This document shows, piece by piece, positions 1-64,000 of a stretch of DNA of 64,000 nt. Positions within the stretch are counted from its first letter, which is position 1, and each line of letters begins with the position of its first letter. The stretch is taken from assembly GCA_965230955.1 (NCBI GenBank), contig OZ246404.1, positions 782,321 to 846,320 on the forward strand, read 5' to 3'. The notes under the pieces were generated by a model. That model did no database searches. It was given only the letters and a program-made list of their open reading frames with translations, and had not been told where the DNA came from. Position numbers and translations under genes: made by a program. Origin of the DNA: an uncultured Candidatus Saccharibacteria bacterium (GTDB lineage Bacteria; Patescibacteriota; CALEFQ01).

Positions 1-557
1 ATATTGGCCAAAGTATCCTTGGCAGCCAAAGCCACCGCCAAACCGCCGAGGCCCAAGCCAGCCAGTAGCGCCAAAATATCAAAACCGAGGATTTCAAAAA
101 TCACCAGCGCGGCGATAATCACCAAACAGGCTTTGAATAATTTTTGGAAAGCCGGTAAAGATTTTTTCCAGGGCGTATCGGCATCAAAATTTTTATTGGT
201 AATCGTCAGTTCGATTAATTTGTCGGACAAGCGTCCGGCGAAATATACCGCCGTCACTACGATCAAAATCTTTAGGACATTATAAACAATATGAGCGACA
301 TCGCCCGGAAGTGATAATAACGGGAGAGCAAACCACACCGTTCCTAAAAAGATTCCGAAAATAAACGGGCCTTCGCTGGCATCAACGACAATATCATCCA
401 CTTTGGTTTTGGTATCAAACGCCGCCTTTTTTATACCAAAGCGAATGAAAGTATGGACCATTTTGGCCACAATGATAGCCACAATCAAAATAACGCCAAA
501 AAGAAGCCAATTCTGGACTTCTGGATCATAAACGATGTTGCCTAAACCATATTCCAT
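1..557 (-). CDS. MscS-family mechanosensitive channel, N-terminal transmembrane part (partial; C-terminus lies beyond window start)
   Basis: Minus-strand ORF from an ATG near 557 that runs off the window edge, so it is absent from the ORF track. My translation MEYGLGNIVYDPEVQNWLLFGVILIVAII...ILALLAGLGLGGLAVALAAKDTLAN contains the Gly/Ala-rich pore-helix motif typical of MscS. Confidence 0.6.
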   Translation of the reverse strand, partial: MEYGLGNIVYDPEVQNWLLFGVILIVAIIVAKMVHTFIRFGIKKAAFDTKTKVDDIVVDASEGPFIFGIFLGTVWFALPLLSLPGDVAHIVYNVLKILIVVTAVYFAGRLSDKLIELTITNKNFDADTPWKKSLPAFQKLFKACLVIIAALVIFEILGFDILALLAGLGLGGLAVALAAKDTLAN

Positions 558-659
558 ACGCTATCAATATACCATAAGTAAAAACTAAAGAAAAAGCCGA
601 AGCTCAAAGGAGCTTCGGCCAGAAAAAGAAAAGGCAGTGAGGATCGAGATTTGTGGTGA

Positions 660-890
660 TCAATGGTTTTCACGGCAAGATTTGATAAAGTACACAAACC
701 CCACCAACATCGCCAGGAAAATACCCACCGGCAAAAACCAAGAAACTTTTCCCCATATAGCCGCAATCAAAGTTATGATCAAGACATAACTCGCGATTAT
801 TTCGAACCCCAAGCATATGTCTTGCAAACGATCCTTAGCCTGCTGGATTTCCATGTCTATGCCTCCTTTGAATGGAAATAAATATAACAA
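660..890 (-). CDS. small two-TM membrane protein (hypothetical); the likely true start is an internal Met (MEIQQAK...) preceded by AAGGAGG
   Basis: ORF track. Two hydrophobic helices. A strong SD lies 7 nt upstream of the internal ATG near 854. Confidence 0.3.
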   Translation of the reverse strand: MLYLFPFKGGIDMEIQQAKDRLQDICLGFEIIASYVLIITLIAAIWGKVSWFLPVGIFLAMLVGFVYFIKSCRENH

Positions 891-963
891 AACTAACTCT
901 TATGGACATACACTACACTAAAACAAAGAAAATGTCAAGTGGAAACGCCGGGAAAAAAGTATT

Positions 964-1200
964 TCAAGAAAATTTTGAGGAAGTTCGCCAAATCAGAATA
1001 CTGAAAATAAAAGCAACCAGGAAAAATATCGCGCCGTAAAAACAAGGGGTTATGAATGGATTGACCAATCCCTCCGCGCAGCCGGTGGTGCAGGCTTTTT
1101 TTTGCAACCAATTAGATAATTCAATGGCAAAATTATACCAGGCAAAAACAGTCCCGCCCAAAAGAATAACGAATTGGATGATAATCAGCCTTTTAGACAT
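964..1200 (-). CDS. small integral membrane protein with a CTTGC motif (hypothetical)
   Basis: ORF track. Two predicted TM helices. No SD; the palindromic repeat sits immediately upstream. Confidence 0.4.
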   Translation of the reverse strand: MSKRLIIIQFVILLGGTVFAWYNFAIELSNWLQKKACTTGCAEGLVNPFITPCFYGAIFFLVAFIFSILIWRTSSKFS

Positions 1201-1217
1201 AGGTGAAAATTTATATT

Positions 1218-1303
1218 AAGTAACAACTGCAAGTAACAGGTAACAAGTAACAAATATAAAAAATTATTCCGATTTGTTATCTGTTACCTGTTACTTGTTA
1301 CTT
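1218..1303. repeat. ~85-bp palindromic intergenic element (gtaacaggtaacaagtaac arms), family R1 copy a
   Basis: Inverted arms 'aagtaacaggtaacaagtaacaaat' and 'atttgttatctgttacctgttactt' around a ~17-nt loop. Related copies occur at 13751-13825 and 16524-16612. Confidence 0.55.
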
Positions 1304-1471
1304 TCATTTTACTCTTTTCTTTTTTAAATGCCAAACCCCGCAGGCGGTTGTGTTCCTAGATCCTAGGAACTGCACCCACGGGGCGTGTTCATCTGATATC
1401 AGGCGAGGGGGCGAAAAAATGGCCCGTGACTCCCCTGAAACGGCCTTTTTTGACTTGAATACTAGCGGATT

Positions 1472-1617
1472 GATACTTGGCCGCCTCCAAATAATTTTTT
1501 GGGGTATTCTCTATTTTGCCAAACAGGCTCTTCTTTCACCGCCAATAAAGAAAAGTCTGTTGGGGCCGGAACGATAGAATAAATATCGTTCCGCACTATT
1601 CTAGCAGTCTCCGCCAT
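1472..1617 (-). CDS. small ORF (~48 aa, MAETARIVRNDIYSIVPAPTDF...) with a GGAGG ribosome-binding site; hypothetical
   Basis: My own translation of the minus strand; GGAGGTATCTAT-ATG. It is followed on the minus strand by a GC hairpin plus U-tract near 1339-1391. It is below the 60-aa track cutoff. Confidence 0.25.
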
Positions 1618-1746
1618 ATAGATACCTCCTTTGCCGTGGAAAGAAACATAAGAGAATATCAGACAGATCTGATTTTGTCAATATCACTCTTATTTGATTA
1701 AATCAAAAAGGAAGGACAAATCCTTCCTTTCCCATCAAATCTACGG

Positions 1747-1902
1747 CTATCCCCGCTTGGTTTTGAGGCGATTGATTTTTAGTACCGTATTGGCACCCTT
1801 GATCTGCAGTAACGACCGGCGATTCATTTCTCCTTCCGCCAGACGCCTCAATTTTTGCTGCGGTTCTTGCAATTTCCTCTTGTCTTTCTTTGAAACTTTC
1901 AT
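1747..1902 (-). CDS. small highly basic protein (~51 aa, MKVSKKDKRKLQEPQQKLRRLAEGEMNRRSLLQIKGANTVLKINRLKTKRG); hypothetical, possibly ribosome-associated
   Basis: My own translation; AAGGAGGGAAT-ATG is a strong SD. K/R-rich composition. It lies just upstream of dut on the same strand. It is below the track length cutoff. Confidence 0.35.
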   Translation of the reverse strand: MKVSKKDKRKLQEPQQKLRRLAEGEMNRRSLLQIKGANTVLKINRLKTKRG

Positions 1903-1984
1903 ATTCCCTCCTTCGCGGTAAAACGCAATAGTACGTAAAAAGTTCCCTCAATAGGCTGCTATTAAATCAGGTGGCCTGGTTTCG

Positions 1985-2419
1985 TCAATATTTTCCAGTA
2001 GAACCGAATTTTCCGGCACCGCGTTTGGTAGCGGATAGTTTGGCAACCGGGACAAACTGCACGGCGGCATATTTGATAAAAATCGCTTGAGCGATGCGCT
2101 CGCCCGCGGGGATTTTCACTGTTTTACTCGACGAGAGATTTCGTAGCGGGACAAAAACCTCGCCGCGATAATCGCTGTCGATAATACCCACGGAGTGCGG
2201 CATGTCGAGATGTTTTTTTAGCGCCAAGGACCCGCGCGGGCAAATCATGGCGAAATAATTTCGAGGAATTTCCATGAATAAACCGGTCTTAATCAGCGCT
2301 GTCTGCCCCGGCTTGATCGATACCGGATCAAGAGCCGACAAATCATAGCCCGCGGCATGCTTAGAACCGCGCACCGGCAACTTCGCTTTGGCGCTCAAAA
2401 GATTGATTTTGATTTTCAT
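1985..2419 (-). CDS. dut: dUTP diphosphatase
   Basis: Motifs AGYDL, GIIDSDYRGE, GERIAQ, and the C-terminal RG.GKFGSTG tail. Confidence 0.9.
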   Translation of the reverse strand: MKIKINLLSAKAKLPVRGSKHAAGYDLSALDPVSIKPGQTALIKTGLFMEIPRNYFAMICPRGSLALKKHLDMPHSVGIIDSDYRGEVFVPLRNLSSSKTVKIPAGERIAQAIFIKYAAVQFVPVAKLSATKRGAGKFGSTGKY

Positions 2420-3528
2420 AATTTATTTTTTTTGATGGCCTGACGGATATTTTCAATCAATCGCAAATAAAATCTCACATTATGCATTGTGGCCAGCCGA
2501 ATATATAGCGGTTCGCCGGTAACCAACAAATGCCGCAAATACGCGCGGCTGAATCCGCCGCGGCAGGTCGGACAATCGCAACGCTCATCAATAACCGACA
2601 AATCCGCTTTGTATTTTTCTTGGCGGATATTCAGAACTTTATAATCCTCTTCGGGGATTTGGCTCTTGCCTTTTTTTGACTTAGTGACAAAGAGAGAGCC
2701 ATGCCGGGCATTTCGCGTCGGCAATACGCAATCAAACATATCAACTCCGCGCTTAACCGCTTCCACGATCTGATCCGGATACCCGACCCCCATCAAATAG
2801 CGCGGTTTATCCGCCGGCAGGGCGGGCACGGTATAATCCAGAATTTTATACATTGCTTTAATCGGCTCGCCGACAGCCAAGCCGCCAACCGCATAACCGT
2901 CAAAACCGAGTTTGACCAGAGCTTTCGCGCTTTCCAAACGTAATTCTTTATAAACCGATCCTTGCACAATCCCAAACAATAAATTTCCATTTTTGCATTT
3001 TGCCTTCTGCATTTTGCATTTTTGGGCCCACGCCAGCGTCTGCGCCAAATCCTGCTTAGCTTGCTCGCTCCGGCAGGGATAGGGCGAGCAAACGTCCAAC
3101 ACCATCATGATGTCGGAATTTAAGGCCTGCTGAATTTTGATGGCCGTCTCGGGATCCAAATATCGAGTCTCGCCATTCAGATGAGATTGGAATTCCACCC
3201 CGGACAGATATGTTTTTCTGATTTTAGCCAAAGAAAAAACCTGGTAGCCGCCGCTGTCGGTCAAAATAGGCTTAGGCCAATGCATGAATCCATGCAATCC
3301 GCCGGCTTTCTTGATTATTTTTTCCCCGGGACGCAGCCATAAATGATACGTGTTGGACAGTACCGTGGTCGCGCCGATTTTTTCCAGATCGGCCGGTTCC
3401 AAACCTTTGACGGCGGCCTGGGTGGCAATCGGCATAAAAAACGGCGTCGCGACTCGGCCGTGAACCAAACTCAGCTCGCCCACGCGAGCCGCCGACCGAG
3501 CGGATTTTTTCAATACTTGGTAAGACAT
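2416..3528 (-). CDS. tgt: queuine tRNA-ribosyltransferase
   Basis: TPFFMPIAT and LTDSGGYQVFSL motifs, the CDCPTC zinc site, and GGLAVGEP. An internal in-frame 'gcattttgc' triplet repeat encodes KCKMQKAKCK. Confidence 0.9.
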   Translation of the reverse strand: MSYQVLKKSARSAARVGELSLVHGRVATPFFMPIATQAAVKGLEPADLEKIGATTVLSNTYHLWLRPGEKIIKKAGGLHGFMHWPKPILTDSGGYQVFSLAKIRKTYLSGVEFQSHLNGETRYLDPETAIKIQQALNSDIMMVLDVCSPYPCRSEQAKQDLAQTLAWAQKCKMQKAKCKNGNLLFGIVQGSVYKELRLESAKALVKLGFDGYAVGGLAVGEPIKAMYKILDYTVPALPADKPRYLMGVGYPDQIVEAVKRGVDMFDCVLPTRNARHGSLFVTKSKKGKSQIPEEDYKVLNIRQEKYKADLSVIDERCDCPTCRGGFSRAYLRHLLVTGEPLYIRLATMHNVRFYLRLIENIRQAIKKNKL

Positions 3529-3603
3529 GCCGTTATCCTAACAAATGCCCGCTTTTAAGCAACTAAAATTCCCCGCCGGTTGACGGCGGGGAAAGTCAGT
3601 TGG

Positions 3604-5484
3604 CTATTTGACGACCTTGCTATCGACCGCCTTGAAAAACTTATCGCTCTTTTTCAGATCAGTCGTCAGTTCCGCCACATTGGCTTTTAGTGATACGCCG
3701 GTAAAACTATCCTGGCCGGAAATATCGGAAGTTTTGACCAGAGCCACTTCTTGTCCGATTTTGTCTTCCCCGGGAGTAATACTGATATCAAAACTGGCGA
3801 TCATTTTGTCACTTTTGTAACCTTGGTTGGCGGGAATTTTACCGATATTCCAGGTGAGCTGGCCCGATTTTGAATCATAAGTCAATTCTTGGCCGTGGCT
3901 GATAGTGTCATTTCCTTCGTATTTCACTCCCGGTGCCAGCGCGCAGATTACCTTGGCTTGATCAACATCATTGGTGTAATTCGTCACATCGACAAAATAC
4001 CTATAAGTAGTTTTTTGATTGACCTTGGGCGGCATCGGACCGGAACCCAACGGCTGGCCATCCATTTGATTGTAATAGAGGATATAAGCGCCCAATTCCA
4101 GGAAACTGTTTAACTTCGCTTCCACTGGTTCCGATTCCACCTGGTGATTAGCGCTGATGTCGATGGGAATATCCTCGCTTTGCAAGAAAGCTTTGGACAC
4201 GATATTTAATTTCTTGTCGCTGGCGGATTTTACCGGCAGATCATTGCGGTTTTTAACTTTGGTGGAAAAAGAGACAGTGCCCTTTTGCGCCGGCTGGATT
4301 AATGACAAGGCCGAGACACCGGTGCTATTCCAAGTGATTTTGCCGTTACTGTAATTTCCTCCGCCGGAATTAAAAGAAGAAAAATCGACCAAGTCGGGAC
4401 TGACTTCGACTACGATCGTGACGTTTTTGAGAGCCACCCCGCCTTGGTTTTCATAATTCACGACAAAATCAAGTTTTTCGGAAGTATCGACATTGAGCTG
4501 TTTTTGCCCGTTGATAGTTTGGCTGACCAGCACCGCCGACTGCATCACCCGCGTCGAATCTTCTTTGCGCAATTGCACCAAAAAATTACCCTGGGCATCT
4601 TTCGTACCCAATTCGGCGATGACCCGTTTGGCCTCATTATTGGTCCCGGACAAGCGGCCGCTTATTTTTACCTGGCCGCTACTCCCGCCGGCCAAAGCCG
4701 GCAGTTGCCAATTGGAATTATTCGAGCTTGGCACCGGCTGAGCCGATTGATAAACAAAGCCGTCGGGATAAGTCACCCGTAATTCTAGATCGTTTTTTTT
4801 CTCCGAGCTGCGATTTTCATAACGAATCTGATACTCGATGTTGTTTCCGCTCGCGGTCGATTGTGGCGCGTCAATGGTCAGCGTCAGGTCACCGGCCGAA
4901 ATCACCGTCATAGCCGAAGCTTCAACGGCAAATTGAGAATTGATTCCATCGGGAGTAAAACGCATGGTTCCGGAAATCGGACTCGATTCATCGGCAATTC
5001 CGGTCAACCTGCCCGTCACCGTCAAATCCTTGGAAGTGTTTGGCTCAATCCGCCCCAGTTGCCAGGTTCGATTATCATCGGATTTCAGAGACGCCTCTTG
5101 AAATTGAAAATTTCGGGGCAAGATTAATTCCACTTCCGCCTGATTCAGCGCCACTTCTTCTTTATTGACACAATTGATTCGATAAGTAAGTTCCGAACCG
5201 CTCGTCACCACCGCCGGAGCGGAAATTTCCAAATACGCCTTTTTCCCGGAAAAAATAGGCAGGCTATTCCGGATAATAATCCAAACAATAATGCCGGCAA
5301 TCGCCACCGCGGCAATCACCCCGATCAGAATCATTTTTTTCTTGTCTTTCAACAAGCGGCTCCACCAAGGTTCTTTGATCTGTTTGCGGAGCGGATCGTC
5401 AAAATGTTCCACCTCGTATTCTTCCGGTTTTTTGCGGTGCGAATGCGACGGAGCCGGCTGTCCCGGTTGGTAAATGATGACCAT
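3604..5484 (-). CDS. membrane-anchored surface protein with four or more DUF11/CARDB-like beta-sandwich repeats
   Basis: N-terminal TM anchor after a basic cytoplasmic stretch. Repeated about 100-aa units with conserved Y-N-G patterns (LTYRINCVNK, IEYQIRYENR, LDFVVNYENQG, YRYFVDVTNY). Confidence 0.5.
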   Translation of the reverse strand: MVIIYQPGQPAPSHSHRKKPEEYEVEHFDDPLRKQIKEPWWSRLLKDKKKMILIGVIAAVAIAGIIVWIIIRNSLPIFSGKKAYLEISAPAVVTSGSELTYRINCVNKEEVALNQAEVELILPRNFQFQEASLKSDDNRTWQLGRIEPNTSKDLTVTGRLTGIADESSPISGTMRFTPDGINSQFAVEASAMTVISAGDLTLTIDAPQSTASGNNIEYQIRYENRSSEKKNDLELRVTYPDGFVYQSAQPVPSSNNSNWQLPALAGGSSGQVKISGRLSGTNNEAKRVIAELGTKDAQGNFLVQLRKEDSTRVMQSAVLVSQTINGQKQLNVDTSEKLDFVVNYENQGGVALKNVTIVVEVSPDLVDFSSFNSGGGNYSNGKITWNSTGVSALSLIQPAQKGTVSFSTKVKNRNDLPVKSASDKKLNIVSKAFLQSEDIPIDISANHQVESEPVEAKLNSFLELGAYILYYNQMDGQPLGSGPMPPKVNQKTTYRYFVDVTNYTNDVDQAKVICALAPGVKYEGNDTISHGQELTYDSKSGQLTWNIGKIPANQGYKSDKMIASFDISITPGEDKIGQEVALVKTSDISGQDSFTGVSLKANVAELTTDLKKSDKFFKAVDSKVVK

Positions 5485-5561
5485 ATTTTTATTTTTAGCT
5501 TTTAAATCGTAAAATCAAACCGATCTTAAATCTTATTTCTTACTTCTTAAATCTTGTTCCC

Positions 5562-6290
5562 CTACCAACCACCGCTGCTACCGCCGCCGCCCGATCCTCC
5601 GCCACCGCCGGAAAATCCACCGCCAGAGAACCCCCCCCCGCCGCCACCGCCACCGTACCAAAAGAAACCGCCGCTACGGCCGCCTCGCCCCGTACCGCGA
5701 AAGATAATGGGCAGAATGATGAATATAAAAACAATAGCGGCAAAGATGAGCAGAGCAACCCAATCCGGCGCTTCCGAACTTTGATAATCGGTCGCCGTAT
5801 ATTCTCCCTGAATCGCCGCCATGATGGCCGAAACTCCCCGCTGTATTCCGGTATCATAATCCTCTTGTTTGAATGACGGCGTAATTTCATTGCGAATGAT
5901 CGAACTGGTGGTCACGTCCGGCAGAGCTCCCTCCAGTCCATATCCGACCTCAATGCCGACCTTGCGCTCCGCCAAGCCAATCACCAGCAAGACACCATTG
6001 TCCCGATCCTTCTTGCCAATCGCCCATTTTTCAAACAGTTCATTGCGATAAGTATCAATATCAATGCCATCAAGAGCCGGGACGATGGCCACAACAATTT
6101 CATTGGTCGTCTGCCGATCAAAATCCGCCAGAGTCGACTCCAGTTGAGATTTGGTACCGGCATTTAAAATCCCGGCATAATCATTAACTCGGCCCTGGAT
6201 TTCCGGATAGCTCGCGCCGGCTCCGGGAGCCAATGCCAATCCCGCCAGAAAAACCAGGCTGAAAAAAATTTTCAGGAATACATTTTTCAT
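5562..6290 (-). CDS. TPM-domain (TLP18.3/YgcG-like) protein with a C-terminal TM segment and a poly-Gly tail
   Basis: Signal peptide, a TPM phosphatase-like core (YAGIL...VVAIVPALDG...VLLVIGLAERKVGIEVGYGLEG), then a TM helix, then a GGGGGGGGFSGGGFSGGGGGSGGGG tail. Confidence 0.75.
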   Translation of the reverse strand: MKNVFLKIFFSLVFLAGLALAPGAGASYPEIQGRVNDYAGILNAGTKSQLESTLADFDRQTTNEIVVAIVPALDGIDIDTYRNELFEKWAIGKKDRDNGVLLVIGLAERKVGIEVGYGLEGALPDVTTSSIIRNEITPSFKQEDYDTGIQRGVSAIMAAIQGEYTATDYQSSEAPDWVALLIFAAIVFIFIILPIIFRGTGRGGRSGGFFWYGGGGGGGGFSGGGFSGGGGGSGGGGSSGGW

Positions 6291-6320
6291 TTTTATTTTC
6301 GCGCTATGACCAGTTATGCT

Positions 6321-6884
6321 TTAGAATTTGACTTCCGGCGGCTGATCGCTACCGGCTTCAGCTTTAAATAATTCTTCTTCGGTGAAACCAAACATGGCCG
6401 CAAACATTGAATTGGGCCAAACTCGCAGATACTTATTGAAATCAGTCACCTGATCGTTGTAACGACCGCGCTCGACCGCGATCCGGTTTTCCGTGCCTTC
6501 CAGCTGAGCTTGCAAACCCAAGAAATTTTCGTTGCTCTTGATCTCAGGATAAGCTTCCGCCACCGCGATCAATCGACCCAAGGCGCCATCCATATTACCG
6601 GCGGCGGCAATTTGTTGGTCACGCGTCTGCGCTGCCGCCCATTGGCTGCGGCTGTCGGTCACCTCGGTGAAGACCGTTAATTCCTGTTTGGTAATGCCTT
6701 TGACGGTTTCTACCAGATTGGGGATCAAATCCGCCCGACGCTGGTATTGGTTTTCCACCTGGCTCCAAGAATTCTGCACATCAGCCTGTTTTTGGACCAT
6801 GGTGTTATAGATGCCGACGAAGACGGCAATCACGATAACCACGATTACTAAGATGATAATAAGGGCGAGGATTCCTTTGCTCAT
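6321..6884 (-). CDS. lemA: LemA family protein
   Basis: N-terminal TM helix and the LemA core (RADLIPNLVETVKG...AVAEAYPELKSNENF...). It is adjacent to the TPM gene, which is a common pairing. Confidence 0.85.
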   Translation of the reverse strand: MSKGILALIIILVIVVIVIAVFVGIYNTMVQKQADVQNSWSQVENQYQRRADLIPNLVETVKGITKQELTVFTEVTDSRSQWAAAQTRDQQIAAAGNMDGALGRLIAVAEAYPEIKSNENFLGLQAQLEGTENRIAVERGRYNDQVTDFNKYLRVWPNSMFAAMFGFTEEELFKAEAGSDQPPEVKF

Positions 6885-6889
6885 AGATT

Positions 6890-6948
6890 TGTCTTTAGTC
6901 TTTAGTCTTTAGTCTCTGGCCAAGGGCAAAAGACTAAAGACCAAAGAC
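6890..6948. repeat. palindromic 'agtcttt'/'aaagact' heptamer array between the lemA start and the ASCH gene stop
   Basis: tagtctttagtctttagtctctggccaagggcaaaagactaaagaccaaagacta. A related 'gactaaagac' module lies at 18361-18425. Confidence 0.45.
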
Positions 6949-7679
6949 TATTTAATATCTTTTAAATTATCGAGCGACAATTTACCGGCGGATAGGATTT
7001 TCTCCCGCGTCGCCGCAAACAGATCGACGCTTTCAACATTGGCGAGACGCAGCAAAGCCACCATGATTTCCCCCATTTCGGCCCGCGTATTTTCAGCGGC
7101 CCGACGCTCTTGCAGTTTTTGCACCAAGCGGCCGACTTGGGCCGTCAAAGCCAGAGCCAAATCGCGCACGTTACGAGAAGATACTCTCCCGGTTTCCTTC
7201 TCGACCAAGCTAATCAATTCTTCCAAGGACCGGAGCGAATCTCGGTCAGAAAAACGCAATGACATTTGTAAACGAGAACTGATGCCCGGCACATCGCTGA
7301 GCACTACCCAAGCCCGCTTGTCATGCTTTTCAAGCACCAGCGGATTGGCCAGCGGCACAGGATTTTTGATGAAAATCAAAGTGGCGTACTGGGCATCTTT
7401 CTTGTCCTGCCAAAAACTTTTATCCGCCCTGATTTCCTCATCATATTCGCGCCGGAGGCCGCCTAGTTTTTTGGGATTCAGGTCGGAAAAAAACAAAACA
7501 TTATCAGCCAAAAACTTTCCTTTTACCTTTCCCCCGGATTCTTTCATGAAAATCTCGTCCCCGCGCTTAACTTTTTTATACGGAGCAAACTGAAACTTCG
7601 AGAAACGACTCTCGATCGTTTTTTGTCCCGATAAAATCTGGTCGATTACGCCTTTGGTAAATACGGCCAGGTGTTGCAT
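6948..7679 (-). CDS. ASCH-domain protein fused to an all-alpha MazG-like NTP pyrophosphohydrolase-like C-terminal domain
   Basis: N-terminal ASCH signature (ILSGQKTIESRF...GDEIFMKE). C-terminal helical segment with acidic motifs (EELISLVEKETGR...RDLALALTAQVGRL). Confidence 0.45.
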   Translation of the reverse strand: MQHLAVFTKGVIDQILSGQKTIESRFSKFQFAPYKKVKRGDEIFMKESGGKVKGKFLADNVLFFSDLNPKKLGGLRREYDEEIRADKSFWQDKKDAQYATLIFIKNPVPLANPLVLEKHDKRAWVVLSDVPGISSRLQMSLRFSDRDSLRSLEELISLVEKETGRVSSRNVRDLALALTAQVGRLVQKLQERRAAENTRAEMGEIMVALLRLANVESVDLFAATREKILSAGKLSLDNLKDIK

Positions 7680-7810
7680 AAATAACCATTAATTTCCTTT
7701 TATTATAGAGGCAAAAGGCGGGAAAGTCAAAGAAAACTGCGCTCCTTGCCAAAAAATGCCGGCGGCGTTAACATATCAAGAAGATTTTTCCCAAAACGAA
7801 AGGAGGGATT

Positions 7811-8164
7811 ATGGGTCTGCGTTTAGGCTACCGTTCACTGATGGACCACAGAGTGGCTACCGGTTCGGCCATCCTGGAGAATTCGAAGATTTCCGCACAT
7901 TTGGAAGAAAAAAACCAGGACGACTCCACCATCGTGCAATCATCAGTCCAAGGGAAAATGGGCAAATATCTGGCGTGGCTGACCAAGACTTATCAGGATA
8001 CTAATTTGTGCCCGGTACGTTACGGGCTCATTCGCTTGCCCTGGACCCGTCATTGGTTCGGATTCTATATTGTCATCGAAAAGGATGGACGAAGCGGAAT
8101 TGATCAGTATTTCGAACCACGAGAGATTCATGGATTGGGATTGGCCTGGGCCAGCCGGGATTAA
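7811..8164 (+). CDS. hypothetical protein
   Basis: ORF track. AGGAGGGATT-ATG ribosome-binding site. Confidence 0.4.
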   Translation: MGLRLGYRSLMDHRVATGSAILENSKISAHLEEKNQDDSTIVQSSVQGKMGKYLAWLTKTYQDTNLCPVRYGLIRLPWTRHWFGFYIVIEKDGRSGIDQYFEPREIHGLGLAWASRD

Positions 8165-8209
8165 AATTCGCCGAAACTCGCACAGCCCCGGGTTTTTCCT
8201 CGGGCTGTT

Positions 8210-9007
8210 TTATTTTGATAAAACAGCATCTTGCCGCTCAACCAGTTCCAGAAATTTTTCCGTCCGCAGCTGTCGTTCCAAAGTATAGCGGATAAAATCT
8301 TTTAAAACTCGGCGCAGAGTCACGACCGCCGCCGGTGGCAATGCCGCCCACTGCGATGGTTTGATTTGGCGCTCCAACAACAGACGCAAAATTTTGATGA
8401 CTTCGGAAGATACCGGTATCGAGCCGCTAATCATGCAATCGCGGCAAATCACTCCACCGTGGGCGGAAGAAAATTTATTCCCCAGAGGTTGCAGCTTTTT
8501 CCCGCAGTGAGCGCATTTTTTCACCTCCGGCTTAAAACCGAGCAGAACCAGCATCTGCAATTCCACGTTGGATAAGAAAAGAGGCCAATATTTTTTTTCA
8601 CTGATCGGCGAATCATTCAAAGTCCGCAGGCTCCATTCCAGTAAATGATAAAGCCGCGTATCGCGATGACCTTCTTCGGTCAGGTAAAAAACCAGCTCGC
8701 AGATGTAAAATGCCAGTGAAGTTTTTTGCAAATCGGCGGAAAATCCGGAGAAAACGGCTAAACTCTGAGCGCCGGTGATAATATTATTTTTTCCGCCCTC
8801 AACAATCCCCAGCTCCACCACCCCCAACAATTCTAAATGACCGGCCAGCTTGCTTTTGATGCGTCGAACACCGTTCGCTTTCAAACGCAAACGCCCCAAA
8901 GTCGGAGTGTAGACATCAAGCAGCCGATCCGCTTCACCGATATTTTTACGGCGGATGATAATTCCTTTAGTTTTATACATTTTCCGCATAGTGTAATTAT
9001 ACCACAA
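8210..9007 (-). CDS. recO: DNA repair protein RecO (the start is probably at an internal Met, MRKMYKTKG or MYKTKG)
   Basis: N-terminal OB-fold pattern (KTKGIIIRRKNIGEADRLLDVYT) and the C-terminal zinc finger CAHCG...CRDC. Confidence 0.8.
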   Translation of the reverse strand: MWYNYTMRKMYKTKGIIIRRKNIGEADRLLDVYTPTLGRLRLKANGVRRIKSKLAGHLELLGVVELGIVEGGKNNIITGAQSLAVFSGFSADLQKTSLAFYICELVFYLTEEGHRDTRLYHLLEWSLRTLNDSPISEKKYWPLFLSNVELQMLVLLGFKPEVKKCAHCGKKLQPLGNKFSSAHGGVICRDCMISGSIPVSSEVIKILRLLLERQIKPSQWAALPPAAVVTLRRVLKDFIRYTLERQLRTEKFLELVERQDAVLSK

Positions 9008-9077
9008 TGCGATTGTTGTTTTGACTTTTCACCGAGTTCTGATACGATATGGAGTCATCGAGAAAAGGAGGAAGCTG

Positions 9078-9389
9078 ATGATGCATTGTTTAATAACACT
9101 CAGAGGAGGACGGGTAATCACTTTTGAAGAGTGGTATCAGTGGGATAATCGCGAAAAACTGCTGTTTCGATTGCGCCGACTACCCTGTCGGCCGGGCACC
9201 TATCTGCTGTGGTACGGGCCAACCAACCCGCGCAATCGCGTCGGTTCACTATCGGAAATACTGGGGAAAGAGTTCCCGAAAAAAATCGTAATTCAAGAAA
9301 CAATGGAAATGCCCGATCCGACGCCGGATAAAATCCGCGCGCTTTTCCCCGAATTTTACCGAATCGGATTTACCCATCTCGATTTCTAG
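9078..9389 (+). CDS. hypothetical protein (track ORF 9021..9389; the likely start is MMHCL, preceded by AAGGAGG)
   Basis: A strong SD precedes the ATGATG at about 9078. No recognisable motif. Confidence 0.4.
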   Translation: MMHCLITLRGGRVITFEEWYQWDNREKLLFRLRRLPCRPGTYLLWYGPTNPRNRVGSLSEILGKEFPKKIVIQETMEMPDPTPDKIRALFPEFYRIGFTHLDF

Positions 9390-9487
9390 CACCGCTCGGT
9401 CTTCACCGGCGGTGCTTCCTTATCCCTTGACTTTTCCATAATTTCTGATACATTGTAGCCAACCAAACCCAAAAGGAGGAATAGCCA

Positions 9488-9874
9488 ATGAAAACAGTAC
9501 CTGTCAAAAAGATCCCGACCAGGGTATTAATTACCATCAGGGACAAATCAGTCCTGGAAATCAAGGTATTTCTGAAAGACCAATTCTGGTTCAGCCTCGC
9601 ACGAGAGTCAGGAGGTTTCCTTTACACCGACCATGCCGGCCGGCCAAACAAAATTTCCGCCATCGATGAAATCAACGATCGGGAAATTCTGGAATCACCT
9701 TGGCCGGAAAAAATTCAGCAGGCCTTTGAATCAGAATTGCAGACTGTCACAGATTTACGCTTAATTTTCAGCACCAGCCGAGTCTGTATGGCAAATGAAC
9801 CGACACCCGCCGAAACGGCTCAGGAATATTTTCCGCCTCACGTCCAACGCGAGCTTAACCCGGAAAACTCCTGA
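9488..9874 (+). CDS. hypothetical protein
   Basis: ORF track. AAAAGGAGGAATAGCCA-ATG ribosome-binding site. It is followed by a hairpin plus T7 terminator. Confidence 0.45.
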   Translation: MKTVPVKKIPTRVLITIRDKSVLEIKVFLKDQFWFSLARESGGFLYTDHAGRPNKISAIDEINDREILESPWPEKIQQAFESELQTVTDLRLIFSTSRVCMANEPTPAETAQEYFPPHVQRELNPENS

Positions 9875-9893
9875 TACCACACCGGCCTATATC

Positions 9894-9923
9894 CTCTACT
9901 CGCTCCTCGAGTAGAGTTTTTTT
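9894..9923 (+). terminator. rho-independent terminator (ctctactcg-ctcct-cgagtagag + TTTTTTT)
   Basis: A 9-bp perfect stem with a 5-nt loop, followed by a T-run, directly after the 9488..9874 stop. Confidence 0.55.
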
Positions 9924-9975
9924 ATGACAAAAGACGCGCCGGGAAAGGCGCGCCAAGGATTCGTTTCTAAATTTA

Positions 9976-10284
9976 TTAATCCTCCACCCCAACGTAAAAA
10001 TCCTCGCAGACCTGATCAATATAGCACAATTCCAATTTATCGCCGCGGAAAACGGCACTATCCACCAAGCGGTTTTGCCCTAATTCTTCGGTCAGCAATA
10101 ACTTCGCTTGGTTAGTTTCATTCATTGTTTGGAGCTCTTGGTAACGCTTCGTAATCTGGTCATGCAGACGCTGAACTCGATAGGGCATGCCCCAGGAAGT
10201 AAATTGGACGACGTAATATCCGAAACCGGCCAAGGCCCCCACTACCACCAAAACAACAATCAAAATCTTTATTTTTTTAGTCAT
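9976..10284 (-). CDS. small N-terminally membrane-anchored protein, paralog 1 of a tandem pair (hypothetical)
   Basis: N-terminal TM helix, then a conserved Y-R-x-x-R-L-H-x-Q-I...Q-A-K-x-L-L-T-x-E-L-x-Q-N-R-L...L-C-Y...C-x-D-F pattern shared with 10300..10602. Confidence 0.4.
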   Translation of the reverse strand: MTKKIKILIVVLVVVGALAGFGYYVVQFTSWGMPYRVQRLHDQITKRYQELQTMNETNQAKLLLTEELGQNRLVDSAVFRGDKLELCYIDQVCEDFYVGVED

Positions 10285-10299
10285 TTTTTTAATTAGTAT

Positions 10300-10602
10300 T
10301 TACCAATCTATTTCGAAATCAAGACAAGTATCATTGACATAGCACAAATAAAACAGCTCACCCCGCAATTCGGCGGTTTTGATTAACCGATTTTGATTCA
10401 ATTCCACGGTTAATATTTTTTTAGCTTGGCGCAAATCATTGTTCAGCTGCAATTGGCTGAAGCGCTGTTCGATTTGCTTATGCAATCGACCCAAGCGATA
10501 GGAAATCCCAACTGTCGTATATTTACCAACGATAAAAATAATTCCCAATCCGGCTATCACCGCCACCACCACAATGATCAAAGTTTTTATTTTTGAAATC
10601 AT
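10300..10602 (-). CDS. small N-terminally membrane-anchored protein, paralog 2 of a tandem pair (hypothetical)
   Basis: Same architecture and conserved residues as 9976..10284, at roughly 35-40% identity by eye. Confidence 0.4.
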   Translation of the reverse strand: MISKIKTLIIVVVAVIAGLGIIFIVGKYTTVGISYRLGRLHKQIEQRFSQLQLNNDLRQAKKILTVELNQNRLIKTAELRGELFYLCYVNDTCLDFEIDW

Positions 10603-10605
10603 TTT

Positions 10606-13600
10606 TCAACCTCGGCTAATACCGACATTTGTAACACCGCCCGGGGTCAGTTTTTGCTCTTTCTCCAAATCCGGATTTATCCGATCGGCCAAGGCCGACA
10701 GGGAGATATCCTGAGCCAGCACCTCTTTGCTGATGTATTCACGTAATTTGGCATTCGCCAGCATGCCGGTCACCGCCGAGTCGGCCGTCGTGACACTGAT
10801 TCTGATTCTATCAGCCACATTGTAATCCGCCTCTTTGCGCATATCCTGAATCAGCCTGATCATTTCCCGGGCTAAGCCTTCGGCCTGCAATTCCGGCGTT
10901 ATATCCAAGTTCAATACCACCGTCGTTCCGGCTTCCTGAACTACCGCGAACCCCGGTTTGGCTTCCAAACCTTCACTATACTCCCCCGTTTCCAGGGTAA
11001 AGCGGCCCAATTTCAGACGGCCGGCCTCGTCTTTCTGGTATCCTTTGTTCATCTCCTTTTGGATCTCCGGTAATGCCGGACCATATTTCTTACCCAAGAG
11101 CGGGAAATTTAGCTTAACCTTTTTCTTCGCATATTCTTCCGCGCCGGAAATAAATTCCAACTGTTTGATATTCAGCTCTTCCTTGACTTGATCACTCAAA
11201 TCATCCGTTATCCGCCCGCCCACAACCATAATTTTTCCTAGCGGTTGTCGCACTTTTACTTTTCCGTGTTCCCGCGCCGCGCGCCCCAGCCGCACGACTT
11301 GCAAAACCAACTCCATCTCCCGATTCAGCTTGGCATCGATCAATGTTTTGTCGGCCTCGGGATATTCCGTCAAATGGATGGATTCGGGATCATTGCCACC
11401 TTTAAGATTTTGATAAATCGATTCCGTCAAAAAAGGAATAAACGGCGCCAGCAGTTTGGATAAAGTCATCAGCACGGTATAAAGAACTTGGTAAGCTTCG
11501 GCTTTATCACTATCGCTTTCGCTTTTCCAGAAACGGCGGCGGGAACGGCGCACATACCAATTGGCCAAACTGTCGATAAATTTTTCCGTCTTGGCCACGA
11601 CCGTCGCTTGGTCGTATTTTTTGAGCGATTGATTTGTCTGCGCAACCAGCTCGTGCAAAGCGGATAAAATCCAGCGATCGAGCTTATGTTTTGGCGCTTG
11701 GCGGACCAGAGTCAGCTTCGGCTGATCGATATTGGCGTAGGTGACAAAAAAGACATAGACATTCCACAGCAACAATAATTTTCGGCGCACTTCATCGGCC
11801 ACATGGTAGCCAAAACGCAGGTTCAATTCCGGCTGCTGGGCACAATACATCCAGCGCATAACATCGACGCCGATTTTTTCGGCCGCGTCATCAAACCAAA
11901 TGGCATTACCTTTGGATTTGTGCATTTCCTCGCCTTTTTCATCCTTGACCGTCGCATAACCGAGAACGGTTTGAAAAGGATTGGTATCTTCCAGCGCCGT
12001 ACTCATCGCAATCAGAGAATAAAACCAATTTTTGAACTGTCCGGGAAAAGATTCCGAAATGAAATCGGCGGGAAACCACTTTTTCCAGTATTCTTTGTCT
12101 CGGAAATAGCCCATCGTGGAAAACGGCACGATCCCGGCGTCCAGCCAGGGATTGCCCACGTCCGGTATACGGCTCACTGATTTGCCGCATTTGGGGCACT
12201 TGATTTTGATCGCGTCAATCCAAGGTTTGTGAGGACTGTGGCCATCGAACTCCGTCCAGCCGGCGACGGCTTTCTTTTGTAATTCTTCCCGCGAGCCGAT
12301 CACTTCAAAATGACCGCACTGGCATTCCCAAATCGGTAAGGCCAGGCCCCAATAACGCTTCTTCGAGATCAACCAGTCGTGCATATTTTTGAGCCAATCC
12401 AATTCTCGATCCAGGCCAAAACTCGGAATCCAATTGATTTTCTTGGATACCGCCATCATTTGGTGGCGCAATTTATCCATCGAAATATACCACTCATCCA
12501 CCACGCGCCAAACCAGTTCGTCTTTACAGCGCCAGCAAGTCGGATAGCGGTGCGTATATTCTTCCACTTTGAAATAATGCGTTTTTTGCTTTTTGAGATA
12601 ATCTAAAATTATTTCCGGCTTATTTTTGGCATTTTGCCCGCTGAAAGATCCCAGCTGATCCAGATATCCGGCGCTTTCATCAATCACATCAATCACCGGC
12701 AGTTTTTTTTCTTTGCCCAGCAAAAAATCTTCCGTCCCGGCACCGGGAGCGATATGGACAATTCCCGTTCCTTCTTCCGCCGTTACCAAATCTTTGCCAT
12801 CGACCACCGAATGAAAAGTTTTTTCATTCGTCTTTTTCGCTTCTTGCACCCGCGGCAAATTATCGAACGGTCCGCGATAATGCAACCCAGCCAGTTTGGC
12901 GCCGGAATTTTTTTCCACTTCTTTCCAATCTTTCCCCAAAACCTTGGCCGCCAGCTCGGCTAACATAATCAATTTTTCTCCATCTTTGGCGTAGACTCCG
13001 TAATCGAACTCGGGATTGACGGCCAGCGCAACATTGGCGGGAATAGTCCAAGGCGTGGTCGTCCAAACCAAGAATTGTTCGCCGGGGCGCTCGATAATCG
13101 GCAATTTGAAAAATATCGCCTTGTGTTTGAGCTGTTTGTATTCCTCGCTCAATATCTCATGCTGAGATATGGCTGTACCGCAACGGGGACACCAGGGGAC
13201 GGAATCACGTCCTTTGTATAAGTCGCCGCGCTCGAAGCAAGTTTTGATAAAATGCCAGATGGCGAAATTATTCTCATCACTCATCGTGTAATATGAATTG
13301 TCCCAGTCCATCCACTGTCCCAGACGAATCGACTGCTTGGTTTGGATAGCGGAATATTTTCGCACCCGCTCTTTGCATTTTTCGACAAATTCGCCAACGC
13401 CGTATTTTTCGATATCTTTTTTAGTCTTGAATTTCAGTTCTTTTTCAACTTCCACTTCCACCCACAAGCCCTGGCAATCGAAACCATTTTGCCAACGCTG
13501 ATCAAAACCCCGCATGGCAAAATAGCGCTGGAAAAGATCCTTCAGAGTTCGGCCCCAAGCGTGATGCACCCCCATCGGATTATTTGCGGTAATCGGACCG

Positions 13601-13734
13601 TCGAGAAATGACCAAGTCTTTTTTCCTTTCAGCTGTTGCTGAAGCTTGGCAAAAATTTTGTGTTTCGCCCAAAAATCGAGCATCTCGTGCTCGAGAACAA
13701 CGAAGTTCTGTTTCGGGTTTACTGGCTTTAACAT
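10606..13734 (-). CDS. ileS: isoleucine--tRNA ligase (the track start at 13776 runs into the palindromic repeat; the likely true start is MLKPVNP, near 13734)
   Basis: Class I HIGH region (PMGVHHAWGRT), KMSKS as EMHKSKGN, the CP1 editing domain, and a C-terminal zinc-binding region. The length fits IleRS. Confidence 0.9.
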   Translation of the reverse strand: MLKPVNPKQNFVVLEHEMLDFWAKHKIFAKLQQQLKGKKTWSFLDGPITANNPMGVHHAWGRTLKDLFQRYFAMRGFDQRWQNGFDCQGLWVEVEVEKELKFKTKKDIEKYGVGEFVEKCKERVRKYSAIQTKQSIRLGQWMDWDNSYYTMSDENNFAIWHFIKTCFERGDLYKGRDSVPWCPRCGTAISQHEILSEEYKQLKHKAIFFKLPIIERPGEQFLVWTTTPWTIPANVALAVNPEFDYGVYAKDGEKLIMLAELAAKVLGKDWKEVEKNSGAKLAGLHYRGPFDNLPRVQEAKKTNEKTFHSVVDGKDLVTAEEGTGIVHIAPGAGTEDFLLGKEKKLPVIDVIDESAGYLDQLGSFSGQNAKNKPEIILDYLKKQKTHYFKVEEYTHRYPTCWRCKDELVWRVVDEWYISMDKLRHQMMAVSKKINWIPSFGLDRELDWLKNMHDWLISKKRYWGLALPIWECQCGHFEVIGSREELQKKAVAGWTEFDGHSPHKPWIDAIKIKCPKCGKSVSRIPDVGNPWLDAGIVPFSTMGYFRDKEYWKKWFPADFISESFPGQFKNWFYSLIAMSTALEDTNPFQTVLGYATVKDEKGEEMHKSKGNAIWFDDAAEKIGVDVMRWMYCAQQPELNLRFGYHVADEVRRKLLLLWNVYVFFVTYANIDQPKLTLVRQAPKHKLDRWILSALHELVAQTNQSLKKYDQATVVAKTEKFIDSLANWYVRRSRRRFWKSESDSDKAEAYQVLYTVLMTLSKLLAPFIPFLTESIYQNLKGGNDPESIHLTEYPEADKTLIDAKLNREMELVLQVVRLGRAAREHGKVKVRQPLGKIMVVGGRITDDLSDQVKEELNIKQLEFISGAEEYAKKKVKLNFPLLGKKYGPALPEIQKEMNKGYQKDEAGRLKLGRFTLETGEYSEGLEAKPGFAVVQEAGTTVVLNLDITPELQAEGLAREMIRLIQDMRKEADYNVADRIRISVTTADSAVTGMLANAKLREYISKEVLAQDISLSALADRINPDLEKEQKLTPGGVTNVGISRG

Positions 13735-13750
13735 AAAACGAATAACAATT

Positions 13751-13825
13751 AACAGGTAACAGCTAACAAGTAACAAATTGGAAAAAATTCCATACCTGTT
13801 ACTTGTTACCTGTTACTTGCTACTT
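13751..13825. repeat. ~85-bp palindromic intergenic element, family R1 copy b
   Basis: aacaggtaacagctaacaagtaacaaattggaaaaaattccatacctgttacttgttacctgttacttgctactt. It abuts the stop of the 13824..14339 gene and ends about 15 nt before the ileS start. Confidence 0.6.
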
Positions 13826-14339
13826 AATCACTCTCTCCGGTCAAAGTTCCTAAAAACCGACGGATTTTTGTCAGTGGCACGTCCCAGCTGTCTGGCAAAA
13901 AAGTATTTTCCCCGGTTTGCAAATCCTCCGCGGTAATTTCAAAAATCTGCTTTCGTCCTTCCTCATTGAAAAGCGTCAAAGTTTCGTTTAGGGAAGTTTC
14001 ACCGGAATTTTCCAGCTTGAGTTTCTCTTTTAATTCGTCATACCGTTTATTGCTGATCAAGGTGTAGAATTCGGTCACTTCGTCTCGACTTACCTGAGCC
14101 AGCTGTTCCCCCGCCTTTTTTGAATTTACTTTTACCTTTCCGTCATAACCAACCTCCACATATTCGCTAAAAGTGCCGGTTTTGTCAATCCGATCCAGCG
14201 TGAAAAATTGGCCGGTCTCCGGCAAATCCAGTTCGGATTGAGGCCCGAATTTGGTCAAAGAAGTCAAAGAATCCGTACTACAGCCGGAAAAAAGGAGCAA
14301 CGCGGCGCTCACGAGTATAATTGTCGATAAAAGTTTCAT
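13824..14339 (-). CDS. lipoprotein (hypothetical)
   Basis: Signal peptide with a lipobox LFSGC. Confidence 0.5.
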   Translation of the reverse strand: MKLLSTIILVSAALLLFSGCSTDSLTSLTKFGPQSELDLPETGQFFTLDRIDKTGTFSEYVEVGYDGKVKVNSKKAGEQLAQVSRDEVTEFYTLISNKRYDELKEKLKLENSGETSLNETLTLFNEEGRKQIFEITAEDLQTGENTFLPDSWDVPLTKIRRFLGTLTGESD

Positions 14340-14510
14340 GACAACAAGGTTTAATTACCATCATTTTATCAGAAATTGGCTGAATTGGATAGTTTTTAGG
14401 CAAAATAAAAACGGAGCTTTGGGTAAGCTCCGCTGCTTCCATGCTCCAAACAAGCATTCGCTGATATTAAGAAAACCCTTTTGCACTATCAGCACGATTC
14501 CCAAAAATAG

Positions 14511-14540
14511 AAAAGGGGGCTCGCTTTCACAAGCCCCCTC
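14511..14540 (-). terminator. hairpin terminator after the 14544..15386 gene (gggggct-N10-agccccc, with a U-run on the minus strand)
   Basis: GC stem directly 3' of the stop, followed on the minus strand by TTTTCTATTTTT. Confidence 0.45.
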
Positions 14541-14543
14541 GGA

Positions 14544-15386
14544 TCATTCATGTTTGTAGAGTTTCAACTCTACCTCCTGGTGACAGCCTACCGGAACAAA
14601 TCCGTCATAGGCTTGGATGTTGATACGCTGCCCGCTAAGATAGAGACTAAGCAGCGCAACGGGCGAGTATTCCGCCCTGTTCCCAGCGCGGTTTTCGTAG
14701 ACCGCCTGGACTCGATTGAGAGGAGCACAGAACGATACCGAAGTTTCGAAGCATAGCAGCAAGAACAAGGTCTTGGAAAACTGAGACTTCTGCTTTGCCA
14801 TCAAAGCTTCCAGTGTATTGGGGTTTCGAAATTCGAGCGTAGTCAAGAGAGACAACATGTCAGTAACTCGATACATCGAACTGGAAACTTCCAACGGATA
14901 CCCGAAATCGAATTCAGCTCGAGTCCAATCATACTGCAGGACGAAGCCGTTTGACGAGTCGAATTCAGGCAGACGCTGCGACTGATCAACCGGGTAACAA
15001 TAACTGATATTGCGTCCCAGTCGAAGAGAGAAACCAATAGCTTGCGGATAATCATCAAGGGCATCGGTCACCTGTTTCACGAGAAAGTCTTTGACAAAAA
15101 GATTGTCATCGACGAGAAACAGGACATACTCGAATCCATTGAGAGACCTTAGAACATCGAGCCGGAATTCTGTCTCGCGAATGAATTCCACCCCGTGTTC
15201 CCGGGCAAACAGTGTCGCCATTTGGAGATAAAGTTCCTCCATCAAAGCGTCGCTGGCGGCCCAAATCACCTTCATCTTTATAACTTCTGAATCGCGGCAG
15301 TGAAGGAAAAATCCGCGAATAGTAGCATCCAGTTGCAAGGGACGATCCTTGCTGAAAAGAATGACAACAGCATTACGCGTGTTCAT
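14544..15386 (-). CDS. putative GT-A-fold glycosyltransferase-like protein (DxD-like VDDN); function uncertain
   Basis: N-terminal VVILFSKDRPLQLD and FLVDDNLF resemble nucleotide-sugar transferase motifs. Its codon usage looks slightly different from its neighbours. It is flanked by a terminator and tRNA-Leu. Confidence 0.3.
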   Translation of the reverse strand: MNTRNAVVILFSKDRPLQLDATIRGFFLHCRDSEVIKMKVIWAASDALMEELYLQMATLFAREHGVEFIRETEFRLDVLRSLNGFEYVLFLVDDNLFVKDFLVKQVTDALDDYPQAIGFSLRLGRNISYCYPVDQSQRLPEFDSSNGFVLQYDWTRAEFDFGYPLEVSSSMYRVTDMLSLLTTLEFRNPNTLEALMAKQKSQFSKTLFLLLCFETSVSFCAPLNRVQAVYENRAGNRAEYSPVALLSLYLSGQRINIQAYDGFVPVGCHQEVELKLYKHE

Positions 15387-15553
15387 TAGGATCCCCCCTT
15401 TTTCTCCGCTTCATGAGCGGAAAACTATACCAGGCACCTTGCCTGATACCTTATATTTATATCACAAAAAGATTGTTCTGTCAAGTATAAAAAAACAGAA
15501 ATAGAAATTTCTGTTATACCCGCAGATCGAATATTGATAATGGAAAATTAATT

Positions 15554-15640
15554 TGGTGCCGAGGGGGGGACTTGAACCCCCAAGGGATTTCTCCCATAGC
15601 GCCCTGAACGCTACGTGTTTGCCAATTTCACCACCTCGGC
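15554..15640 (-). tRNA. tRNA-Leu (anticodon CAG), long variable arm, CCA encoded
   Basis: Read as GCCGAGG-TG-GTGAAATTGGCAAACAC-GTAGCG-TTCAGGG-CGCTAT-GGGAGAAATCCCTT-GGGGGTTCAAGTCCCCC-CCTCGGC-A-CCA. This gives a 7-bp acceptor stem, a T-loop TTCAAGT, and the anticodon CAG in a 7-nt loop. Confidence 0.85.
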
Positions 15641-15671
15641 ATGCAAATGAAAAGAATATATATTTTAATTA

Positions 15672-15710
15672 CGTGTTTGCCAATTTCCTGCCTGCCGGTA
15701 GGCAGGCACC
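15672..15710 (-). other. partial duplicate of the tRNA-Leu 5' end (acceptor plus D-arm, about 28 nt) interrupted by a 20-nt palindromic insert (cctgcctaccggcaggcagg)
   Basis: gccgaggtggtg[cctgcctaccggcaggcagg]aaattggcaaacacgt compared with the tRNA 5' end gccgaggtggtgaaattggcaaacacgt, about 30 nt upstream of the intact tRNA. Confidence 0.5.
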
Positions 15711-15812
15711 ACCTCGGCCGACTTTTCTAGAATATAATTCTAAAACTTTTAACCCTAACTGTCAATTTTCAAATAGCGCTGGCTGAATGCCAGCGCTATT
15801 CAATCCCAAATA

Positions 15813-16511
15813 CTAGAGCTTCTCTTTTATTTTCGATTCCAGCGCGCTCGCTTCCAGCATTCCCCCAATTTGCACCCCGTTCAAGAAAGCGGCCGGTGTC
15901 CCAGAAACGCCATAAGACTCCCCGTCCGCTTGATCGGCCTTGATCGCGTCGGCTACCGCCGAACTTTTCATGTCTTCCTCAAATTGAGAAACATTAAGTT
16001 TCAACTGCCGAGCGAATTCGACATATTTGCCGTCAGCCAAAGCGGCTTGGTTTTTGAAAAGCAGATCGGACATTTCCCAAAACTTTCCTTGCTGTTCCGC
16101 CGCGGCCGCCGCTTGGGCCGCCGGTAGCGCCTGGGGATGTCCGCTGAGAGGGAAATGGCGATAAACGATACGGAGATCACTGTTACTGAAAGTTTTGCGC
16201 GCCGCAATGGTGCTCTCGTGCATTTTAGAGCAGTAGGGGCACTGATAATCAGTGAAAATAATCAAAGTCACTTTCGCTTCGGCCTCTCCGGAAAAAACCG
16301 AATTGCCGGCTTTCACGTCTTCCGGATTAGGCGCCGGAGCCGGTTCGGCCAATTTCATCTGCTGTTCGTAAGCGGCAATGAGTGGAGCGCTTTTCGCCTC
16401 GAGATCGGAATATTTCACCTGCAAACCGCTGACCACTAAATACTGCCAGCTCAAACTGATGACAAAAAGAACGCAGACTAAGATCGCAATAACTTTCCAG
16501 GAATCTTTCAT
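15813..16511 (-). CDS. DsbA-family thiol:disulfide oxidoreductase (membrane-anchored)
   Basis: Thioredoxin-fold CPYC active site (TDYQCPYCSKMH), an N-terminal TM helix, and the FLNGVQI motif. Confidence 0.8.
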   Translation of the reverse strand: MKDSWKVIAILVCVLFVISLSWQYLVVSGLQVKYSDLEAKSAPLIAAYEQQMKLAEPAPAPNPEDVKAGNSVFSGEAEAKVTLIIFTDYQCPYCSKMHESTIAARKTFSNSDLRIVYRHFPLSGHPQALPAAQAAAAAEQQGKFWEMSDLLFKNQAALADGKYVEFARQLKLNVSQFEEDMKSSAVADAIKADQADGESYGVSGTPAAFLNGVQIGGMLEASALESKIKEKL

Positions 16512-16523
16512 AAAATTTTATTA

Positions 16524-16612
16524 AACAAGTAACAGATAACAAGTAACAGGTAACAATTAACAAATTGGAGAAAATCCCATACCTGTTACTTGTTCCCTGT
16601 TACTTGCTACTT
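16524..16612. repeat. ~85-bp palindromic intergenic element, family R1 copy c
   Basis: aacaagtaacagataacaagtaacaggtaacaattaacaaattggagaaaatcccatacctgttacttgttccctgttacttgctacttgg. It is nearly identical to copy b, including the loop. It lies between the argS stop and the DsbA-like start. Confidence 0.6.
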
Positions 16613-16615
16613 GGT

Positions 16616-18340
16616 TTACATTCTCTCCAGCACTTTGATGCCCAAAATACCCAAGCCATTCTTCAGCACTTGCGCCGTGGCGGCGCATAAACTCAACCGG
16701 CTGTTTTTCAGATCGACCGTCTCCGCTTTCAAGACCGGCACAGCATTATAAAACGCATTGTAAGTCCTTGACAAGTCCCCCAAATATTCGGCCAGCAAAT
16801 TAGGGGAGTAGCTCAGCGCTGCTTTCCTGATCAATTCCGGGAAACGACTCAATCGGCGTAATAAATATTGTTCTTCCGGCAGGTCCAAACCAGCGACCGA
16901 CTCACCTATTTTCTTTATTCCGCTCTTTCGAATAATCCCTTGAATACGGGCATACGTATATTGGATATACGGTCCAGTATCACCAGTCATTTTAATCGTG
17001 GTTTCCGGGTCAAAATGAATATCTTTCGGCACTTCGTACTTTAGAATACCGTATTTCATGGCCGCCAGCGCGATCGCTTCCGCGGTCGCGTCTTCATTTT
17101 CCTTCGGCACCTGAATTTTACTCTCTTTCATCACCGTTGCCGCTCGCGTTTTCATCTCGTCCAAAAACTTGTCAGTCGAGACAACATTCCCCTTCCGCGA
17201 CGACATTTTTTCGCGCCCCAGATAAATATAACCGTAAGCCAAATGGTGGCTGCGCTGAGCAAAACTATAGCCGATCAGCTGATAGATCGCAAAAAGAACC
17301 TGGAAATGAAAACTTTGATGAATATCGACGCAATACAACATCCGCTCGGGGTGATACTTTTTCTCCCGCGCCTCGCCCAAATACATATCCTGGGTGATAT
17401 AGATCGAAGTGCCATCGGCGCGCAATAAAACCTTTTCACCCAGACCGAATTTAGACAAATCCACCACGACCTGGCCATCGGGCTTTTTAACAAAGAGGCC
17501 CTTTTTCAAATAGCGCTCGACGATTTCTTTTCCTTTTTGGTAAATATCGCTCTCATAAACTTTATCATCAAATCGTGAACCCTCGCGCTGATAAGTTTGA
17601 GCGAAACCCTGATAGACCCAGGCATTCATCTTTTTCCACAAAGCCCGAACCTCGGGATCGCCCGCTTCCCATTTAACCAGCATTTGGGCCACTTGATCGG
17701 CCAGAGTCGGATCTTTCGCCAATTCGTTTTCATACCGAACATAGAAGCTGCCGACAAAATGATCACTCTTCATTTTAGCGCTCTCCGGCGTTTGGCCCTG
17801 CCCAAACTTTTGGTACATCAACATACTTTTGCAAATATGTTGGCCACGGTCATTCAATAATATTGTCAAAACGACATCATAGCCAATCGCTTTCAATAAA
17901 TTATACACGGCCATGCCGATTGCATCATTACGGAAATGCCCGATATGCAGAGCCTTATTGGTATTGGGACTGGAATATTCCAGGACTATTTTTTTCCCCC
18001 GCCCCGAATCATCATGGCCGAACCGGTCGCCGGCCTTGATAATTTCCAATACGATGCTTTGATTAGAAGCGGCCGATAAATGGAAATTGATGAAGCCGGG
18101 CTTAGCCACTTCCACTTTCGAAAAATACTTTTTACTGTCGCCAGCGACGATTTTAGGAGCCAGCTCCGTCGCAATTTTTATCGGCGCTTGTTTCAATCGC
18201 TTGGCCAGCACCATGGCGATATTGGAAGAAAAATCCCCGTGGCTCTCATCGCGCGGATGTTCCACGACAAAAGAGACATCTGGAGAGATGTCCGAGCCTA
18301 AGGCATCACGAATTACTTGTTCGATATATTGTTTGATCAT
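16616..18340 (-). CDS. argS: arginine--tRNA ligase
   Basis: SPNTNKALHIGHFRN (HIGH motif), the C-terminal DALR-like anticodon-binding region, and the ArgRS-type KMSSRKG. The length is 574 aa. Confidence 0.9.
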   Translation of the reverse strand: MIKQYIEQVIRDALGSDISPDVSFVVEHPRDESHGDFSSNIAMVLAKRLKQAPIKIATELAPKIVAGDSKKYFSKVEVAKPGFINFHLSAASNQSIVLEIIKAGDRFGHDDSGRGKKIVLEYSSPNTNKALHIGHFRNDAIGMAVYNLLKAIGYDVVLTILLNDRGQHICKSMLMYQKFGQGQTPESAKMKSDHFVGSFYVRYENELAKDPTLADQVAQMLVKWEAGDPEVRALWKKMNAWVYQGFAQTYQREGSRFDDKVYESDIYQKGKEIVERYLKKGLFVKKPDGQVVVDLSKFGLGEKVLLRADGTSIYITQDMYLGEAREKKYHPERMLYCVDIHQSFHFQVLFAIYQLIGYSFAQRSHHLAYGYIYLGREKMSSRKGNVVSTDKFLDEMKTRAATVMKESKIQVPKENEDATAEAIALAAMKYGILKYEVPKDIHFDPETTIKMTGDTGPYIQYTYARIQGIIRKSGIKKIGESVAGLDLPEEQYLLRRLSRFPELIRKAALSYSPNLLAEYLGDLSRTYNAFYNAVPVLKAETVDLKNSRLSLCAATAQVLKNGLGILGIKVLERM

Positions 18341-18424
18341 CTAAAATTAATGACATTATTGTCTATAAGACTAAAGACCATACCTGCGGCAGGCAGGGAC
18401 TAAAGACAAAAGACCAAAGACTCT

Positions 18425-20008
18425 TTAGGCACCGAAAATCTGATCAATATCGGCCTTGGCTTTTTCATCCATCCGGCTCGGCACCGGCGGAGTGGAAGTC
18501 CCGGCTGGCAGAGGACGTGTCGGAATAGGAGGAGGATTCGGGCGAGACGGAGTTGACGGCACCGGCGGTTTGGTTGAAACCGGAGCAGTACTCGAAGCGG
18601 TCGGCAAAGAATTAGGCGCCGGCGCTTTTCGGGGAAATGTACCGATGTCGGAATCTGCCGGAACTGGGGCCGGACGCTTCACCGCCGGCATAAAGGTGGG
18701 CTGAGCAGAACCGACCGACCGGCGCGGTGCCACTGAAGGATTTGGACGAGGTGAAACAGCCGGACGAGAAACCGGGCGGTTTGGGGTCAGCCGTTTCATA
18801 TCGGTATGCATGGTGCGAGACAAACCCATCGCCGGCACCGGCTTAGGCTTACCGGGTAAAACCGGAGCCGGGGTGGAAGTGCCCTTCATTTGCTGACGAA
18901 GTTTTTCGATATCGGCCGTACTGGTTTGTGCTTGTTTTTTCCGCATCATCGACAAGACTAACCACAAAACGACAATTACCACAATTATAATTCCGCCAAT
19001 AATGAAATAATTTTTATAGGCCCAAAAATCAAAACCGGCGTTCGACGGAGATGTTGCCGGAGTCTCGGTCGGAGAATAGCTCGGCGCGGTGGTCGTGCCC
19101 GGAGTCGGACTGACAGAAGTCGTTCCGGCAGTTTGTGAAAATTGCAGGCTATAGGAACCAAAGAAAGATGGAGCCGGCGAAGAAATTTCCAGATAGACCT
19201 GCTGATTCGCTGTGGAATTATAGTCAATTGACAAGATAGCGCCATCGCTAGATCCATTGACCGTTTTGAGCACATTGTTGTTCTGGTCCAATAGCGCCGC
19301 CGTCAAATTCAGCTTAGCGGAAGGCACTATCTGCAGGCTGGCTGTTTTCCCCGCCACTAGCGAAAAAGTATAAATATCTTTGTCATCGGTCGAGCAATAC
19401 TTAGGCTGTTCACTGCTACCACAAGGATTTTTACCGATAAAATTCTTTTCAAAATTTACGGTCTCGGCCGTCAGCTGTAAATCCAGAGCACTGGTCAATT
19501 GATCTCCGGCATCGGTATTGGCTTCGGCATCGGAACGATCCGCCTTTTCAAAAGAAACTTTATAATTGAGACCGCCATTGGCCGCCCCCTCGGATTTGAC
19601 TTCAATATAAACAGTCTCGGGATTAGTCGAATTGACCTGCGTCAATCCTTTGTAGAAAAAAGCTTCGGCGTTGGCCATGCCATCTGCCACCACCTGGCTC
19701 GACGACAATTTTGCGCCCTGAGCGTTCAAAACATTTATAATCAGCTTGCTGTCCGCTTGCCCGTTCTTGGTGGCACTGCCGAAAGCCCGAAGCTGGTAGC
19801 CGGCGCGGAGATCAATTTTAAAATTATCGGTTTCCCCATTCTTTAAAATTCCTTCGACTTTGGCGCCTTCCTGGACCGACTCGGCCGAAGCTAAACCGGG
19901 AGAAAGAGTTGCCAGATCAGCCGCCCCGGCCGTCAAATAAAAACCCAGCCCCAAAACGGCAAATAAAGACAGTATTAAACCAAACCAGTGAGAAGTTATT
20001 TTTCTCAT
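18425..20008 (-). CDS. membrane-spanning surface protein with two PPC-like beta-sandwich domains, a Thr/Pro-rich stalk, a TM helix and a proline-rich cytoplasmic tail (hypothetical)
   Basis: Signal peptide. GETDNFKIDL and DKDIYTFSLVAGKTASLQI resemble pre-peptidase C-terminal domains. TPGTTTAPSYSPTETPATSP linker, then a TM helix YFIIGGIIIVVIVVLWLV, then a P-rich tail. Confidence 0.4.
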   Translation of the reverse strand: MRKITSHWFGLILSLFAVLGLGFYLTAGAADLATLSPGLASAESVQEGAKVEGILKNGETDNFKIDLRAGYQLRAFGSATKNGQADSKLIINVLNAQGAKLSSSQVVADGMANAEAFFYKGLTQVNSTNPETVYIEVKSEGAANGGLNYKVSFEKADRSDAEANTDAGDQLTSALDLQLTAETVNFEKNFIGKNPCGSSEQPKYCSTDDKDIYTFSLVAGKTASLQIVPSAKLNLTAALLDQNNNVLKTVNGSSDGAILSIDYNSTANQQVYLEISSPAPSFFGSYSLQFSQTAGTTSVSPTPGTTTAPSYSPTETPATSPSNAGFDFWAYKNYFIIGGIIIVVIVVLWLVLSMMRKKQAQTSTADIEKLRQQMKGTSTPAPVLPGKPKPVPAMGLSRTMHTDMKRLTPNRPVSRPAVSPRPNPSVAPRRSVGSAQPTFMPAVKRPAPVPADSDIGTFPRKAPAPNSLPTASSTAPVSTKPPVPSTPSRPNPPPIPTRPLPAGTSTPPVPSRMDEKAKADIDQIFGA

Positions 20009-20075
20009 ATTTTTGCTTAATTTATTTGCCTAAATTATAACACGCTCACGGTAATTTCCGCAAACTTCGCTTAAG

Positions 20076-20372
20076 CTAATAGCCCAGTCGATTTAGCACA
20101 AGTTCAAAACCGTTTTTCCCGTGTTTCAGCCAATGGGCGACGCGGGTAATGGTTGCGGTGGACGCGCCGGTTTTGGCTTCGATTTCGCGATAGGGGATCT
20201 CGTTTTTCAACATCAAAACAATCTCCCAGCGCTGGGACAAATCCCGGAGCTCCTTCAGCGTACAAAGATCACGAAAGAAACGCTCGCAATCATCGAGCGT
20301 CTGCAGCTTCAAAAAAGCCTTGAAAAGCCGCTTGGTCTGGGGAGTGCTGAATTTTGCCTCAATGTTCTCCAT
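20076..20372 (-). CDS. TrpR-like / YerC-YecD family DNA-binding protein
   Basis: About 100 aa with helix-turn-helix EIAKTGASTATITRVAHWLKHGKNGF and the YerC-type N-terminal region. Confidence 0.6.
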   Translation of the reverse strand: MENIEAKFSTPQTKRLFKAFLKLQTLDDCERFFRDLCTLKELRDLSQRWEIVLMLKNEIPYREIEAKTGASTATITRVAHWLKHGKNGFELVLNRLGY

Positions 20373-20601
20373 ATTATTTTGCTTTAGCGTTTTATCACAC
20401 TAACATGTTAACACAAAAAGATCAGGGATTCAAAAGGTAACATCCCTTCACATCGACTAACTTCATACCGGTTCACCCGGCGGCTATTTTGCATTCTGAA
20501 TTTTACATTTTGAATTCGAAAGATAGGGGAATGACTCCCCTCTTTTATGATCAAAAAAAATTACTCCAGTCCTTTTGGCGCGGCCAAAAAAATTAATATT
20601 T

Positions 20602-20633
20602 AAATAGGGGAGGTCGGCGACTCTCCCCTATTT
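20602..20633 (-). terminator. hairpin terminator (aaataggggag-gtcggcgac-ctcccctattt)
   Basis: An 11-bp perfect inverted repeat immediately 3' of the 20641..21756 stop, with an A/T run on both sides. Confidence 0.5.
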
Positions 20634-20640
20634 ACCGCTT

Positions 20641-21756
20641 TTAGAAATTGAATTCTTGGTTGGCCAGGATCTTCTCTTTTCGACCATCGGCGTATACCAG
20701 CCAGGTTTCCGGGCGCAGTGTCACACAATCTTGGTGATTTAGCGCCTTGATATTTCCGTCATAATCTATTCCGAAAGCAATGTGCATAGTGCCATAGACC
20801 TTTTCCGCTTCCATCAAACCCACGCCGGGATATATTTTCGACTGGCGATTAATACCGATACCCACCTCGCCGATCGCCGTGATATTTTGGCGGTATTCGC
20901 TTTCTTCCGATTTTTTCAGGCGTTTTTGCTTGACCAGTTTTTTGATCCGCTCTTCAATCTGGCTGAAATTATCGCGCAAGAGATTGGCGTCCGCGCCGCC
21001 TTCTACTTTTACCGCTCGCCCGCCGCGAAAAACAACCCGAACCGGCTGGCGCGGCTGAATTGTTCCGGACAAGGTAGTCAGAACACCGTCAAGCATGATC
21101 GAACCGTTTGTTTGGCCGGGTACCGGGGAATAGAAGACTTCCCCACTGGGTAAATTTCCGTATAGTCCGGGCAGATGATACCGAGCATCATCCGAAAAAG
21201 GATTAAATTTGGAGATATCTATTTCCAATTGTTCCCGCTGACCGGTTTTGATCAAAATTTTTCGCGCCTGCTTCAGCCGCCGGTATAATTTTTGTCCCAG
21301 CGAACCCATCTCGGCGTGATCAACGTCATTTAATCTAACAAAATCCTGCGTGCTGAGGCTCGAAGTCCAGAAACCCCGCATGTACTTCTTCTCAAACAGA
21401 TAAAAACGGATATCATGTTTGGCTAAATGACTGCTGACTCCGCGGTACGGTTTTTGGGTACCCTCGGCATCGGCTCCGGTTGACTTTTTACTGACGCCGA
21501 TAAAAACATTCGGCTTTTTCTTGAAAGCTTCCAAAACCTGCGGCTCCATGAAGTCTGCCGATGTTTTTGGTTCTTGGAAAACCAAATTAGGCCGGGCGCC
21601 GGCATTATGAGCCGCCGCCACCATGGCCATGGCAATTTGTTGCAATTCCCGGTCCGGATTCGTGACTACCAGGACATTTTCTCCGGATTTAATCCGCAAC
21701 ACCCGGCTAACAATTTTTTCCGATGTTTTTCGCAGGTCGGCTTTAATGCGCAGCAT
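20641..21756 (-). CDS. aminopeptidase, probably M29 (AmpS/PepS-like) family
   Basis: EVFYSPVPGQTNGSIMLDG and GTMHIAFG resemble the M29 metal-binding motifs. The length is about 370 aa. Confidence 0.5.
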   Translation of the reverse strand: MLRIKADLRKTSEKIVSRVLRIKSGENVLVVTNPDRELQQIAMAMVAAAHNAGARPNLVFQEPKTSADFMEPQVLEAFKKKPNVFIGVSKKSTGADAEGTQKPYRGVSSHLAKHDIRFYLFEKKYMRGFWTSSLSTQDFVRLNDVDHAEMGSLGQKLYRRLKQARKILIKTGQREQLEIDISKFNPFSDDARYHLPGLYGNLPSGEVFYSPVPGQTNGSIMLDGVLTTLSGTIQPRQPVRVVFRGGRAVKVEGGADANLLRDNFSQIEERIKKLVKQKRLKKSEESEYRQNITAIGEVGIGINRQSKIYPGVGLMEAEKVYGTMHIAFGIDYDGNIKALNHQDCVTLRPETWLVYADGRKEKILANQEFNF

Positions 21757-22015
21757 TTTTTATTATTTGATTAATTAATGATACCGAGACTCTGATAAAA
21801 AAAAGCGAGCCCGTCGCCGAGCTCGCTGTATTGATGATCTAGATAAAATTATTAGTCATACAGCAACTCGGGTCCGGTAGCCATAATCCAACGACAAATA
21901 TGGCCACCGAAGTGGGACAAGCTCGCGTTACCATGATTATAGAAAGTTGCTGAATTCATATTGAGGTCACTTTATCGCGATAAAACAAAATTGTCAAACT
22001 CGTTATGCACATTTT

Positions 22016-23122
22016 CTAACGCGACGCTCGCGGTTTGATGGTTATTTCCGCTATTTTTTTGGGCGAGTGAGTTAACAATTTATATCCGTCAGAGGTCATC
22101 AAAACATCATCTTCAATCCGGACTCCGCCTTTACCCGGCAGATAAATCCCCGGCTCAATCGTGAAAATCATATTCGGCCGGAGCGGGATATCGGTCCCCA
22201 ATCCTTTTTTGCTGCCGAAATGGGGCAATTCGTGGACTTCCAAACCGATGCCGTGGCCGATACTATGCGGAATGACCCATTTATGATCATCTTTCATCAT
22301 CTGCTCGACCAAATGATGCATCTCCCAAGCGGTGATTCCCTGACGCAATAATGACAATGCCTTTTTCTGAGTATGATAAACCCTCTGGTATATATCGGCC
22401 ATTTTTTTGTCAGGTTTTCCGTAGAAAATAGTCCGGGTAATATCGGAAACGTAACCGCGGTATTTGACTCCGTAATCCAGTAAAATAGTGTCGCCGATTT
22501 TCAAGCGCCGAGAAGTCGGCTCATGATGCGAACAGCTGGAATTGGCGCCAAAACCGACTACAAACCGGAAAGCGCGCTGATCGGCACCGCGGTCGCGCAT
22601 ATAACGCTCCAGTTGCCAAGATAATTCAGACTCGGTGATCCCCGACCGTAAAATACAGCAAACAAAATCGAAACCATCATCGGCAATTTGACAAGCTTGC
22701 TGGGCCAATTTGATCTCAGCCGGAGTTTTGACCAACCGAAGCAGATTGATCGTATGCTTCGTGCAAATATAGTGACGATGATTATTACGATCCAGCAATT
22801 TGAAAAGAGCGAGATCCTTAAAAGGGATCGTTTCTTCGAAACCGAGTCGTTGCCCGCGACATTTTTGGAAAGTGGCACTGATAATTTGCCGAGGATTGGT
22901 GAGCAAATTGATCACTTGCCAACCAATTGCTTCCCGTTTCGCTTGCTGGAAAGAAGCATTCATAATCAGAAGGAACTTCTGGCGCGGAGTGATCAACAAA
23001 GTAGCGCTATCCTCGCCTTTGTAACCGCTCAACCAGCGAACATTTTCTGATTTAGTAACTAAAAAAACAGCCAACTTTTGTCGGATCATTTGCTGTCTTA
23101 ATTGCCAGACGCGTTCATTCAT
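22016..23122 (-). CDS. Xaa-Pro aminopeptidase / M24-family peptidase
   Basis: Pita-bread fold metal ligands in LLDYGVKYRGYVSDITRT, HSIGHGIGLEVHE and IFTIEPGIY...GGVRIEDD. Confidence 0.85.
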   Translation of the reverse strand: MNERVWQLRQQMIRQKLAVFLVTKSENVRWLSGYKGEDSATLLITPRQKFLLIMNASFQQAKREAIGWQVINLLTNPRQIISATFQKCRGQRLGFEETIPFKDLALFKLLDRNNHRHYICTKHTINLLRLVKTPAEIKLAQQACQIADDGFDFVCCILRSGITESELSWQLERYMRDRGADQRAFRFVVGFGANSSCSHHEPTSRRLKIGDTILLDYGVKYRGYVSDITRTIFYGKPDKKMADIYQRVYHTQKKALSLLRQGITAWEMHHLVEQMMKDDHKWVIPHSIGHGIGLEVHELPHFGSKKGLGTDIPLRPNMIFTIEPGIYLPGKGGVRIEDDVLMTSDGYKLLTHSPKKIAEITIKPRASR

Positions 23123-23214
23123 AAAAATTTATATCAGTATACCGAGATTGATCAGTTTTGTCAAACACTAGAGCAAAATTAGACTTTTTGAAGGAAAAAA
23201 TCTAGAATAGACTC

Positions 23215-23688
23215 ATGGGAAAAATTTTGGCCAAAAACAAGCGAGCCTTTTTTGATTATGAGATTATTGAGCAATTTGAAGCCGGTCTGGTCTTAAAAGG
23301 CATGGAAGTAAAATCAATCCGCCAGGGCCAAATCAGCCTGGCGGGTAGTTATATTATCCTGAAACAACCACGGGGCACTCTAAAATTACCCGATGTTTGG
23401 TTAATCAACGCTTCTATCCCACGTTATGCCAAAACCAATAAAAACATACCTTACGATCCACTCCGTTCTCGGCAACTCCTGTTAAAAAAGTCCGAAATCC
23501 GCCAGCTAATCGGTCAAAAGCAAGAAAAAGGCTTGACCGCAATACCCTTGACAGTATATAGTAAAAGAGGCAAAATAAAGGTTGGCTTCGGTCTGGGACG
23601 CGGTAAAAAGAAGTATGATAAGCGTCAAGACATGAAAAAACGTGAAGATGAAGCCAATATCCGCCGGGCGCTACGCCACAAGGCTTGA
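23215..23688 (+). CDS. smpB: SsrA-binding protein SmpB
   Basis: IAKNKRAFFDYEIIEQFEAGLVLKGMEVKSIR and the C-terminal basic tail. It lies directly upstream of the tmRNA. Confidence 0.9.
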   Translation: MGKILAKNKRAFFDYEIIEQFEAGLVLKGMEVKSIRQGQISLAGSYIILKQPRGTLKLPDVWLINASIPRYAKTNKNIPYDPLRSRQLLLKKSEIRQLIGQKQEKGLTAIPLTVYSKRGKIKVGFGLGRGKKKYDKRQDMKKREDEANIRRALRHKA

Positions 23689-23751
23689 ACCTTAAAAACA
23701 TGCTTTCATCAAATTTTTGACTTTTTAACTTTGACTTTTGACTTATTTCCT

Positions 23752-24138
23752 GGGGATGCCAGGCATCGATGGATATCTAAAACTAATCACACTAGTCGAG
23801 CGTCACCAAGAGTCTCGTTAAACCACCTTGGTATCGATAAGTGTCAAAACATTTATCAGCAATGTGAAGTCAGCATTTGCTCCTTCCTTTGCACCTGCTA
23901 TCGCTTAATACCGATAGCTATCTCACTTAGCTGACCTGACAGTTGAGACCGAGGTATTATATTTTTCAGGCGTAGGTGATAATCTTGTCCTAGATTGTCA
24001 CTGAACGATTAAGGACTGGGCGCCGGTTATTTCGCTCGTCTTTGAGACCGGAGCCGACAAAAGCAAGATGAGCTAAGCTGGTAGACGTGATTGGTCGCTG
24101 ATATTCAGACGGGGGTTCAACTCCCCCCATCTCCACCA
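23752..24138 (+). ncRNA. ssrA: tmRNA (ssrA), standard one-piece form
   Basis: The 5' GGGGAUG pairs with the 3' CAUCUCC. A GGCAUCGAUGG D-loop analogue is present. The 3' end has the T-arm GGGGGUUCAACUCCCCC plus ACCA. It is about 387 nt long and sits immediately after smpB. Confidence 0.85.
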
Positions 24139-24362
24139 ACCCACTCACTCGCCTACGGCGAGCGGTGGAAATCCAAAGTTAAAAGGCAAAGATTTAAAAA
24201 AACCTAAAGTTTAAAAAATTATTTTTAGACTTTAGATTTTCAGTCTCTTTTGAATTTTAATTCTTTAGTTTTTACATTTTCTAATAAGTTATCGCTCACC
24301 GACTCTTCTCTACCCGACCAATAAATCGTGTAAGAGAGCGGCGATGCACTATCACCAAACCT

Positions 24363-24926
24363 ATTTTAACGAGCAAAAAAATCAGAGTAAACCGGGAAAT
24401 CATCGCCCCGGAGTTAAAAGTGATCGATGATGCCGGAAAGCAATTGGGCGTGCTGAAACTGTGGGATGCCCAAAAATTAGCTCAGGAAAAGAATCTCGAT
24501 CTGGTCGAGGTCTCGTCTCAAGCTCGGCCGCCCATCGCCAAATTGATGAATTACGGCCAGTACCAGTATCGCCTCATCAAACAGCAAAAAAAATCACGGG
24601 CCAAATCAAAAAAGATCGAAACCAAGGGTATCCGGATCGGATATCGCACCAGTGAACACGACTTGCAATTCAAAGCCGATCAAGCCACCAAGTTTCTCAA
24701 GGAAGGACATCGCCTGAAAATCGAACTGGTGCTCCATGGTCGGGAGAAAGGGCAAAAGAAACTGGCCTTCGAAAGACTTGACTCTTTCATCAAGAATATG
24801 ATAAAAACAAAGACAGTCGTCGTTCAGCAACCCAAATTTATCGGCTTTGGGATCGTAACATTCATTACCGCCGATCGAGTTGCTAATACTAATCCCCCTA
24901 CCAATCCCAATGAAATCAAACAGTAG
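24363..24926 (+). CDS. infC: translation initiation factor IF-3; the reading frame is open upstream of the track's GTG at 24420, and the probable start is a non-AUG codon (ATT near 24363)
   Basis: The conserved N-terminus KKIRVNREIIAPELKVIDDAGKQLGV is encoded upstream of the first GTG/ATG. IF3 classically uses an AUU start for autoregulation. It overlaps rpmI by about 17 nt. Confidence 0.8.
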   Translation: MLTSKKIRVNREIIAPELKVIDDAGKQLGVLKLWDAQKLAQEKNLDLVEVSSQARPPIAKLMNYGQYQYRLIKQQKKSRAKSKKIETKGIRIGYRTSEHDLQFKADQATKFLKEGHRLKIELVLHGREKGQKKLAFERLDSFIKNMIKTKTVVVQQPKFIGFGIVTFITADRVANTNPPTNPNEIKQ

Positions 24927-25092
24927 CACAACCAAACGATTCAAAAAAACCGGCACCGGGAAAATCATGCACCGCTACGCTTCCCAGGATCATTTTAATA
25001 CCCGCGATTCCGGCAAGGCCTCGCGCAAGAAACGACGACCCTATCGAGTCGCCAAGGAAAATCATAAGACGCTTAAAACACTGTTGAAATAA
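24910..25092 (+). CDS. rpmI: 50S ribosomal protein L35 (the track ORF 24880..25092 includes an upstream in-frame extension; the likely start is MKSNSS)
   Basis: TKRFKKTGTGKIMHRYASQDH...KKRR is the L35 signature. It has the classic infC-rpmI-rplT order. Confidence 0.85.
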   Translation: MKSNSSTTKRFKKTGTGKIMHRYASQDHFNTRDSGKASRKKRRPYRVAKENHKTLKTLLK

Positions 25093-25096
25093 TTAT

Positions 25097-25447
25097 ATGG
25101 CTAGAGTAAAACGAGGCGTCCCCTCCAAAAAACGCAAGAAAAATATTCTCAAGCGCGCCCGCGGATTCATCCACGGACGCAAAAAGCTGATCAAGCGCGC
25201 CAAAGAAGCCACTGTTTGGGCCGGCAAGCGCGCCTATTACGGCCGCAAGGTGCGCAAGCGCTTTTTACGATCCCTCTGGGAAGCGCGGCTCAATGCTCTC
25301 CTGCGAGCGGAAGGCACCCGCTACAGCGTTTTCATGAATCAAATGAAGACCGCCAAGATCGGACTGAACCGAAAAATGCTGGCCACACTGGCCAGTGACG
25401 AGCCGAATGCGCTGAAAGCGATCATCAAGGAAGTGGGAAAGAAATAA
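25097..25447 (+). CDS. rplT: 50S ribosomal protein L20
   Basis: MARVKRGVPSKKRKKNILKRARGF...RAYYGRKVRKR. Confidence 0.9.
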   Translation: MARVKRGVPSKKRKKNILKRARGFIHGRKKLIKRAKEATVWAGKRAYYGRKVRKRFLRSLWEARLNALLRAEGTRYSVFMNQMKTAKIGLNRKMLATLASDEPNALKAIIKEVGKK

Positions 25448-25457
25448 TCTAAGATAT

Positions 25458-25497
25458 AAAAACAGCGGCGGCCTCAAGACCGCCGCTGTTTTGTTTT
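25458..25497. terminator. bidirectional rho-independent terminator (aaaacagcggcgg-cctcaaga-ccgccgctgtttt)
   Basis: A 13-bp stem flanked by an A-run and a T-run, between the convergent rplT (+) and ferredoxin (-) genes. Confidence 0.6.
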
Positions 25498-25502
25498 GAA
25501 TT

Positions 25503-25700
25503 TTATTCCTGCCAACTGATGATTTGCACGGGACATTCGCGGATCGCACGATCAATACTGTCCGTCTCCTTGGTATAGTCCGGCAAGGCGATGACCTCGG
25601 ATTTGCCGTCATCGGCCATGCGGAATACAGCCGGCGCCACCGCCTGACAGTTTCCGCATGAAATACAGTTTTCGCGAGGATTGAGAATTGGTTTTGGCAT
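25503..25700 (-). CDS. small [4Fe-4S] ferredoxin
   Basis: 65 aa with CISCGNC...CP cysteine spacing. Confidence 0.7.
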   Translation of the reverse strand: MPKPILNPRENCISCGNCQAVAPAVFRMADDGKSEVIALPDYTKETDSIDRAIRECPVQIISWQE

Positions 25701-25718
25701 GATTTTTGTTTTACAAGC

Positions 25719-25751
25719 AGGGGCGGCCTGCCGATTCGGCAGGCCGCCCCT
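25719..25751. repeat. GC-rich perfect palindrome aggggcggcctgccgattcggcaggccgcccct ('ccgaatcgg'-core family)
   Basis: A 14-bp stem. The same core, gcc(c/t)gccgaatcggc(g/a)ggc, is seen in the two hairpins at 43248-43356. Confidence 0.5.
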
Positions 25752-25759
25752 ATTGATAT

Positions 25760-26389
25760 CTAATAATCTAAGGTGACCGTTTCGATAATTCTTTCGAATT
25801 GAGACCGATTTTCATCCCCCGCCGAGCTGAAGGTGAAAAGATTATCTCCTTTTTTGACCAAGATATAATCCTCTTGCAACTGGTCATTTTCTTCCAGCGG
25901 ACTGCGCACCCACAAGCGAAGTGCCCTGATACCATCAACGGTAGTTTCTTGTTTCAGTAAAATTGTCCCCCGATTAAATTCTGATACGAATTGATCGAGA
26001 CTTTTTTCACCGACAGTCTGAACGTGGACCGTAATCGAAGTGCCGCGGCTATTAGCGGTGCCGTGTTTAATCAATTGAACCAAAGTTTTCGGATTTTGAT
26101 CCGTCAGTAACTGGGCTCCAGAAGCATTGACGGTTAAATCAGACGGATAACGCAACGTCAATCGGTATTCGTCATTATTGAACATGGACCAATCGCGATA
26201 GCCGACGTTTTCCGCCAAATTTGGATTACCTGTTTCTGGCGTACTTTTGTCGGTCTGAACCTGGCGCAGTAAATCACTGCCGCTGGCGCGCAAATTCCTC
26301 ACCTGAGACCAATCAAAATACTTGGCCGAAAAACCGATCACGCCCACGACGGCAATAGTGATAGCGCCGATGACAATAAGATTTTTCAT
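25760..26389 (-). CDS. N-terminally membrane-anchored hypothetical protein
   Basis: ORF track. A single N-terminal TM helix. No motif recognised. Confidence 0.4.
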   Translation of the reverse strand: MKNLIVIGAITIAVVGVIGFSAKYFDWSQVRNLRASGSDLLRQVQTDKSTPETGNPNLAENVGYRDWSMFNNDEYRLTLRYPSDLTVNASGAQLLTDQNPKTLVQLIKHGTANSRGTSITVHVQTVGEKSLDQFVSEFNRGTILLKQETTVDGIRALRLWVRSPLEENDQLQEDYILVKKGDNLFTFSSAGDENRSQFERIIETVTLDY

Positions 26390-26447
26390 ATGTGATTACT
26401 TATATTTAGTAATCATAGGATATCACAAGATCGCCCTTTTGTCAAAG

Positions 26448-26981
26448 TCAAAGCAGTAATTGAATCCCGATAGTCCCTTCGGCCACAATATTTTCTACCC
26501 TCTGATCAGCCTGAGTACCGCCAGTGACGACTATTTTATCGAAATTCTGCTCAGTCTCGCTGGAAGTGTATTCGAAGACATAATCCGCCCCTGATTTATT
26601 CAGCTTCCCGAGATATTTTGTCTCTCCCCCCTCGATTTGGGTCAGCCAAACGGCATAAAAACCGGCGGCATCCGGATCGGGCAGTTTAAGGGTAATTTTC
26701 AGAAGATGCTCATCAGCCCTAGCCGATTCCTTCGTCAACTCACCCAAAACATTCTGGCCGGTGGGATCCGTCAACGTGGTATGGCGGATCAACTGGTCAA
26801 TCGCTGGCGTCACGGTTGGGGTCGGGGTCACTTGAGCCCGCGAATTATCGGGAAGTGACATGGCCACATCATTTTTATCTTCCCAACTAATGGCCATCCA
26901 AGACAGCCCTAAAATAACTACGATTAAAGCCAGAATAATCAAGAGCAGTCCGACTTTGGTTTTGCCGGCAGAACCTGACAT
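26448..26981 (-). CDS. N-terminally membrane-anchored hypothetical protein with a TPTPTVTP linker
   Basis: ORF track. TM helix, then a Pro/Thr linker. Confidence 0.4.
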   Translation of the reverse strand: MSGSAGKTKVGLLLIILALIVVILGLSWMAISWEDKNDVAMSLPDNSRAQVTPTPTVTPAIDQLIRHTTLTDPTGQNVLGELTKESARADEHLLKITLKLPDPDAAGFYAVWLTQIEGGETKYLGKLNKSGADYVFEYTSSETEQNFDKIVVTGGTQADQRVENIVAEGTIGIQLLL

Positions 26982-26998
26982 ATATTTTTATTTAATAA

Positions 26999-27712
26999 TC
27001 AATTTCCCAATAAAGACATCCACCGGGAAAAATTTCCCGTCAGCAATAAAACTCCGATGATAATCAAGATTACTCCCACTATCTTATTTACTATCTTAAA
27101 CCATTTTGCCCGCGCTGACAAAAATTTTTGCGCCCGATCAGCGGCCAGGCTGATAACGACCAATGGTACGACGAGCCCAAGAGAATAGAAAAGAAGTAGC
27201 AGTATCCCCTCCCGGATCGAACCTTCGACACCGGCTAAAACCAAGATGCCGGCTAAAATCGGGCTGACGCACGGCGTCCAACTGACCGAAAAAATTACTC
27301 CCCCAAAAAACGACAACAACCAAGGAGCTAATTTACGCCCGGAAAGCTTAGCGACACCGGTCTGATGCGACTGGCTAAAAAACGGAATCCTAATCAACCC
27401 CGCCGCAACCAAGCCCATCATGATCATAACCAGGCCACCGATACGTTCCAACCACAGATCGGATTGATGCAACCAAGAGGTCAACCAGCCGAGCGAAGCG
27501 CCGAGAGCCACAAAGACCAAAGTGAACCCGAGAGCAAACCACAGCGAGCTGATCAATAGCCGACTAGATTTATTTGGCAGCAGATCAGCCGCCGATAAAT
27601 TTACTCCCGCCAACCAAGCCAGCCAAGCGGGTAATAAAACAATCACACAAGGCGAAAAAAAAGACAGCAAACCTCCGGAAAAAGCAGTCAGAAAAGAAAC
27701 AGGATCATTCAT
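26999..27712 (-). CDS. ccdA: cytochrome c-type biogenesis protein CcdA (DsbD transmembrane-domain family)
   Basis: FSGGLLSFFSPCVIVLLP and WTPCVSP, the conserved Cys pair in TM1/TM4. It has six or more TM helices. Confidence 0.8.
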   Translation of the reverse strand: MNDPVSFLTAFSGGLLSFFSPCVIVLLPAWLAWLAGVNLSAADLLPNKSSRLLISSLWFALGFTLVFVALGASLGWLTSWLHQSDLWLERIGGLVMIMMGLVAAGLIRIPFFSQSHQTGVAKLSGRKLAPWLLSFFGGVIFSVSWTPCVSPILAGILVLAGVEGSIREGILLLLFYSLGLVVPLVVISLAADRAQKFLSARAKWFKIVNKIVGVILIIIGVLLLTGNFSRWMSLLGN

Positions 27713-29300
27713 TATTGGCGGATTTAATTTGTTTTATTCCCAAGAGCGGCGCGCCATCAACCGTCAGTATATAAACCGGCTCAATTTCCTTGAAGGGCTC
27801 AAAATTGGCCTTGGTCAAATACAAACAATAATCGGGATCTTCCTTTTCTTTCACTACCGCCAAATCCGGACGCAGATAAGGCAGCGCCATTTTATCGGTC
27901 GGTAAAATAGCCACGCGAGCGCCTGTTGGCGCATTGGCATTCAGCCAAGCCGCGCCTTCTTTCATCTCGATTCCCCAGTACCCGACTTCGTAATACGGCG
28001 CAGCTCCACCCATTCCTCCCGCCAATTCATTAAAATAATAGAGCTGATAAGGATGAATAAACATCATCTTGAAAAATATCGCGCCACCGGCCGAGGCTAT
28101 AATCACAGACAAGATGACGGCGGCCAGTCGCCGTTTCTGCGGAGAAGCGGGAAATTTACGGCCCAGCCAATGAAACAAACCGCTCCCGCCGATTCCCGCC
28201 AGCAAAACCAGTGCCGGCGCAACCAAGAAAAAATGCCGAATGCCATCGTAGACACCGATACCCAGCAAAATAATCGAACCAAAAACGACAGCCAACCAGA
28301 TCGGATACAGCGATCCCGCCCGGTTTGATAATGTTTTTGTTTGTTTGATCACCAAAACCAAGCCGATAAATCCTAAAACCGATATCAAAATCGGCGTGAC
28401 CCAGAAAAAAATAATCGGGGCATAATGCCAGGGTAATTCCGGAGCTTTATAAAGTATACCTTGATATTTCACCAGGCCGATCCATTCATAAGCCCCCACA
28501 GAAGTCACTGCTTCCCAAAAACGGCTTATCGGCGCCGGCCAAAGCCACGGCCAAAAAGCCAACATGGATCCGAAGGCGACAAAAGGATAAGCCAGGAGCG
28601 ACCAACCCCATTTCTTAATCTGAAGGCCAAACTGCGATTTTTTATCTTTAACCTTAAACCAGGCGATGATACGATCGCGGTAAGAGACAATAACCCAAAT
28701 GAAAAGAATCAGCGGTACCCACAAAGCATTGGCGCGCACGGCCAAAGCCAAACCCAAAATAATTCCAGCCAAAATAAACTGCCACCATCTTTTCGTCTGC
28801 CACGCCCAGACAAAAAACATAATCGCCAGCGCGAACAGAGCCGCGACCGGCAAATCTTTGGGGTTCCCTTGGCTCTCGCCGATAAATCGCGGATAAAGCA
28901 ACAAAAAAACCGATGCTAAAAAAGCGGTCAGAGTGCCGGAGGTCAAATAGCCAAGGCCGAAAACCGAAACAAGCAAAATCGCTCCGAAAATAATCAGGTG
29001 GACATGATGCGCCGCCACTTCATTGAGCCAGTGGAGCTGATCGGTAAAAATAATTTTACTACCCTGCCCCAACACATCGGCCAGCGGGCCGTAATATTTC
29101 AGATTATGATTGCTCTCGATCTCATTGATCTCGGCTTTCCCGGAAAAAACATCCAGATTAATCTCGCCGGAGCGCCAGTGCACGCTCTCGTCCCAGGTTT
29201 CGCCATAGTCGTTGATATTCAGGAAATTGACCGTCAGAAAAATCGCCACCATAAGAGCGGCCAGGCAAAAGGCAAATTTTTTGGTTTGCCAAAAACGCAT
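27705..29300 (-). CDS. GT-C fold membrane glycosyltransferase (ArnT/PMT-like, GT39/GT83-type)
   Basis: Polytopic protein. It has a first-loop DE motif (YGETWDESVHW) as in the PMT/ArnT family, and a C-terminal soluble domain. Confidence 0.45.
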   Translation of the reverse strand: MRFWQTKKFAFCLAALMVAIFLTVNFLNINDYGETWDESVHWRSGEINLDVFSGKAEINEIESNHNLKYYGPLADVLGQGSKIIFTDQLHWLNEVAAHHVHLIIFGAILLVSVFGLGYLTSGTLTAFLASVFLLLYPRFIGESQGNPKDLPVAALFALAIMFFVWAWQTKRWWQFILAGIILGLALAVRANALWVPLILFIWVIVSYRDRIIAWFKVKDKKSQFGLQIKKWGWSLLAYPFVAFGSMLAFWPWLWPAPISRFWEAVTSVGAYEWIGLVKYQGILYKAPELPWHYAPIIFFWVTPILISVLGFIGLVLVIKQTKTLSNRAGSLYPIWLAVVFGSIILLGIGVYDGIRHFFLVAPALVLLAGIGGSGLFHWLGRKFPASPQKRRLAAVILSVIIASAGGAIFFKMMFIHPYQLYYFNELAGGMGGAAPYYEVGYWGIEMKEGAAWLNANAPTGARVAILPTDKMALPYLRPDLAVVKEKEDPDYCLYLTKANFEPFKEIEPVYILTVDGAPLLGIKQIKSANNE

Positions 29301-29412
29301 AAATTCGGGAAAACTATTCTTTAGAACGTTTAATTAAACACATTTTTATTTCTGCAATTTCACGTTGTGATTCTTCGATCGAGGTCATAAGCAGCTGAAA
29401 ATCAGAACCAAC

Positions 29413-29445
29413 TAAAAACTAAGAGGAAACGTGATTCCTCTTAGT
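29413..29445 (-). terminator. hairpin terminator downstream of the perR-like/peroxiredoxin pair
   Basis: ctaagaggaa-acgtgat-tcctcttag, followed on the minus strand by a TTTTTAGTT run. Confidence 0.45.
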
Positions 29446-29474
29446 ATTTTAGCCCTTTGAGGCTATTTTATCAA

Positions 29475-29999
29475 TTATTTTGCCTTCCCGAGCGTTTTTT
29501 TCTTGTCATTCCACTCAATCGGGCACATCGCCCCGGTTTGCAACGCCTGGAGAACCCGTAGCGTCTCCTGGACACTTCTGCCGACGTTTAAATCGTGAAC
29601 CACCTGGTACTGCAAGATTCCATGCGGATCAATCACAAAAGTACCCCGTAAAGCTACGCCCTTTTCCTCCAACAGCACGCCATATTGCCGGCTGACTTCC
29701 TTGGTGATGTCACTCAGCAGAGGAAAATCCAGTTCACCCAAATCGTTTTTTATCCAAGCTTGGTGCGAATAGACGCTATCGGTACTGATTCCAAAAACCT
29801 GGGCATTATGCATTTCAAATTCATCCAGCCGGCGGTTGAATTCCTTGATTTCGGTCGGACAAACAAAGGTGAAATCAAGCGGGTAGAAGAAAAGAACGGT
29901 CCATTTTGATTTACCGGGCAGAGGCCGGAATTTTTTTATCTGATCACCGACGATTCCCTGGAGAGAAAATTCCGGTGCGACTTTACTTACTTGAATCAT
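29475..29999 (-). CDS. peroxiredoxin (AhpC/Prx1-type thiol peroxidase)
   Basis: FFYPLDFTFVCPTEI peroxidatic cysteine motif and a resolving Cys near the C-terminus. Confidence 0.85.
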   Translation of the reverse strand: MIQVSKVAPEFSLQGIVGDQIKKFRPLPGKSKWTVLFFYPLDFTFVCPTEIKEFNRRLDEFEMHNAQVFGISTDSVYSHQAWIKNDLGELDFPLLSDITKEVSRQYGVLLEEKGVALRGTFVIDPHGILQYQVVHDLNVGRSVQETLRVLQALQTGAMCPIEWNDKKKTLGKAK

Positions 30000-30396
30000 A
30001 TTTTTCCTTTATTATTTGGTGATTTTTACATTTGGGACAATAGCCCCGGACGGTGATATCGACATCCACGATTTTGAATTTGCCGTTGCGGCTCAACCCC
30101 TGGCGCAAAGCGGTGTAACGACCGAAGTCGTCATAGACTCGCCCGCATTTCAGGCAGACAAAATGCTGATGATCGGTTTGTTCCGCGTCATAGCGCGAAC
30201 ATTCGCGATCAAAACATAATTCCTTGATCACGCCTTGCGCGGTCATTTGCTTTAGATTGCGGTAGACCGTGCCAAAACTGATAGTCGGGATTTTCTTTTT
30301 AACCGCCTCGAAAACGATATCGGCGGAAGGATGAGTTTTGACGGAACGTAAATAATCGAAGATTTCTTGTTTTTGAACTGTTTGTCGAGTAATCAT
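29983..30396 (-). CDS. Fur-family transcriptional regulator, probably PerR-like (co-transcribed with the peroxiredoxin)
   Basis: HQHFVCLKCGRV...GYCPKC zinc sites. HTH N-terminal half (FGTVYRNL). Confidence 0.8.
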   Translation of the reverse strand: MITRQTVQKQEIFDYLRSVKTHPSADIVFEAVKKKIPTISFGTVYRNLKQMTAQGVIKELCFDRECSRYDAEQTDHQHFVCLKCGRVYDDFGRYTALRQGLSRNGKFKIVDVDITVRGYCPKCKNHQIIKEKYDSSK

Positions 30397-30405
30397 AGTA
30401 TTAAT

Positions 30406-30445
30406 AATTATTCCTATTTAGATTGTATTCTAAATAGGAATAATT
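30406..30445. promoter_or_regulatory. 16-bp perfect inverted repeat AATTATTCCTATTTAG-N8-CTAAATAGGAATAATT immediately upstream of the Fur/PerR-like gene; a candidate operator
   Basis: An AT-rich palindrome located 10-50 nt upstream of the 30396 start. Fur/PerR boxes are AT-rich inverted repeats. Confidence 0.5.
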
Positions 30446-30478
30446 GCCAATAGAGTTATCCACAGGCGCAACTCTTTT

Positions 30479-31723
30479 TCATTTTCCGGCAAAGGGATTG
30501 ATTTTGATCCATTCCCGATAAATCGCCGTCTGGCTCCAGGCGGACCAAGGAATAGTCGGATGCACCGTCTTGCCGCCAAATTTGATGGCTCGAGCGATCG
30601 CCGGAATCGGATATCCGCCATAGACATAGGAATCCACCAAGGTGCTCCAATTTTTGTCCGAAATGGGAATTTTCCCTCGGCCAAAATAATTCTCTAATCC
30701 TTTCCTCAATTCAACCGCTTTGGCGGATAATTTGGCGGGCGCGATTTCAAACTGATTATACGGACCTTTCATAATACTGCTATACCACCAGAAAGCCGGC
30801 TTCGGATCCATCGAGCGATCAATCAAGCCGAAATGATCTTCGTAAGAATTGCCGATTTCACGGTCGCGGTAAGTGTAGAGAAAAACTTTATCGACATAAG
30901 GCAAACCGGCCACATACGGAACTTTTTTCATCAAGTATTCTTTTTGCAAATTCTCGGTTATCCCCCCTTCGGTGGAACAACCCATTTCCGTCACCCAGAT
31001 TTTTTCTTTGGGATTATATTTCTTGATCACGTTATTATAAAGATTGGTTAGATTTTGTTCCAACTCCTGATTGGTCGAATCATCGCGATAATTGCGACAA
31101 TAGTACAGATGAAGAGCCAAGGCGTCGAAATGTCCGCGGCTGGTCTCGTAAAGCTCTTTGATAAACGCCTCATTGGGATACGAAATTCCGGCAGTAATCA
31201 CGGTAGCGCTCGGATCGACTTCCTTGATCACATCATAGGCCGACCACAAAATTTTGCGGTAATTTGCCATGGTGTTTGGCTGGAGGAAATCCGGCGAGTC
31301 GGGCTCATTCCAAATCTGCCAAACATGGATCGAAGATTTATAACGCTCAACAATAAATCGAATGTAACGTTTCCACCGACCGATATCGGAAATTTGAAAT
31401 TGTTTGTCCTCTTCCGGCCCGTAAGCCAGCATCCCGACCACACTGAGACCTTGTTTCTGGTAACGATCAACCACATAATCATATCGATCCAGCCAGGCTT
31501 CATTGTTATCCTCCAGCAATTTAGTATAAAAATGTTCGCGCACCCATTTGGTGTTGCTATTGCGCAAGAAACTTTCCGTCCGGCCATTGGCGTCAAAGGC
31601 ATCCAGCGACCAGTGCATGTTCATGCCCACTTGGCTCTTGTAAAGAGGCTTAGCCTGAGTAATTGAGGGGAAAACAGTCAGTCCAAACAGACCAATCAAG
31701 CAAGCTGTCACTATTTTTTTCAT
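30479..31723 (-). CDS. secreted glycoside hydrolase, GH5-like (beta/alpha)8 fold
   Basis: Signal peptide. QIWNEPD (acid/base Glu) and WVTEMG (nucleophile Glu) motifs. Confidence 0.6.
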   Translation of the reverse strand: MKKIVTACLIGLFGLTVFPSITQAKPLYKSQVGMNMHWSLDAFDANGRTESFLRNSNTKWVREHFYTKLLEDNNEAWLDRYDYVVDRYQKQGLSVVGMLAYGPEEDKQFQISDIGRWKRYIRFIVERYKSSIHVWQIWNEPDSPDFLQPNTMANYRKILWSAYDVIKEVDPSATVITAGISYPNEAFIKELYETSRGHFDALALHLYYCRNYRDDSTNQELEQNLTNLYNNVIKKYNPKEKIWVTEMGCSTEGGITENLQKEYLMKKVPYVAGLPYVDKVFLYTYRDREIGNSYEDHFGLIDRSMDPKPAFWWYSSIMKGPYNQFEIAPAKLSAKAVELRKGLENYFGRGKIPISDKNWSTLVDSYVYGGYPIPAIARAIKFGGKTVHPTIPWSAWSQTAIYREWIKINPFAGK

Positions 31724-31813
31724 AAAACAGGGATTTAATTACAACTGTTGATATTATCATCCTTTGGGAGATTATTCAATCGCCAGAAAAGTAACAATGA
31801 AATAACAAAAACT

Positions 31814-31866
31814 CCCCCCACACTCAGGATTTGGAATGGTCTTTCCAATGCCTGAGTGTGGGGGGT
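31814..31866. terminator. long near-perfect hairpin (ccccccacactcaggatttggaa-tggtct-ttccaatgcctgagtgtgggggg)
   Basis: A 23-bp stem with one mismatch, and a U-rich run on the minus-strand side. It lies between the GH5 gene start and the deaminase gene end. Confidence 0.4.
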
Positions 31867-32182
31867 GCTAGGGACAAAAGAAAACTATTTTTTGTCGCCG
31901 TCTTTTTTCTTCAGGCCGGAAAGCATATATATCGCCACAACGACCGCGATGGCCGCAACGATAATTATGGTGACCCAGTAAAAATCCAACATTGGTTTTT
32001 GTTTACAATTTAAATCAATTTAACTATAGCACATTCGCCCTTCGGAGACAAATCGACTTGGATAGTCTGTTTTTAGGCACCGCACGACAATGGCCAGCAT
32101 CGCAATCGCACTAGCCAGAAAGCCATTTGAATCAAGATCTGGCTAAAAACACCGGCCGCGGAAACAGTACTAATGATTTTTA

Positions 32183-32662
32183 TCAGTAAACCTTTTTATC
32201 CGGCCGACCGGCCCATTCTTGCCAGAGAATAAGATTTTCGGCGCGTAAGACACCCGGAACAATTTCCAAGTTGGTAAAAGAAATCTCGGTCAGAGTTTTA
32301 TTGGTAATCGCCAATTCATTAAAGCCGAATTTTTGGGCGTCGGCGATACTGAGACCGAAAACTATCCGTTTGATCCGGGCCCAGTGGGCGGCGCTGAAAC
32401 ACATCGGGCAAGGTTCGAGAGTGGAATAAAGTGTCGTCCCGTCCAAAAAGACCTGATGCTGTTTCTGACAAGCATCTCGAATAGCCACGATTTCCGCGTG
32501 AGCGGTGATATCAGTATTCGCCCAGACATGATTATAATCCGCCGCGATTACCTGGCCATCCTTAACGATACACGCCCCAAAAGGAGCCTGTCCCTGCTCA
32601 ACCCCGAGCTGGGCCTGATTCAAGGCCAGACGCATAAACTTTTCATCGTCAGAATTGATCAT
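32183..32662 (-). CDS. CDA-fold zinc deaminase (TadA/guanine deaminase-like)
   Basis: HAEIVAIRDA and PCPMCFSAA zinc-binding motifs. Confidence 0.75.
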   Translation of the reverse strand: MINSDDEKFMRLALNQAQLGVEQGQAPFGACIVKDGQVIAADYNHVWANTDITAHAEIVAIRDACQKQHQVFLDGTTLYSTLEPCPMCFSAAHWARIKRIVFGLSIADAQKFGFNELAITNKTLTEISFTNLEIVPGVLRAENLILWQEWAGRPDKKVY

Positions 32663-32689
32663 TTTGTTTTATTTTGGCACCGACTCGAA

Positions 32690-33706
32690 CTAATTGAAAA
32701 TATATTTTATAATCTCCCCCGCCACATCGCGCGGCTCGCCCTGATAAGGGAAATGATGAATATCCAATCCGGCGGGATGATTAAGTTCCAGCAGTATGAT
32801 ATTATTCTTGCTCGTATCGGAAGAATGGATGTCTTTGCATAAAATATCGACTCCAGCCGCCTTCAACCCGATAATACCGACACTTTTAAGCGCGACGTTT
32901 TTCAACTCCGGGGACACCTCATCGGTCATATCGAATGTCCGTCCACCGGTACTGACATTGGCGTTCCAGCGCAACACTACGGGTTCCCCTTTTTGAGGGA
33001 TGTAATCCAAAGTCTTGCCCTGTTCTTTCAATTTTCGCTGGGCCTCTTGATCCAAAACGATCGGACACAACGGCAGATCATATTGGCCACTGTCGGTTGA
33101 CCAAATTTTATTGTAATCAGCCGCTAATTGTTTGATTGTTTTTTGGCCGTCACCTTCCACGTAAGCCGGTTTGCGTTCCAACACCGCCACGACCTTGTCC
33201 CCGACCACGCTGAAGCGCAGATCGCGACCGACAAAAAATTCTTCCACCAGAACTTGCTCCCCCACCGCCGCCTGCTTCATAAAACCGAAAGCTTTCGCGA
33301 TCGCCTCGCTCAATTCCGCCTGATTTTTGACATTCATCGAAGCGCCGTTCCCGTGCGAAGCGGTAATCGGCTTGACCGCCAATGGGAAATCAAGCTTGCT
33401 TAATTCGGACTGAGAGTCACCGGACGGACTGTCGAGAACAACCGATTTCGGAACCGGAATGCCTTGAGGCTCAAGCAATAAGCGGGTCAGATATTTATCG
33501 TTGGCGATATTCGCGGCCACGACGTTGTTACAAGGCAATGAAGTCCCGGAAAACAAAAAACCGCGGCGATCATCTCCGATCCAAAAAACATTGCCCGGCA
33601 ACAACTTGTAATTCAGCCCTTGTTTTTGAGCCGCTTTGATTAAGAGCGACTTTGAGATTCCCAAGTCGCCGATTCGCTGTTTTGTTATTTCGGAAAGTGG
33701 AATCAT
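32690..33706 (-). CDS. ATP-grasp family ligase (RimK/cyanophycin-synthetase-like)
   Basis: ATP-grasp signature regions (LPLAVKPITASHGNGASMNV, EEFFVGRDLRFSVVGDKV, ILLELNHPAGL). Confidence 0.55.
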   Translation of the reverse strand: MIPLSEITKQRIGDLGISKSLLIKAAQKQGLNYKLLPGNVFWIGDDRRGFLFSGTSLPCNNVVAANIANDKYLTRLLLEPQGIPVPKSVVLDSPSGDSQSELSKLDFPLAVKPITASHGNGASMNVKNQAELSEAIAKAFGFMKQAAVGEQVLVEEFFVGRDLRFSVVGDKVVAVLERKPAYVEGDGQKTIKQLAADYNKIWSTDSGQYDLPLCPIVLDQEAQRKLKEQGKTLDYIPQKGEPVVLRWNANVSTGGRTFDMTDEVSPELKNVALKSVGIIGLKAAGVDILCKDIHSSDTSKNNIILLELNHPAGLDIHHFPYQGEPRDVAGEIIKYIFN

Positions 33707-33826
33707 TTATTTGATTTAATTATCCTTATTATAATGCCAAAATCATTATTTGTCGAATTAAAAAACCCGCCGAGTCGGCGGGGGCAATTTGGCGAAGTAA
33801 TTACCAGCTTGGCGTAAATATCCTCG

Positions 33827-34639
33827 TTAAAGATTCTTTAAAAAATCATATTGCTGATATCGCTCACGTAAAATCTCATAATCGCGCTGGTTCATAATTC
33901 GCTTGGCCGGATGAAAAATGACTTCCACCCGATACCCGGAGATTTCCGGCAACATTCGACGCACCTTCTCGGCATCAAAACGAGGGAAAATCCAATCAAT
34001 GCTCAAAATTGAATCTGTCGTCCGCCCCATAAACCCATACCGGCAACCCCGTGTGAACAGCCGATCCCAGCCCAATAAAGAATTAATCATGATCGCTTTG
34101 GGCGACCGGATCCAATACTTGGCCGGCAAAGCGCGCCGCCCGCCCCGGATGCCGGTAATACCGTACTCCTGCGCCAATTGGCAAATATCGCCAAACAAGA
34201 AAGGATGAAAATTCAAATGCTGATGAGCCTCGAGCTGATCCGGAAGAAAACCGAAGCGGCGCTTGAATTCCACTATCTGATTGCGCCAAGCAGCTCGGAC
34301 GCTATTCCGCAGATTTCGGCTAAAGGCCAGCCGCCAGCCGCTTTTTAGAATGAAAGAGAGCTTTTCCTCATCGGCGATGTCGCCCTTCTGATCCAAAATT
34401 TTGCGGGCATCGAGATGTAAACCGATTCTTATGCCGAGCGCCCGCTTGAGAGCTTTCAATTTTTCCAATTCCGGCTCCGTCAAACCAGCCAGCAAAACCG
34501 AAGTGCCTTGCAAACGACCCTGTCCCAACAATTCCAAAATAGCCTCATCCCCCTGTGGTAATAGGCCGAAATCATCAGCATAAAAATTAAGTTTTCCCGT
34601 TTTGATCATTGAGGTATTTTTTCGACGTAACCGCCCCAA
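33827..34639 (-). CDS. YdjC/ChbG-family carbohydrate deacetylase-like protein
   Basis: The N-terminal LNFYADDFGL...GLHLD pattern is characteristic of the YdjC family. Confidence 0.6.
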   Translation of the reverse strand: MGRLRRKNTSMIKTGKLNFYADDFGLLPQGDEAILELLGQGRLQGTSVLLAGLTEPELEKLKALKRALGIRIGLHLDARKILDQKGDIADEEKLSFILKSGWRLAFSRNLRNSVRAAWRNQIVEFKRRFGFLPDQLEAHQHLNFHPFLFGDICQLAQEYGITGIRGGRRALPAKYWIRSPKAIMINSLLGWDRLFTRGCRYGFMGRTTDSILSIDWIFPRFDAEKVRRMLPEISGYRVEVIFHPAKRIMNQRDYEILRERYQQYDFLKNL

Positions 34640-36933
34640 ATTTCACCGGTAATATAATCGACATAAATTATCTGGCGGGGATCGGTGTCCAAAGTGATGG
34701 CATAAGCCGGACGCTTGAAATGACGCGGCAAACGCACTTTTTCATTGCGCGTCCACTCGTTCATGGCGACGCGCTGTTCCGCGAGTAGAGCGACCGACGG
34801 CGATAAATCCAAATATTCCCTGGCTCGTTGCGCCGCTTGTTCCGGAGTGAGAAACTGAGCCAAGTCATCCGCCGTAATATGATAGATCAACAATGAGTAT
34901 CCTATCTGATAATCAGGCTCGCGGTCAAGGATCCTCAGATAGGATATTTCGTTTTTAGCTCGCGCCTGAAATTCACTCATCTGGAAAAACGAGGCCCCGA
35001 CTACCAGATATGAGCCCTCCGGCGGCAAACAATCAATGGCATGCCAACCGGTAAAATTGGCGGTTCCCAGTGAATGATTCGGTGTCCCGCCCCCCATGTA
35101 GTCCAAATAAACATGATTTACTCCATGATCGTTCATCCATTGCCGGAGACGATTCAAGTCCTGTCCCCAATCCAGACTGGAATCAACCAAATAATTATGC
35201 GCCCGGCTGCGCGCGCCGATAAACTCGTTAAAATAAGATAAGTACGCCGGAAAAATAGAAACCGTGCCGACCAGCAGCCAAATCAATAAGCCGGCGATTA
35301 TTATCTGAAATATCGGCAACGGACGAGTTTGGCGATTTTGAATATTTCGGCGCAATAACCAATGATCGACAAAACGAACACTGCCGGCCGCCAGCAAGAA
35401 AATAAAAGGGAATGTCGGCATCATCCAGCGCAAACCGATATTGGTATTGGTAAACATACCGCCAATCCAAAAAATCAGTACAAAAATCACGATTCCAAGG
35501 ATATCGAAGCGGCGCCATAAAAGCTCGCGCCACTTTTGCCAATGGCGAGAAGCGGAAGATTTTTTTGTCGACCCCGATGTCGCTGCCGGCGGACCGGAAG
35601 CGAGGGAACTTAGCGCCAGCCAATTTTTACGGGCAGCGATAATCATGACCACCGCCGCCATGACGGTGAAAATCAGAAGCGGAATCGGCATTTTCACCAA
35701 ATAAGCCAGATAATAATAATACCACCAGCCGGTTTCCCGATAATCACCCATCAGGAAAGCGGTATTGCGCCCGCCGATGTCATTTTTGTAAACATACACC
35801 ATGCCCAGGAAATATGTCGCGGGAGCTTTGCCTCCGGAAATCCGGCCCAGCTTCAAAAGAGTCGATCTGATTTTCAAAGGAATTTCACCGGTGACCAATT
35901 TTTTATCCGGCTTGGTAAAAGCATAATTGACCAAGCGCTCAAAAACATCATCGGGAATATTTTTGGTATGGTACAGATAAGGCAGAAAAATAATCGCATG
36001 GGACAAAACCAAAATTACCAATCCGCAAACCAGGTAAAGCCAAACGCGCTTCAGCCACTGCCAGGGGAAAAGCCTGGTCAAAAGCCAAGCCGGCACGGGA
36101 GAAAAACGCAAAATCATGGCCAAAATCAGAATTATCCCTAAGTACGGCCAGATGAGGATCGCGCTGAATTTTGCCAAACAAGCCAAGGCGATCGTCAAGG
36201 CGGCCAAAATCAAATTCCCCCAATTGGGCCGGCGCACGAATTTTAAAATAACGTATACAGCGATGAAAAGGAAAACGGTGCTTCCGACATCCGTCGTGAC
36301 ATAACGGGCATGCGCGATAAAATCCGGGGTAAAAGCAAAAAGAAACACGGCGAATAAACCGGCCAGCGTCCCGAACAATTCTTTCGTCCAACGGAACAGA
36401 AAATAACCCAAGACAAACAGCAGTAGCATCGGCCCCAGCCGCGTCCAGAAAAATATTTGCTCGGCATTATTGCCCCATTCGTATATGAATTTCCAGCCCG
36501 TTTCCCATTGGCCGTTTGGTTCCTGTTGCCAGTTATAAAGATCGGTGGGAAATTTCAAGTCATTTAGAAACAACAAAGGAAACGAAGCGATGTCTTTGAT
36601 CAAGGGCGGGTGTTCAGGATTGAGACGATAATCCCCAAACTTGAGAGCGGCATAGCCGCCGGGAATATGAGCCACCTCATCAACAATTCCCGAATCGGGC
36701 GGGAGATTTCCGCCGAGCCATTGAGTTCCGGCGGAACTGAAAAAAGACTGCACAAACATAAAAACCAAAAGACCGGCCACCAGCCAATTGGCGTGGCGCC
36801 TGGTCCAATTCCTCCAGACGGTAAATTTATCGGTTAATGAAATAGCCATGATAACAAAGAAAACAAGAGCCATACCCTTGAGATATGGTACATTTTCTCC
36901 TCTAGAATAACACAAAATATCATTTGTTTTCAA
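34606..36933 (-). CDS. GT-C fold membrane glycosyltransferase (ArnT/PMT-like) with a large C-terminal extracytoplasmic domain
   Basis: Polytopic N-terminal half with a loop-1 DEVAH motif, then a soluble C-terminal domain of about 250 aa. Confidence 0.45.
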   Translation of the reverse strand: MKTNDILCYSRGENVPYLKGMALVFFVIMAISLTDKFTVWRNWTRRHANWLVAGLLVFMFVQSFFSSAGTQWLGGNLPPDSGIVDEVAHIPGGYAALKFGDYRLNPEHPPLIKDIASFPLLFLNDLKFPTDLYNWQQEPNGQWETGWKFIYEWGNNAEQIFFWTRLGPMLLLFVLGYFLFRWTKELFGTLAGLFAVFLFAFTPDFIAHARYVTTDVGSTVFLFIAVYVILKFVRRPNWGNLILAALTIALACLAKFSAILIWPYLGIILILAMILRFSPVPAWLLTRLFPWQWLKRVWLYLVCGLVILVLSHAIIFLPYLYHTKNIPDDVFERLVNYAFTKPDKKLVTGEIPLKIRSTLLKLGRISGGKAPATYFLGMVYVYKNDIGGRNTAFLMGDYRETGWWYYYYLAYLVKMPIPLLIFTVMAAVVMIIAARKNWLALSSLASGPPAATSGSTKKSSASRHWQKWRELLWRRFDILGIVIFVLIFWIGGMFTNTNIGLRWMMPTFPFIFLLAAGSVRFVDHWLLRRNIQNRQTRPLPIFQIIIAGLLIWLLVGTVSIFPAYLSYFNEFIGARSRAHNYLVDSSLDWGQDLNRLRQWMNDHGVNHVYLDYMGGGTPNHSLGTANFTGWHAIDCLPPEGSYLVVGASFFQMSEFQARAKNEISYLRILDREPDYQIGYSLLIYHITADDLAQFLTPEQAAQRAREYLDLSPSVALLAEQRVAMNEWTRNEKVRLPRHFKRPAYAITLDTDPRQIIYVDYITGEIWGGYVEKIPQ

Positions 36934-37007
36934 GCCGTCAGACAGACCGGGAATCCGATCGCCGATAATACAAAAACCACCCGAGCGATCTCGCGGTGGT
37001 TTTGGCT

Positions 37008-38819
<1,812 letters not shown>

Positions 38820-38910
38820 AAAATACCATCAAAAAAACCGCGTGATTAACGGCTGTTTTAGAGTAAAAACAAGCTAACTACTTATACAACAGTTTAATTA
38901 TTGTGTCAAA

Positions 38911-40452
38911 CTACTTTTTTAATTCCGCCTTATACTCCCGGGACCGTCCCCCATTCCCTGACTTTAGCGTCTCATAATCCGGCACGGCGTAAAGATCCAG
39001 TGTCCCGTCCAAGAAATTGGAAGAAACCAGCTTTTTCCCATCAGGCGATAACGCCAAGGCCGTCGGTTGGTTGCCACCGACAACCGCATCCAGCATCTGC
39101 CCCGTGTCAGTGTCAAAAACCAACACCGATCCCCAATCCGGGCCGGGCACATAATACGACTCGTCCGCGTTGGTACCGCGACAAGAGATGAACAATAATT
39201 TTTTATCCGGGCTAAGCACTATGGTATTCGGATTACTGTCGGTACCGGCCCATTTTTCGATTTCACCCGTATCTAAATGGTAGCGAAAAATTGCCGCTTC
39301 GGCCATGTCGGAAATATATAAAATTTGCCGATCTTCATCAGCCACAATGTGGCGCAGAGCCCCGCCGCTTTTGTACAGAACTTCGCTCGACAAATCATCG
39401 AGCTTGATCCGCTGAAGTTCGCCCTTATCAAACCCGGCGACGTATAAGTATTGTCCGTCTTTGGTCACGTAAACACTGCGCGGAGTGGCTACGGTCGGAA
39501 TCAATCTTTTGACCTCGCCGCTCACCAGATCAATTTCCGAAATATTGTTTCCCGACCAATTGGTGACATAGAGAACCCGCTCATCCGGCGACAGCTCCAA
39601 AATTTTACACCAGGTGCTCTTGGTCGGAAAGGATCGCAGAATTTCGCGCGTGGCGACATCGATTTCGTAGACCGTATCGGTTTCCATCTGGGAAATATAG
39701 GCCCGATCTCCCGCGCGATTAAAAACCACTTCGACTCCGCCGTTATCCTTGAGGTTGATCGATTGCAATTTTTCTCCGTCCGAAGCGCGAAAGACATTCG
39801 CGCCCGCCTTTTTGCCCATCAGCAAAGAAACCCAGATTTCCTCGCCGTTAGGCGTGAAAGCGGCACCCTTGGGCGAGGCGCCAGAAGGTGACTGCCACAA
39901 TAAATGGAGTAACTGCCCCGGCTTATCGAGCCATAAGTCTAAATCTCGATTTTGATCCAAAAAGTAAGTCTCATTCAACGTCTGATAGCCGTCAGCCGAG
40001 AGCTCAATTTTGATCTCTCCCGCACGAACAGTTTCACTGTAGGGCGTTTGCCCGCTCTTTTCACTTCCGTCAGGTAAAATTAATTTATAGTCTGCCTTTT
40101 TGGGCGTTGAAGTTAATGAAAACTCAAAATTCTGCGGCACTAAAGCAATTTCGCGCTCAATTTTCTGCCCGCGCTTAATTTCCACTTCTTCTTTGACCGG
40201 TTCGAAACCGACTCGAGCCACTTCAATCGTATAGCGACCAGGCACCACATTTTTCAGGGCCAGTTGACCCGCCGCCGATTCATCCCCTATTTTAATCTGC
40301 GCATTGACCGGATCGGCCGAGATAATAATTTCTCCGGTTCGAGAAAAATATATCCAAAGGCAAGTGGTAATAACCGACGCCACGATAAAAATCACGATCC
40401 ACATAATGCGCCGCTGGTGAGAAGCATAATTGTAATGCACGCGGTGGCTCAC
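38911..40452 (-). CDS. membrane-anchored PEGA-domain plus YVTN/YncE-type beta-propeller protein
   Basis: N-terminal TM helix. PEGA domain (IKIGDESAAGQLALKNVVPGRYTIEVARVGFEP). Repeated LYVTN/LYVAG/LLFIS propeller blades. Confidence 0.6.
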   Translation of the reverse strand: MSHRVHYNYASHQRRIMWIVIFIVASVITTCLWIYFSRTGEIIISADPVNAQIKIGDESAAGQLALKNVVPGRYTIEVARVGFEPVKEEVEIKRGQKIEREIALVPQNFEFSLTSTPKKADYKLILPDGSEKSGQTPYSETVRAGEIKIELSADGYQTLNETYFLDQNRDLDLWLDKPGQLLHLLWQSPSGASPKGAAFTPNGEEIWVSLLMGKKAGANVFRASDGEKLQSINLKDNGGVEVVFNRAGDRAYISQMETDTVYEIDVATREILRSFPTKSTWCKILELSPDERVLYVTNWSGNNISEIDLVSGEVKRLIPTVATPRSVYVTKDGQYLYVAGFDKGELQRIKLDDLSSEVLYKSGGALRHIVADEDRQILYISDMAEAAIFRYHLDTGEIEKWAGTDSNPNTIVLSPDKKLLFISCRGTNADESYYVPGPDWGSVLVFDTDTGQMLDAVVGGNQPTALALSPDGKKLVSSNFLDGTLDLYAVPDYETLKSGNGGRSREYKAELKK

Positions 40453-40457
40453 AAATT

Positions 40458-40526
40458 AAGTCAAAAGTCAAAGGTCAAAGGTCAAAAGTGCGTTTATCGA
40501 TACTTTTGACTTTTGATTTTTGACTT
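40458..40526. repeat. palindromic array of 'gtcaaaag'/'cttttgac' heptamers in a divergent promoter region
   Basis: agtcaaaagtcaaaggtcaaaggtcaaaagtg...acttttgacttttgatttttgactt. A similar 'ttgacttttgactt' array precedes ssrA at 23711-23745. It contains repeated TTGACT -35-like hexamers. Confidence 0.4.
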
Positions 40527-40613
40527 AGTTCTATTATACCCCATCCAGTTCCCCATTTCCACCCGATTTGTTATAATGCGCTTAAGACTAAAAGGCTTAA
40601 AAACAATAAAAAA

Positions 40614-43229
40614 ATGAACCTCAAAACATCGCTTTTGGTGGTAGCGTTCTTGGTTTTTGGCGCCGCTCTGCTTTTTACTTTGAGCGCACCCCGAGCTTCA
40701 GCCGCCACCACTTGGTACGTTGACGCCAATGTGGCCGCCAGCGGCGCCGGGACTGCCGCCAGTCCCTTTAAAACTATCTTGGCAGCCGTCAACGCCGCCA
40801 GCAGTGGAGATAGTATTTACCTGAAAAACGGAACATATTCACCATCCACTAATGGCGAAATCTATCCGATAAGTACCGGGAAGACTTTATATTTTGAAGG
40901 ACAAACCCAAGACGGCGTCATTCTTGATCCGGAAGTAGCCAATCCCGAACTGGCCATTTATATGTTTATGATGAACGGTAATAGTTCCTTCACCAAAATG
41001 ACCTTTACCGGATATTACAGCGTCCTTTTCCTGACCGGCGAGCATGCGGATGTAACTTACTGCACTTTCATGGGGTATTATGACGGCGCCATGCGAGCCG
41101 CCGGCGCGGTTTATTCTTTGGGCAGTGGCGATTACAGCCATAATATTTTTCACGATCACCGTAATTACACTTTATTTATCTACGGCGGCGCCTTCGGCAC
41201 CTTCGCAAACTTTTCCGCTACCATCACGAATAACAGATTCGAAAATGATCACGGATCACCTTATCCCAAAACTCCGATATCAATTTATTCCGTCGCGACA
41301 GCCTCGGAGACAAACAGGATGGAAATTACTGACAATATCATGTCCGGAACCGATGGCAATCAATTACTCTACGGCGGTATCCTGATAGCGGGGACATCCG
41401 CAGGGGAAAACGATTTTATCGTGGAGCGAAATACTATTTCAGGACATTTATTTGGCATGCTCAGTTTGACTGGCAGCGGCACAAGCGATTTTCAAGTCAG
41501 CAATAATTACATCATGCATAGCGATTCGACTTATCGCGACTATGGTAACGCCACCGGAATCATGATTTATGAAACCAGTGATTCCGCCATGACAGGAAAT
41601 ATCTACAACAATGTTATTTCCCAAAATGGTTATGGCTTATATATAAACACCGACAATGAAGGAACACTGCACTACGACAATTTCAACGTCACCAACAACA
41701 CTCTCTACGATATTTCTGAGCACGCCGTTTGCATCTATTCTGATACTTATGGATCATCCAACAAAACCACTCTAAACGCCAGAAATAATGCCATCCAAAA
41801 AGCCACTAACGGACTCTACAACGGCGGCACGGATAGTTATATAAAAAATTTCACCAGTGACCATAACGCTTTCTTTGACATTAGCCAAGAAAGTTATACC
41901 AATGTTATGCCCGGAGAAAATGACTTACTGAAAGACCCGGAATTCGCGGATAAAGATAACGCCGATTACTCACTCAATCCTTCTTCTCTTCTCATTGATG
42001 CCGGCACGTCGGAGTCTGCTCCGACCGACGACATTGAAGGCACCTCCCGCCCGCAAGGCCGAGGCATCGATATCGGCGCTTATGAATCGATCGATTGGAG
42101 CGGCATGTTCCGCATCGGCAACGGCTACATCGCCACGGCTCCGGCCTCCGCCGGTGGACCGCAATACAAATTCTTCAAATACGACGGCGCGCAAATCACG
42201 AAAGCGATTAACGCTTTCAATACCGACTGGCGCTCCGAATTCAAAGTGCAGACGGCAGACATCAATGACGACGGAGTTGATGAAATTGTCGCTTTTGCCG
42301 GAGCCGGAGTCGAACCCAAGTTACGAGTTTACAAAAAGAACGGTGATCGCTTGGCGGAAGTAACCGCTCTGAATTCCGGTTTCCGCGGCGGACTCAATGC
42401 CGTCACCGGCGATTTCAACAATGACGGCCGGATCGAGATCGCGGTGGCTCCCGCCAATTCCGGCGGTCCGCAAGTTCAAGTTTACCGCTACGAAAAAGGT
42501 AAATTGATTCTCATGACACAGTTCCTCGCCTACCCCGGCACCTTCCGCGGCGGACTCTCGCTCGCCGCCGGCGACACCGATGCCAACGGTTACCAATCGA
42601 TTATCACCGCCCCCTCGGCCGGCGGAGGACCGGATGTCAGAGTATACCGATACGAAAAAGGTAAATTTGTCAAAAAAGCCGCCATTCTGGCATACGGCAG
42701 CGGTAATCGAGACGGAGTCAATCTGACTTCGGTCGATATGAATCGAGACGGAAAAGACGAAGTGATCACCGCGCCGATAAACGGGAAAAGCAATGTCAGA
42801 GTTTATCGCGAAGAAAACGGCAAACTGAAATTGCTCGATTGGAAGATAGCTTACGGCGATACTTTTGCCGGCGGCGTCAACCTGAGTAGCGGTGATGTCA
42901 ATGCCGACCGGAAAGGTGAAATTGTCCTGACCCCGGCGCACTTGGGTGGTCCGAACCTGATGGTCTATCAGCTCAACGATCAGAATAAGCTGGAAAAAGT
43001 CACCAATAAGATTGTTTATTCCTCAAACATGCGCGCGGGTTACAAGACAGCCGTCGGCGATCTCAACGATGACGGTACCTCCGAAATCGCTATCGTCCCC
43101 ACCTCGCCTCAGACTGCCAATATCCAAGTGTTCACCATGGCCGGCAACAAACTCCAAAAAGTGAAAAGTTTCATGGCCTATGATTCGAAATTCCGCGGCG
43201 GGATTAATTTGGCGATTGGAGGAAGATAA
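40614..43229 (+). CDS. secreted protein with an N-terminal right-handed parallel beta-helix (PbH1 repeats) and a C-terminal seven-bladed FG-GAP beta-propeller
   Basis: Signal peptide. NN.ISxN-type beta-helix rungs. Repeated DxNxDGxxE / FRGG units (DINDDGVDEIV, DFNNDGRIEIA, DTDANGYQSII, DMNRDGKDEVI, DVNADRKGEIV, DLNDDGTSEIA). Confidence 0.6.
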   Translation: MNLKTSLLVVAFLVFGAALLFTLSAPRASAATTWYVDANVAASGAGTAASPFKTILAAVNAASSGDSIYLKNGTYSPSTNGEIYPISTGKTLYFEGQTQDGVILDPEVANPELAIYMFMMNGNSSFTKMTFTGYYSVLFLTGEHADVTYCTFMGYYDGAMRAAGAVYSLGSGDYSHNIFHDHRNYTLFIYGGAFGTFANFSATITNNRFENDHGSPYPKTPISIYSVATASETNRMEITDNIMSGTDGNQLLYGGILIAGTSAGENDFIVERNTISGHLFGMLSLTGSGTSDFQVSNNYIMHSDSTYRDYGNATGIMIYETSDSAMTGNIYNNVISQNGYGLYINTDNEGTLHYDNFNVTNNTLYDISEHAVCIYSDTYGSSNKTTLNARNNAIQKATNGLYNGGTDSYIKNFTSDHNAFFDISQESYTNVMPGENDLLKDPEFADKDNADYSLNPSSLLIDAGTSESAPTDDIEGTSRPQGRGIDIGAYESIDWSGMFRIGNGYIATAPASAGGPQYKFFKYDGAQITKAINAFNTDWRSEFKVQTADINDDGVDEIVAFAGAGVEPKLRVYKKNGDRLAEVTALNSGFRGGLNAVTGDFNNDGRIEIAVAPANSGGPQVQVYRYEKGKLILMTQFLAYPGTFRGGLSLAAGDTDANGYQSIITAPSAGGGPDVRVYRYEKGKFVKKAAILAYGSGNRDGVNLTSVDMNRDGKDEVITAPINGKSNVRVYREENGKLKLLDWKIAYGDTFAGGVNLSSGDVNADRKGEIVLTPAHLGGPNLMVYQLNDQNKLEKVTNKIVYSSNMRAGYKTAVGDLNDDGTSEIAIVPTSPQTANIQVFTMAGNKLQKVKSFMAYDSKFRGGINLAIGGR

Positions 43230-43247
43230 TCGCATTTGCTATGCTAT

Positions 43248-43289
43248 GCAGGGGTGGGCCCGCCGAATCGGCGGGCCACCCCTGCTTTT
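43248..43289 (+). terminator. rho-independent terminator; GC hairpin with the 'ccgaatcgg' core, plus TTTT
   Basis: gcaggggtgggcccgccgaatcggcgggccacccctgc + tttt, 19 nt after the 40614..43229 stop. Confidence 0.55.
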
Positions 43290-43318
43290 GCAATCGCATC
43301 AAACCGGCGTGCAAAACT

Positions 43319-43356
43319 AAAGCAGCGGCCCGCCGAATCGGCGGGCCGCTGCTTTT
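43319..43356 (-). terminator. rho-independent terminator for the convergent minus-strand gene; second GC hairpin of the same family
   Basis: aaagcagcggcccgccgaatcggcgggccgctgctttt, 18 nt beyond the 43374 gene end. Confidence 0.55.
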
Positions 43357-43373
43357 CAGGTAGTCTAATTAAG

Positions 43374-44231
43374 CTAGATAAACTCCACCGTCTTCACAAT
43401 ATTTTCCAATTCTCCGAAATAATGATTGGGATTGGCCGCGTCGCCCCAATAAGTGAAGTGGTAATTGGCTTTCGGTCCCACGACAATCATGCCGAAGAAA
43501 TCACCCAAGGTACTGATGGAATATTTGACTACGGTTTTGTCACCAACTTTGGCCTGATAAGGCTTGTTGGTGAAAAATTCACCTTCTTTGGCGTTCAGCT
43601 CGGCGATCACGCGATCGGCGCTCTGCGCTTTTTCAAAAATCAGCTGTTCATTAATGCGCCCCCAACCGCCGCCTTCGCCCTGGCCAATCGGGCCAAATGA
43701 TATGCCTTCTGCCATTTCATCATAGGGATTGATACGAAAAGTGTCATTGCCCCACTTCGGATTGTAAGGAACTTCGAATTTAATGCCTTTGGCGGCATTG
43801 GTATAAGTGACGGTCGTAGTCGGCGGGTCGTAATTGAATTTCTCCGTACCGCAGCGATTAAGCGTCGCCGGGTTGCCGATATCGCAGTATTGCAGAGCCG
43901 TTTCGGTGGTCAGCAAAATACGATTATCCACCGCGGTCGGCGTCGGGGTTGGGGTGGGAGTCGGCGTCACGGTCACGCTGGGTACAGGAGTTTCGGAAAC
44001 CGTCGGCGTCACCGTTATTTCATTTCGGAGTTGACTGATTTCGCGCTCCAGGGCGCCTTTGGTGTCATTTTGCCACCAGAGAACTAAAACGACGACCAAC
44101 ACTATCGCGATCACCGCCACCGCCAAAATAATTATCCACAGATGGGATTTCTTCGGCGCCGCCGGCTGAGCGGACGGAATAGTGCCGGAAGGAACTTGAT
44201 TCATATGAGAAAATTTAAGATTATGGCTCAA
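43374..44231 (-). CDS. membrane-anchored hypothetical protein with a TPTPTPTPT linker
   Basis: ORF track. TM helix, then a (TP)n linker, then an unknown globular domain. Confidence 0.4.
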   Translation of the reverse strand: MSHNLKFSHMNQVPSGTIPSAQPAAPKKSHLWIIILAVAVIAIVLVVVLVLWWQNDTKGALEREISQLRNEITVTPTVSETPVPSVTVTPTPTPTPTPTAVDNRILLTTETALQYCDIGNPATLNRCGTEKFNYDPPTTTVTYTNAAKGIKFEVPYNPKWGNDTFRINPYDEMAEGISFGPIGQGEGGGWGRINEQLIFEKAQSADRVIAELNAKEGEFFTNKPYQAKVGDKTVVKYSISTLGDFFGMIVVGPKANYHFTYWGDAANPNHYFGELENIVKTVEFI

Positions 44232-44308
44232 TTATAAGGTATTCGGCCCCGGCGGTCAAAACACGATGAAAAAAGAACGGCCGATCGCCGCTCTTTTCGA
44301 CTAAATTT

Positions 44309-44959
44309 TCAGTTTTTCTGGTTTTGTTTGGCCGCCTGTTTTTCCCTCTGGAGATTTCTGATATGCCGCCAAACGTACCAGGCGATAAAGACCAAAATAA
44401 GTATCCCGATTGTCAAGTCAAAACTATGCAATGTTTGCCTGATTTTTTCCCAATTTGCGCCCATTTTCACTCCCAGCCAGGTGAACAGGATACACCAGGG
44501 CAAAGCGCCCAGAAAAGTATAGAAAGAAAATTTCTTGAGGTTCATCCGCGCGACTCCGGCGGGAAAAGAAATAAAAGTCCGCACAATCGGCAGGAGCCTT
44601 CCGACGAAGACGGCTAATTCGCCGCGTTTGGTGAACCAGCGATCCCCGACATCCAGATCATGCTTGGAAATCAAGACATACTTACCGTATTTTTCGATCA
44701 ACGGACGTCCGCCCTTCATGCCGATCCAATACGCCAAAAGCGAGCCACCCAGATTGCCGACAGTTCCCAAAATAGCCACCAGCCAAAAATTCATCTTGCC
44801 GGCTTCCACCAAAAATCCGGAAAACGGCATGATCACTTCCGAGGGCATCGGGATTCCGCAGCTCTCGATAAACATCAAAAAGAAAATCCCGCCGTAGCCC
44901 AGGAAATCGATAATTTGGACCACTAAATTAGCTAAAAAATCAATAATTTCTGCAAACAT
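44309..44959 (-). CDS. DedA/SNARE-associated (VTT domain) membrane protein
   Basis: GIPMPSEVIMPFSGFLV and the G.....R.LPIVRTFISFPAG conserved DedA motifs. Confidence 0.8.
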   Translation of the reverse strand: MFAEIIDFLANLVVQIIDFLGYGGIFFLMFIESCGIPMPSEVIMPFSGFLVEAGKMNFWLVAILGTVGNLGGSLLAYWIGMKGGRPLIEKYGKYVLISKHDLDVGDRWFTKRGELAVFVGRLLPIVRTFISFPAGVARMNLKKFSFYTFLGALPWCILFTWLGVKMGANWEKIRQTLHSFDLTIGILILVFIAWYVWRHIRNLQREKQAAKQNQKN

Positions 44960-45034
44960 AAAAAATAGGCTTTAGAGCTTAATACCGAAATTATATAGTA
45001 TCTCTCGGAAAAAAACAACCGCCGCTGGAAACAC

Positions 45035-45068
45035 AAAGCCCAAAATTAAACGGCATTTTGGGCTTTAA
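45035..45068 (-). terminator. hairpin terminator (aagcccaaaa-ttaaacggca-ttttgggctt)
   Basis: A 10-bp stem between the 45100 gene end and the dedA start. Confidence 0.45.
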
Positions 45069-45099
45069 GCTTTTAATTCGTTTTAAGCTTTAAGTTTTT

Positions 45100-47793
45100 T
45101 TAGGATATATCCGGATCAATAAAGATTGACATGTACGGTAGCTGCACTTCATTGAGCCGGTCAATCTGATCAATCAAATCCTGGCGAATGTCGGTATAGG
45201 CGGGAGTCGACATTTGGGAAGGAATCGTGCCGGTGATGAAGTATTCCGCCAGGAAGACCAAGGCACTGCCGGGTGAAGAGGCTACGCTGTAGGCAAAATC
45301 TTCTCCGAAAATCGCGCCGTATAGCTCGGCTTCGATCGTCCAGGTCAGCTGGAAAACCAGTGTGTGAGGCGAGAAAACCGCTGCCACGGAAATACCGGTA
45401 TCGATCGTGTCGCTGGCGATTTTTTCGGAGTACGCGGTTTCAAGTATCGGGTCATCGGTATTCGCCAGATTATAAACATCATAGGAAACTTCCACCACCC
45501 CGATCGCTACCGCCAACCCCACTGAAGCTTTTTTGGAAGTGATTTTGGCTAATTTCCCCGCCTTGCCCGCCATACCGACGGTGTTTTCACTGATCTGCAC
45601 CAACGATTGAACCGTCTGGGCTCCGGACAAACCGACTTGAACCGAGTAATAAACAGAGTTCACCGTATCCCCGTCTTTATAAGCGACCCAAGCCGACTGA
45701 CCGTTGGCGACCATCGAGGCGATCCCGTTGACCGCTCCCACTCCAGCCATCGCCGCTCCGTATTTGGGCGAGCGCGCCCAGTGGGTTGAGGGGAGCGATG
45801 AAACATCTTCTACCTTATTGATGGATGTAACCATGTTTTCCGTCAACGAGGCAAAGCTTTGAATCAGCCCGGCTCCGGATTGAACGTAGGTGGTAATCGT
45901 TTCGGTCATGTCCATCACTTCGTATTTTTCGTTGGCGCCGGCCGCGGGATTGTGCTTGACCACCCCTTGCCATTCCGACCGCTTCTGAACATTGGAACCG
46001 CTCTGGCCGCTGAAAAAGGAAAGCTCGCGCACATTGTTGTTCAAATCGGCAAAATCATGCAATTCCTCCGAGACAGTCTTGCTATTATTATTGGTGTTCT
46101 GATAAGTGATGTCCCGAGTCAAACCTTTTAGATCCCAAGCCAAATTCAGCGGAGTGTAATCGGTATTGTTACCGTTCTTTTCCACCCACACCGGCGTAAT
46201 TTTTATTTGGGCCGATGAACCGGTCGCCTTCTCTTTGGGGATTCGGAAAGTCGCCATGAAATTGGATCCGTCTTCCAGAGTCGCCGTTGCTAAGTTTTCG
46301 AAGTAAGTCGTGTTGTCATCATTATTGAAGTCGCCCGAAGGATAGAGAGAATAAATAAAGCCGGGCAATTTATAATGAGTATCGTCTTGGTAATTCATCC
46401 CGGCATAAGCCGAGGGCGAGTCAAACTGGACGGAAATCGACTGCTCCAGATTCGGTTTCAGCTTAATGGGATATGTCTGATAGCGGAAATAATTGTCATC
46501 CGCCGGATATTTTATCTCCGCGTTGTTTTTCAGGTAGGCTTTTTGGTAATCATTCAAATAATCGTAGTAAAAACGATATTCGTTCGGATGGAAAAATCCG
46601 GCCGCGAAGGTATAGGAATTATCCGCGTCAAGGTCGGCCCCGATTTCCGTATCGGCCACGGCTATCTCTTGAGGAGTGACGTCTTCCATTTCATACGCTT
46701 CGAAATGTTTGGCGGCAAAAACATTGTTGAGCGCCATTTTATAATGCTCTTGATCCATCACACTGTGCTTGGTGCCTTCATCGTAATAAGTGTCCAGATA
46801 TTCCATCCAGGAGGAAAAGAAACCGTAATGCTTATAATAGGTTTCCACCCAGCCGTCCAGGCCAAAAGCCTCGATCGGTTGGGTAATCCGGATCATGCCG
46901 ACTTTTTGGTTTTCCAGCCAGGCGGGAGTATTCGGCTTGATAAGCGGCGATAAATCTTTGCCGTCAATCACGCCATCGCCGTCGGTATCGGGATTGTTTT
47001 TATCGGTCTGGAATAAAAGCTCATTTTTATCAGTGACCAGATCGTTATCACTGTCTAAATCCGGCTGGAGCAAATCTCCCCCACCCTGGTTATTGCCGCC
47101 GTTATTATTATTTCCCCCGGTAGTGTCACCGCCGGTGGTATCGCCTCCGGTCGTATCCGTGCCGGAACCGGTCGTAAAATTTTTGACGCTGTCTTTGTTA
47201 AAAGCGAGATGGTTGTCGGAGGCGCCGGTGCGAACCGCTTTCAGGTAAAGCGTCGTTCCGCCACCGAGCGCGGAGCGAGGAATCGAGACGGAGCCGCGAC
47301 AAGTATAGCCGACCGGATCGGAAGCCGGAGAAACATTTTTCAGCGAGGCCGAAACGCTCGGCGAGCCGGCCGTGATCGGTTTGCTGTCATAGAAAAGTTT
47401 AAAATTGGCGTCAAAGCCCTTGCCGCCGTTGTAAGTATTGGTCGCCAGGACTTCCATCTGGACATCCAGATTGCCGTCACCGGCCGGGACATTGACCAAG
47501 CGCCATTGGGCATATTGCTTCAGCGCTTTATCGCGCACCCAATACCAGCCGCTGATCAAATCGCCGTTAGTCTCAAAAGCTTGCTGGGCCGTACCGGTAG
47601 TCGTGGTCCCGGTATCTCCGGGCGGCGGAGGCACAGTTGAAGCGGTCGAGGGCGTCGGCACGGGAGCGGCGGTCTCTTGAGCCACTTCCTTTTCCACTTC
47701 ATTGACCACTTTGTCGACCGTCGTCTGAGTGCAGGACGGAAAAAGAAGCAGAGAAAAAACCAGCAAGAGTGCGAGAGTGATGGGCTTTTTCAT
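45100..47793 (-). CDS. large surface lipoprotein (897 aa) with a TSP3-like Ca-binding DTDGDGVIDGKD motif and (GDTTG)3 repeats; hypothetical
   Basis: Lipobox LFPSC. Low-complexity G/T/N-rich region. Aspartate-rich calcium-binding-like loops. Confidence 0.5.
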   Translation of the reverse strand: MKKPITLALLLVFSLLLFPSCTQTTVDKVVNEVEKEVAQETAAPVPTPSTASTVPPPPGDTGTTTTGTAQQAFETNGDLISGWYWVRDKALKQYAQWRLVNVPAGDGNLDVQMEVLATNTYNGGKGFDANFKLFYDSKPITAGSPSVSASLKNVSPASDPVGYTCRGSVSIPRSALGGGTTLYLKAVRTGASDNHLAFNKDSVKNFTTGSGTDTTGGDTTGGDTTGGNNNNGGNNQGGGDLLQPDLDSDNDLVTDKNELLFQTDKNNPDTDGDGVIDGKDLSPLIKPNTPAWLENQKVGMIRITQPIEAFGLDGWVETYYKHYGFFSSWMEYLDTYYDEGTKHSVMDQEHYKMALNNVFAAKHFEAYEMEDVTPQEIAVADTEIGADLDADNSYTFAAGFFHPNEYRFYYDYLNDYQKAYLKNNAEIKYPADDNYFRYQTYPIKLKPNLEQSISVQFDSPSAYAGMNYQDDTHYKLPGFIYSLYPSGDFNNDDNTTYFENLATATLEDGSNFMATFRIPKEKATGSSAQIKITPVWVEKNGNNTDYTPLNLAWDLKGLTRDITYQNTNNNSKTVSEELHDFADLNNNVRELSFFSGQSGSNVQKRSEWQGVVKHNPAAGANEKYEVMDMTETITTYVQSGAGLIQSFASLTENMVTSINKVEDVSSLPSTHWARSPKYGAAMAGVGAVNGIASMVANGQSAWVAYKDGDTVNSVYYSVQVGLSGAQTVQSLVQISENTVGMAGKAGKLAKITSKKASVGLAVAIGVVEVSYDVYNLANTDDPILETAYSEKIASDTIDTGISVAAVFSPHTLVFQLTWTIEAELYGAIFGEDFAYSVASSPGSALVFLAEYFITGTIPSQMSTPAYTDIRQDLIDQIDRLNEVQLPYMSIFIDPDIS

Positions 47794-48002
47794 AAGATTA
47801 TAGATTTAAGATATTGCTTAGCTAAAATCAAATAACAAATAACCAATATCAAATAAATTGCCAAAATTCAATTACCAAACAGATTTGCCTGAGTTTGTAT
47901 ATTGGAGCTTGCTTACGCAAACAATCTTGAAATCCAAACATTTTCAACATTGGTTATTGAATTTTACTTGATATTGGTTATTTATGATTGGATATTATAC
48001 TG

Positions 48003-48794
48003 CTATTCCTTCGGCCAAATCACGATAATCTTCTTGTCTCCGTGCTCAATATCTCCCCCGTTCCAATCATGCATGGCGTTCATCACTGTCTCAATTTTGT
48101 AAGTATATTTTTCGCCCAAACGAGTCCCGACATCGTTAGTGATGAAAGTCGTCGGGGTGTAGCCGCGGATGACGATAAAATGATAAACCGGTCCCGGCGG
48201 GGTGAAATTGGGATTGCCGAGCTGGCGCCCGGCGGTCGGGACCAAGACCGGCCGGCCCGCCGCAACATTGCTTTTAATATCTTCAACCGTCGGATCGCTG
48301 ATTATTTCGACGCGATCGTAGCCCCAATAGGCTTTGATCCAGTCGGCCGTTTCGGCGACATTGGTGTCTTTATAAAAGCCCAGATATTTATTTTCAAAAT
48401 CAACGATCGCCAGAATCTCTTTGTTGGCCAGATCAGACGTAAATTTTTTCCCCTCATAATAATAGTGCACGACCAGCGCCGCGGTTTCTTCACAAGCTTC
48501 CTGATATGGCATTCCCCAATTACCAAACGGCGCCTGGGAAGTAAAAGGAACGTCCAGCAAATGAGATTCCGGAATCGGTTCCGGTTCCGGCGTGGGCACC
48601 GGTACTTCCACCATGGCAGGTGTAGGGGCGTCCGGTTTACCCTCCGGAGCTTCAGCGGAGGAGGGCTGGCTGCCCTGATCAACACCGCCATCACCATCCC
48701 CAGTTTTCTCCGGGCACGCCAAAAAATACAGGCCAACCGCCAGGGCGATAATGACAATTAAAATACCGGCAATTTTCAGGTGTTTTTTCGGCAT
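48003..48794 (-). CDS. membrane-anchored papain-fold peptidase C39-like domain protein
   Basis: TM helix, then a P/E-rich linker, then Q...C (QEACEETAALV) and a downstream H (VYHFIVIRGY) arranged as in C39-like domains. Confidence 0.4.
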   Translation of the reverse strand: MPKKHLKIAGILIVIIALAVGLYFLACPEKTGDGDGGVDQGSQPSSAEAPEGKPDAPTPAMVEVPVPTPEPEPIPESHLLDVPFTSQAPFGNWGMPYQEACEETAALVVHYYYEGKKFTSDLANKEILAIVDFENKYLGFYKDTNVAETADWIKAYWGYDRVEIISDPTVEDIKSNVAAGRPVLVPTAGRQLGNPNFTPPGPVYHFIVIRGYTPTTFITNDVGTRLGEKYTYKIETVMNAMHDWNGGDIEHGDKKIIVIWPKE

Positions 48795-48891
48795 GAAAGG
48801 TACCTCTATCCTAACAGAATCTTTGATCCTTTACAAAACATTGTGTTTATGTTAGATTTCTTCGATCCGAAATTTCGGAAAGGAGGATACT

Positions 48892-49356
48892 GTGAAAAAA
48901 AATACACTGGATATACTGATGTGTTTTTGGGTTCTTGCCGGTTGCGAAATTGAAAACGCTTCTACTTCGACTCCGAGCGAAAGCATCATGGGAGTGAAAT
49001 ACGAAATCAATCATTTGGGAAAAGTGATTGTGGGACCGGTTATCATCGGGTGTGATTTTTTGGGCGTCTTTGTCCAAAAAGACGATGATACCATCAAAAA
49101 ATTCATATTTTCGAACCAAGCTCACTTCCACAATTTGTTCGCCGGTGTTGTTCCCGGGCAAGCGCTCTATGAAGTTTGGTTTATAGAACCCCCCACCAGA
49201 AATGACAGAAATGACAGAATTTACCACTCTATCTTTTTTACCTTCCGCCCGAGTCCGGAACAAATTCTACCATTCATTCCGGAAGAAATGAGGAAGATCG
49301 AAACCCCCACTCCCGAACCCACAGTCATACGTCCGGAAAAAGAACCTGGCCAATGA
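48892..49356 (+). CDS. small lipoprotein (hypothetical)
   Basis: GAAAGGAGGATACT-GTG start with a LAGC lipobox. The overlapping minus ORF 48847..49263 was judged spurious. Confidence 0.4.
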   Translation: MKKNTLDILMCFWVLAGCEIENASTSTPSESIMGVKYEINHLGKVIVGPVIIGCDFLGVFVQKDDDTIKKFIFSNQAHFHNLFAGVVPGQALYEVWFIEPPTRNDRNDRIYHSIFFTFRPSPEQILPFIPEEMRKIETPTPEPTVIRPEKEPGQ

Positions 49357-49433
49357 CCGTTCGCCAAGACCGACCCACCCCAAAAAGGTGCGCCGGTCAT
49401 TTTTTATCATTTTACGTAGGGGCGAGCAATATT

Positions 49434-50462
49434 TCAAATAACCCGTTCCCGATTCGCCGGGAAAGTGACGGCTTGTGTGATATTAGGTTGTCCCAAGAGC
49501 CACTGCATGATCCGCGCCAAGCCGAAGCCGCAGCCGGCGTGCGGCACGCTACCCTTTTGTTTGGTGTGCACCAGATACCAGTTAAAATCATCCAGCGATC
49601 CGCCTTTTTGTTTCAGGCGTTTAAACATCCGGGATTTTTTCAGACGCGATTCCAATTCCCGCGGATTATGCACCCGCGCCGCCGCCCCGACCGCTTCCCC
49701 GCCGTAAGGCAAGATGAGGTCGGCACTCAGCACCCGCCCCGGATTGGCGCGATCGGGAATCATGTTGAAAAATTTTTCCACTTCGATTTTTCCGTGCCGG
49801 CGCCATTGCGGATCGGGAAAGCGCACCAGAAAAATCGGCTGATTGCCATACGCCACCAGCAATTTTCGCTCCCGCGCCGAAGAAATATCGTCGCCCCATT
49901 CGATCTCCTCGCCCAGAGTTTGCAGCTTCTTGATCGCTTGATCGTAAGTCAATTTGGGAAACTTCAGCGGACAAAGCGATAACTCATTTATCCGGTGCTC
50001 TAATCCCAAGGCTCGCAGATCGGCCGCCGGCAAACTGAGCAATCCCCGCACGATCGCGTTAAGAAAGCCTTCGATGTAAGACAGCAGTTCATCGAAACCG
50101 CCGGCGAACTCAATTTCCACCAAGGTAAACTCGGTCAAATGCCGCTGATCCACCCGCGGCTCGGCTCGGAAACTCGGCCCAACACAATAAACTTTGCGCA
50201 GTTTCGGGACATACGCTTCCAGATAGAGCTGGCCGGTCTGCGCCAGGTAAACTTGTTTCGGTTTGCCCGCCGGCGTGAACCAGCGGGGATGGCGAGCGAC
50301 TGTCACCTGAAACAGAGTGTCGATGTTTTCGCAGGCGCCGCTGGCCCGAACGATCCGCGGCGGTAGCATCTCGTAGAAACCCTGGTCGTCGAGATATCGA
50401 CGACCGAACTTGAGCGCGTAGTGCTCGACTAGCGCGACTTGTTGGTCAATCATTTTTTTCAC
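49434..50462 (-). CDS. class II aminoacyl-tRNA-synthetase catalytic-core paralog (AsnRS/AspRS-like) lacking the anticodon-binding domain; an AsnA-type aspartate-ammonia ligase or similar
   Basis: Class II motif 2 GPSFRAE and motif 3 HAGCGFGLARIMQWLLG. Only about 340 aa, with no N-terminal OB fold. Confidence 0.6.
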   Translation of the reverse strand: MKKMIDQQVALVEHYALKFGRRYLDDQGFYEMLPPRIVRASGACENIDTLFQVTVARHPRWFTPAGKPKQVYLAQTGQLYLEAYVPKLRKVYCVGPSFRAEPRVDQRHLTEFTLVEIEFAGGFDELLSYIEGFLNAIVRGLLSLPAADLRALGLEHRINELSLCPLKFPKLTYDQAIKKLQTLGEEIEWGDDISSARERKLLVAYGNQPIFLVRFPDPQWRRHGKIEVEKFFNMIPDRANPGRVLSADLILPYGGEAVGAAARVHNPRELESRLKKSRMFKRLKQKGGSLDDFNWYLVHTKQKGSVPHAGCGFGLARIMQWLLGQPNITQAVTFPANRERVI

Positions 50463-50790
50463 TTATTAATGGATAAAAAAATTCCCCCGAGCTCGGGGGA
50501 AGAAATGGATTGAAATTGGACGTCGGCGTTTTCTCAGCGCCGGGAGCGATGAGAAAAAAAATAGTCCCCGGTGGGGACATTTTGCCTGAGGAAACCGCGA
50601 TAGTTTTTGTATCTGGAGGTGTGTCATTTAATAATTTTACATTTTCACTATCATATACCCTCCGGCCGAAAAGGGACAATAATACTTATGTGGATAACTA
50701 TTTTTATCAAAACAGGCGCGGCCAGCCAAATAGACTGGCAGCCGCGCCGGTAATAGATTTTGGTGACAAGGCATGGGCGGGAAAATGCTT

Positions 50791-51585
50791 TTAGCGCAAA
50801 GTGCCGCCGAAAACCTGCCAGGCCAGCAATGATTTGGCCACCAAACTCAGAATGATGTAGACATATTCGCCGTAGACGTAACTGCGCCACTTCCCCACTT
50901 TCTTGTATTGCAGAACAATATTGAAGGCGAAAATGGCAAACGAGATGAAAATGGTGACAAAGATCCAATAGACAAAATCGGGAATTTTGGAACCTTCTTG
51001 GCTGCCGGTACCGATCAAGTAAATCATCAAGATAATCCAGGGAATAATCCCGGCGATACAGCCGAACCAGTACGGCATCCAGTCGACGGACTTTTCCGGT
51101 TGGCGATTCATCTTTTCCATGAGCCAGCCAAAAAGGATCATCATGGCATTGAGCGAGAACATCAGGATCAGCGTGGCGAAATCATAAATGCCGGCCAGCA
51201 TGGCAATGGCCACGATCATAATCGAAGAGCTGAAGGAATACTCGATCCAACGCGCCGGGTTGATGCCGTTAGAAATATTTTTGACGTACCAGCGGTTAAT
51301 ACCCGGTAGAACCACCATCAGGTGAGCAAAAGCCGATATAAAAAGGAAAGAGGCCACGAGAGGACCAAACGGGATCTCGAAAACCGTCTCGATATTCGGC
51401 CAGATTTTCTGCATCATCGGATTGAATTTCAGAAAAGAGGTGGTCACCGGCAGAGAAAAATCGTTGCTCAAATAGAGCATCAGTCCGCCTTGGATGGCGT
51501 GTAAAACCGCCATCACGGCGTTAAAAATCCGCAGTTTTCGAAAACCGGCGGCATCGGCCTGGATGACAGGTTTGGGCTCTTTCAT
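50791..51585 (-). CDS. heliorhodopsin (7-TM retinal protein, HeR family)
   Basis: Strong similarity by recall to heliorhodopsin 48C12: RWIEYSFSSSIMIVAIAMLAGI, MILFGWLMEK, PYWFGCIAGIIPWIILMIYLIGTGS, and YIILSLVAKSLLAWQVFGGTL, with the Schiff-base Lys in TM7. The length is 264 aa. Confidence 0.85.
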   Translation of the reverse strand: MKEPKPVIQADAAGFRKLRIFNAVMAVLHAIQGGLMLYLSNDFSLPVTTSFLKFNPMMQKIWPNIETVFEIPFGPLVASFLFISAFAHLMVVLPGINRWYVKNISNGINPARWIEYSFSSSIMIVAIAMLAGIYDFATLILMFSLNAMMILFGWLMEKMNRQPEKSVDWMPYWFGCIAGIIPWIILMIYLIGTGSQEGSKIPDFVYWIFVTIFISFAIFAFNIVLQYKKVGKWRSYVYGEYVYIILSLVAKSLLAWQVFGGTLR

Positions 51586-51812
51586 AGGTTTTATGTTAGT
51601 TAGATTTATTGAAATGATACCAGGTTTTTTCTAAAACCTGGCTACTGCAGTCGAGCCGATAATTATTTTTTAGCCTAGGAATCCACTTCGGGAACGGCTC
51701 AAAAATAATTATCGGCTTGGCTTAAATAAGCAGTGTGGAAGAACAACTTAGTATGAGTTCATTACTACTGCAAGTGTATCACATTTCGCCGGGAAAATCA
51801 GCCTCGGCGCTT

Positions 51813-52511
51813 CTAAAGGTAATACCCGCCGCTATTCTTTTTCAGCCATTTCCGGCGCGACAAATAATCAGGATCCAGCCGCGCGACTTCTTGCCAAAAG
51901 GTGCGAGAATGATTGGGGTGGCGCAAATGGGCCAATTCGTGATTGATCACATAATCAATCAGCGCCGGAGGCAACATGACCAAACGCCAGGTGAAATTGA
52001 GATTCCCGGAACTGCTACACGATCCCCAGCGCGTCCCGGCACTCGTCAGCCGCCAGGAACGATAGCGATAAGCGTAGAGCGCGGCCAATTGATCGAGCCG
52101 GGCGCCGATAATTCTCCGCGCTTCTTTTTTGTACCACGCGATAATTTTTTTCTTCGTCAATCGCGGTCCGCCCTCGGGCAAAAGCAATTCTTTCTTCAAT
52201 GGATTACATTGGGCCGACCGGCCGGTAGCGCCGAAGAATAGTTTGTATTTCTCTCCCAAATACCAAAATTCTTCGCCCGCGACATAGCGATGAACGGGAG
52301 CGAGCGGCCGTGATTTCAAAACCGTCAAACGTTTCTCGATCCAATCGAAGTGCCGCCGGGTGAATCGCTCAATCTCCCCCATTGAAACCCACCAGGGCGC
52401 GCGAATCGTCAGCGTGGCGTCTGGAGCGATCGTCAGCGCCAGCGAGCGCCGGCGGGAACGTTTGAGGCAAAAACGAGCCGGAAACGAATTGATTGTTTCT
52501 TGTTCTGTCAT
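51813..52511 (-). CDS. DUF45/YgjP-family (WLM-like) zinc metallopeptidase
   Basis: HELAHLRHPNHSRTFW zincin motif, and a YgjP-like N-terminal region. Confidence 0.7.
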   Translation of the reverse strand: MTEQETINSFPARFCLKRSRRRSLALTIAPDATLTIRAPWWVSMGEIERFTRRHFDWIEKRLTVLKSRPLAPVHRYVAGEEFWYLGEKYKLFFGATGRSAQCNPLKKELLLPEGGPRLTKKKIIAWYKKEARRIIGARLDQLAALYAYRYRSWRLTSAGTRWGSCSSSGNLNFTWRLVMLPPALIDYVINHELAHLRHPNHSRTFWQEVARLDPDYLSRRKWLKKNSGGYYL

Positions 52512-52593
52512 AAAAAAACGGATGCGGCGACATTAAATCATGCGTTGCCGTTACTATCCTACCAAATAGCCAACACCTGGACAAATGGCAAAA

Positions 52594-52614
52594 GACGTGA
52601 TAAGCTATCACGTC
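52594..52614. promoter_or_regulatory. perfect 9-bp inverted repeat gacgtgata-agc-tatcacgtc in the divergent intergenic region; a candidate operator
   Basis: Located between the DUF45 peptidase start and the 52711 operon start. Confidence 0.3.
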
Positions 52615-52710
52615 TCGAACTACTGCTTGTTTGCCGGGCACAAAAGAAGATACCTTTTTGGTTTTAGATAAATTTGTTATTTTCAACATTCCACACAAAA
52701 GGAGGATATT

Positions 52711-53475
52711 ATGTGGTGGAAAAAAACGTTCATGGTTATAGCAATCGTAATTCTGGTAGCGCTGATGTCTTTACCGCTCGGCTTTTTTGGAGCTTGGAGT
52801 TATTTCAGCAATCAGCTGGGATACTTGCATCTCAATCAATACTGGGCATCTCTGATCTCTCTGGTTTTTGCTCTGATTCTTGTATTCGGCGCAAAAACTT
52901 ATTTGTCTTTCCGCGCTAACAGAAGGACCATCGGTAAAATCACAATTATCGGAACAATAATTCTCTGGCTGATCATCAATGGACTGGCCTGGCAGACGGT
53001 CAACTTTTCTGCCGATGGCCAACCAGTCAAATGGTACGCCAAAAACCCCGACGGAATCAGAGTATTTGACTCACCGGGATTCGACCCGATCTGGAATACC
53101 CCGCTCAAGCCAATTACTCCAGATATTCTGATGCAAATCAAACGACAGTATGCCGATACTCCCCTGTTTCGAATCGACCCGCGGAACACATCAAAATTTT
53201 TCGATCCGCAAACAGGCGCTCCGCTGACTTATTACCAACGAAAGCCAAACGGTTGTCTGGCCATTTTCAATCAACCGGGCTATGACCCGGAAACAGGCAC
53301 CGCTCTGCTTCCCTGCACTCCGGAAATCATCAGAGAGATTTACGCCCAGATTGAAAATCCCGTCTGCCAATCAGAACTGAACAATCTCTTCCTACTCGGT
53401 CAGACACCTCTCAACTTTCAAGAATTCGAAGATTATGTGCGCCACACGGAGAAACTCCGTCCCAAGGAGAAATAG
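52711..53475 (+). CDS. integral membrane protein (3 TM) with an extracytoplasmic domain (hypothetical)
   Basis: AAAAGGAGGATATT-ATG ribosome-binding site. The first gene of a two-gene plus-strand operon. Confidence 0.45.
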   Translation: MWWKKTFMVIAIVILVALMSLPLGFFGAWSYFSNQLGYLHLNQYWASLISLVFALILVFGAKTYLSFRANRRTIGKITIIGTIILWLIINGLAWQTVNFSADGQPVKWYAKNPDGIRVFDSPGFDPIWNTPLKPITPDILMQIKRQYADTPLFRIDPRNTSKFFDPQTGAPLTYYQRKPNGCLAIFNQPGYDPETGTALLPCTPEIIREIYAQIENPVCQSELNNLFLLGQTPLNFQEFEDYVRHTEKLRPKEK

Positions 53476-53477
53476 CC

Positions 53478-54356
53478 ATGTCAAACAGACACTTCGATTT
53501 ACAAGAAAGAGAAAATAGCTTGAGCAGGGAAAAAGAACGAGTTGCAGCACGCAGGAAAAAAGCGGAATTGATACTCCAGGTCGGAGTTTGGTGCATCATT
53601 GGATCCATAATCCTCATAGTAGCGGCACTCTGGTGGGGATATTCCTGGCACTGCCGGAAAATGGCGATCGCCGATTATCGTTATCAGGTTCTGGCCACTT
53701 CAGTCGATTCCGCTAACACCGATAAAGACCAGGACAACGCACTCCTGAAAGTATCATGCCTGGCCGTCTCTCTTTCGAAAACATCCCAGACCGAAGATCT
53801 ATGGGACAAGCTGGACAGATTGAAAGAACTCCAGGAGAAAGTCTCTGTTCAACACAGCACAAACCTGGAATCGCTTCAGCGATTTATACAGCGAGAAGCC
53901 GTTACCGTAAAAAAGTGCCGTGAAGAAAAGGCCAATTGCGGAATCAAGGAATATGACGAGAGAAGGATCATGGCCTGTCAGCCGCTCTCACTCTCCCTCC
54001 AGGAATTGAACAAAATCACCCGCTACAAAAAACAACTTGATCTCAACCGGCGAAGCATGGATGACATGCTTGAGAAAATCGGATTTCTACAGCGCTCGAT
54101 CGGCAATGACATTGATTTTATCAATGCCACCGGCAATTCCTGCGCTGAAGATACCGTGCAGGCAGTGGATCAATTCCTAAAAGATTTTAATCTGCCGCCG
54201 GCTGAAATGTCAAAAATCAATCTGGACAATTTGCCGCCGCTGAATCTGCGTGATGTTTGGAATCTGATAAATGATGACACTGTTTCCCCTAACACACCAT
54301 CGGTTACTCCCACTAACACCGAAAAGAAAGAATCCACTCGCAGGTTCTTCGAATGA
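53478..54356 (+). CDS. membrane-anchored coiled-coil-rich hypothetical protein
   Basis: Its start sits 3 nt after the upstream stop. A single TM helix after a basic N-terminus. Confidence 0.45.
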   Translation: MSNRHFDLQERENSLSREKERVAARRKKAELILQVGVWCIIGSIILIVAALWWGYSWHCRKMAIADYRYQVLATSVDSANTDKDQDNALLKVSCLAVSLSKTSQTEDLWDKLDRLKELQEKVSVQHSTNLESLQRFIQREAVTVKKCREEKANCGIKEYDERRIMACQPLSLSLQELNKITRYKKQLDLNRRSMDDMLEKIGFLQRSIGNDIDFINATGNSCAEDTVQAVDQFLKDFNLPPAEMSKINLDNLPPLNLRDVWNLINDDTVSPNTPSVTPTNTEKKESTRRFFE

Positions 54357-54445
54357 ACCTACCGTTATAAACAGGCCGATCACTTCCAGTGATTCGGCCT
54401 GATTTTTTTTATGAAATTGCTGGAAATAATAATTTCCCTACAAAA

Positions 54446-54760
54446 TTATCGCACCATTTGGAAGATGAACCCGATAACCACCCCGCCGGCCACCCCGGTC
54501 AGGATAATCGGGAGATAAGCGCGCGTGATGATGGCCGAAGGGACACTCAAGCCCGCACCGAGAATCAGTCCGATCAAAGCCGGGTGCAGTCCGAGATCAA
54601 CATTGGGAATCAGAAAACCAAGCATAAATCGCTCGATACCCGCCGCGGCCATCGCTTCCGCACGTTTACGATTATTTTCATACTTGAGCGGGATCATGAT
54701 CAGGACATCAATGATACCAAAGACAAGACCGAAAATCAGACCGAGAAAAAGATTATTCAT
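54446..54760 (-). CDS. small 3-TM membrane protein (hypothetical)
   Basis: ORF track. Hydrophobic profile. Confidence 0.4.
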   Translation of the reverse strand: MNNLFLGLIFGLVFGIIDVLIMIPLKYENNRKRAEAMAAAGIERFMLGFLIPNVDLGLHPALIGLILGAGLSVPSAIITRAYLPIILTGVAGGVVIGFIFQMVR

Positions 54761-54793
54761 AGAATTATTTTACCAAACGATTATTCTGAAAAA

Positions 54794-55285
54794 TCAAATA
54801 CCCAATGAAACTTCATGCAAAATAACATCGGCATCGCCGGAAATCTGGCAGTCGATACGGTCGAGCTCCGCCCGGCGCTCAAATAATCGTCCGCCGCCGG
54901 TACATTTCAAATTACCGTCATTGCCCGCGGTAAAAGTAAAAGTCGAATCACTGCGTTTAAGGCGGCCGGTCACGGTATAGCCGCAATCCCCCGCCTGCTC
55001 GATGCACATATCGGTCTTGGCCACGCAGGATCCGGTAGTCGTCAAAGTCACCGTATCGTTTTCCGCTACCGCCAAAACCGATCGATCTTCGGTATCACAA
55101 GTGGAATCAGCACTGACGTACTGGGTGCGCATCTGTTTTCCACTATAATTCATCGGCAAATAATCAAAATTGAGCGGTTTGTCGTTATCATTGATAAATT
55201 CTTCGTCTGCGCCGCAGCCGCTGAGCACAATCATGACCGCGGTCAAAACTAACACCGGCAAAAGTTTGATAAATTTTTGATTCAT
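54794..55285 (-). CDS. Cys-rich lipoprotein (hypothetical)
   Basis: Lipobox LSGC and eight additional Cys residues. Confidence 0.45.
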   Translation of the reverse strand: MNQKFIKLLPVLVLTAVMIVLSGCGADEEFINDNDKPLNFDYLPMNYSGKQMRTQYVSADSTCDTEDRSVLAVAENDTVTLTTTGSCVAKTDMCIEQAGDCGYTVTGRLKRSDSTFTFTAGNDGNLKCTGGGRLFERRAELDRIDCQISGDADVILHEVSLGI

Positions 55286-55321
55286 CGGGTTGGGATTAAT
55301 TATTTTTTATAATTTGTGCAT

Positions 55322-55409
55322 ATTGTGGGGGCGACCCCATGTGGTCGCCCGCCCCAATATCGCCGTTTGGGCATTTTATGGCAGGGCGGCCGCCGGCCGC
55401 CCCTACTGC
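55322..55409. repeat. ~85-bp GC-rich composite repeat, left copy (hairpins ggggcgacc..ggtcgccc and gggcggccgccggccgccc)
   Basis: attgtgggggcgaccccatgtggtcgcccgccccaatatcgccgtttgggcattttatggcagggcggccgccggccgcccctactgc. It matches 56156-56254 at about 75%. Confidence 0.5.
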
Positions 55410-55412
55410 ATT

Positions 55413-56141
55413 TTATATTTTCCTCGCCTGATTGACATACCCGCAATATTCGCAATCCGGCGCCGCCGCGGGGATCGTCTCGCCCGTCAGGCAATCATGG
55501 ATTTTTTCCACTGTCGGCTCGACCCAGTCATCTTTCCCGGTATAGGGAATGATAGTCACGTCGAATTCCAGTTTGCCGTCAAACGCCTTGCGATCCGTCT
55601 TCCCGTTGCAATAGACGAAATACCCGGTGCTCGAAACTTTGTGGCCATTCTTGCGCAGTAGCCACTGGTAAATTTCCATCTGGCGTTTGTAGCCCTCGTG
55701 CCATTCTTTGTCCAGCTTGGTCACCTCTTCCGCCTTGGCGGTGGCTTTGTAATCCACCACAATATATTCGCCCGCTTTATTTTGCCACAGGTCATCGATC
55801 GCGCCGTAAAGCAGTAAATTGGTCGGCTCGTGTAAATATCTGATCCCGGTGAAATTATGGCGCCATTCGGATAGTTTTTCATGATCGATCGGCACGGCAT
55901 CAATCCCGTATTTGGCCATTAGCGGGTGCGTTGTCCCCGCCGCGCGGTGGATATCGAATTCCTTTTTGAGCAAGGTGTCGACAGCCACATTGAGGGTGAA
56001 AGGATATCCCGGCGGGCGTTTGATCCCCAGCCGTTTATCCAAATAAAAACAGCGCGGGCAATTGATGAATAAATCTATCCCCGTCCGGCTGAGTTTGAAT
56101 TGATCTTTGGAGGTGGGATTGAATAATTTACTGGCGTGCAT
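55413..56141 (-). CDS. PD-(D/E)XK nuclease, Cas4/RecB-nuclease-like (DUF83-type) with a four-Cys cluster
   Basis: AIDDLW...GEYIVVDYKAT (D...E.K core). N-terminal CPRC and C-terminal CEYCG cysteines, as in Cas4/AddB Fe-S nucleases. Confidence 0.6.
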   Translation of the reverse strand: MHASKLFNPTSKDQFKLSRTGIDLFINCPRCFYLDKRLGIKRPPGYPFTLNVAVDTLLKKEFDIHRAAGTTHPLMAKYGIDAVPIDHEKLSEWRHNFTGIRYLHEPTNLLLYGAIDDLWQNKAGEYIVVDYKATAKAEEVTKLDKEWHEGYKRQMEIYQWLLRKNGHKVSSTGYFVYCNGKTDRKAFDGKLEFDVTIIPYTGKDDWVEPTVEKIHDCLTGETIPAAAPDCEYCGYVNQARKI

Positions 56142-56155
56142 GGAGGTTATTTTTA

Positions 56156-56254
56156 ATTGTGTAGGGGCGCCCGGCCGGGCGCCCGGAAATATCCGCCGCG
56201 GTGCGCCATAGCAGGGCGGCCGCCGGCCGCCCCTACCATAAAATGCCCAAAAGG
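56156..56254. repeat. ~85-bp GC-rich composite repeat, right copy, plus an inverted 'ccataaaatgccc' tail
   Basis: attgtgtaggggcgcccggccgggcgcccggaaatatccgccgcggtgcgccatagcagggcggccgccggccgcccctaccataaaatgcccaaaagg. Confidence 0.5.
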
Positions 56255-56285
56255 TGATATTCGTTGGGGCACCCCAACAATATAT

Positions 56286-57338
56286 TTACCAATCCGGCCA
56301 TTCGTTGCCGTCGATTGATTTGGTGATATTAGTCAAATTACTGCCATCAACGTTCATGGTGTAGAGATTGGTCCCGATATTATTCCAATCCGGGCCCACC
56401 CCGTAAAAAACCAGTTTGGTGCCGTCGGGCGACACGCGGGGGCGGTGATCGGGAGTCGTATTGACGCTGCTAAGGTGCGAAACCAAAGTCGGGCCGAAAT
56501 CAGATTGCCCCGCGGCCCATTTCTCGTAATCCAGTTTCCAGATTTCTAATTGACTCGTCCGATTGGAAATAAAATACATGGTTTTGCCGTCGGGCGACCA
56601 GCCAGGTTCGTGATCGCTCAAATCTTTGTCAGCAGAAGACAGAATTTCTTTCTCGTCGGTCCCGTCGGATTTGATGGTGTGCAGGCGGAAATCGATATCG
56701 GAGCCGGCTTTATTATAAGAAAAAGCGATCGTGTCATTGTCTACCGGGGACCAGCTTGGCCAGAGCACGGTATTTTCGCCGTCGACAAAAGTTAGCTGTT
56801 TGTTGTTTTGGCCGTGGTCATCCATGACAAATAGATTGGGAATGCCATTGTGTCCGCCGCGATAAGAAATGTAGGCGATCTTTTTGCCGTCCGGCGACCA
56901 GGTGGGAAATTTATCATCCCCCTCGCCAAAAGTGAGTTGCCGGCTTTCACTACCGTCCGCCGTCATTATGAAAATCTTGTCGGTATTGCCTTCGTCCACG
57001 TGCCGCGAGTACGCGATGCGCGAGTAGTCCGGCGACCAGACGGGGTGACTGATGAATTTACCGAAATCGGTCAGTTTCGTTCTGTCGGTGCCGTCGGGAT
57101 TGATGGTATACAAATCATGATCGGCACTGCTCGCCTTCCCGTCAGTGGCGGAGAAAAGGATCTTGCCTTTGTTTTCCGGATTCCCCCCGGCGGGAGAATT
57201 GTAGAGAAGTTTGTATTGGGCGTCGTCGGTTTTGGCGGTATCCGTCGTGTCTTTGTCAGTGGAGACGGGAGTGGTACAGCCGGCGAGAAAAATTAAAGAG
57301 GCGGCGAGAAATAAAAATGGGAGGTGGTGAGATTTCAT
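56286..57338 (-). CDS. TolB-like PD40 beta-propeller lipoprotein
   Basis: Lipobox LAGC and repeated WSPDG / PTWSPDGKKIAY PD40 motifs. Confidence 0.7.
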   Translation of the reverse strand: MKSHHLPFLFLAASLIFLAGCTTPVSTDKDTTDTAKTDDAQYKLLYNSPAGGNPENKGKILFSATDGKASSADHDLYTINPDGTDRTKLTDFGKFISHPVWSPDYSRIAYSRHVDEGNTDKIFIMTADGSESRQLTFGEGDDKFPTWSPDGKKIAYISYRGGHNGIPNLFVMDDHGQNNKQLTFVDGENTVLWPSWSPVDNDTIAFSYNKAGSDIDFRLHTIKSDGTDEKEILSSADKDLSDHEPGWSPDGKTMYFISNRTSQLEIWKLDYEKWAAGQSDFGPTLVSHLSSVNTTPDHRPRVSPDGTKLVFYGVGPDWNNIGTNLYTMNVDGSNLTNITKSIDGNEWPDW

Positions 57339-57768
57339 GGGGGTTGAGTTACTAAATATTCCGGAAGGAATCTATAAGAAAGTAGACTTAAATGCATTAT
57401 AACATGATGGTGGGAAATAGGGAGATTGTATTTTAGACCTTTTTCCGCAAACAACCATTCAGCTCGAACCCGGAATTTGCTGAAGAATATAACAGAAAAA
57501 GCGGTATCGACCGCTTTTTGTCCAAGCTGGCTCAACAAGATGGACATCATCCGAACCTTTTTCCATCGTCACGAGGACGATTGGGTCGTTGTGACGTTTA
57601 TCAAGATCCCCCTGGGACTTTTGCGACTGCCCGACAGAGGGGTAAACCTATGTGAGTATTACCCTGTTTTCTGTTTCTGATTCCAGCGTAGCAAGTTACC
57701 AAATCCTAGCAATGTATTTTTTGTCCAGATGGGCAATAAATATTGCTTATAGTTTCCGCCTATCAAAA

Positions 57769-60507
57769 TTACTTATCGAATAATGTTGGGACATGCCCAT
57801 TAGTAAACCCCTCCAACCCAAGCTCTTCGTGCTTAAGTTCGTCATAACCATCGAAGTCATCGACACCGGAAATATCTGCTGATTTAAAGCCACGTCTTTC
57901 CATAATTTTGTCAACGAGAAAAAATGTCCTTATACCACCCTCCTTCTCTAAAAGTTTTAGTGCCTTTTTACGATCATCTATTTGTTTGGTTTCGGCCAGG
58001 TGTTTGCCCTTCACATCAACAATAATCCATTCACCGTTCATAAAAGCTAAAAAGTCCGGATAAAACGGCGCGGGTTTTACTTCGACTGGATATTCAGTTC
58101 TCGGCTCGTTTCTTACCCAAAAGCTTTTTCTCTTCTTATCCAGTGAGCACAAATGTTCCAATGTATCGGCGACCCATTTTTCCGGCGGACTATCAAACTT
58201 TACGTATGGCCTGATAGAATATTTGTAGTCTTCAACAATCGTGCCCTTCTGCTGTAAATGAGACGACATTTCTTGATATGATGGAATGAGATTTAATATC
58301 TTCCCATCTCTTTTCCTTATCGTAACAGCGCTGTCAATGAAAATATCCTTGACATTCTTTTTTTTAAAATCAAATTGGCTCTTAAACATCAAATCCGAAG
58401 ACCCCTGTTCATAAAACCCCGTAATCTTTTTCTTAAGCGCTCTTAAGGCTCTTTTACGATCGACGGCATACGCAGTATCAACCCGAATACCCGCATCAAA
58501 AATAGACTTAATTAATTTTTCAACCGATTTTCTTGAGATGTCTCCGATGTGAGGTCCCGTTTCGTCGATAAAATCCAGCGCCCAACGTGCTAGATCATTA
58601 TCCGGTAAAGTTAGTGTTACTCGAGTAGTGGCCGGCTTGTCCGTTTTCAATTCAAATTCCGGTCCAGTAACTTCAGCATAATCTACCATCGCCATAACTT
58701 CATCCTTTAACACTCTGTCTCCGCGGGATAAACCACAAGAGTCATCAATAAATGACTTAACGCTCAATTTTTTATCTTTAAGTGCTTCGTCGAAGGTAAT
58801 ACCCGTTGCCACTCGTTTAATTTGTAGGATTGGAATTTGATAATCGTCTATGATCTTACTATTAACTTTGTTTTCTTTATCTTCCTCTTCCGTGGGTATC
58901 TCAACGCTAGCTGGCGATAAAGCAAGATTCTCCCGAATTTCTTCGACAATCCGGTCAAATCTTTTGCCACGTTCGCAGACGACATGCAAAATTTCGCTCT
59001 GCTCCTTCAAATCGTGATCTAACAGATCGTATTCTCGTTTTTCTTTATAAAGACGCAGGCCACGTCCAATTAACTGAGCAGCTGCCAATCCCACATTCTC
59101 TATGGTGTCTCCCAAAACTACGATGGTATAAAAATTATCGTAATCTACGCCTTCGGTAAAAATCCTGACCTGATTTACAATCTCTGCCTTATTGTCATCA
59201 AGCGACTGATAATCAGCCCAGGTTTCTTCATCACTTTTATTTTCGCTATGAATGGTAAAAACGGATTTTGCCAAAGAAGAAAGCTGTTTAACGAGCTCCT
59301 CTTTATTTTTGGGAATGTTATGTCTAACAATTTTGGCGATGTCGGTTCCTTCTAGGTTAACCTGCTCCAGGACGTCATCCAGTTCGCCGGAAACCGAGTC
59401 CGGCCAATTTTTCAAATACACATCCACTGCCTCGGCATGTTTTATGGTTCTTGCCTTAGTGAGCAACATGGATTTTTTAACGGGAGCATTTACGGCGGTT
59501 AAGGAGGCGCGCTTCAAGAGATGAATCAACATGCCCCATATTAACTTTTGCTTGTCGCTTTCATTCACTTCATCGCCGGTTTTTTCTTCTCCTAGCCCGC
59601 ATCCTACTGCAAAAATTCGCTTTCCATAACCTTCGCTGATATATCTCTGCATCGGATATTTATAGAGATTGTCCTGGCCAAAGCTTTCACTGTCGTTTTT
59701 CTCCAAAGACGTAGCGGTAAATTCCAATACCATGCTTGGCAATAATTCGAAAATTGCTTCGGTGGTTTTCTTTTGTTGATAGTGATGGGCCTCGTCCGAA
59801 ATTATAACCAGCCGTCTTTCTCTTAAAAATTCAATAAATGAAATAGTATGATTTCCGCTTTTATCTCGCCATAGCGATTCTTCCAATGGACGTCTTACGT
59901 ATGGTACGCCCTTCATGGTATCCTCGCCGTCTTTCTGATTGGCCGTTCCTCTGTCATAAAACTTCTGCATGTTAAAAACGTAGAACGTGATGTCCTTACC
60001 ATCTTCATAGTTACAGGTTTTATCCCGATAGGAATTACCGGTTACGAGATTGTAAGTTAAATTCCAGCCATCGCCAAAAATACTTTTAACGGCTCTGGGA
60101 GTGAAATTCTCAATGGTCTTATCAAAAAGAATCGTGTTAGGAGTTAAGATAAGAAAATCTTTGTGTCCGCGGTTATATAAATCCAAAATCATCGCTCCCA
60201 TCAGTAAAGTCTTCCCGGAACCGGTGGCCATTTCGAAACCAATTTTATTCCACTGGACAATTTTATCTTCGTCGTCTCTGCTCTGCTGGACGGTCTTTTG
60301 CTTAATGCTTCTGCTATCAAATTTATTATTCAGGAAAAGCTGAAAAGCGCCCATGGCTTCTATTTGATAGGGTCGCATTGGAAACTTAAGCAGGTGCTGT
60401 ATTTTATCGTAATTCTCTATAATCTTAGGTGAAGCGGAACCGACAGCAATTTTATATTGCTGGTCCTCACTTACCGAATCGTAAAATGTTTTTTGTTTAA
60501 TTTTCAT
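57769..60507 (-). CDS. res: Type III restriction enzyme, Res subunit (SF2 helicase-nuclease)
   Basis: Walker A ATGSGKT, DEAH box VIISDEAHH, and helicase motif VI QLIGRGLR. The length is 912 aa. It overlaps mod by 4 nt. Codons are AT-rich. Confidence 0.85.
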   Translation of the reverse strand: MKIKQKTFYDSVSEDQQYKIAVGSASPKIIENYDKIQHLLKFPMRPYQIEAMGAFQLFLNNKFDSRSIKQKTVQQSRDDEDKIVQWNKIGFEMATGSGKTLLMGAMILDLYNRGHKDFLILTPNTILFDKTIENFTPRAVKSIFGDGWNLTYNLVTGNSYRDKTCNYEDGKDITFYVFNMQKFYDRGTANQKDGEDTMKGVPYVRRPLEESLWRDKSGNHTISFIEFLRERRLVIISDEAHHYQQKKTTEAIFELLPSMVLEFTATSLEKNDSESFGQDNLYKYPMQRYISEGYGKRIFAVGCGLGEEKTGDEVNESDKQKLIWGMLIHLLKRASLTAVNAPVKKSMLLTKARTIKHAEAVDVYLKNWPDSVSGELDDVLEQVNLEGTDIAKIVRHNIPKNKEELVKQLSSLAKSVFTIHSENKSDEETWADYQSLDDNKAEIVNQVRIFTEGVDYDNFYTIVVLGDTIENVGLAAAQLIGRGLRLYKEKREYDLLDHDLKEQSEILHVVCERGKRFDRIVEEIRENLALSPASVEIPTEEEDKENKVNSKIIDDYQIPILQIKRVATGITFDEALKDKKLSVKSFIDDSCGLSRGDRVLKDEVMAMVDYAEVTGPEFELKTDKPATTRVTLTLPDNDLARWALDFIDETGPHIGDISRKSVEKLIKSIFDAGIRVDTAYAVDRKRALRALKKKITGFYEQGSSDLMFKSQFDFKKKNVKDIFIDSAVTIRKRDGKILNLIPSYQEMSSHLQQKGTIVEDYKYSIRPYVKFDSPPEKWVADTLEHLCSLDKKRKSFWVRNEPRTEYPVEVKPAPFYPDFLAFMNGEWIIVDVKGKHLAETKQIDDRKKALKLLEKEGGIRTFFLVDKIMERRGFKSADISGVDDFDGYDELKHEELGLEGFTNGHVPTLFDK

Positions 60508-62270
60508 AATAAATTGTATTCTCTTAAAATCGCTGTCGGGATTTTCCTAATGAGCACGCGATCATCAAGCGACTCATTTGGCACGGCAACAGCCATGTTA
60601 GTGAAAATCGTAAGATGTCTAAATTTTTCTTTGTCTAGGCCGGCAACGATTTTATTATAAGTGTCTTCATCAAGAGGCTTAACTTCCCTCGAAGCAAAAG
60701 AAAGGGCGTAGTTATAAGTAGCCGACCTGTGTTTACCTAGATACATTTTTTCTTTTTCCAGCCAATCAGCTTTAACTGGCTTATATTGAAAGTGCAGAAA
60801 AATTGCCTCAGCCATTTCTTCGGCCTTAAGCATCCAATTCATATCCTGTTCACGAATTAAGCTCTCACCAAGTTGATAGTATTTAAAACCACCGCCACCC
60901 TGCCAATTCGCATCTTTACTTACACCAGTTTGGTCACTTCCATTCGTTACTTTCTGCAAACGTGGAATAATGAGTTCATCGGCCTGTCGGCCCATTTCGA
61001 CCATTAACCATCGCCGTTTCATTTTTTGTGCTACTGCGCCGGTAGTTCCACTGAAAGCAAAAGTATCTAAAACAATGTCGTTTTCCTGTGTGGACATGCC
61101 TATAATCCGATGCAAAAGTCTTTCTGGTTTTCTTGTTCTATCTTCTCCTTTTATGCCGCCTTCGCCCCTAGCCGCATTTGAGACATCTTCCTTAGTCCAA
61201 AAATCACTTGGTTTTTCAAACTTATATATTACATCCTTTTCATTACTTGCTACAGATGATAGCCAACCGCACAATGCTTTCCCAAAATAGAAGTTCGTAG
61301 TAAGAGTGTCTACATTTTTTCCACGGCTCGGTGTATACTCCACCGAATAAAGCCCTTTATCCATCTGATCCATCAGCTCATGTTGAAATTTATTCTCTTT
61401 TTGCACTAAAAAGGTTCGGAAAATTTTATCAAAATTTTTCTTATAAAAATCTTTAAACTTCTTTCGGCTGTCTTCCAATTCATTAAATGGTATTCGTTCA
61501 ATTTTATAATTATCGTGTTTAAAAATCTTTACTGGCTCTTTATTTGATTTTGAAAGAAACTCCTTTACCAACTTTTTATTACCTTCGCTGATAAGAATCT
61601 GCCCATATCCTTTCAATTTTTCATATTCAAAAACTTTTTTAACGGTAAAATCTGCATTTATTGTGAGGCTTGTTTTTTCTTTTGCATAAACAAGAATATA
61701 TTCGGTCACATTTGCGAGCATTTTTCCTCCCAACCCTAAGCCAGCTACAGCTGAACGCTCCCATGCTACTTGCGATATAAAATTGTCGCGTCCGAATACC
61801 TCATCCATTAAAACTTTAAGATAGCCCTGCTCAATATCATCAATGTGCACAAAAATGACCCCATCGTGTCTCAATAATTTTCGCAGAAGACGAAGCCGAT
61901 CCCGCATCATGGTTAACCACTGAGAGTGTTGTAAATTATCCTCGTATCTTTCAAACGCATTTCCGGTATTAAAAGGAGGATCAATGTATATGCATTTAAC
62001 TCTCTCTTCGTCCGGCTTACCTTTGAACATTTCCACCAAACTTCGCAAAACCAACAGATTATCACCTTTGATAAGCATGTTTCCGCTAGTTTTATCTCCG
62101 TAGCCTTTGACGAAGCGTAAAATACGAGGCTCTGCAACCCGGATGTCGTTTTTTGGTACCCAAACCGGTCGAACGCCCTTACCTTCTTTTTCATCAATCT
62201 CATAGTAAAGAGAAAGGTCTTTATTGATCCAGTTTAATTGAAGTGATCCTTTGTGGTTCTTTTTCCGCAC
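60504..62270 (-). CDS. mod: Type III restriction-modification Mod subunit (N6-adenine/N4-cytosine DNA methyltransferase)
   Basis: IYIDPPFNTG (DPPF/Y catalytic motif IV) and the SAM-binding region. It has the mod-then-res order. Confidence 0.85.
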   Translation of the reverse strand: MRKKNHKGSLQLNWINKDLSLYYEIDEKEGKGVRPVWVPKNDIRVAEPRILRFVKGYGDKTSGNMLIKGDNLLVLRSLVEMFKGKPDEERVKCIYIDPPFNTGNAFERYEDNLQHSQWLTMMRDRLRLLRKLLRHDGVIFVHIDDIEQGYLKVLMDEVFGRDNFISQVAWERSAVAGLGLGGKMLANVTEYILVYAKEKTSLTINADFTVKKVFEYEKLKGYGQILISEGNKKLVKEFLSKSNKEPVKIFKHDNYKIERIPFNELEDSRKKFKDFYKKNFDKIFRTFLVQKENKFQHELMDQMDKGLYSVEYTPSRGKNVDTLTTNFYFGKALCGWLSSVASNEKDVIYKFEKPSDFWTKEDVSNAARGEGGIKGEDRTRKPERLLHRIIGMSTQENDIVLDTFAFSGTTGAVAQKMKRRWLMVEMGRQADELIIPRLQKVTNGSDQTGVSKDANWQGGGGFKYYQLGESLIREQDMNWMLKAEEMAEAIFLHFQYKPVKADWLEKEKMYLGKHRSATYNYALSFASREVKPLDEDTYNKIVAGLDKEKFRHLTIFTNMAVAVPNESLDDRVLIRKIPTAILREYNLL

Positions 62271-62417
62271 AATATTATATAAATAATCAGCACTGCTAAT
62301 TTCGATAACTTTAAATTATTTGTTAAACGAAGAACTATAGTGCCGGTTATTACTTATCACATACATGAGTATATTTATTATGATAACACAGCAGAACTAG
62401 ACCGGAAAGGGATCGAA

Positions 62418-62444
62418 GGATCAACCAGGACTCGAACCTGTCCC
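62418..62444 (-). other. tRNA-like 3' fragment (T-arm GGTTCGAGTCC plus the acceptor strand) with no complete tRNA; a possible integration-site remnant
   Basis: On the minus strand: gggacAGGTTCGAGTCCTGgttgatcc. No convincing D or anticodon arms are found upstream of it. Confidence 0.35.
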
Positions 62445-62460
62445 TTCCCTTATCTAAGCC

Positions 62461-62484
62461 AAAACCCCTTTCTAGGGGTTTTTT
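62461..62484. terminator. bidirectional hairpin terminator aaaacccct-ttct-aggggtttttt
   Basis: A 7-bp stem with a 4-nt loop, flanked by A4 and T6. Confidence 0.45.
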
Positions 62485-62739
62485 GATGCTGTTCACTCGA
62501 ACTCGTTTTTTTGGCTTCACTTAGCGAAAATTTGTATTCAAAGACAAATAAAAATTCATTGGCTCGCCAGGCTGGACTCGATCACTAAGACTTTTCTTCT
62601 TCCTTTATCACCACAAAGTCAAAGGCTTCGGCATGGTCTATCCGAGCTTGTCGAGGTGCCCTTCGTAAGCTCGGGGCTGGCTCAAGTCTAGAAAAAAAGC
62701 CTCACCCTTCACGGTGAAGCTTTTTTAACGGCCGGCTAA

Positions 62740-64000
62740 TCAATACTGATTACTGTTTTTGAAATAATGCCCGCGAAGCGAACTATTCGCCCAGAGCATC
62801 CAGACATCCACAAAACCGTCAGCGACACTCGGACCGTTGGCGAAACCAAAACTTACTTGGCAACCATGGTCATTGGCGGTAATCGTGCAGAGATCAGCCG
62901 TGGTTTGGCCAGCATCAACGGCACCGGAGAAATAAACACCTTTATTGAAACCCCAATAATCACAAAAGTCATGAGTCCCGCTTTCATTGGTTAATTTAAA
63001 ATTTGCCGCGGTGCTCGAAACTTTCGTGCCGATCAATTGGCAGGCCTCACCGGGGTAGCCGGACTCCGCTTCCAGTACAATGACCGGATTCGTATTCGGG
63101 AAACTTAAATTTATCTGCCCCACTTCCGACCCGAGATTGCGCCCGTCCACCGTATCTGCGTCCAGGCCCGAGCCCGAACCGTCGGCTATCTTGCTGGCAG
63201 AAATGGCCGCGCTGGAACTGATATCAGCGTCCATAATCGAACTGTTGACAATTTCTATACTACCGACCGTGTTCGCTCCCAACTGGAGATTGTTATACAG
63301 GCCACTGACATCCCCGCCGAAAGTGGAAGTCAAGACCAAGGCCGTGCCAGAGATTTTGCTCGCCGCAATCCCCGCGCTGGAACTGATATCGGAATCCATA
63401 ATCGCTCCACTAGCAATTTCGGCACTGCCGACCGTATTCGCTCCCAGCTGGAGATTGTTATACAGGCCACTGACATCCCCGCCGAAAGTGGAAGTCAAAA
63501 TCAGCGCTGTGCCTGAAATCTTACTGGCAGCAATCCCCGCGCTGGCGCTGATATCGGAATTTGTTAATGATCCGTCTTCTAATTCGGTCGAACCTACTTT
63601 TCCGCTACCGATCAGTAAATTATTATAACCCCCGCTGACATCACCGCCGAAAACGGTCGCTTGCACCAAAGCCGTACCGGAAATTTTACTGGCGGCAATC
63701 GCTCCGCTGGCGCTGATATCCGCGTCCGTCAAAGATCCGTCCGCCAATTCGGTCGAACCGACTTTGCCACTGCCGATTTGCAGATTACTGTAAACTCCGC
63801 TGACATCTCCCCCAAAAACCGTCGACTGGATCAGGGCCACGCCGGAAATCTTGTTTGGGCTGAGCGACCCCTCGCCGATTTCTCCCACGCTGGCATTGAA
63901 ATTTGTTTTATGCGCCACCAGATTTTCCACTTCAATTTCATTGACCGTCAGTTTCCCGGAAAAAAATCCATCGCGAAATTTTTTACTTTCACTGCCCAGT
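62740..64000 (-). CDS. phage tail-fibre-like repeat protein (partial; the N-terminus is beyond the window end) with four or more tandem 55-aa repeats and a Cys-containing C-terminal domain
   Basis: The reading frame stays open past 63930 to the window edge. Repeats ISGTAL..TFGGDVSG.YNNLQ.G...VGS.E...GS..D.DISSSAGIAASK. A DADTVDGRNLG motif resembles the tail-fibre/tail-collar 'DADTLDGxH' repeat. The C-terminal region has 4 Cys. Confidence 0.5.
   Translation of the reverse strand, partial: LGSESKKFRDGFFSGKLTVNEIEVENLVAHKTNFNASVGEIGEGSLSPNKISGVALIQSTVFGGDVSGVYSNLQIGSGKVGSTELADGSLTDADISASGAIAASKISGTALVQATVFGGDVSGGYNNLLIGSGKVGSTELEDGSLTNSDISASAGIAASKISGTALILTSTFGGDVSGLYNNLQLGANTVGSAEIASGAIMDSDISSSAGIAASKISGTALVLTSTFGGDVSGLYNNLQLGANTVGSIEIVNSSIMDADISSSAAISASKIADGSGSGLDADTVDGRNLGSEVGQINLSFPNTNPVIVLEAESGYPGEACQLIGTKVSSTAANFKLTNESGTHDFCDYWGFNKGVYFSGAVDAGQTTADLCTITANDHGCQVSFGFANGPSVADGFVDVWMLWANSSLRGHYFKNSNQY
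63050..63710. repeat. tandem 165-nt (55-codon) near-identical DNA repeats inside the tail-fibre-like gene
   Basis: For example, 63291-63342 and 63456-63508 share gttatacaggccactgacatccccgccgaaagtggaagtcaa exactly. There are about four units. Confidence 0.5.

Follow-up and report, generated by a model that had tools for sequence, protein, structure and literature searches.

The closest described relatives of the protein reported here are the heliorhodopsins (HeRs) TaHeR, from Thermoplasmatales archaeon SG8-52-1 (PDB-entries 6is6, 7u55 and 7clj), and 48C12, from a freshwater actinobacterial fosmid (PDB-entries 6su3 and 6uh3). HeRs of Patescibacteria (CPR) have been published as well. Chiriac et al. 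2022 described 98 HeRs in CPR genomes, with SLVAK as the commonest TM7 motif (PMC9166423), and Patescibacteria were among the groups covered when Bulzu et al. 2021 analyzed the gene context of HeRs (PMC8612252). Other HeRs are known from operons with a partner gene, namely HeR-glutamine synthetase, HeR-photolyase and HeR-OmrDE ABC exporter (PMC11109279).

We analyzed a stretch of 64,000 nucleotides, referred to in the following as the window. Its HeR gene adds one member to the HeRs with the SLVAK motif already published for Patescibacteria. The gene and its two neighbors are located as follows:

50791..51585, minus strand: HeR coding sequence, 264 amino acids, ATG-initiated open reading frame
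51813..52511, minus strand: YgjP-like (DUF45) zinc metallopeptidase, 232 amino acids, upstream of HeR (PF01863, E=1.2e-58)
49434..50462, minus strand: stand-alone AsnRS-like class II catalytic core, 342 amino acids, downstream of HeR (PF00152)

The window HeR is 54% identical to TaHeR over 250 residues and shares with it the Schiff-base lysine, the glutamate counterion, the SxxxK motif, the histidine pair, the cytoplasmic polar cavity and the β-hairpin of the AB-loop. Neither host has an obvious retinal pathway (64 kb were viewed for the host of the window). The two proteins differ in that TaHeR has an archaeal and the window HeR a bacterial (Patescibacteria) host. Furthermore, the DE and EF loops of the window HeR are slightly longer, with one- and five-residue insertions in the HMMER alignment. 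Residues K165 and G198 are clade-level insertions. The identity to 48C12 is 47%. With the published CPR HeRs (PMC9166423, PMC8612252) the protein has the phylum of the host, the SLVAK motif, the inferred reversed orientation and the lack of a retinal pathway in common. It belongs to the same family as the HeRs of the partner operons, but its gene stands alone between spacers of 227 and 328 nt.

Family membership, fold and host

A preliminary description of this DNA had assigned the gene to the heliorhodopsins on account of a 264-residue product, three sequence motifs and an inverted arrangement of seven transmembrane helices, and had asked for a profile search with PF18761. The open reading frame indeed starts with ATG and has the length and coordinates given there, and the three motifs are present at residues 112–121 (RWIEYSFSSS), 174–183 (FGCIAGIIPW) and 247–257 (SLVAKSLLAWQ). 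The search with PF18761 resulted in a full-length HeR match (E=2.1e-100, 335.5 bits at a cutoff of 26.7, profile positions 1–242 of 242) and gave no evidence against family membership. The NCBIfam equivalog NF038020 'heliorhodopsin HeR' was matched over positions 1–244 of 244 with 336 bits (cutoff 100). The top sequence match in the PDB was TaHeR (6is6, E=2.3e-78), followed by 48C12 (6su3, E=5e-63) and then by the eukaryotic Cv06 (9vfc). More than 7,400 relatives were found at E<=1e-20 in a public protein collection, and HeR matches at E<=1e-10 form ~1,560 clusters at 50% identity.

An AF2 model, calculated with an alignment of 54 homologs as input, comprises seven helices (predicted structure; pLDDT 90.8, pTM 0.87). 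[quoted passage not shown] Pro182, the criterion for the proline-induced bulge of helix E, is present. A Foldseek superposition of the model with 6is6 resulted in TM-scores of 0.88/0.93 and an r.m.s.d. of 1.5 Å at 54% identity. The top ten hits were HeR structures throughout (TM 0.85–0.88), with the type-1 rhodopsins separated from them by a wide gap (TM ~0.55–0.6, E ~5e-4).

To apply the positive-inside rule, lysine and arginine residues were counted on the loops between the helices of the AF2 model. The N-terminus and the BC, DE and FG loops carry 12 of these residues (14 with K17 and R19), the AB, CD and EF loops together with the C-terminus only 4. This distribution supports a predicted topology with a cytoplasmic N-terminus, and the inverted seven-helix arrangement of the preliminary description is thereby backed by computation (12–14 versus 4). 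Family membership as such is supported by the two curated profiles, the agreement of residues with 48C12 and TaHeR (see below) and the predicted fold. The window gene encodes a genuine and intact heliorhodopsin, and its host is a Patescibacteria (CPR) bacterium. A comparison with the gene of a 97%-identical strain (L082) yielded dS = 0.18, dN = 0.014 and dN/dS = 0.076; the gene is under strong purifying selection and is not decaying.

The named best matches of the BipA protein encoded in the window are all from Patescibacteria (Kerfeld-, Magasanik- and Falkowbacteria and the Parcubacteria group) at ~70% identity. This similarity places the host closest to lineages of the Kerfeld-, Magasanik- and Falkowbacteria type, whereas the published CPR HeRs belong mostly to Saccharimonadia. 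In a collection of species-representative genomes, the nearest HeR loci (74% identity for the top one) likewise come mostly from MAGs of Patescibacteria. Although several related MAGs carry the title 'Gammaproteobacteria', this title is unreliable, as at least one of them (L017) is syntenic with contigs titled as Patescibacteria. An identical HeR with the same neighborhood is present on a 9.1-kb Logan contig (SRR10083293). Besides BipA, the housekeeping genes of the window encode IleRS, ArgRS, TGT, RecO, IF3 and SmpB with tmRNA, and further genes encode large surface proteins and PMT-type glycosyltransferases. A Patescibacteria host would agree with the reported rule that HeRs are distributed among organisms that are monoderm or without a classical outer membrane, the envelope type itself not being readable from 64 kb.

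Retinal site, lateral fenestration and pigment supply

The codons of three residues discussed in this section are located as follows:

50833..50835, minus strand: K251, predicted retinal Schiff-base lysine (48C12 K241, TaHeR K238) in the motif S247-L-V-A-K251, from HMMER alignments to 6su3 and 6is6
51241..51243, minus strand: E115, predicted Schiff-base counterion (48C12 E107, TaHeR E108), from residue mapping
50935..50937, minus strand: A217, at the position of the fenestration asparagine (48C12 N207, TaHeR N204), from residue mapping

We took 43 structurally important positions of 48C12 from Kovalev et al. 2020 (PMC7049168) and mapped them onto the window HeR via the HMMER alignment. The residue is identical at 37 of these positions, and the core key residues are invariant across 54 close homologs. 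The six differences (48C12 to window HeR: Q213 to I223, N207 to A217, S201 to T211, L96 to I104, L227 to V237 and L202 to I212) are conservative or fall on positions known to vary. At the position of 48C12 Q213 the residue is hydrophobic both in TaHeR (Met) and in the window HeR (Ile223). Other HeRs carry Gln or Met at this position.

The lysine that the preliminary description had placed in TM7 is K251, which is retained after alignment to 48C12 and is invariant in 54 of 54 close homologs. The same applies to S247 (48C12 S237), the serine of the SxxxK motif. This motif in TM7, as opposed to DxxxK in type-1 rhodopsins, is the stated criterion for membership in the HeRs. The assignment of the counterion is consistent with the E108D mutant of TaHeR (7clj), which departs from 6is6 at exactly the column aligned to E115. 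The serines that hold the counterion are kept as S84 (48C12 S76) and S119 (48C12 S111). All eleven residues of the cytoplasmic Schiff-base cavity are identical: H29, H88, N22, Y100, N109, R112, Y116, E157, E240, Y236 and Q226 correspond to H23, H80, N16, Y92, N101, R104, Y108, E149, E230, Y226 and Q216 of 48C12, respectively. They include the gate arginine (R112). The extracellular half of the protein is hydrophobic. As judged from the aligned residues, the retinal site is intact: K251 is available for the Schiff base and E115 as its counterion, both stabilized by S247, S84 and S119.

With respect to the chromophore, the earlier statement that no retinal biosynthesis genes are visible in the window was borne out. 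Pfam scans of the 48 open reading frames in the 64-kb window detected no blh/BCD (beta-carotene dioxygenase), phytoene synthase, phytoene desaturase or lycopene cyclase. According to a published survey, blh is also absent from rhodopsin-bearing Saccharibacteria (CPR) genomes (PMC9296517), and fast retinal uptake through a lateral opening was reported for TaHeR and for type-1 rhodopsins of Saccharibacteria (PMC9296517). Because a retinal or carotenoid pathway is lacking both in the window and in the surveyed rhodopsin-bearing CPR (Saccharibacteria), the chromophore would most likely be scavenged from a host organism or the environment via the fenestration; the pathway search covered 64 kb of the genome.

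The fenestration residues of the window HeR match those of TaHeR apart from Ala217, which takes the place of Asn204. Among close relatives, asparagine is found at this position in 183 of 194 sequences, and alanine only in the window HeR and a 97%-identical strain (P0001); apart from these two strains, the clade keeps asparagine almost without exception. Across 150 diverse representatives, drawn from a library of 1.84 billion proteins, the position is variable (N 50, A 17, S 14, F 12, V 10, G 9), with Ala, Ser or Gly in ~30%. The counts for Ala, Ser and Gly, set against 50 for Asn, rule out an exceptional substitution at the level of the family. Ala217 is a normal variant of the HeR family that is unusual only inside the sub-clade of the window HeR.

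In a 2025 preprint (10.1101/2025.11.27.691015), docking and sequence motifs led to the proposal that exogenous xanthophylls are recruited by HeRs. There the asparagine is the only notable difference of the HeR fenestration from carotenoid-binding type-1 rhodopsins, which have glycine at this position; the authors concluded that glycine is not required and that ~91% of HeRs carry the fenestration motif. Applied to the window HeR, this would mean a light harvester with two antennas, in which a xanthophyll is recruited at the lateral fenestration and Ala217 makes the groove more similar to the glycine of xanthorhodopsin-type carotenoid binders. The protein indeed has every residue of the motif (48C12 aromatic 162/206, non-bulky 166/210 and Gly 169), namely Y172/F216, C176/A220 and G179, it carries alanine at the one position singled out by the preprint, and its host probably relies on exogenous isoprenoid pigments in any case. 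However, the motif does not discriminate, because ~91% of HeRs share it and the window HeR is not set apart. Small residues at position 217 are widespread in the family as described above, the proposal comes from docking and motifs with glycine considered dispensable by its own authors, and an antenna by itself does not provide an output function. In the literature found, carotenoid binding or energy transfer to retinal was not demonstrated experimentally for any HeR. We therefore regard a second antenna in the window HeR as rather unlikely.

A related proposal concerns the substitution itself. Ala217 is common to two strains under purifying selection, and it might be an adaptive widening of the lateral fenestration in a pigment-auxotrophic episymbiont, which would improve the uptake of retinal derived from a host or provide a docking site for a xanthophyll antenna. 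We consider this improbable. If it were true, the window HeR would be a natural test case for the hypothesis of an exogenous second antenna in HeR function.

Neighboring genes and transcription

The preliminary description had named a DUF45 zinc peptidase upstream of HeR and an AsnRS-like paralog downstream, had seen no obvious partner in either, and had taken the flanking hairpins as a sign of a monocistronic gene. Both gene assignments were confirmed by profile matches (PF01863, and PF00152 together with the AsnRS profile). The spacers amount to 227 nt on the YgjP-like side and 328 nt on the AsnRS-like side.

The AsnRS-like protein matches positions 131–448 of 451 of the AsnRS profile with 183 bits (cutoff 414) and stays below every equivalog cutoff. 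An N-terminal anticodon-binding OB domain is lacking. The protein belongs to a Patescibacteria-wide family of ~334 residues (about 330–340) that is annotated as 'amino acid--tRNA ligase-related protein', and it is a genuine stand-alone paralog, neither an AsnRS nor a truncation. The uniform length of ~334 residues in its relatives rules out a truncated pseudogene with an N-terminal domain decayed into the 328-nt spacer.

To assess the conservation of the neighborhood, all window neighbors were compared with 78 HeR loci including 6-kb flanks using tblastn and phmmer. A YgjP-like gene was found near HeR in 0 of 78 loci (~6 kb flanks, phmmer E<0.01) and is absent on the contigs of the relatives with 78%, 73%, 70% and 69% identity. 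In total, neither neighbor recurs beside HeR in ~85 related loci, with the YgjP-like gene present only in the 97%-identical strain, which agrees with the earlier view that an obvious partner is missing. This strain (L082) has kept the YgjP-like gene upstream of HeR and lacks the AsnRS-like gene. The latter was rejected as a partner of HeR: just one of the 78 loci has such a gene within 6 kb (for a 439-residue protein), the 97% strain lacks it, and it belongs to a large Patescibacteria-wide family.

When the open reading frames of the 78 loci were clustered, a single family recurred, the generic ABC ATPases (14 of 78 loci). Given how common this family is, its frequency is roughly the background rate, and no member is near the window HeR; an association with ABC transporters was dismissed. 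One locus (L038) has two ABC exporter genes directly upstream of HeR. The company of HeR in the nearest relatives changes from locus to locus: a NUDIX gene (78% identity), TspO, MsrB, MsrA and a pyrimidine-dimer glycosylase (73%), an ECF sigma factor (70%) and BipA (69%). The glycosylase family Pyr_excise occurs near HeR in 5 of 78 loci as well as in L084, and TspO with MsrA/MsrB in L084–L086. The enrichment of Pyr_excise is modest (5 of ~960 open reading frames, including the two closely related loci L016 and L017).

Glutamine synthetase, photolyase and ABC transporter, the partners of HeR known from publications, did not turn up in Pfam scans of the 48 open reading frames in the 64-kb window. 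Cho et al. 2024 listed ten recurrent classes of HeR neighbors, namely GS, NAD+ synthetase, photolyase, MerR, TerC, ABC transporter, SDR, alpha/beta hydrolase, DUF2177 and DUF2238 (PMC11109279). None of them is found beside the window HeR or elsewhere in the 64-kb window. In the same study, for 275 of 448 helR genes no neighbor was assigned to a shared operon (PMC11109279). The window HeR is without a conserved neighbor, in agreement with these data.

Both spacers contain structured elements:

50712..50751, minus strand: GC-rich hairpin followed by UGUUUUGAU, ~40 nt past the HeR stop, likely intrinsic terminator (inverted repeat; fold -30.8 kcal/mol, z=-2.6)
50482..50578, minus strand: two more hairpins with U-runs, at 50578-50564 and at 50501-50482, and a third hairpin in between, all within the 328-nt spacer (terminator-like scan; fold z=-3.5)
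51611..51763, no strand assigned: 153-nt imperfect palindrome between the YgjP-like stop and the HeR start (inverted repeat with 69-nt arms; fold -43.7 kcal/mol, z=-6.6)

The sequence UGUUUUGAU after the GC-rich hairpin is a short U-run. An Rfam search of the 328-nt spacer yielded no family and just two chance-level matches at E<=1, and a T-box or another riboswitch was ruled out there. A consensus scan for a sigma-70 promoter upstream of HeR was negative, the number of sites being no higher than in shuffled sequences. In the alignment to the 97% strain L082 the 153-nt palindrome is a clean insertion that is absent from L082, where 73 nt separate the YgjP-like stop from the HeR start. Neither the window nor the JGI metagenome contigs yielded a second copy of it; it could be a mobile MITE.

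The claim of a monocistronic gene was borne out in part. It is favored by the long spacers (227 and 328 nt), by hairpins on both sides and by the GC-rich hairpin with its U-run past the stop, whereas the upstream hairpin belongs to the insertion that is missing in L082. In the latter strain HeR and the YgjP-like gene may be co-transcribed, because the YgjP-like gene ends only 73 nt before HeR. A monocistronic HeR is plausible for the strain of the window. For the locus as such this property is not stable: the palindrome, and with it the long upstream spacer, is lacking in a strain of 97% identity.

By analogy with the HeR-glutamine synthetase, HeR-photolyase and HeR-ABC transporter pairs, HeR and the adjacent YgjP-like zinc metallopeptidase could form a light-regulated protease pair. 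The two genes lie next to each other on the same strand, their spacer is short in L082, and Bulzu et al. described an Actinobacteria HeR co-transcribed with 'a hydrolase, a peptidase' (PMC8612252). This pairing is nevertheless very improbable. It is found in none of the 78 loci and on none of the contigs of the 78%, 73%, 70% and 69% relatives, and the palindrome with its two strong hairpins separates the genes in the window. Adjacency common to 97%-identical strains is strain-level synteny, and a role of the peptidase as HeR partner beyond this level is ruled out, largely by non-conservation.

Proposed function and significance

Taken as a whole, the findings are best explained if the gene encodes a functional heliorhodopsin that probably serves its Patescibacteria (CPR) host as a retinal-binding light sensor. 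Based on homology with 48C12 and TaHeR we infer the following mechanism. The protein would bind all-trans retinal, which is isomerized by light. The proton of the Schiff base would then move to the cavity inside the protein, with no net transport of ions. The signaling or regulatory state would be a long-lived photointermediate that acts by protein-protein contact. Because no conserved gene adjoins HeR, its partner is presumably encoded elsewhere in the genome. Our literature search found no measurement of retinal binding, photocycle or partner for any CPR HeR.

The physiological output would most likely be a response to light or to photo-oxidative/UV stress. A role in light, UV or oxidative stress is the leading published proposal for HeRs (PMC8612252, PMC9166423). 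It is weakly echoed by the genes for UV repair and methionine sulfoxide reductases that some relatives carry next to HeR. No such stress-related gene adjoins the window HeR; a peroxiredoxin/Fur pair (29475-30396) is found 20 kb away.

Some HeRs, mainly those of the viral subfamily 2, transport protons (PMC11109279, PMC12873467), and the window HeR could accordingly be a light-gated proton channel or transporter in the manner of the viral V2HeR3. This is extremely unlikely, since the protein groups with TaHeR (54%) and 48C12 (47%), both reported as not ion-transporting, and keeps the hydrophobic extracellular half. Ile212 is located where many members of subfamily 2 have glutamate (48C12 position 202), and Pro182 and Asn146, both missing in subfamily 2 (PMC7049168), are retained. 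Finally, there is practically no chance that the gene is a decaying, non-functional relic in a genome unable to make retinal, as one might suspect from the reduced genomes of CPR and from a window devoid of retinal pathway genes: the open reading frame is intact, the catalytic-site residues are all conserved, many of the more than 7,400 known relatives occur in Patescibacteria, and the selection signal (dN/dS 0.076 at dS 0.18) refutes it.

On the function of HeRs the window locus, without a conserved partner gene, offers no special handle. Small leads are provided by the pyrimidine-dimer glycosylase, TspO, MsrA/MsrB and the pair of ABC exporter genes beside HeR in some relatives; none of them applies to the locus of the window. 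The window HeR is a further intact, selectively maintained HeR in Patescibacteria and matters little beyond its correct annotation. It reinforces two published patterns, namely that HeRs of CPR occur without a visible retinal pathway and that most helR genes have no fixed neighbor.

Stress-related genes beside heliorhodopsin in relatives

A pyrimidine-dimer DNA glycosylase of family PF03013 was found at most four genes away from the heliorhodopsin (HeR) gene in five of the 78 related genome loci and in one metagenome contig. The glycosylase genes are located as follows (coordinates here and below are those of each HeR-bearing locus, L, unless the window is named):

L001, 6747-7205
L006, 4377-4793
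L016, 6802-7134
L017, 6802-7134
L061, 1124-1555
L084, 2687-3112

In L016 and L017 the glycosylase gene starts 13 nt past HeR. The window itself contains no copy of PF03013. This neighbourhood parallels the published pairing of HeR with photolyase, and a link to UV damage is possible.

The contigs of P0003, a HeR with 73% sequence identity, carry TspO/MBR and methionine sulfoxide reductase genes around HeR:

L084, 1-2694
L085, 2061-4369
L086, 33-2341

MsrB is located downstream of HeR, and MsrA is also visible in L084. In L085 and L086 the TspO/MBR gene precedes HeR, with 20 nt from its end to HeR. The neighbourhood of P0003 has a light/oxidative-stress flavour. In another relative, L038, HeR directly follows two same-strand ABC exporter genes of ~590 aa each (817-4339), an order that resembles the published OmrDE-HeR arrangement (PMC11109279).

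Immediate surroundings of HeR in the window

HeR is flanked in the window by the following features:

51611-51763, imperfect palindrome of 153 nt (arm length 69 nt, RNA fold z = -6.6) in the spacer that separates HeR from the YgjP-like gene
49434-50462, minus strand, stand-alone AsnRS-like catalytic core of 342 aa lacking the anticodon-binding domain

Compared with the 97%-identical strain L082, the palindrome is a clean insertion. Searches of the window and of JGI metagenome contigs gave no second copy, and candidate readings of the palindrome include a MITE-like element and a terminator cassette. The gene downstream of HeR also differs between L082 and the window. On the upstream side of HeR in L082, the YgjP-like gene shares its start with the sequence of an overlapping gene (448-1047) that weakly matches IS200-like (Y1_Tnp) proteins. 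These features point to a recent rearrangement around the HeR locus.

The AsnRS-like protein belongs to a family of ~334 aa, annotated as 'amino acid--tRNA ligase-related protein' and widespread in Patescibacteria. It also weakly matches models of archaeal-type asparagine synthetase A, so that its role in these reduced genomes could be to activate an amino acid or to synthesise asparagine.

Other features of the window

Further features were observed at greater distance from HeR:

57769-62270, minus strand, type III restriction helicase (ResIII) and N6/N4 DNA methylase
29475-30396, minus strand, peroxiredoxin (AhpC/TSA) adjoining a Fur-family regulator
26999-27712, minus strand, DsbD-like thiol-disulfide protein
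15813-16511, minus strand, DsbA-like thiol-disulfide protein
10606-13776, minus strand, IleRS gene
13743-13822, inverted repeat with 37-nt arms, rich in GTAACA-like units, spanning the IleRS gene start

By virtue of the peroxiredoxin/Fur pair and the Dsb-like genes, oxidative-stress functions share the same 64 kb with HeR, yet they are at least 20 kb away and unlinked to it. The ResIII/methylase stretch has a GC content of 0.38-0.41 versus ~0.48 for the window and probably represents a restriction-modification module gained by horizontal transfer. An Rfam search with the inverted repeat gave no match at the gathering threshold.

Taxonomy labels of HeR-bearing genomes

Several HeR-bearing MAGs in the genome collection are titled 'uncultured Gammaproteobacteria'. 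This title is unreliable at least for L017, because its whole 12.8 kb is syntenic with the Patescibacteria-titled L016 and L024. Records with the Gammaproteobacteria title are therefore not to be taken as HeRs in diderms.

Follow-up and report, generated by a model that had tools for sequence, protein, structure and literature searches.

Introduction

REPs of the GTAG type are short stem-loops with an unpaired GTAG at one end; they have stems of 5-13 bp and a small loop (~20-40 bp altogether), form head-to-head dimers with units 20-100 bp apart, and lie mostly between codirectional or convergent ORFs (Di Nocera et al., 2013, PMC3733652). Patescibacteria are not among the phyla of that 2013 survey, and REP doublets that, spacer included, form a single hairpin as ssDNA or RNA have been defined elsewhere as REPINs (Bertels and Rainey, 2011, PMC3116915). 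No paper on Patescibacteria REPs came up in a full-text literature search. The genomes of this group are usually thought to be repeat-poor. The second kind of known system relevant to this work is the PD-(D/E)XK nuclease domain of Cas4 and AddB, whose canonical cysteines are one N-terminal Cys and a CX2CX5C cluster.

We analyzed a 64-kb window (the whole stretch of 64,000 nucleotides) in which a PD-(D/E)XK nuclease gene is bracketed by GC-rich repeats. The original prediction had read this arrangement as a cassette or small mobile module, as a tightly insulated unit, or as a candidate standalone defense or repair nuclease. We concluded that the locus most likely consists of two separate things side by side, a conserved nuclease gene and REP doublets in the adjoining spacers, and not of a cassette.

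Results

Anatomy of the Flanking Repeats

Table 1 lists the features of the locus. As originally described, a single 242-aa gene lies between two imperfect GC-rich copies. Alignment of the left copy (55320-55406) with the right copy (56156-56236) gave 66 identical columns out of 91, or 73% (z = 13; none of 1000 shuffles reached the score), close to the 75% first proposed. Each copy contains two perfect GC-rich hairpins, again as proposed, at 55329-55350 and 55384-55402 on the left and at 56165-56184 and 56214-56232 on the right. Most of the direct-repeat identity resides in an exact 26-mer, GCAGGGCGGCCGCCGGCCGCCCCTAC, at 55381 and 56211 (28 out of 29 nt identical when extended), of which no further copy was found in the 64 kb (0 expected by chance). 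The direct similarity of the flanks outside this block is 66% (z = 5.2). The inverted left segment reported in the right copy is real and larger than claimed: 56237-56283 is a 47-nt inverted copy of 55320-55380, with 42 out of 47 ungapped positions matching and a 14-nt deletion (z = 14), so that the right spacer runs in the order direct arm, shared hairpin, inverted arm.

TABLE 1. Features of the nuclease locus (window coordinates)
Feature	Position	Strand	Evidence or remark
Segment without DNA match in L003; includes left REP doublet and four genes	52461-55392		blastn breakpoints 55392 and 52460
Lipoprotein-like neighbor gene	54794-55285	-	Same strand as nuclease
Left doublet, outer REP unit, GTGG-tagged stem-loop GTGGGGGCGACCCCATGTGGTCGCCC	55325-55350	+	Hairpin scan; comparison with L008 and L006
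Left doublet spacer with AATATCGCCG (CGGCGATATT on gene strand) and GGGCATTTTATGG	55351-55383		Sequence
Left doublet, inner REP unit H2, GTAGGGGCGGCCGGCGGCCGCCC on minus strand	55384-55406	-	GTAG-tagged stem-loop; exact 26-mer common to 56211-56236
RecB/Cas4-like PD-(D/E)XK nuclease gene, 242 aa	55413-56141	-	ORF, Pfam, alignment, AlphaFold model
Right doublet, REP unit by gene start, GTAGGGGCGCCCGGCCGGGCGCCC	56161-56184	+	Hairpin scan
Right doublet spacer, GGAAATATCCGCCGCGGTGCGCCATAGCA	56185-56213		Sequence
Right doublet, second REP unit, H2 copy, identical and in same orientation as 55384-55406	56214-56236	-	Repeat search
Extra arm of right spacer: inverted, partly deleted copy of left spacer and left outer REP	56237-56283	-	z = 14
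Upstream neighbor of nuclease, PD40/TolB-like beta-propeller lipoprotein; not part of element	56286-57338	-	Pfam and other profiles; synteny with relatives breaks here

The four REP units are 23-26 nt long with GC stems of 9-11 bp, which is within the size range of GTAG REPs. An unpaired GTAG directly precedes the stem in three out of four units; the fourth, the left outer unit, has GTGG, drifted from GTAG. The tags face outward in both spacers as in head-to-head dimers, the inter-unit spacer measures 33 nt on the left and 29 nt on the right, and both REP-bearing spacers are extragenic, between minus-strand genes. No other REP units were found in the 64-kb window: all four are beside the nuclease gene, in two adjacent spacers. 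Judged by their sequence, the flanks are most likely head-to-head doublets of GTAG-tagged REPs, in line with the REP-like nature suggested at the outset, and the layout of their units is that of REPINs (Bertels and Rainey, 2011, PMC3116915). By virtue of the extra arm, in which GGGCATTTTATGG is found together with a short palindrome (GTTGGGGCACCCCAAC, 56263-56278), the right spacer is a REP trimer.

The left H2 unit begins 6 nt past the nuclease stop codon, and the CTAC end (gene strand) of the right unit at 56161-56184 lies 19 nt upstream of the nuclease ATG. An outer palindrome, ATATTGTGGGG...CCCCAATAT, at 55320-55360 encloses the left outer REP, which has counterparts in two relatives, GTAGGGGCGACCCCGTGTGGTCGCCC in L008 and GTAGGGGCGGCCCCATGTGGCCGCCC in L006; in the latter, a base-pair change from A:T to G:C maintains the stem. 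On visual inspection, a CGGCGAT(W)(W)T-related motif recurs in the right doublet spacer as well as in those of the L008 doublet and the L003 REPs. In the predicted fold of the right doublet, the units 56161-56184 and 56214-56236 base-pair with each other to form a single long hairpin (z = -2.4), and the L008 doublet also folds as one long hairpin (z = -5.9); the left doublet is predicted to form two separate hairpins instead of one. Two candidate features were rejected. A 9-nt direct repeat, GCATTTTAT, on either side of the left H2 hairpin resembles a target-site duplication, but ATAAA(A)TGC directly 3' of the stop codon is also found in L003 and is thus ancestral. The GGCCCGCCGAATCGGCGGGCC hairpins at 43257, 43327, 25725, and 33764 belong to a different palindrome family; those at 43257 and 43327 carry terminator-like T-tails.

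REPs and RAYT Genes in Relatives and Other Genomes

Next to the orthologous nuclease gene of the close relative L003 (82% nt identity), directly downstream, is a Y1 transposase (RAYT) gene preceded by GTAGGGGCGTAATGCATTACGCCCCTAC. It takes the place of four genes in the window, for which Pfam gave no matches, and L003 has no upstream doublet. This RAYT scores 31.1 bits with Pfam Y1_Tnp (cutoff 23) and 66 bits with NCBIfam REP_Tyr_transpos (cutoff 80); its HUH motif and Tyr are conserved, and several homologues are named RayT in the source databases. In two other Patescibacteria contigs, L257 and L259, REPs of the GTAGGGGCG type lie on both sides of the RAYT genes and also interrupt them. Neither tblastn with 120 RAYTs nor an HMM search of the six-frame translation detected a RAYT in the 64-kb window, and no close orthologue of the L003 RAYT was found in the protein database; mobilization in this organism is unsupported on both counts.

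In both the window and L003, the same three genes lie downstream of the nuclease gene: YgjP-like, heliorhodopsin, and AsnRS-type (86, 92, and 85% nt identity, respectively). The REPs vary from one relative to the next: L007 has none, L006 has a remnant only, and L008 has the upstream doublet only, while in L003 and L007 the nuclease gene is preceded by an ordinary hairpin-plus-T-run. At the upstream position, the window and L008 have doublets of different REP sequence types, which may have been inserted independently instead of being orthologous. Among 80 nuclease homologues at 60-71% identity none has REP flanks, and the homologues of the TolB-like gene (69-73% identity) are in unrelated contexts without the nuclease. 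Synteny breakpoints between the window and its relatives fall at the REPs.

REPs of these types are also found in other genomes. They occur in other spacers of close relatives (L006, 4083-4220; L008, 35-60), and the exact 23-mer of the H2 unit turned up in 48 genomic stretches of GTDB species that span many phyla, in a scan set that does not include the source genome. These occurrences, among them ~30 contigs of one Deltaproteobacteria MAG, have the hairpin alone in common and not the flanking DNA. A degenerate REP pattern gave at least 120 matches in viral contigs.

Are the Hairpins Dedicated Regulators?

Promoter and terminator scans of the two spacers gave nothing convincing on the sense strand. 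The sole hit to an intrinsic terminator criterion in these spacers is antisense (56263-56278, plus strand), and the scan gives as many hits as expected from shuffled sequence. For the proposed insulated unit, which would have a terminator and promoter to itself, the sense strand lacks a terminator signature. An Rfam search of 54500-57500 at permissive thresholds gave a best score of 22 bits, compared with gathering scores of 50-100, at E > 0.3. These results bear on the possibility that selection keeps the hairpins as regulators, with one acting as terminator or insulator after the TolB-like gene and others as 5' leader and 3' stabilizer of the nuclease mRNA. Such a role would be consistent with spacers that fold more stably than shuffled sequence (z = -2.0 to -2.9), with REP-type hairpins at the same two positions in some relatives ~18% diverged in coding DNA, with the stem-preserving A:T to G:C change in one REP, and with the known effects of REPs, which stabilize upstream mRNA and attenuate transcription (PMC3733652). 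However, no T-tract follows any sense-strand hairpin, terminator-like hits are no more frequent than in shuffles, no Rfam family matches, and other genes of the window use a different, T-tailed hairpin (43257 and 43327). The same hairpins are also found beside unrelated genes and within RAYT ORFs, most nuclease homologues are without them, and L003 and L007 have the hairpin-plus-T-run upstream in their place. We therefore consider dedicated regulation unlikely; a side effect of the REP hairpins on RNA is possible.

The Nuclease and the Defense Question

Pfam PDDEXK_1 (PF12705) matches the nuclease at 50.9 bits (cutoff 22; E = 2.6e-13, whole protein), in support of the proposed Cas4-like PD-(D/E)XK identity. 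In an alignment of 35 homologues with 87 invariant columns, the catalytic motif D116/D117...D130-Y-K132 plus Q154xxxY158 is invariant, and so are CPRC (residues 28-31) and CEYC (230-233). The four-cysteine cluster of the original prediction thus stands, while its D...ExK core has to be corrected to D...DxK. The cysteine pairs are C28xxC31 and C230xxC233; C217 is nearly invariant, and there is no CX5C. A sequence search of the PDB gave no match at E <= 1. The AlphaFold model (pLDDT 83) most resembles RecE, the AdnAB nuclease, Cas4, MGME1, and Exo5, with moderate TM scores of 0.40-0.47. Going by profile and motifs, the protein is a member of the RecB/Cas4-like PD-(D/E)XK superfamily with terminal cysteine pairs. 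Its fold and motifs point to a metal-dependent DNA-end or ssDNA exonuclease in repair or recombination, in which a Cys4 site (Fe-S or Zn) would staple the N- and C-termini.

The protein search returned more than 8000 homologous database clusters. The best 120 of these are ~70% (66-88%) identical to the query, and all taxon-named ones among them are Patescibacteria/Parcubacteria. The 236 ORFs adjoining 80 homologous nuclease genes fall into 203 clusters, and no recurrent neighbor family of any kind was found across the 80 loci. A 331-aa second PDDEXK_1 protein precedes the nuclease in L003 and L007 and was considered as an obligate partner; since neither the window nor any of the 80 more distant loci has it, the candidate was dropped. 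The nuclease is most likely vertically inherited and highly conserved across Patescibacteria (CPR bacteria). Since the more than 8000 conserved homologues are in unrelated neighborhoods, a housekeeping role fits better than defense, and these comparisons suggest that the nuclease carries out housekeeping DNA-end processing.

The context noted earlier is accurate: the gene is next to the TolB-like lipoprotein gene and 1.6 kb from the Type III res and mod genes (57769-62270), and it is a lone nuclease, with no CRISPR-like array in the 64-kb window and no Cas family among the 11 other genes scanned against Pfam (49434-63930). It is quite improbable that it is a standalone anti-phage nuclease, an orphan Cas4 or a new system tied functionally to the Type III RM genes. 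PADLOC and NCBIfam Cas4 models do match it weakly, at E values from 1e-8 to 1e-10, but both curated Cas4 models score below cutoff (TIGR00372, 34.7 vs. 65; PF01930, 19.8 vs. 22.7). Cas4-family nucleases are known from defense contexts, for example the Argonaute-associated ACE1, which is among the fold matches, and Type III res and mod are nearby. The RM genes, however, are not beside the nuclease in close relatives, and across the 80 loci restriction/methylase genes make up two small neighbor clusters of 3 loci each. The size and conservation of the family (more than 8000 matches) and its unrelated neighborhoods also argue against a defense nuclease.

Is the Nuclease a Mobile Cargo?

In a rival reading, repeat-gene-repeat is a mobile cargo, moved as ssDNA by a RAYT or IS200/IS605-type Y1 transposase in trans or inserted by REP-REP recombination. 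In L003, however, the nuclease gene is a conserved anchor: it keeps its position relative to the YgjP, heliorhodopsin, and AsnRS genes, its DNA divergence is similar to theirs, and it is the REPs that vary among relatives. The original prediction had named homologous loci with the gene and without the repeats as evidence against a block, and this is what we found, with one doublet, a remnant, or none in relatives and REP flanks in 0 out of 80 distant homologues. The window has no second copy of the unit and no transposase, and the flanks are just 73% alike. Thus neither a transposase nor extra copies nor an empty site, as expected of an IS200/IS605-type element or composite transposon, was found; the last was sought among TolB-like gene homologues, whose three contexts are unrelated and hence uninformative. 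Against this stand the direct hairpin-bearing copies that flank the nuclease, the inverted outer arms (55320-55380 and 56237-56283; z = 14) that bound the unit, the RAYT gene that abuts the orthologous nuclease gene in L003, and the immediate neighbors, which vary among relatives with synteny breaks exactly at the REPs. On balance we regard a mobile cassette as very unlikely. A REPtron-like frame in which the nuclease is cargo mobilized by a RAYT in trans, or cooperates with a neighboring RAYT on REP ssDNA, is highly doubtful as well; if true, either would be the first RAYT/REP system to carry or use a host nuclease, in streamlined Patescibacteria genomes.

Discussion

We favor the explanation of a conserved nuclease gene with REP doublets in the adjoining spacers. 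The doublets (REPINs) would be non-autonomous elements, which a RAYT would recognize and cut as single-stranded hairpins at the GTAG tag. With roughly 60 spacers in all, two doublets would fall in neighboring ones by chance with a probability of ~3%, by a rough estimate. Chance clustering is therefore unlikely and a former RAYT locus seems to be needed: in this lineage a RAYT/REP locus may once have been next to the nuclease gene, as it still is in L003, and the window organism, which has no RAYT within 64 kb, would have kept doublets on both sides. Three features make these doublets look like relics that are ageing: one tag has drifted to GTGG, one arm is partly deleted, and the copies share just 73% identity. 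The exception would be the shared hairpin of 29 nt, probably homogenized by gene conversion or replaced recently. The direct-repeat appearance would then reflect two members of one REP doublet family in adjacent spacers rather than duplication or insertion of a cassette. Since the doublets coincide with synteny breaks, they may have acted as hot spots of recombination or insertion. Any effects on expression would be side effects, for example protection of mRNA 3' ends or displacement of the -35 region found upstream in relatives.

A gene between similar GC-rich hairpin elements can mimic a cassette, and here the elements are most likely selfish REP doublets in two adjacent spacers. GTAG-type REP and RAYT systems occur in Patescibacteria, with genomes of ~1 Mb. 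The match between REP positions and local breaks in gene order might be useful for marking rearrangements in uncultured Patescibacteria. The nuclease family is large, strongly conserved, and uncharacterized, with an unusual CxxC...CxxC putative metal site, and would be a reasonable target for the study of DNA-end processing in CPR bacteria.

Comparison With Known Systems

The flanks resemble GTAG REP dimers and REPINs (Di Nocera et al., 2013, PMC3733652; Bertels and Rainey, 2011, PMC3116915) in tag, stems, outward inverted units, and extragenic site, and further likenesses are the trimer arrangement in one spacer and the RAYT beside the orthologous locus of L003. Compared with REPINs, the doublets of the window are heterodimers, 73% alike, with one GTGG tag, and the four units surround one gene with no RAYT within 64 kb. 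Unlike the surveyed hosts of GTAG REPs, the host here has a ~1.1-Mb Patescibacteria genome. A REPtron, that is, a RAYT gene flanked by its REPs, is like the window in having a single gene between REP doublets with inverted outer arms, and true REPtrons of GTAGGGGCG-type REPs are present in L003 and the Kuenenbacteria contig L257. The gene bracketed here, in contrast, is a PD-(D/E)XK nuclease with no HUH/Tyr motifs and no similarity to RAYT.

The nuclease shares with Cas4 (TIGR00372, PF01930; PDB 4IC1, 4R5Q, 8D3L) a RecB-like core, the D/DxK/QxxxY motifs, a size of ~200-240 aa, and N- and C-terminal cysteines that could tie the ends round a metal site. The best match of each Cas4 PDB entry has a Foldseek probability of 0.98-1.0, but the TM scores are only 0.36-0.45, and the nuclease differs from Cas4 in falling below both model thresholds, with no array in the window and no cas gene among the scanned neighbors. 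Its cysteines, CxxC...CxxC, also depart from the Cas4/AddB arrangement. The best folds are the AdnAB/AddAB nuclease domains, RecE, lambda exonuclease, human MGME1, and Exo5 (E = 3e-5 to 1e-3; AddAB, 1.6e-2), all DNA-end or ssDNA exonucleases of the same superfamily, with AddB and Exo5 among the Fe-S-stapled ones. The nuclease differs from them in being a 242-aa protein that stands alone, and the window encodes no helicase partner; identity to these proteins is 10-19% at TM scores of 0.29-0.48.

Repeat architecture of the nuclease flanks

Alignment of the two GC-rich elements beside the nuclease gene (left 55320-55406, right 56156-56236) gave 66 identical columns out of 91 (73%) with a z score of 13 that none of 1000 shuffles reached, and the direct repeats of the original prediction are thus real. 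They share an exact 26-mer, GCAGGGCGGCCGCCGGCCGCCCCTAC, at 55381 and 56211, with no further copy in the window and zero expected by chance; without this block the direct similarity is 66% (z = 5.2). At 56237-56283 the right spacer also contains the predicted inverted copy of the left element's outer part (55320-55380), in which 42 of 47 ungapped positions are identical apart from a 14-nt deletion (z = 14). The left side therefore consists of an arm plus the shared hairpin, and the right side of an arm, the shared hairpin and an inverted arm. Two hairpins, perfect and GC-rich, are found on each side, as had been described.

The units are stem-loops of 23-26 nt that start with an unpaired GTAG, with one exception tagged GTGG (see the table). 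In both spacers (144 bp and 127 bp) the paired units face each other, tags outward, with 29-33 nt between them. The right doublet is predicted to fold into one long hairpin and the left doublet into two. The flanking elements have no Rfam match, and neither spacer carries a terminator signature on the sense strand. The REP-like (repetitive extragenic palindrome) reading is borne out by these head-to-head doublets of GTAG stem-loops and by the members found in relatives and in other phyla.

Features of the window and of related contigs (L numbers)
Feature	Position	Strand	Remark
REP unit GTGGGGGCGACCCCATGTGGTCGCCC	55325	plus	tag drifted to GTGG
REP unit GTAGGGGCGGCCGGCGGCCGCCC	55406 and 56236	minus, both	shared hairpin, exact 23-mer
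REP unit GTAGGGGCGCCCGGCCGGGCGCCC	56161	plus	GTAG-tagged stem-loop
23-mer, example sites among L129-L176	L155:3379-3457; L169:1672-1731; L132:3486-3549
Nuclease gene	55413-56141	minus	242-aa ORF
Upstream neighbour	56286-57338	minus	PD40/TolB-like lipoprotein gene
Downstream neighbour	54794-55285	minus	small lipoprotein-like gene
Genes without Pfam match	52461-55392		163-aa lipoprotein, 104-aa membrane protein, divergent 292-aa and 254-aa proteins
TATAAT box	L003:5985-6000; L006:942-957; L008:927-942		6 nt 5' of nuclease ATG
Second PDDEXK_1 gene	L003:4913-5908; L007:901-1890		329-331 aa, own C-terminal cysteine cluster
In-frame GTAG REP units/doublets in RAYT ORFs	L003:7170-7290; L257:10271-10343; L259:9651-9780
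Heliorhodopsin gene	50791-51585		Pfam E = 2e-100; protein 96% identical to that of L003
Second palindrome family GGCCCGCCGAATCGGCGGGCC	43257-43277; 43327-43347; 25719-25751; 33764-33784		first two between convergent genes, T-tailed, terminator-like
Variant of GGCCCGCCGAATCGGCGGGCC	L003:7176-7197		in frame within RAYT ORF
Tandem-heptamer hairpin spacers	1229-1303; 13739-13825; 16520-16612; 6891-6954; 23715-23748; 40454-40489; 47822-47997
165-nt tandem repeat	63188-63852		about 4 copies, 62-83% identical
ORF holding the 165-nt repeat	62740-63930	minus	396 aa, no Pfam match
tmRNA gene	23752-24138		tag VKTFISNVKSAFAPSFAPAIA
tRNA-Leu(CAG) gene	15554-15640

Apart from the palindrome family GGCCCGCCGAATCGGCGGGCC, several other spacers of the window carry hairpins of tandem heptamers, among them (AGTAACA)n facing (TGTTACT)n, (GTCTTTA)n and (AAGTCAA)n. 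These form a separate class of AT-rich intergenic repeat, found repeatedly along the window.

REP units and RAYT genes in other genomes

Among close relatives, contig L008, whose nuclease is 88% identical, carries a head-to-head doublet, GTAGGGGCGACCCCGTGTGGTCGCCC ... GGGCGGCCACGCAGGGCCGCCCCTAC, at the same site upstream of the gene and one more REP unit in a different spacer. Contig L006 (85%) has only a remnant, CCGCCCCTAC, upstream of the gene and three units in another spacer, one of which keeps its stem by a two-sided A:T to G:C change. In contig L003 (82%) the nuclease stop codon is followed immediately by a degraded form of the shared hairpin, next by GTAGGGGCGTAATGCATTACGCCCCTAC and then by a gene for a 199-aa Y1 transposase. 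This protein matches Pfam Y1_Tnp (31.1 bits, cutoff 23) and scores 66 bits, below the cutoff of 80, with the NCBIfam model for REP-associated tyrosine transposase (RAYT); it retains the HUH motif and Tyr, and several homologues are named RayT in their source databases. RAYT homologues of two other Patescibacteria contigs, L257 (Candidatus Kuenenbacteria) and L259, are flanked by head-to-head GTAGGGGCGTAT... REP doublets.

The RAYT ORFs of L003, L257 and L259 themselves contain REPs, at a variable site, common to all three, that separates the HUH motif from the catalytic Tyr. Aligned as protein, the insert has the sequence VGAY...TP, translated from GTAGGGGCGTA..., a motif that the shorter homologues P0153 and P0179 do not have; it appears that REPs inserted into the gene of their own transposase and left the frame unbroken.

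Among GTDB species genomes, 48 stretches contain an exact match to the 23-mer of the shared hairpin. The sequence is multi-copy in a 63%-GC Deltaproteobacteria MAG (PFUG01; about 30 contigs, often tandem arrays) and is also found in Acidobacteriota, Dongiaceae, Thermodesulfobacteriota and others; across these phyla the hairpin alone is conserved and the flanks differ. An identical REP core in unrelated phyla points either to a single RAYT specificity class that is widespread or to horizontal spread. A degenerate REP pattern gave at least 120 matches even among viral contigs.

Synteny and origin of the locus

Downstream of the nuclease gene (82% DNA identity) L003 and the window share a backbone of YgjP-like (86%), heliorhodopsin (92%) and AsnRS-type (85%) genes, so the nuclease gene is an orthologue that has kept its place. 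The interval between nuclease and YgjP is occupied in L003 by the RAYT gene and in the window (55392 to 52461) by the left doublet together with four genes of unknown function. On the upstream side, L003 and another relative, L007, have a second PDDEXK_1 gene directly before the nuclease gene, L008 has NUDIX, and the window has the TolB-like gene and Type III restriction-modification genes. Thus the REP doublets are located exactly at synteny breakpoints. The second PDDEXK_1 gene is found neither in the window nor at 80 more distant loci.

GC-rich GTAG hairpins adjoin the nuclease homologue at none of 80 distant loci (60-71% identity), which, with the orthology to L003, speaks against the proposal that the gene is a mobile cassette. 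No empty site was found among homologues of the TolB-like gene, whose contexts are unrelated. The window has no RAYT, and the protein database, which includes the proteins of the source genome, contains no close orthologue of the RAYT of L003; the window REPs are therefore probably orphans.

The REP anatomy, the REP members in relatives and other phyla, the RAYT adjoining the L003 orthologue and the conserved gene position point to the following model. An ancestral RAYT/REP locus would have adjoined the nuclease gene, and REP doublets would have seeded both spacers beside it. The RAYT may have been lost or moved in the lineage of the window, with other DNA gained at the REP sites, and gene conversion or recent replacement may have kept the 29-nt shared hairpin identical while the remainder drifted.

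The nuclease and its expression

The PD-(D/E)XK assignment is correct: the protein matches Pfam PDDEXK_1 (50.9 bits), and D116/D117, D130-Y-K132, Q154 and Y158 are invariant in 35 homologues, as are C28, C31, C230 and C233 (C217 nearly so). It falls below the Cas4 cutoffs (TIGR00372, 34.7 vs 65; PF01930, 19.8 vs 22.7). Cas4 and AddB have a single N-terminal Cys plus CX2CX5C, whereas the cysteines here are arranged as CxxC...CxxC, so that they could bind either an Fe-S cluster or Zn. No PDB entry matched by sequence. The AlphaFold model (pLDDT 83, pTM 0.83) matched RecE, the AdnAB nuclease domain, Cas4 (4R5Q, 4IC1), MGME1, lambda exonuclease and Exo5 (E about 3e-5 to 1e-3, TM-scores 0.29-0.47), every one of which processes DNA ends or ssDNA.

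With the protein as query, more than 8000 clusters were found. The best 120 of these are 66-88% identical, and their taxon-named members are all Patescibacteria/Parcubacteria. At 50% identity there are 317 representatives with E <= 1e-30. The gene neighbourhoods of the family are unrelated, with 236 adjacent ORFs falling into 203 clusters. Such a large conserved family without common neighbours fits a housekeeping repair or recombination enzyme rather than the defence nuclease originally envisaged.

In L003, L006 and L008 a TATAAT box lies so near the nuclease ATG that the mRNA may be leaderless. In the window, 19 nt separate the ATG from the end of the REP doublet, which covers the site of the relatives' -35 region, and a weak AAAAAT (56149-56154, minus strand) is the sole remaining box-like sequence; the gene may therefore rely for its expression on transcription reading through from the TolB-like gene.

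Comparison with known systems

A full-text literature search found no paper on REP/RAYT systems in Patescibacteria, and their existence there is a modest point of interest. The GTAG REP doublets and the PDDEXK_1 nuclease both belong to already known kinds. Published GTAG REPs have stems of 5-13 bp and form mainly head-to-head dimers 20-100 bp apart, at times trimers, between ORFs of the same or converging direction, frequently with adjacent RAYT genes (PMC3733652), and the anatomy of the window flanks agrees with this description. As doublets, they also agree with the description of REPINs, REP doublets able to fold into one hairpin (PMC3116915).

What the first reader, a model, noticed from the sequence alone, without database searches (positions are those of the whole stretch)
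57769..64000. AT-rich Type III restriction-modification island followed by a tRNA-like fragment and a tail-fibre-like repeat protein
The mod (588 aa, DPPF motif) and res (912 aa, DEAH helicase) genes overlap by 4 nt. By eye their GC is around 38%, against about 50% for the surrounding DNA, which argues for horizontal acquisition.

Immediately beyond mod there is a 27-nt tRNA 3' fragment (T-arm plus acceptor strand) and two bidirectional hairpin terminators. After that comes a GC-rich gene encoding 55-aa tandem repeats with a DADTVDG tail-fibre-like motif, and it runs off the window. On the other side of res there is an unusually long 430-bp non-coding spacer.

Together this looks like the edge of an integrated mobile element, or of a prophage remnant that inserted at a tRNA.
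Basis: partly seen in the sequence, partly recalled or inferred. Interest (0 to 1): 0.55.

Follow-up and report, generated by a model that had tools for sequence, protein, structure and literature searches.

The report
Acquired Type III restriction-modification island
An ultra-small (Patescibacteria) bacterium carries an intact, recently imported two-gene DNA-defence system with a short tRNA-derived scar beside it, and the neighbouring "tail-fibre-like" gene looks like one of the cell's own secreted surface proteins rather than prophage, so the locus is ordinary.

Summary
It is the clearest compositional outlier in the window: GC 0.398 against 0.476±0.014, the lowest GC3, and the most deviant codon and tetranucleotide usage.

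The same gene pair (80-88% nt in the four closest loci, 73-75% in two more; Res 92-95% aa in the closest) occurs in other metagenomes, in an integron-like cassette array and on large-serine-recombinase defence islands. Homology stops exactly at the ORF ends. The module keeps about 0.40-0.43 GC in hosts of 0.32-0.54 GC. Horizontal acquisition is well supported.

The tRNA-like piece is plausibly real. 62418-62440(-) is a 23/23 match to the 3' end of two genuine tRNA-Met(CAT) genes. But it is a single copy, it is only marginally significant as a T-arm, and the window holds no integrase or second repeat. Standard att geometry puts any element it bounds on the repeat-protein side, not the R-M side.

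The repeat protein (535 aa in full) has a signal peptide and belongs to a multi-copy Patescibacteria family. A relative sits among housekeeping genes. Only local segments resemble phage tail fibres. A prophage edge is not supported, but DNA beyond 64000 could not be read.

This is a new member of a known kind.

The parts
57769..60507 (-). res: Type III restriction subunit, 912 aa. SF2 ATPase (GSGKT 96-100, DEAH 238-241, QxxGRGxR 478-485) plus a C-terminal PD-(D/E)XK nuclease (PD 817-818, DVK 831-833).
   Evidence: Pfam ResIII 2.4e-22. PADLOC REase_III 1.8e-14. Motifs invariant in 16 homologues. Top Foldseek PDB hit is EcoP15I Res 4zcf_C, E 2.2e-6, but from a poor model.
60504..62270 (-). mod: Type III N6-adenine methyltransferase, 588 aa, GTG start. 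Motif IV (DPPF) comes before motif I (FSGTTG).
   Evidence: PADLOC MTase_III 4e-102. Pfam N6_N4_Mtase 7e-43. PDB hits to ModH 6k0w, Mbo45V 7dsu and EcoP15I Mod 4zcf_A.
61080..61790 (-). Target-recognition domain of mod (about aa 160-397), swapped between alleles.
   Evidence: DNA homology to L046 and L057 drops out only over window 61074/61080-61782/61790, while both flanks of mod and all of res align.
57654..62542 (.). Approximate extent of the imported low-GC block.
   Evidence: Logan contig L001 equals exactly this span, and neighbouring Logan contigs from two samples both stop at 57564. The fine GC profile drops at about 57640 and recovers at about 62590.
62418..62444 (-). tRNA 3'-end relic: T-arm 62426-62440 plus acceptor strand. 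62418-62440 is identical to the 3' end of tRNA-Met(CAT) genes.
   Evidence: The 22-mer has only 2 exact hits in metagenome contigs, both in register at the 3' end of ARAGORN-called tRNA-Met(CAT) genes. BLAST gives 23/23. The tRNA model scores it 11.2 bits, E 0.73. There is no second copy in the window.
62271..62390 (-). Very AT-rich (GC 0.25-0.31) stretch directly upstream of mod. Presumed mod-res promoter region (inferred).
   Evidence: GC profile. The promoter-consensus scan shows no enrichment over shuffles, so this is inference only.
62455..62485 (.). Palindromic hairpin AAAACCCCT-TTCT-AGGGGTTTT with T runs on both strands. A moderate terminator candidate.
   Evidence: -12.4 kcal/mol, z -1.8. 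Listed by the terminator scan on the + strand.
62690..62726 (.). Strong hairpin flanked by A7 and T6-7. Likely intrinsic terminator of the repeat-protein gene.
   Evidence: -20 kcal/mol, z -4.2, 0 of 200 shuffles as stable.
62740..64000 (-). 3' 1261 nt of the gene for P0001. The full gene is inferred to span 62740-64347 (535 aa). It encodes a secreted repeat protein with local tail-fibre similarity. It is a host gene, not part of the R-M block.
   Evidence: 100% match to P0001. Signal peptide and alignment. Patescibacteria family. phrog_2012 minor tail protein 7e-14. IMG/VR tail-fibre relatives. GC 0.51.
63188..63847 (-). Four tandem 165-nt (55-aa) repeat units inside the P0001 gene.
   Evidence: the repeat finder family D1, 62-82% identity. 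TRF period 165.
57339..57768 (.). 430-nt spacer between res and the TolB-like gene. It holds the hairpin 57496-57519 (likely res terminator) and presumably the TolB-like gene's promoter. No RNA family and no gene remnant were found.
   Evidence: Hairpin -12.9 kcal/mol, z -2.9. Rfam gives nothing at E<=1. No tblastn remnants of neighbour genes from other loci.

Best explanation
This is an intact Type III restriction-modification operon (mod then res, translationally coupled by an ATGA overlap) that a Patescibacteria (CPR) chromosome acquired horizontally. The imported block is roughly 57654-62542. It lies between a TolB-like lipoprotein gene and a gene for a secreted repeat protein.

Inferred mechanism, from the established behaviour of the family (EcoP1I and EcoP15I):
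- A Mod dimer recognises a short asymmetric site through its central target-recognition domain (about aa 160-397).
- Mod methylates one adenine at N6 (DPPF catalytic motif).
- Res (SF2 ATPase plus C-terminal PD..DVK nuclease) binds Mod2.
- ATP hydrolysis switches the complex into a sliding state.
- DNA carrying two unmethylated, inversely oriented sites is cut close to one of them. This restricts incoming phage or foreign DNA.

Shown here:
- Both ORFs are intact with all catalytic motifs.
- The pair is a compositional outlier.
- Closely related copies (80-88% nt in four loci, 73-75% nt in two more) are cargo of an integron-like cassette array and of large-serine-recombinase islands elsewhere. 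Homology ends at the ORF ends, and the recognition domain is swapped in two alleles.

In this genome the module has no mobility gene left. The 23-nt copy of a tRNA-Met(CAT) 3' end, 147 nt upstream of mod, is most likely the scar of a tRNA-targeted site-specific integration at this locus. Its link to the arrival of the R-M pair is inferred, not shown.

The neighbouring repeat protein is most likely a host cell-surface protein built partly from tail-fibre-type modules, not a prophage gene.
For: R-M identity:
- Mod matches PADLOC MTase_III at 4e-102, and Res matches REase_III at 1.8e-14.
- Pfam gives ResIII and N6_N4_Mtase.
- Mod hits the Type III Mod structures 6k0w, 7dsu and 4zcf_A.
- GSGKT, DEAH, QxxGRGxR and PD..DVK are invariant in 16 Res homologues of 62-92% identity.
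- The best structural match is EcoP15I Res.
- Sources name homologues 'type III restriction enzyme'.

Foreign origin:
- GC is 0.398 against 0.476±0.014, and GC3 is the lowest of 52 ORFs.
- Codon-usage and tetranucleotide measures are the most deviant in the window.
- Res is 92-95% identical, and the DNA 80-88% identical, to L046, L050, L051 and L052; L055 and L057 carry more distant copies at 73-75% nt. These sit in unrelated contexts, and the homology is limited to window 57768-62264.
- Module GC is 0.40-0.43 in hosts of 0.32-0.54.
- The Res family spans Patescibacteria, Omnitrophota and Sedimentisphaerales, and often lies on contigs of only 4-6 kb.
- Assembly breaks and GC shifts coincide at about 57654 and 62542.

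tRNA relic.

Repeat protein is cellular:
- It has a signal peptide.
- 43 loci carry relatives, almost all in Patescibacteria MAGs and several per genome.
- The relative P0002 lies among infB, rbfA, cdaA and gyrA.
- GC is host-like at 0.51.
- There is no match in GenBank phages.
Against: - No integrase, recombinase, excisionase, attC pair or flanking direct repeat is present anywhere in the window. How the module entered this site is therefore unknown.
- The tRNA-like fragment is a single copy. Its T-arm alone has E 0.73 per window. It matches neither the window's tRNA-Leu nor its tmRNA.
- With standard att geometry it would bound an element on the other side (coordinates above 62444).
- Res has no sequence-level or profile-level match to any solved structure, EcoP15I Res included. 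The structural hit comes from a low-confidence model (pLDDT 56.5, TM 0.18-0.25).
- Activity, recognition sequence and methylation are untested.
- Parts of the repeat protein do resemble genuine phage tail fibres. DNA beyond 64000 was not obtainable.
Confidence: 0.8

Rival explanations
1. One reading: the region is the edge of a prophage or integrated element that inserted into a tRNA. In this model the repeat protein is a tail fibre, the element continues beyond 64000, and the R-M pair is either its cargo or an island added in tandem at its attR.
For: - The orphan tRNA 3' end is oriented so that an element would lie at coordinates above 62444, over the repeat-protein gene (geometry by inference).
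- The repeat region hits phrog_2012, minor tail protein, at 7e-14.
- Six IMG/VR contigs hold local relatives. The two examined are bona fide tail-fibre genes next to virion genes.
- Assembly breaks flank the R-M block.
Against: - The repeat protein has a Sec-type signal peptide.
- It has host-like GC and codon usage.
- Its family is multi-copy in Patescibacteria chromosomes, and the closest relative lies among housekeeping genes.
- It has no tblastn hit in 50,697 GenBank phages.
- No phage or mobility gene occurs in the 64-kb window.
- The Res family has no relative in IMG/VR.
Confidence: 0.15
2. The tRNA-like fragment is a chance T-loop look-alike with no history as a tRNA or att site.
For: - GGTTCGANTCC is expected 0.15 times per window, and a second, clearly accidental hit lies inside a CDS at 42306.
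- The tRNA model gives only 11.2 bits, E 0.73, tied with a random-looking hit.
- Rfam and default ARAGORN call nothing.
- The 5' 50 nt are no more tRNA-like than shuffles.
- There is no second copy.
- Given the huge diversity of tRNAs in metagenomes, some exact acceptor-arm match is not very improbable. My rough estimate is about 0.2 expected.
Against: - The match runs 23/23 through the T-stem, T-loop and full 7-nt acceptor strand. It ends exactly at the discriminator position in both independent tRNA-Met(CAT) genes.
- It lies in one of only two short spacers bounding the one clear foreign block in the window.
- A 6/7 complementary 'GCATCAA' sits at the right distance for a 5' acceptor strand.
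Confidence: 0.2
3. The R-M pair is an old, vertically inherited resident whose low GC reflects gene-specific constraints rather than import.
For: R-M genes are often AT-rich, and no mobility gene is present here.
Against: - 80-88% nt identity to the four closest copies (73-75% to two more) in unrelated genomic contexts and on mobile elements, with homology ending at the ORF boundaries.
- Module GC is constant across hosts of 0.32-0.54 GC. In L057 it is higher than the host's.
- The nearest relative of the flanking gene has no R-M beside it.
Confidence: 0.04

Closest known systems
Type III restriction-modification systems (EcoP1I, EcoP15I; Mod structures ModH 6k0w and Mbo45V 7dsu)
   Same: - The gene order is mod then res, with overlapping stop and start codons.
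- Mod is a beta-class N6-adenine methyltransferase with DPPF before FxGxG and a central, swappable recognition domain.
- Res has SF2 ATPase motifs and a C-terminal PD-(D/E)XK nuclease.
- Type III HMMs match both subunits.
   Different: - Res is too diverged from EcoP15I Res for phmmer or a family profile to find it.
- There are no simple-sequence repeats of the kind that drive phase variation in pathogen Type III mod genes.
- Unlike several close relatives, it has no upstream controller or HTH gene.
Genomic islands carrying R-M systems in Patescibacteria (for example the Type I R-M island described in PMC12455944)
   Same: It is a defence R-M system on a compositionally distinct block in an ultra-small CPR genome (for the paper; here).
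   Different: Here the system is Type III. The block is minimal, two genes and about 4.9 kb, with no accompanying island genes.
tRNA-targeted integrative islands and prophages (tyrosine-integrase elements with a duplicated tRNA 3' end)
   Same: There is a perfect copy of a tRNA T-arm plus acceptor strand beside foreign DNA.
   Different: No integrase, no intact tRNA partner and no second repeat lie within 64 kb. The orientation puts the R-M genes outside the segment the relic would bound.
Defence cargo of integron cassette arrays and of large-serine-recombinase islands (contexts of the same module in L046, L050, L055, L057)
   Same: The same mod-res pair is present, with Res 92-95% identical to L046 and L050 and 84-85% identical to L055 and L057.
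   Different: The window has no attC-like site, no recombinase and no HTH_17 gene. Only the two ORFs are shared.
Phage tail-fibre proteins (PHROGs 2012, 32829, 21412)
   Same: The 55-aa repeats and the DADTVDG junction of the neighbouring protein share local similarity with tail-fibre genes in viral contigs.
   Different: The protein has a signal peptide and an N-terminal domain typical of Patescibacteria, and its relatives sit in chromosomal housekeeping context. It has no hit in GenBank phages.

Membership tests
Type III restriction-modification system | Two adjacent co-oriented genes, mod upstream of res, forming one operon | tested here: met
   mod is 62270->60504 and res is 60507->57769 on the - strand, with a 4-nt ATGA overlap. 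The same pairing occurs in all 7 related loci.
Type III restriction-modification system | Mod is a beta-class N6-adenine methyltransferase: (D/N/S)PP(Y/F) motif IV before motif I, with a central target-recognition domain | tested here: met
   DPPF lies at about aa 97-100 and FSGTTG at about aa 405-412. PADLOC MTase_III 4e-102. PDB Type III Mods match. The recognition domain, about aa 160-397, is replaced in L046 and L057.
Type III restriction-modification system | Res has an SF2 helicase-like ATPase (Walker A, DEAH, motif VI) plus a C-terminal PD-(D/E)XK endonuclease | tested here: met
   GSGKT 96-100, DEAH 238-241, Q478..R482-G483..R485, and P817-D818 ... D831-V832-K833 are invariant in 16 homologues. 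Pfam ResIII 2.4e-22.
Type III restriction-modification system | Res is homologous to characterised Type III Res (EcoP15I) | tested here: inconclusive
   There is no phmmer or profile hit to any PDB chain. PADLOC REase_III HMMs match only the N-terminal ATPase. The Foldseek top hit is 4zcf_C at E 2.2e-6, but the model pLDDT is 56.5 and TM is 0.18-0.25.
Type III restriction-modification system | ATP-dependent cleavage requiring two inversely oriented unmethylated sites, and hemimethylation of an asymmetric site | not testable with these tools
   This needs biochemistry or a methylome.
tRNA-associated genomic island or integrated element | Compositionally distinct block | tested here: met
tRNA-associated genomic island or integrated element | Integrase or recombinase gene within the block | tested here: not met
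   The block holds only mod and res. tblastn with integrases and recombinases from related loci finds nothing in the window. Neighbouring genes carry no recombinase domain.
tRNA-associated genomic island or integrated element | Intact tRNA gene at one end and a direct repeat of its 3' part at the other | tested here: not met
   Only one copy of the 27-mer occurs at up to 3 mismatches. The window's tRNA-Leu and tmRNA have different 3' ends. No flanking direct repeats were found. The sequence beyond 64000 was not available.
Prophage or prophage remnant | Phage structural, packaging or lysis genes adjacent | tested here: inconclusive
   Only the repeat protein has a PHROG tail hit. The 10 kb to the left are cellular genes. 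The right side beyond 64347 is unseen.
Integron gene cassette | attC site (RYYYAAC ... GTTRRRY imperfect palindrome) downstream of the cassette | tested here: not met
   No such pair at 40-150 nt spacing occurs on either strand of the window. By contrast, L046 has three.

The most novel reading that the evidence does not exclude
The neighbouring gene belongs to a Patescibacteria-wide, multi-copy family of Sec-secreted proteins assembled from phage tail-fibre modules (55-aa repeats, the DADTVDG junction, a Cys-containing C-terminal domain). In this reading these episymbiotic cells use tail-fibre-derived fibres as their own host-attachment or surface-recognition devices. Alternatively, the gene marks a prophage or tailocin of a CPR bacterium integrated at tRNA-Met(CAT), with the R-M module added at its attR.
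Probability: 0.25. Interest if true: 0.55.

Novelty: new member of a known kind. Interest (0 to 1): 0.25.

Why it matters
The main result is that the finding is ordinary. R-M systems are the main known defence of CRISPR-poor CPR bacteria, and R-M-bearing islands in Patescibacteria are already described (PMC12455944).

Three modest points have wider value:
- One highly conserved Type III module circulates among Patescibacteria, Omnitrophota and Planctomycetota on at least two kinds of vehicle: an integron-like array and large-serine-recombinase defence islands. Its recognition domain is swapped between alleles, and the module repeatedly breaks metagenome assemblies at its edges.
- Here it sits 'naked', with only a tRNA-end scar beside it. 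That shows how defence cargo persists after its vehicle is lost.
- The adjacent secreted, tail-fibre-like protein family may be relevant to how episymbiotic CPR cells attach to hosts.

Tried and rejected
- Reading beyond 64000 failed. The full neighbour protein P0001 (NCBI, on a contig of 1,136,458 bp) is not in the positional index. The source genome is not among the GTDB representatives. It has no relatives in JGI metagenomes.
- An empty-site test was not possible. Only Logan contigs that stop at 57564, 57654 and 62542 were found.
- A full-length decayed tRNA at 62417-62489 was rejected. ARAGORN calls it only at a 60% threshold. Its 5' 50 nt align to tRNA-Met no better than shuffles, and its fold is not distinctive, z -0.85.
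- attC or integron flanks in the window: none.
- Remnants of HTH_17, HTH_3, integrase, serine recombinase or downstream cargo genes in the spacers: none.
- DNA similarity of the spacers to any fetched locus: only the tRNA matches.
- Rfam on both spacers: nothing meaningful.
- Known plasmids and phages: only short methyltransferase-motif hits, or none.
- Simple-sequence repeats for phase variation: none.
- AlphaFold2 of the repeat protein gave pLDDT 43 and was not used for fold search.
- Pfam and NCBIfam on the repeat protein: no family, even at E<=10 for Pfam.
- The gene downstream of the L053 tRNA-Met is not a recognisable integrase.

Full report
**1. What is in the sequence**

Two long ORFs on the minus strand fill 57769-62270. 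res is 57769-60507 (912 aa) and mod is 60504-62270 (588 aa, GTG start). They overlap by TCAT on the + strand, which reads ATGA on the coding strand.

- Mod carries IYIDPPFNTG upstream of FAFSGTTG. That is the beta-class motif order, with a long central region between the two motifs.
- Res carries MATGSGKT, SDEAHH and, near its C terminus, FYPDF...IVDVKGK.
- Mod matches Pfam N6_N4_Mtase at 7e-43 and Res matches ResIII at 2.4e-22.
- PADLOC gives MTase_III at 4e-102 and REase_III at 1.8e-14. The Res match covers only the N-terminal ATPase.
- Mod hits the solved Type III Mods ModH (6k0w), Mbo45V (7dsu) and EcoP15I Mod (4zcf_A).
- Res finds no solved structure, either as a single sequence or as a 16-member profile.
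- GSGKT, DEAH, QxxGRGxR and PD...DVK are invariant across homologues of 62-92% identity.
- An AlphaFold2 model of Res is poor (pLDDT 56.5). Even so, its best PDB match is EcoP15I Res, 4zcf_C, at E 2.2e-6 with low TM-scores.
- I found no simple-sequence tracts of the phase-variation type.

I file this as an intact Type III R-M operon with a diverged Res.

**2. Composition**

- The two genes have GC 0.398. Window 1-57338 has 0.476. Other 4.5-kb windows have sd 0.014 and never fall below 0.443. The flanking genes are 0.51.
- GC3 is 0.35 for mod and 0.41 for res, the two lowest of 52 ORFs.
- Among the 14 ORFs of at least 400 aa, codon-usage divergence is 0.167 and 0.120, against 0.027-0.075 for the rest. 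Tetranucleotide distance peaks over the R-M genes at 0.32-0.34, against a median of 0.15.
- At fine scale the low-GC block runs from about 57640 to about 62590.

**3. Related copies elsewhere**

The Res cluster at 90% identity and above, plus near relatives, could be placed on contigs.

- **L046.** The pair follows a divergently transcribed tyrosine recombinase. That recombinase's best NCBIfam match is integron integrase (1e-64, below the family cut-off). The pair is the first of several + strand units separated by three attC-like AAC...GTT imperfect palindromes. The whole low-GC array (0.376) is embedded in DNA of 0.50-0.52 GC between gyrA and nusA.
- **L050, L055, L057.** The pair lies next to a 538-539-aa large serine recombinase and a small conserved ORF. 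In L050 and L055 an HTH_17 excisionase-family gene also sits directly upstream of mod. Variable defence cargo follows res in L055 and L057: ThsB-TIR, then DUF87/nSTAND3 with HEPN.
- **L051 and L052.** These add an HTH_17 gene upstream, and a KAP NTPase or HigB with an M78 peptidase downstream.
- **Homology limits.** BLASTN homology to the window is 73-88% and is confined to 57768-62264, meaning the two ORFs and nothing else. In L046 and L057 the central part of mod (61074/61080-61782/61790) is replaced, which marks the recognition domain.
- **Module GC.** It is 0.40-0.43 in all seven loci, while the host or flank GC ranges from 0.32 to 0.54.
- **Breadth of the family.** It has 1483 hits at E<=1e-5. 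Sources name them from Vogelbacteria, Pacebacteria, Parcubacteria, Omnitrophota and Sedimentisphaerales. Strikingly many sit on contigs of only 4-6 kb.
- **The same pattern in the source population.** Logan contig L001 equals window 57654-62542 exactly. The contigs carrying the TolB-like gene stop at 57564 in two samples.
- **No viral or plasmid link.** No relative of Res occurs in IMG/VR. Known plasmids and phages share nothing beyond methyltransferase motifs.

Horizontal acquisition is therefore well supported.

**4. The tRNA-like fragment**

The minus strand of 62418-62444 reads GGGACAGGTTCGAGTCCTGGTTGATCC.

Evidence that it is weak:
- ARAGORN and Rfam call no tRNA there.
- The window's tRNA-Leu and tmRNA have different 3' ends.
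- GGTTCGANTCC is expected 0.15 times per window, and a second hit lies inside a CDS.
- A covariance model built from 22 tRNAs of the fetched loci finds the T-arm 62426-62440 at 11.2 bits, E 0.73 for the whole window.

Evidence that it is real:
- The 22-mer AGGTTCGAGTCCTGGTTGATCC has exactly two matches in the metagenome collection. Both lie in register at the 3' end of ARAGORN-called tRNA-Met(CAT) genes whose 5' acceptor strand is GGATCAA. BLAST extends the identity to 23/23.
- Identity stops at the first T-stem base on one side and at the discriminator on the other. This is the pattern of an att core, not of a decayed gene.

Other checks:
- A relaxed ARAGORN run proposes a 73-nt pseudo-tRNA at 62417-62489, with GCATCAA as the 5' strand. 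Its 5' 50 nt are no better than shuffles, and the D-arm position is occupied by the 62455-62485 hairpin.
- I judge the fragment about 75-80% likely to be tRNA-derived.
- No second copy or flanking direct repeat exists. No recombinase or HTH remnant exists in the window, and no attC pair.

Geometry (inference): an orphan tRNA 3' copy lies downstream of the element it bounds. On the minus strand that places the element at coordinates above 62444, over the repeat-protein gene. The R-M genes lie on the 'host-downstream' side. The fragment also lies about 100 nt inside the apparent block end at 62542. The link between the relic and the R-M arrival is thus unproven.

**5. The spacers and hairpins**

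- The hairpin at 62690-62726 (-20 kcal/mol, z -4.2) is a convincing terminator for the repeat-protein gene.
- The hairpins at 62455-62485 (-12.4, z -1.8) and 57496-57519 (-12.9, z -2.9) are moderate.
- The consensus scan as a whole finds no more terminator-like sites than shuffles do.
- The 430-nt and 469-nt spacers are real, but they rank only 7th and 9th of 51 gaps.
- Rfam finds nothing in them.

**6. The repeat protein**

- The ORF is open to the window end. It is 100% identical to P0001, 535 aa, so the gene should start at about 64347.
- P0001 begins with MNYKKALILSGAVLTVLVAVALALRPVDA|AS, a typical Sec signal peptide. The model shows a helix at residues 2-23.
- It has an N-terminal domain (GVTFFNG motif), four 55-aa repeats, GSGLDADTVDG, and a Cys-containing C-terminal domain.
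- Relatives were found in 43 loci, almost all labelled Patescibacteria, Parcubacteria or Kerfeldbacteria, with up to six per genome.
- The closest relative (47% identity) lies between a UPF0182 gene and ybbR, cdaA, rbfA, infB and gyrA.
- It has no Pfam or NCBIfam family and no tblastn hit in 50,697 GenBank phages.
- However, the repeat region hits phrog_2012, minor tail protein, at 7e-14.
- Six IMG/VR contigs have local relatives at 26-45% identity. The two I examined are tail-fibre genes beside virion genes.

The protein as a whole looks like a host surface protein.

**7. Verdict**

The R-M pair is foreign, and a tRNA-end relic is plausible.
- The prophage-edge reading is not supported by anything visible, and it cannot be settled without sequence beyond 64347.
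- R-M islands in Patescibacteria are already described (PMC12455944).
- This is a new member of a known kind, of low to moderate interest.

Noticed in passing
L046:7208-16822 (ENA ERZ934801, k127_426812): This is an integron-like array carrying the same Type III R-M as a 5.6-kb first cassette (mod-res, a 66-aa ORF, HARE-HTH). It has a divergent tyrosine recombinase whose best match is integron integrase (1e-64, below the family cut-off). Three attC-like AAC...GTT imperfect palindromes lie at about 13822-13932, 14758-14890 and 16722-16822. The array is a low-GC block between gyrA and nusA.
   Followed up: partly
L050, L051, L052, L055, L057: There is a recurrent island architecture: a large serine recombinase (538-539 aa), a small conserved ORF, an optional HTH_17 excisionase-like gene, mod-res, then variable defence cargo. 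The cargo includes ThsB-TIR with 8xMP, DUF87/nSTAND3 with HEPN, a KAP NTPase, and HigB with an M78 peptidase. In L057 the island lies directly after dnaG-rpoD.
   Followed up: partly
L059-L066, and many hits: Dozens of independent assemblies (Rifle groundwater and others) yield contigs of only 4-6 kb that hold just an HTH_3 controller-like gene, mod and res. Their ends fall within about 100-200 nt of each other. This suggests the module's flanks are repeated or strain-variable in many populations.
   Followed up: no
window 57564, 57654, 62542: Logan contigs from two or three samples break at identical positions around the R-M block. A 90-nt stretch (57565-57653) is assembled with neither side. 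It contains the imperfect palindrome CGTCACGAGGACGATTGGGTCGTTGTGACG.
   Followed up: partly
window 55347-55406 and 56208-56270: The Cas4-like PD-(D/E)XK nuclease gene (55413-56141) is bracketed by two copies of a roughly 60-nt element. Each contains the identical 26-nt GC-rich palindrome GCAGGGCGGCCGCCGGCCGCCCCTAC. These are the only two copies in the window. The gene also matches phrog_31195 (5e-17).
   Followed up: partly
window 62483-62489 (-): GCATCAA is 6/7 complementary to the fragment's acceptor strand and 6/7 identical to the GGATCAA 5' end of the matching tRNA-Met genes. It lies at the distance expected for a 73-nt tRNA, although the intervening sequence is not tRNA-like.
   Followed up: yes
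window 50791-51585 (-): There is a heliorhodopsin gene (Pfam PF18761, on the identical Logan contig L048) in this Patescibacteria genome.
   Followed up: no
window 23752-24138 (+): The tmRNA (128.9 bits) has an unusual predicted tag peptide, VKTFISNVKSAFAPSFAPAIA.
   Followed up: no
L053:4624-5096: In the metagenome contig whose tRNA-Met(CAT) shares the 23-mer, the tRNA starts one base after the end of a tmRNA gene. The ORF downstream of it has no recognisable integrase domain.
   Followed up: partly
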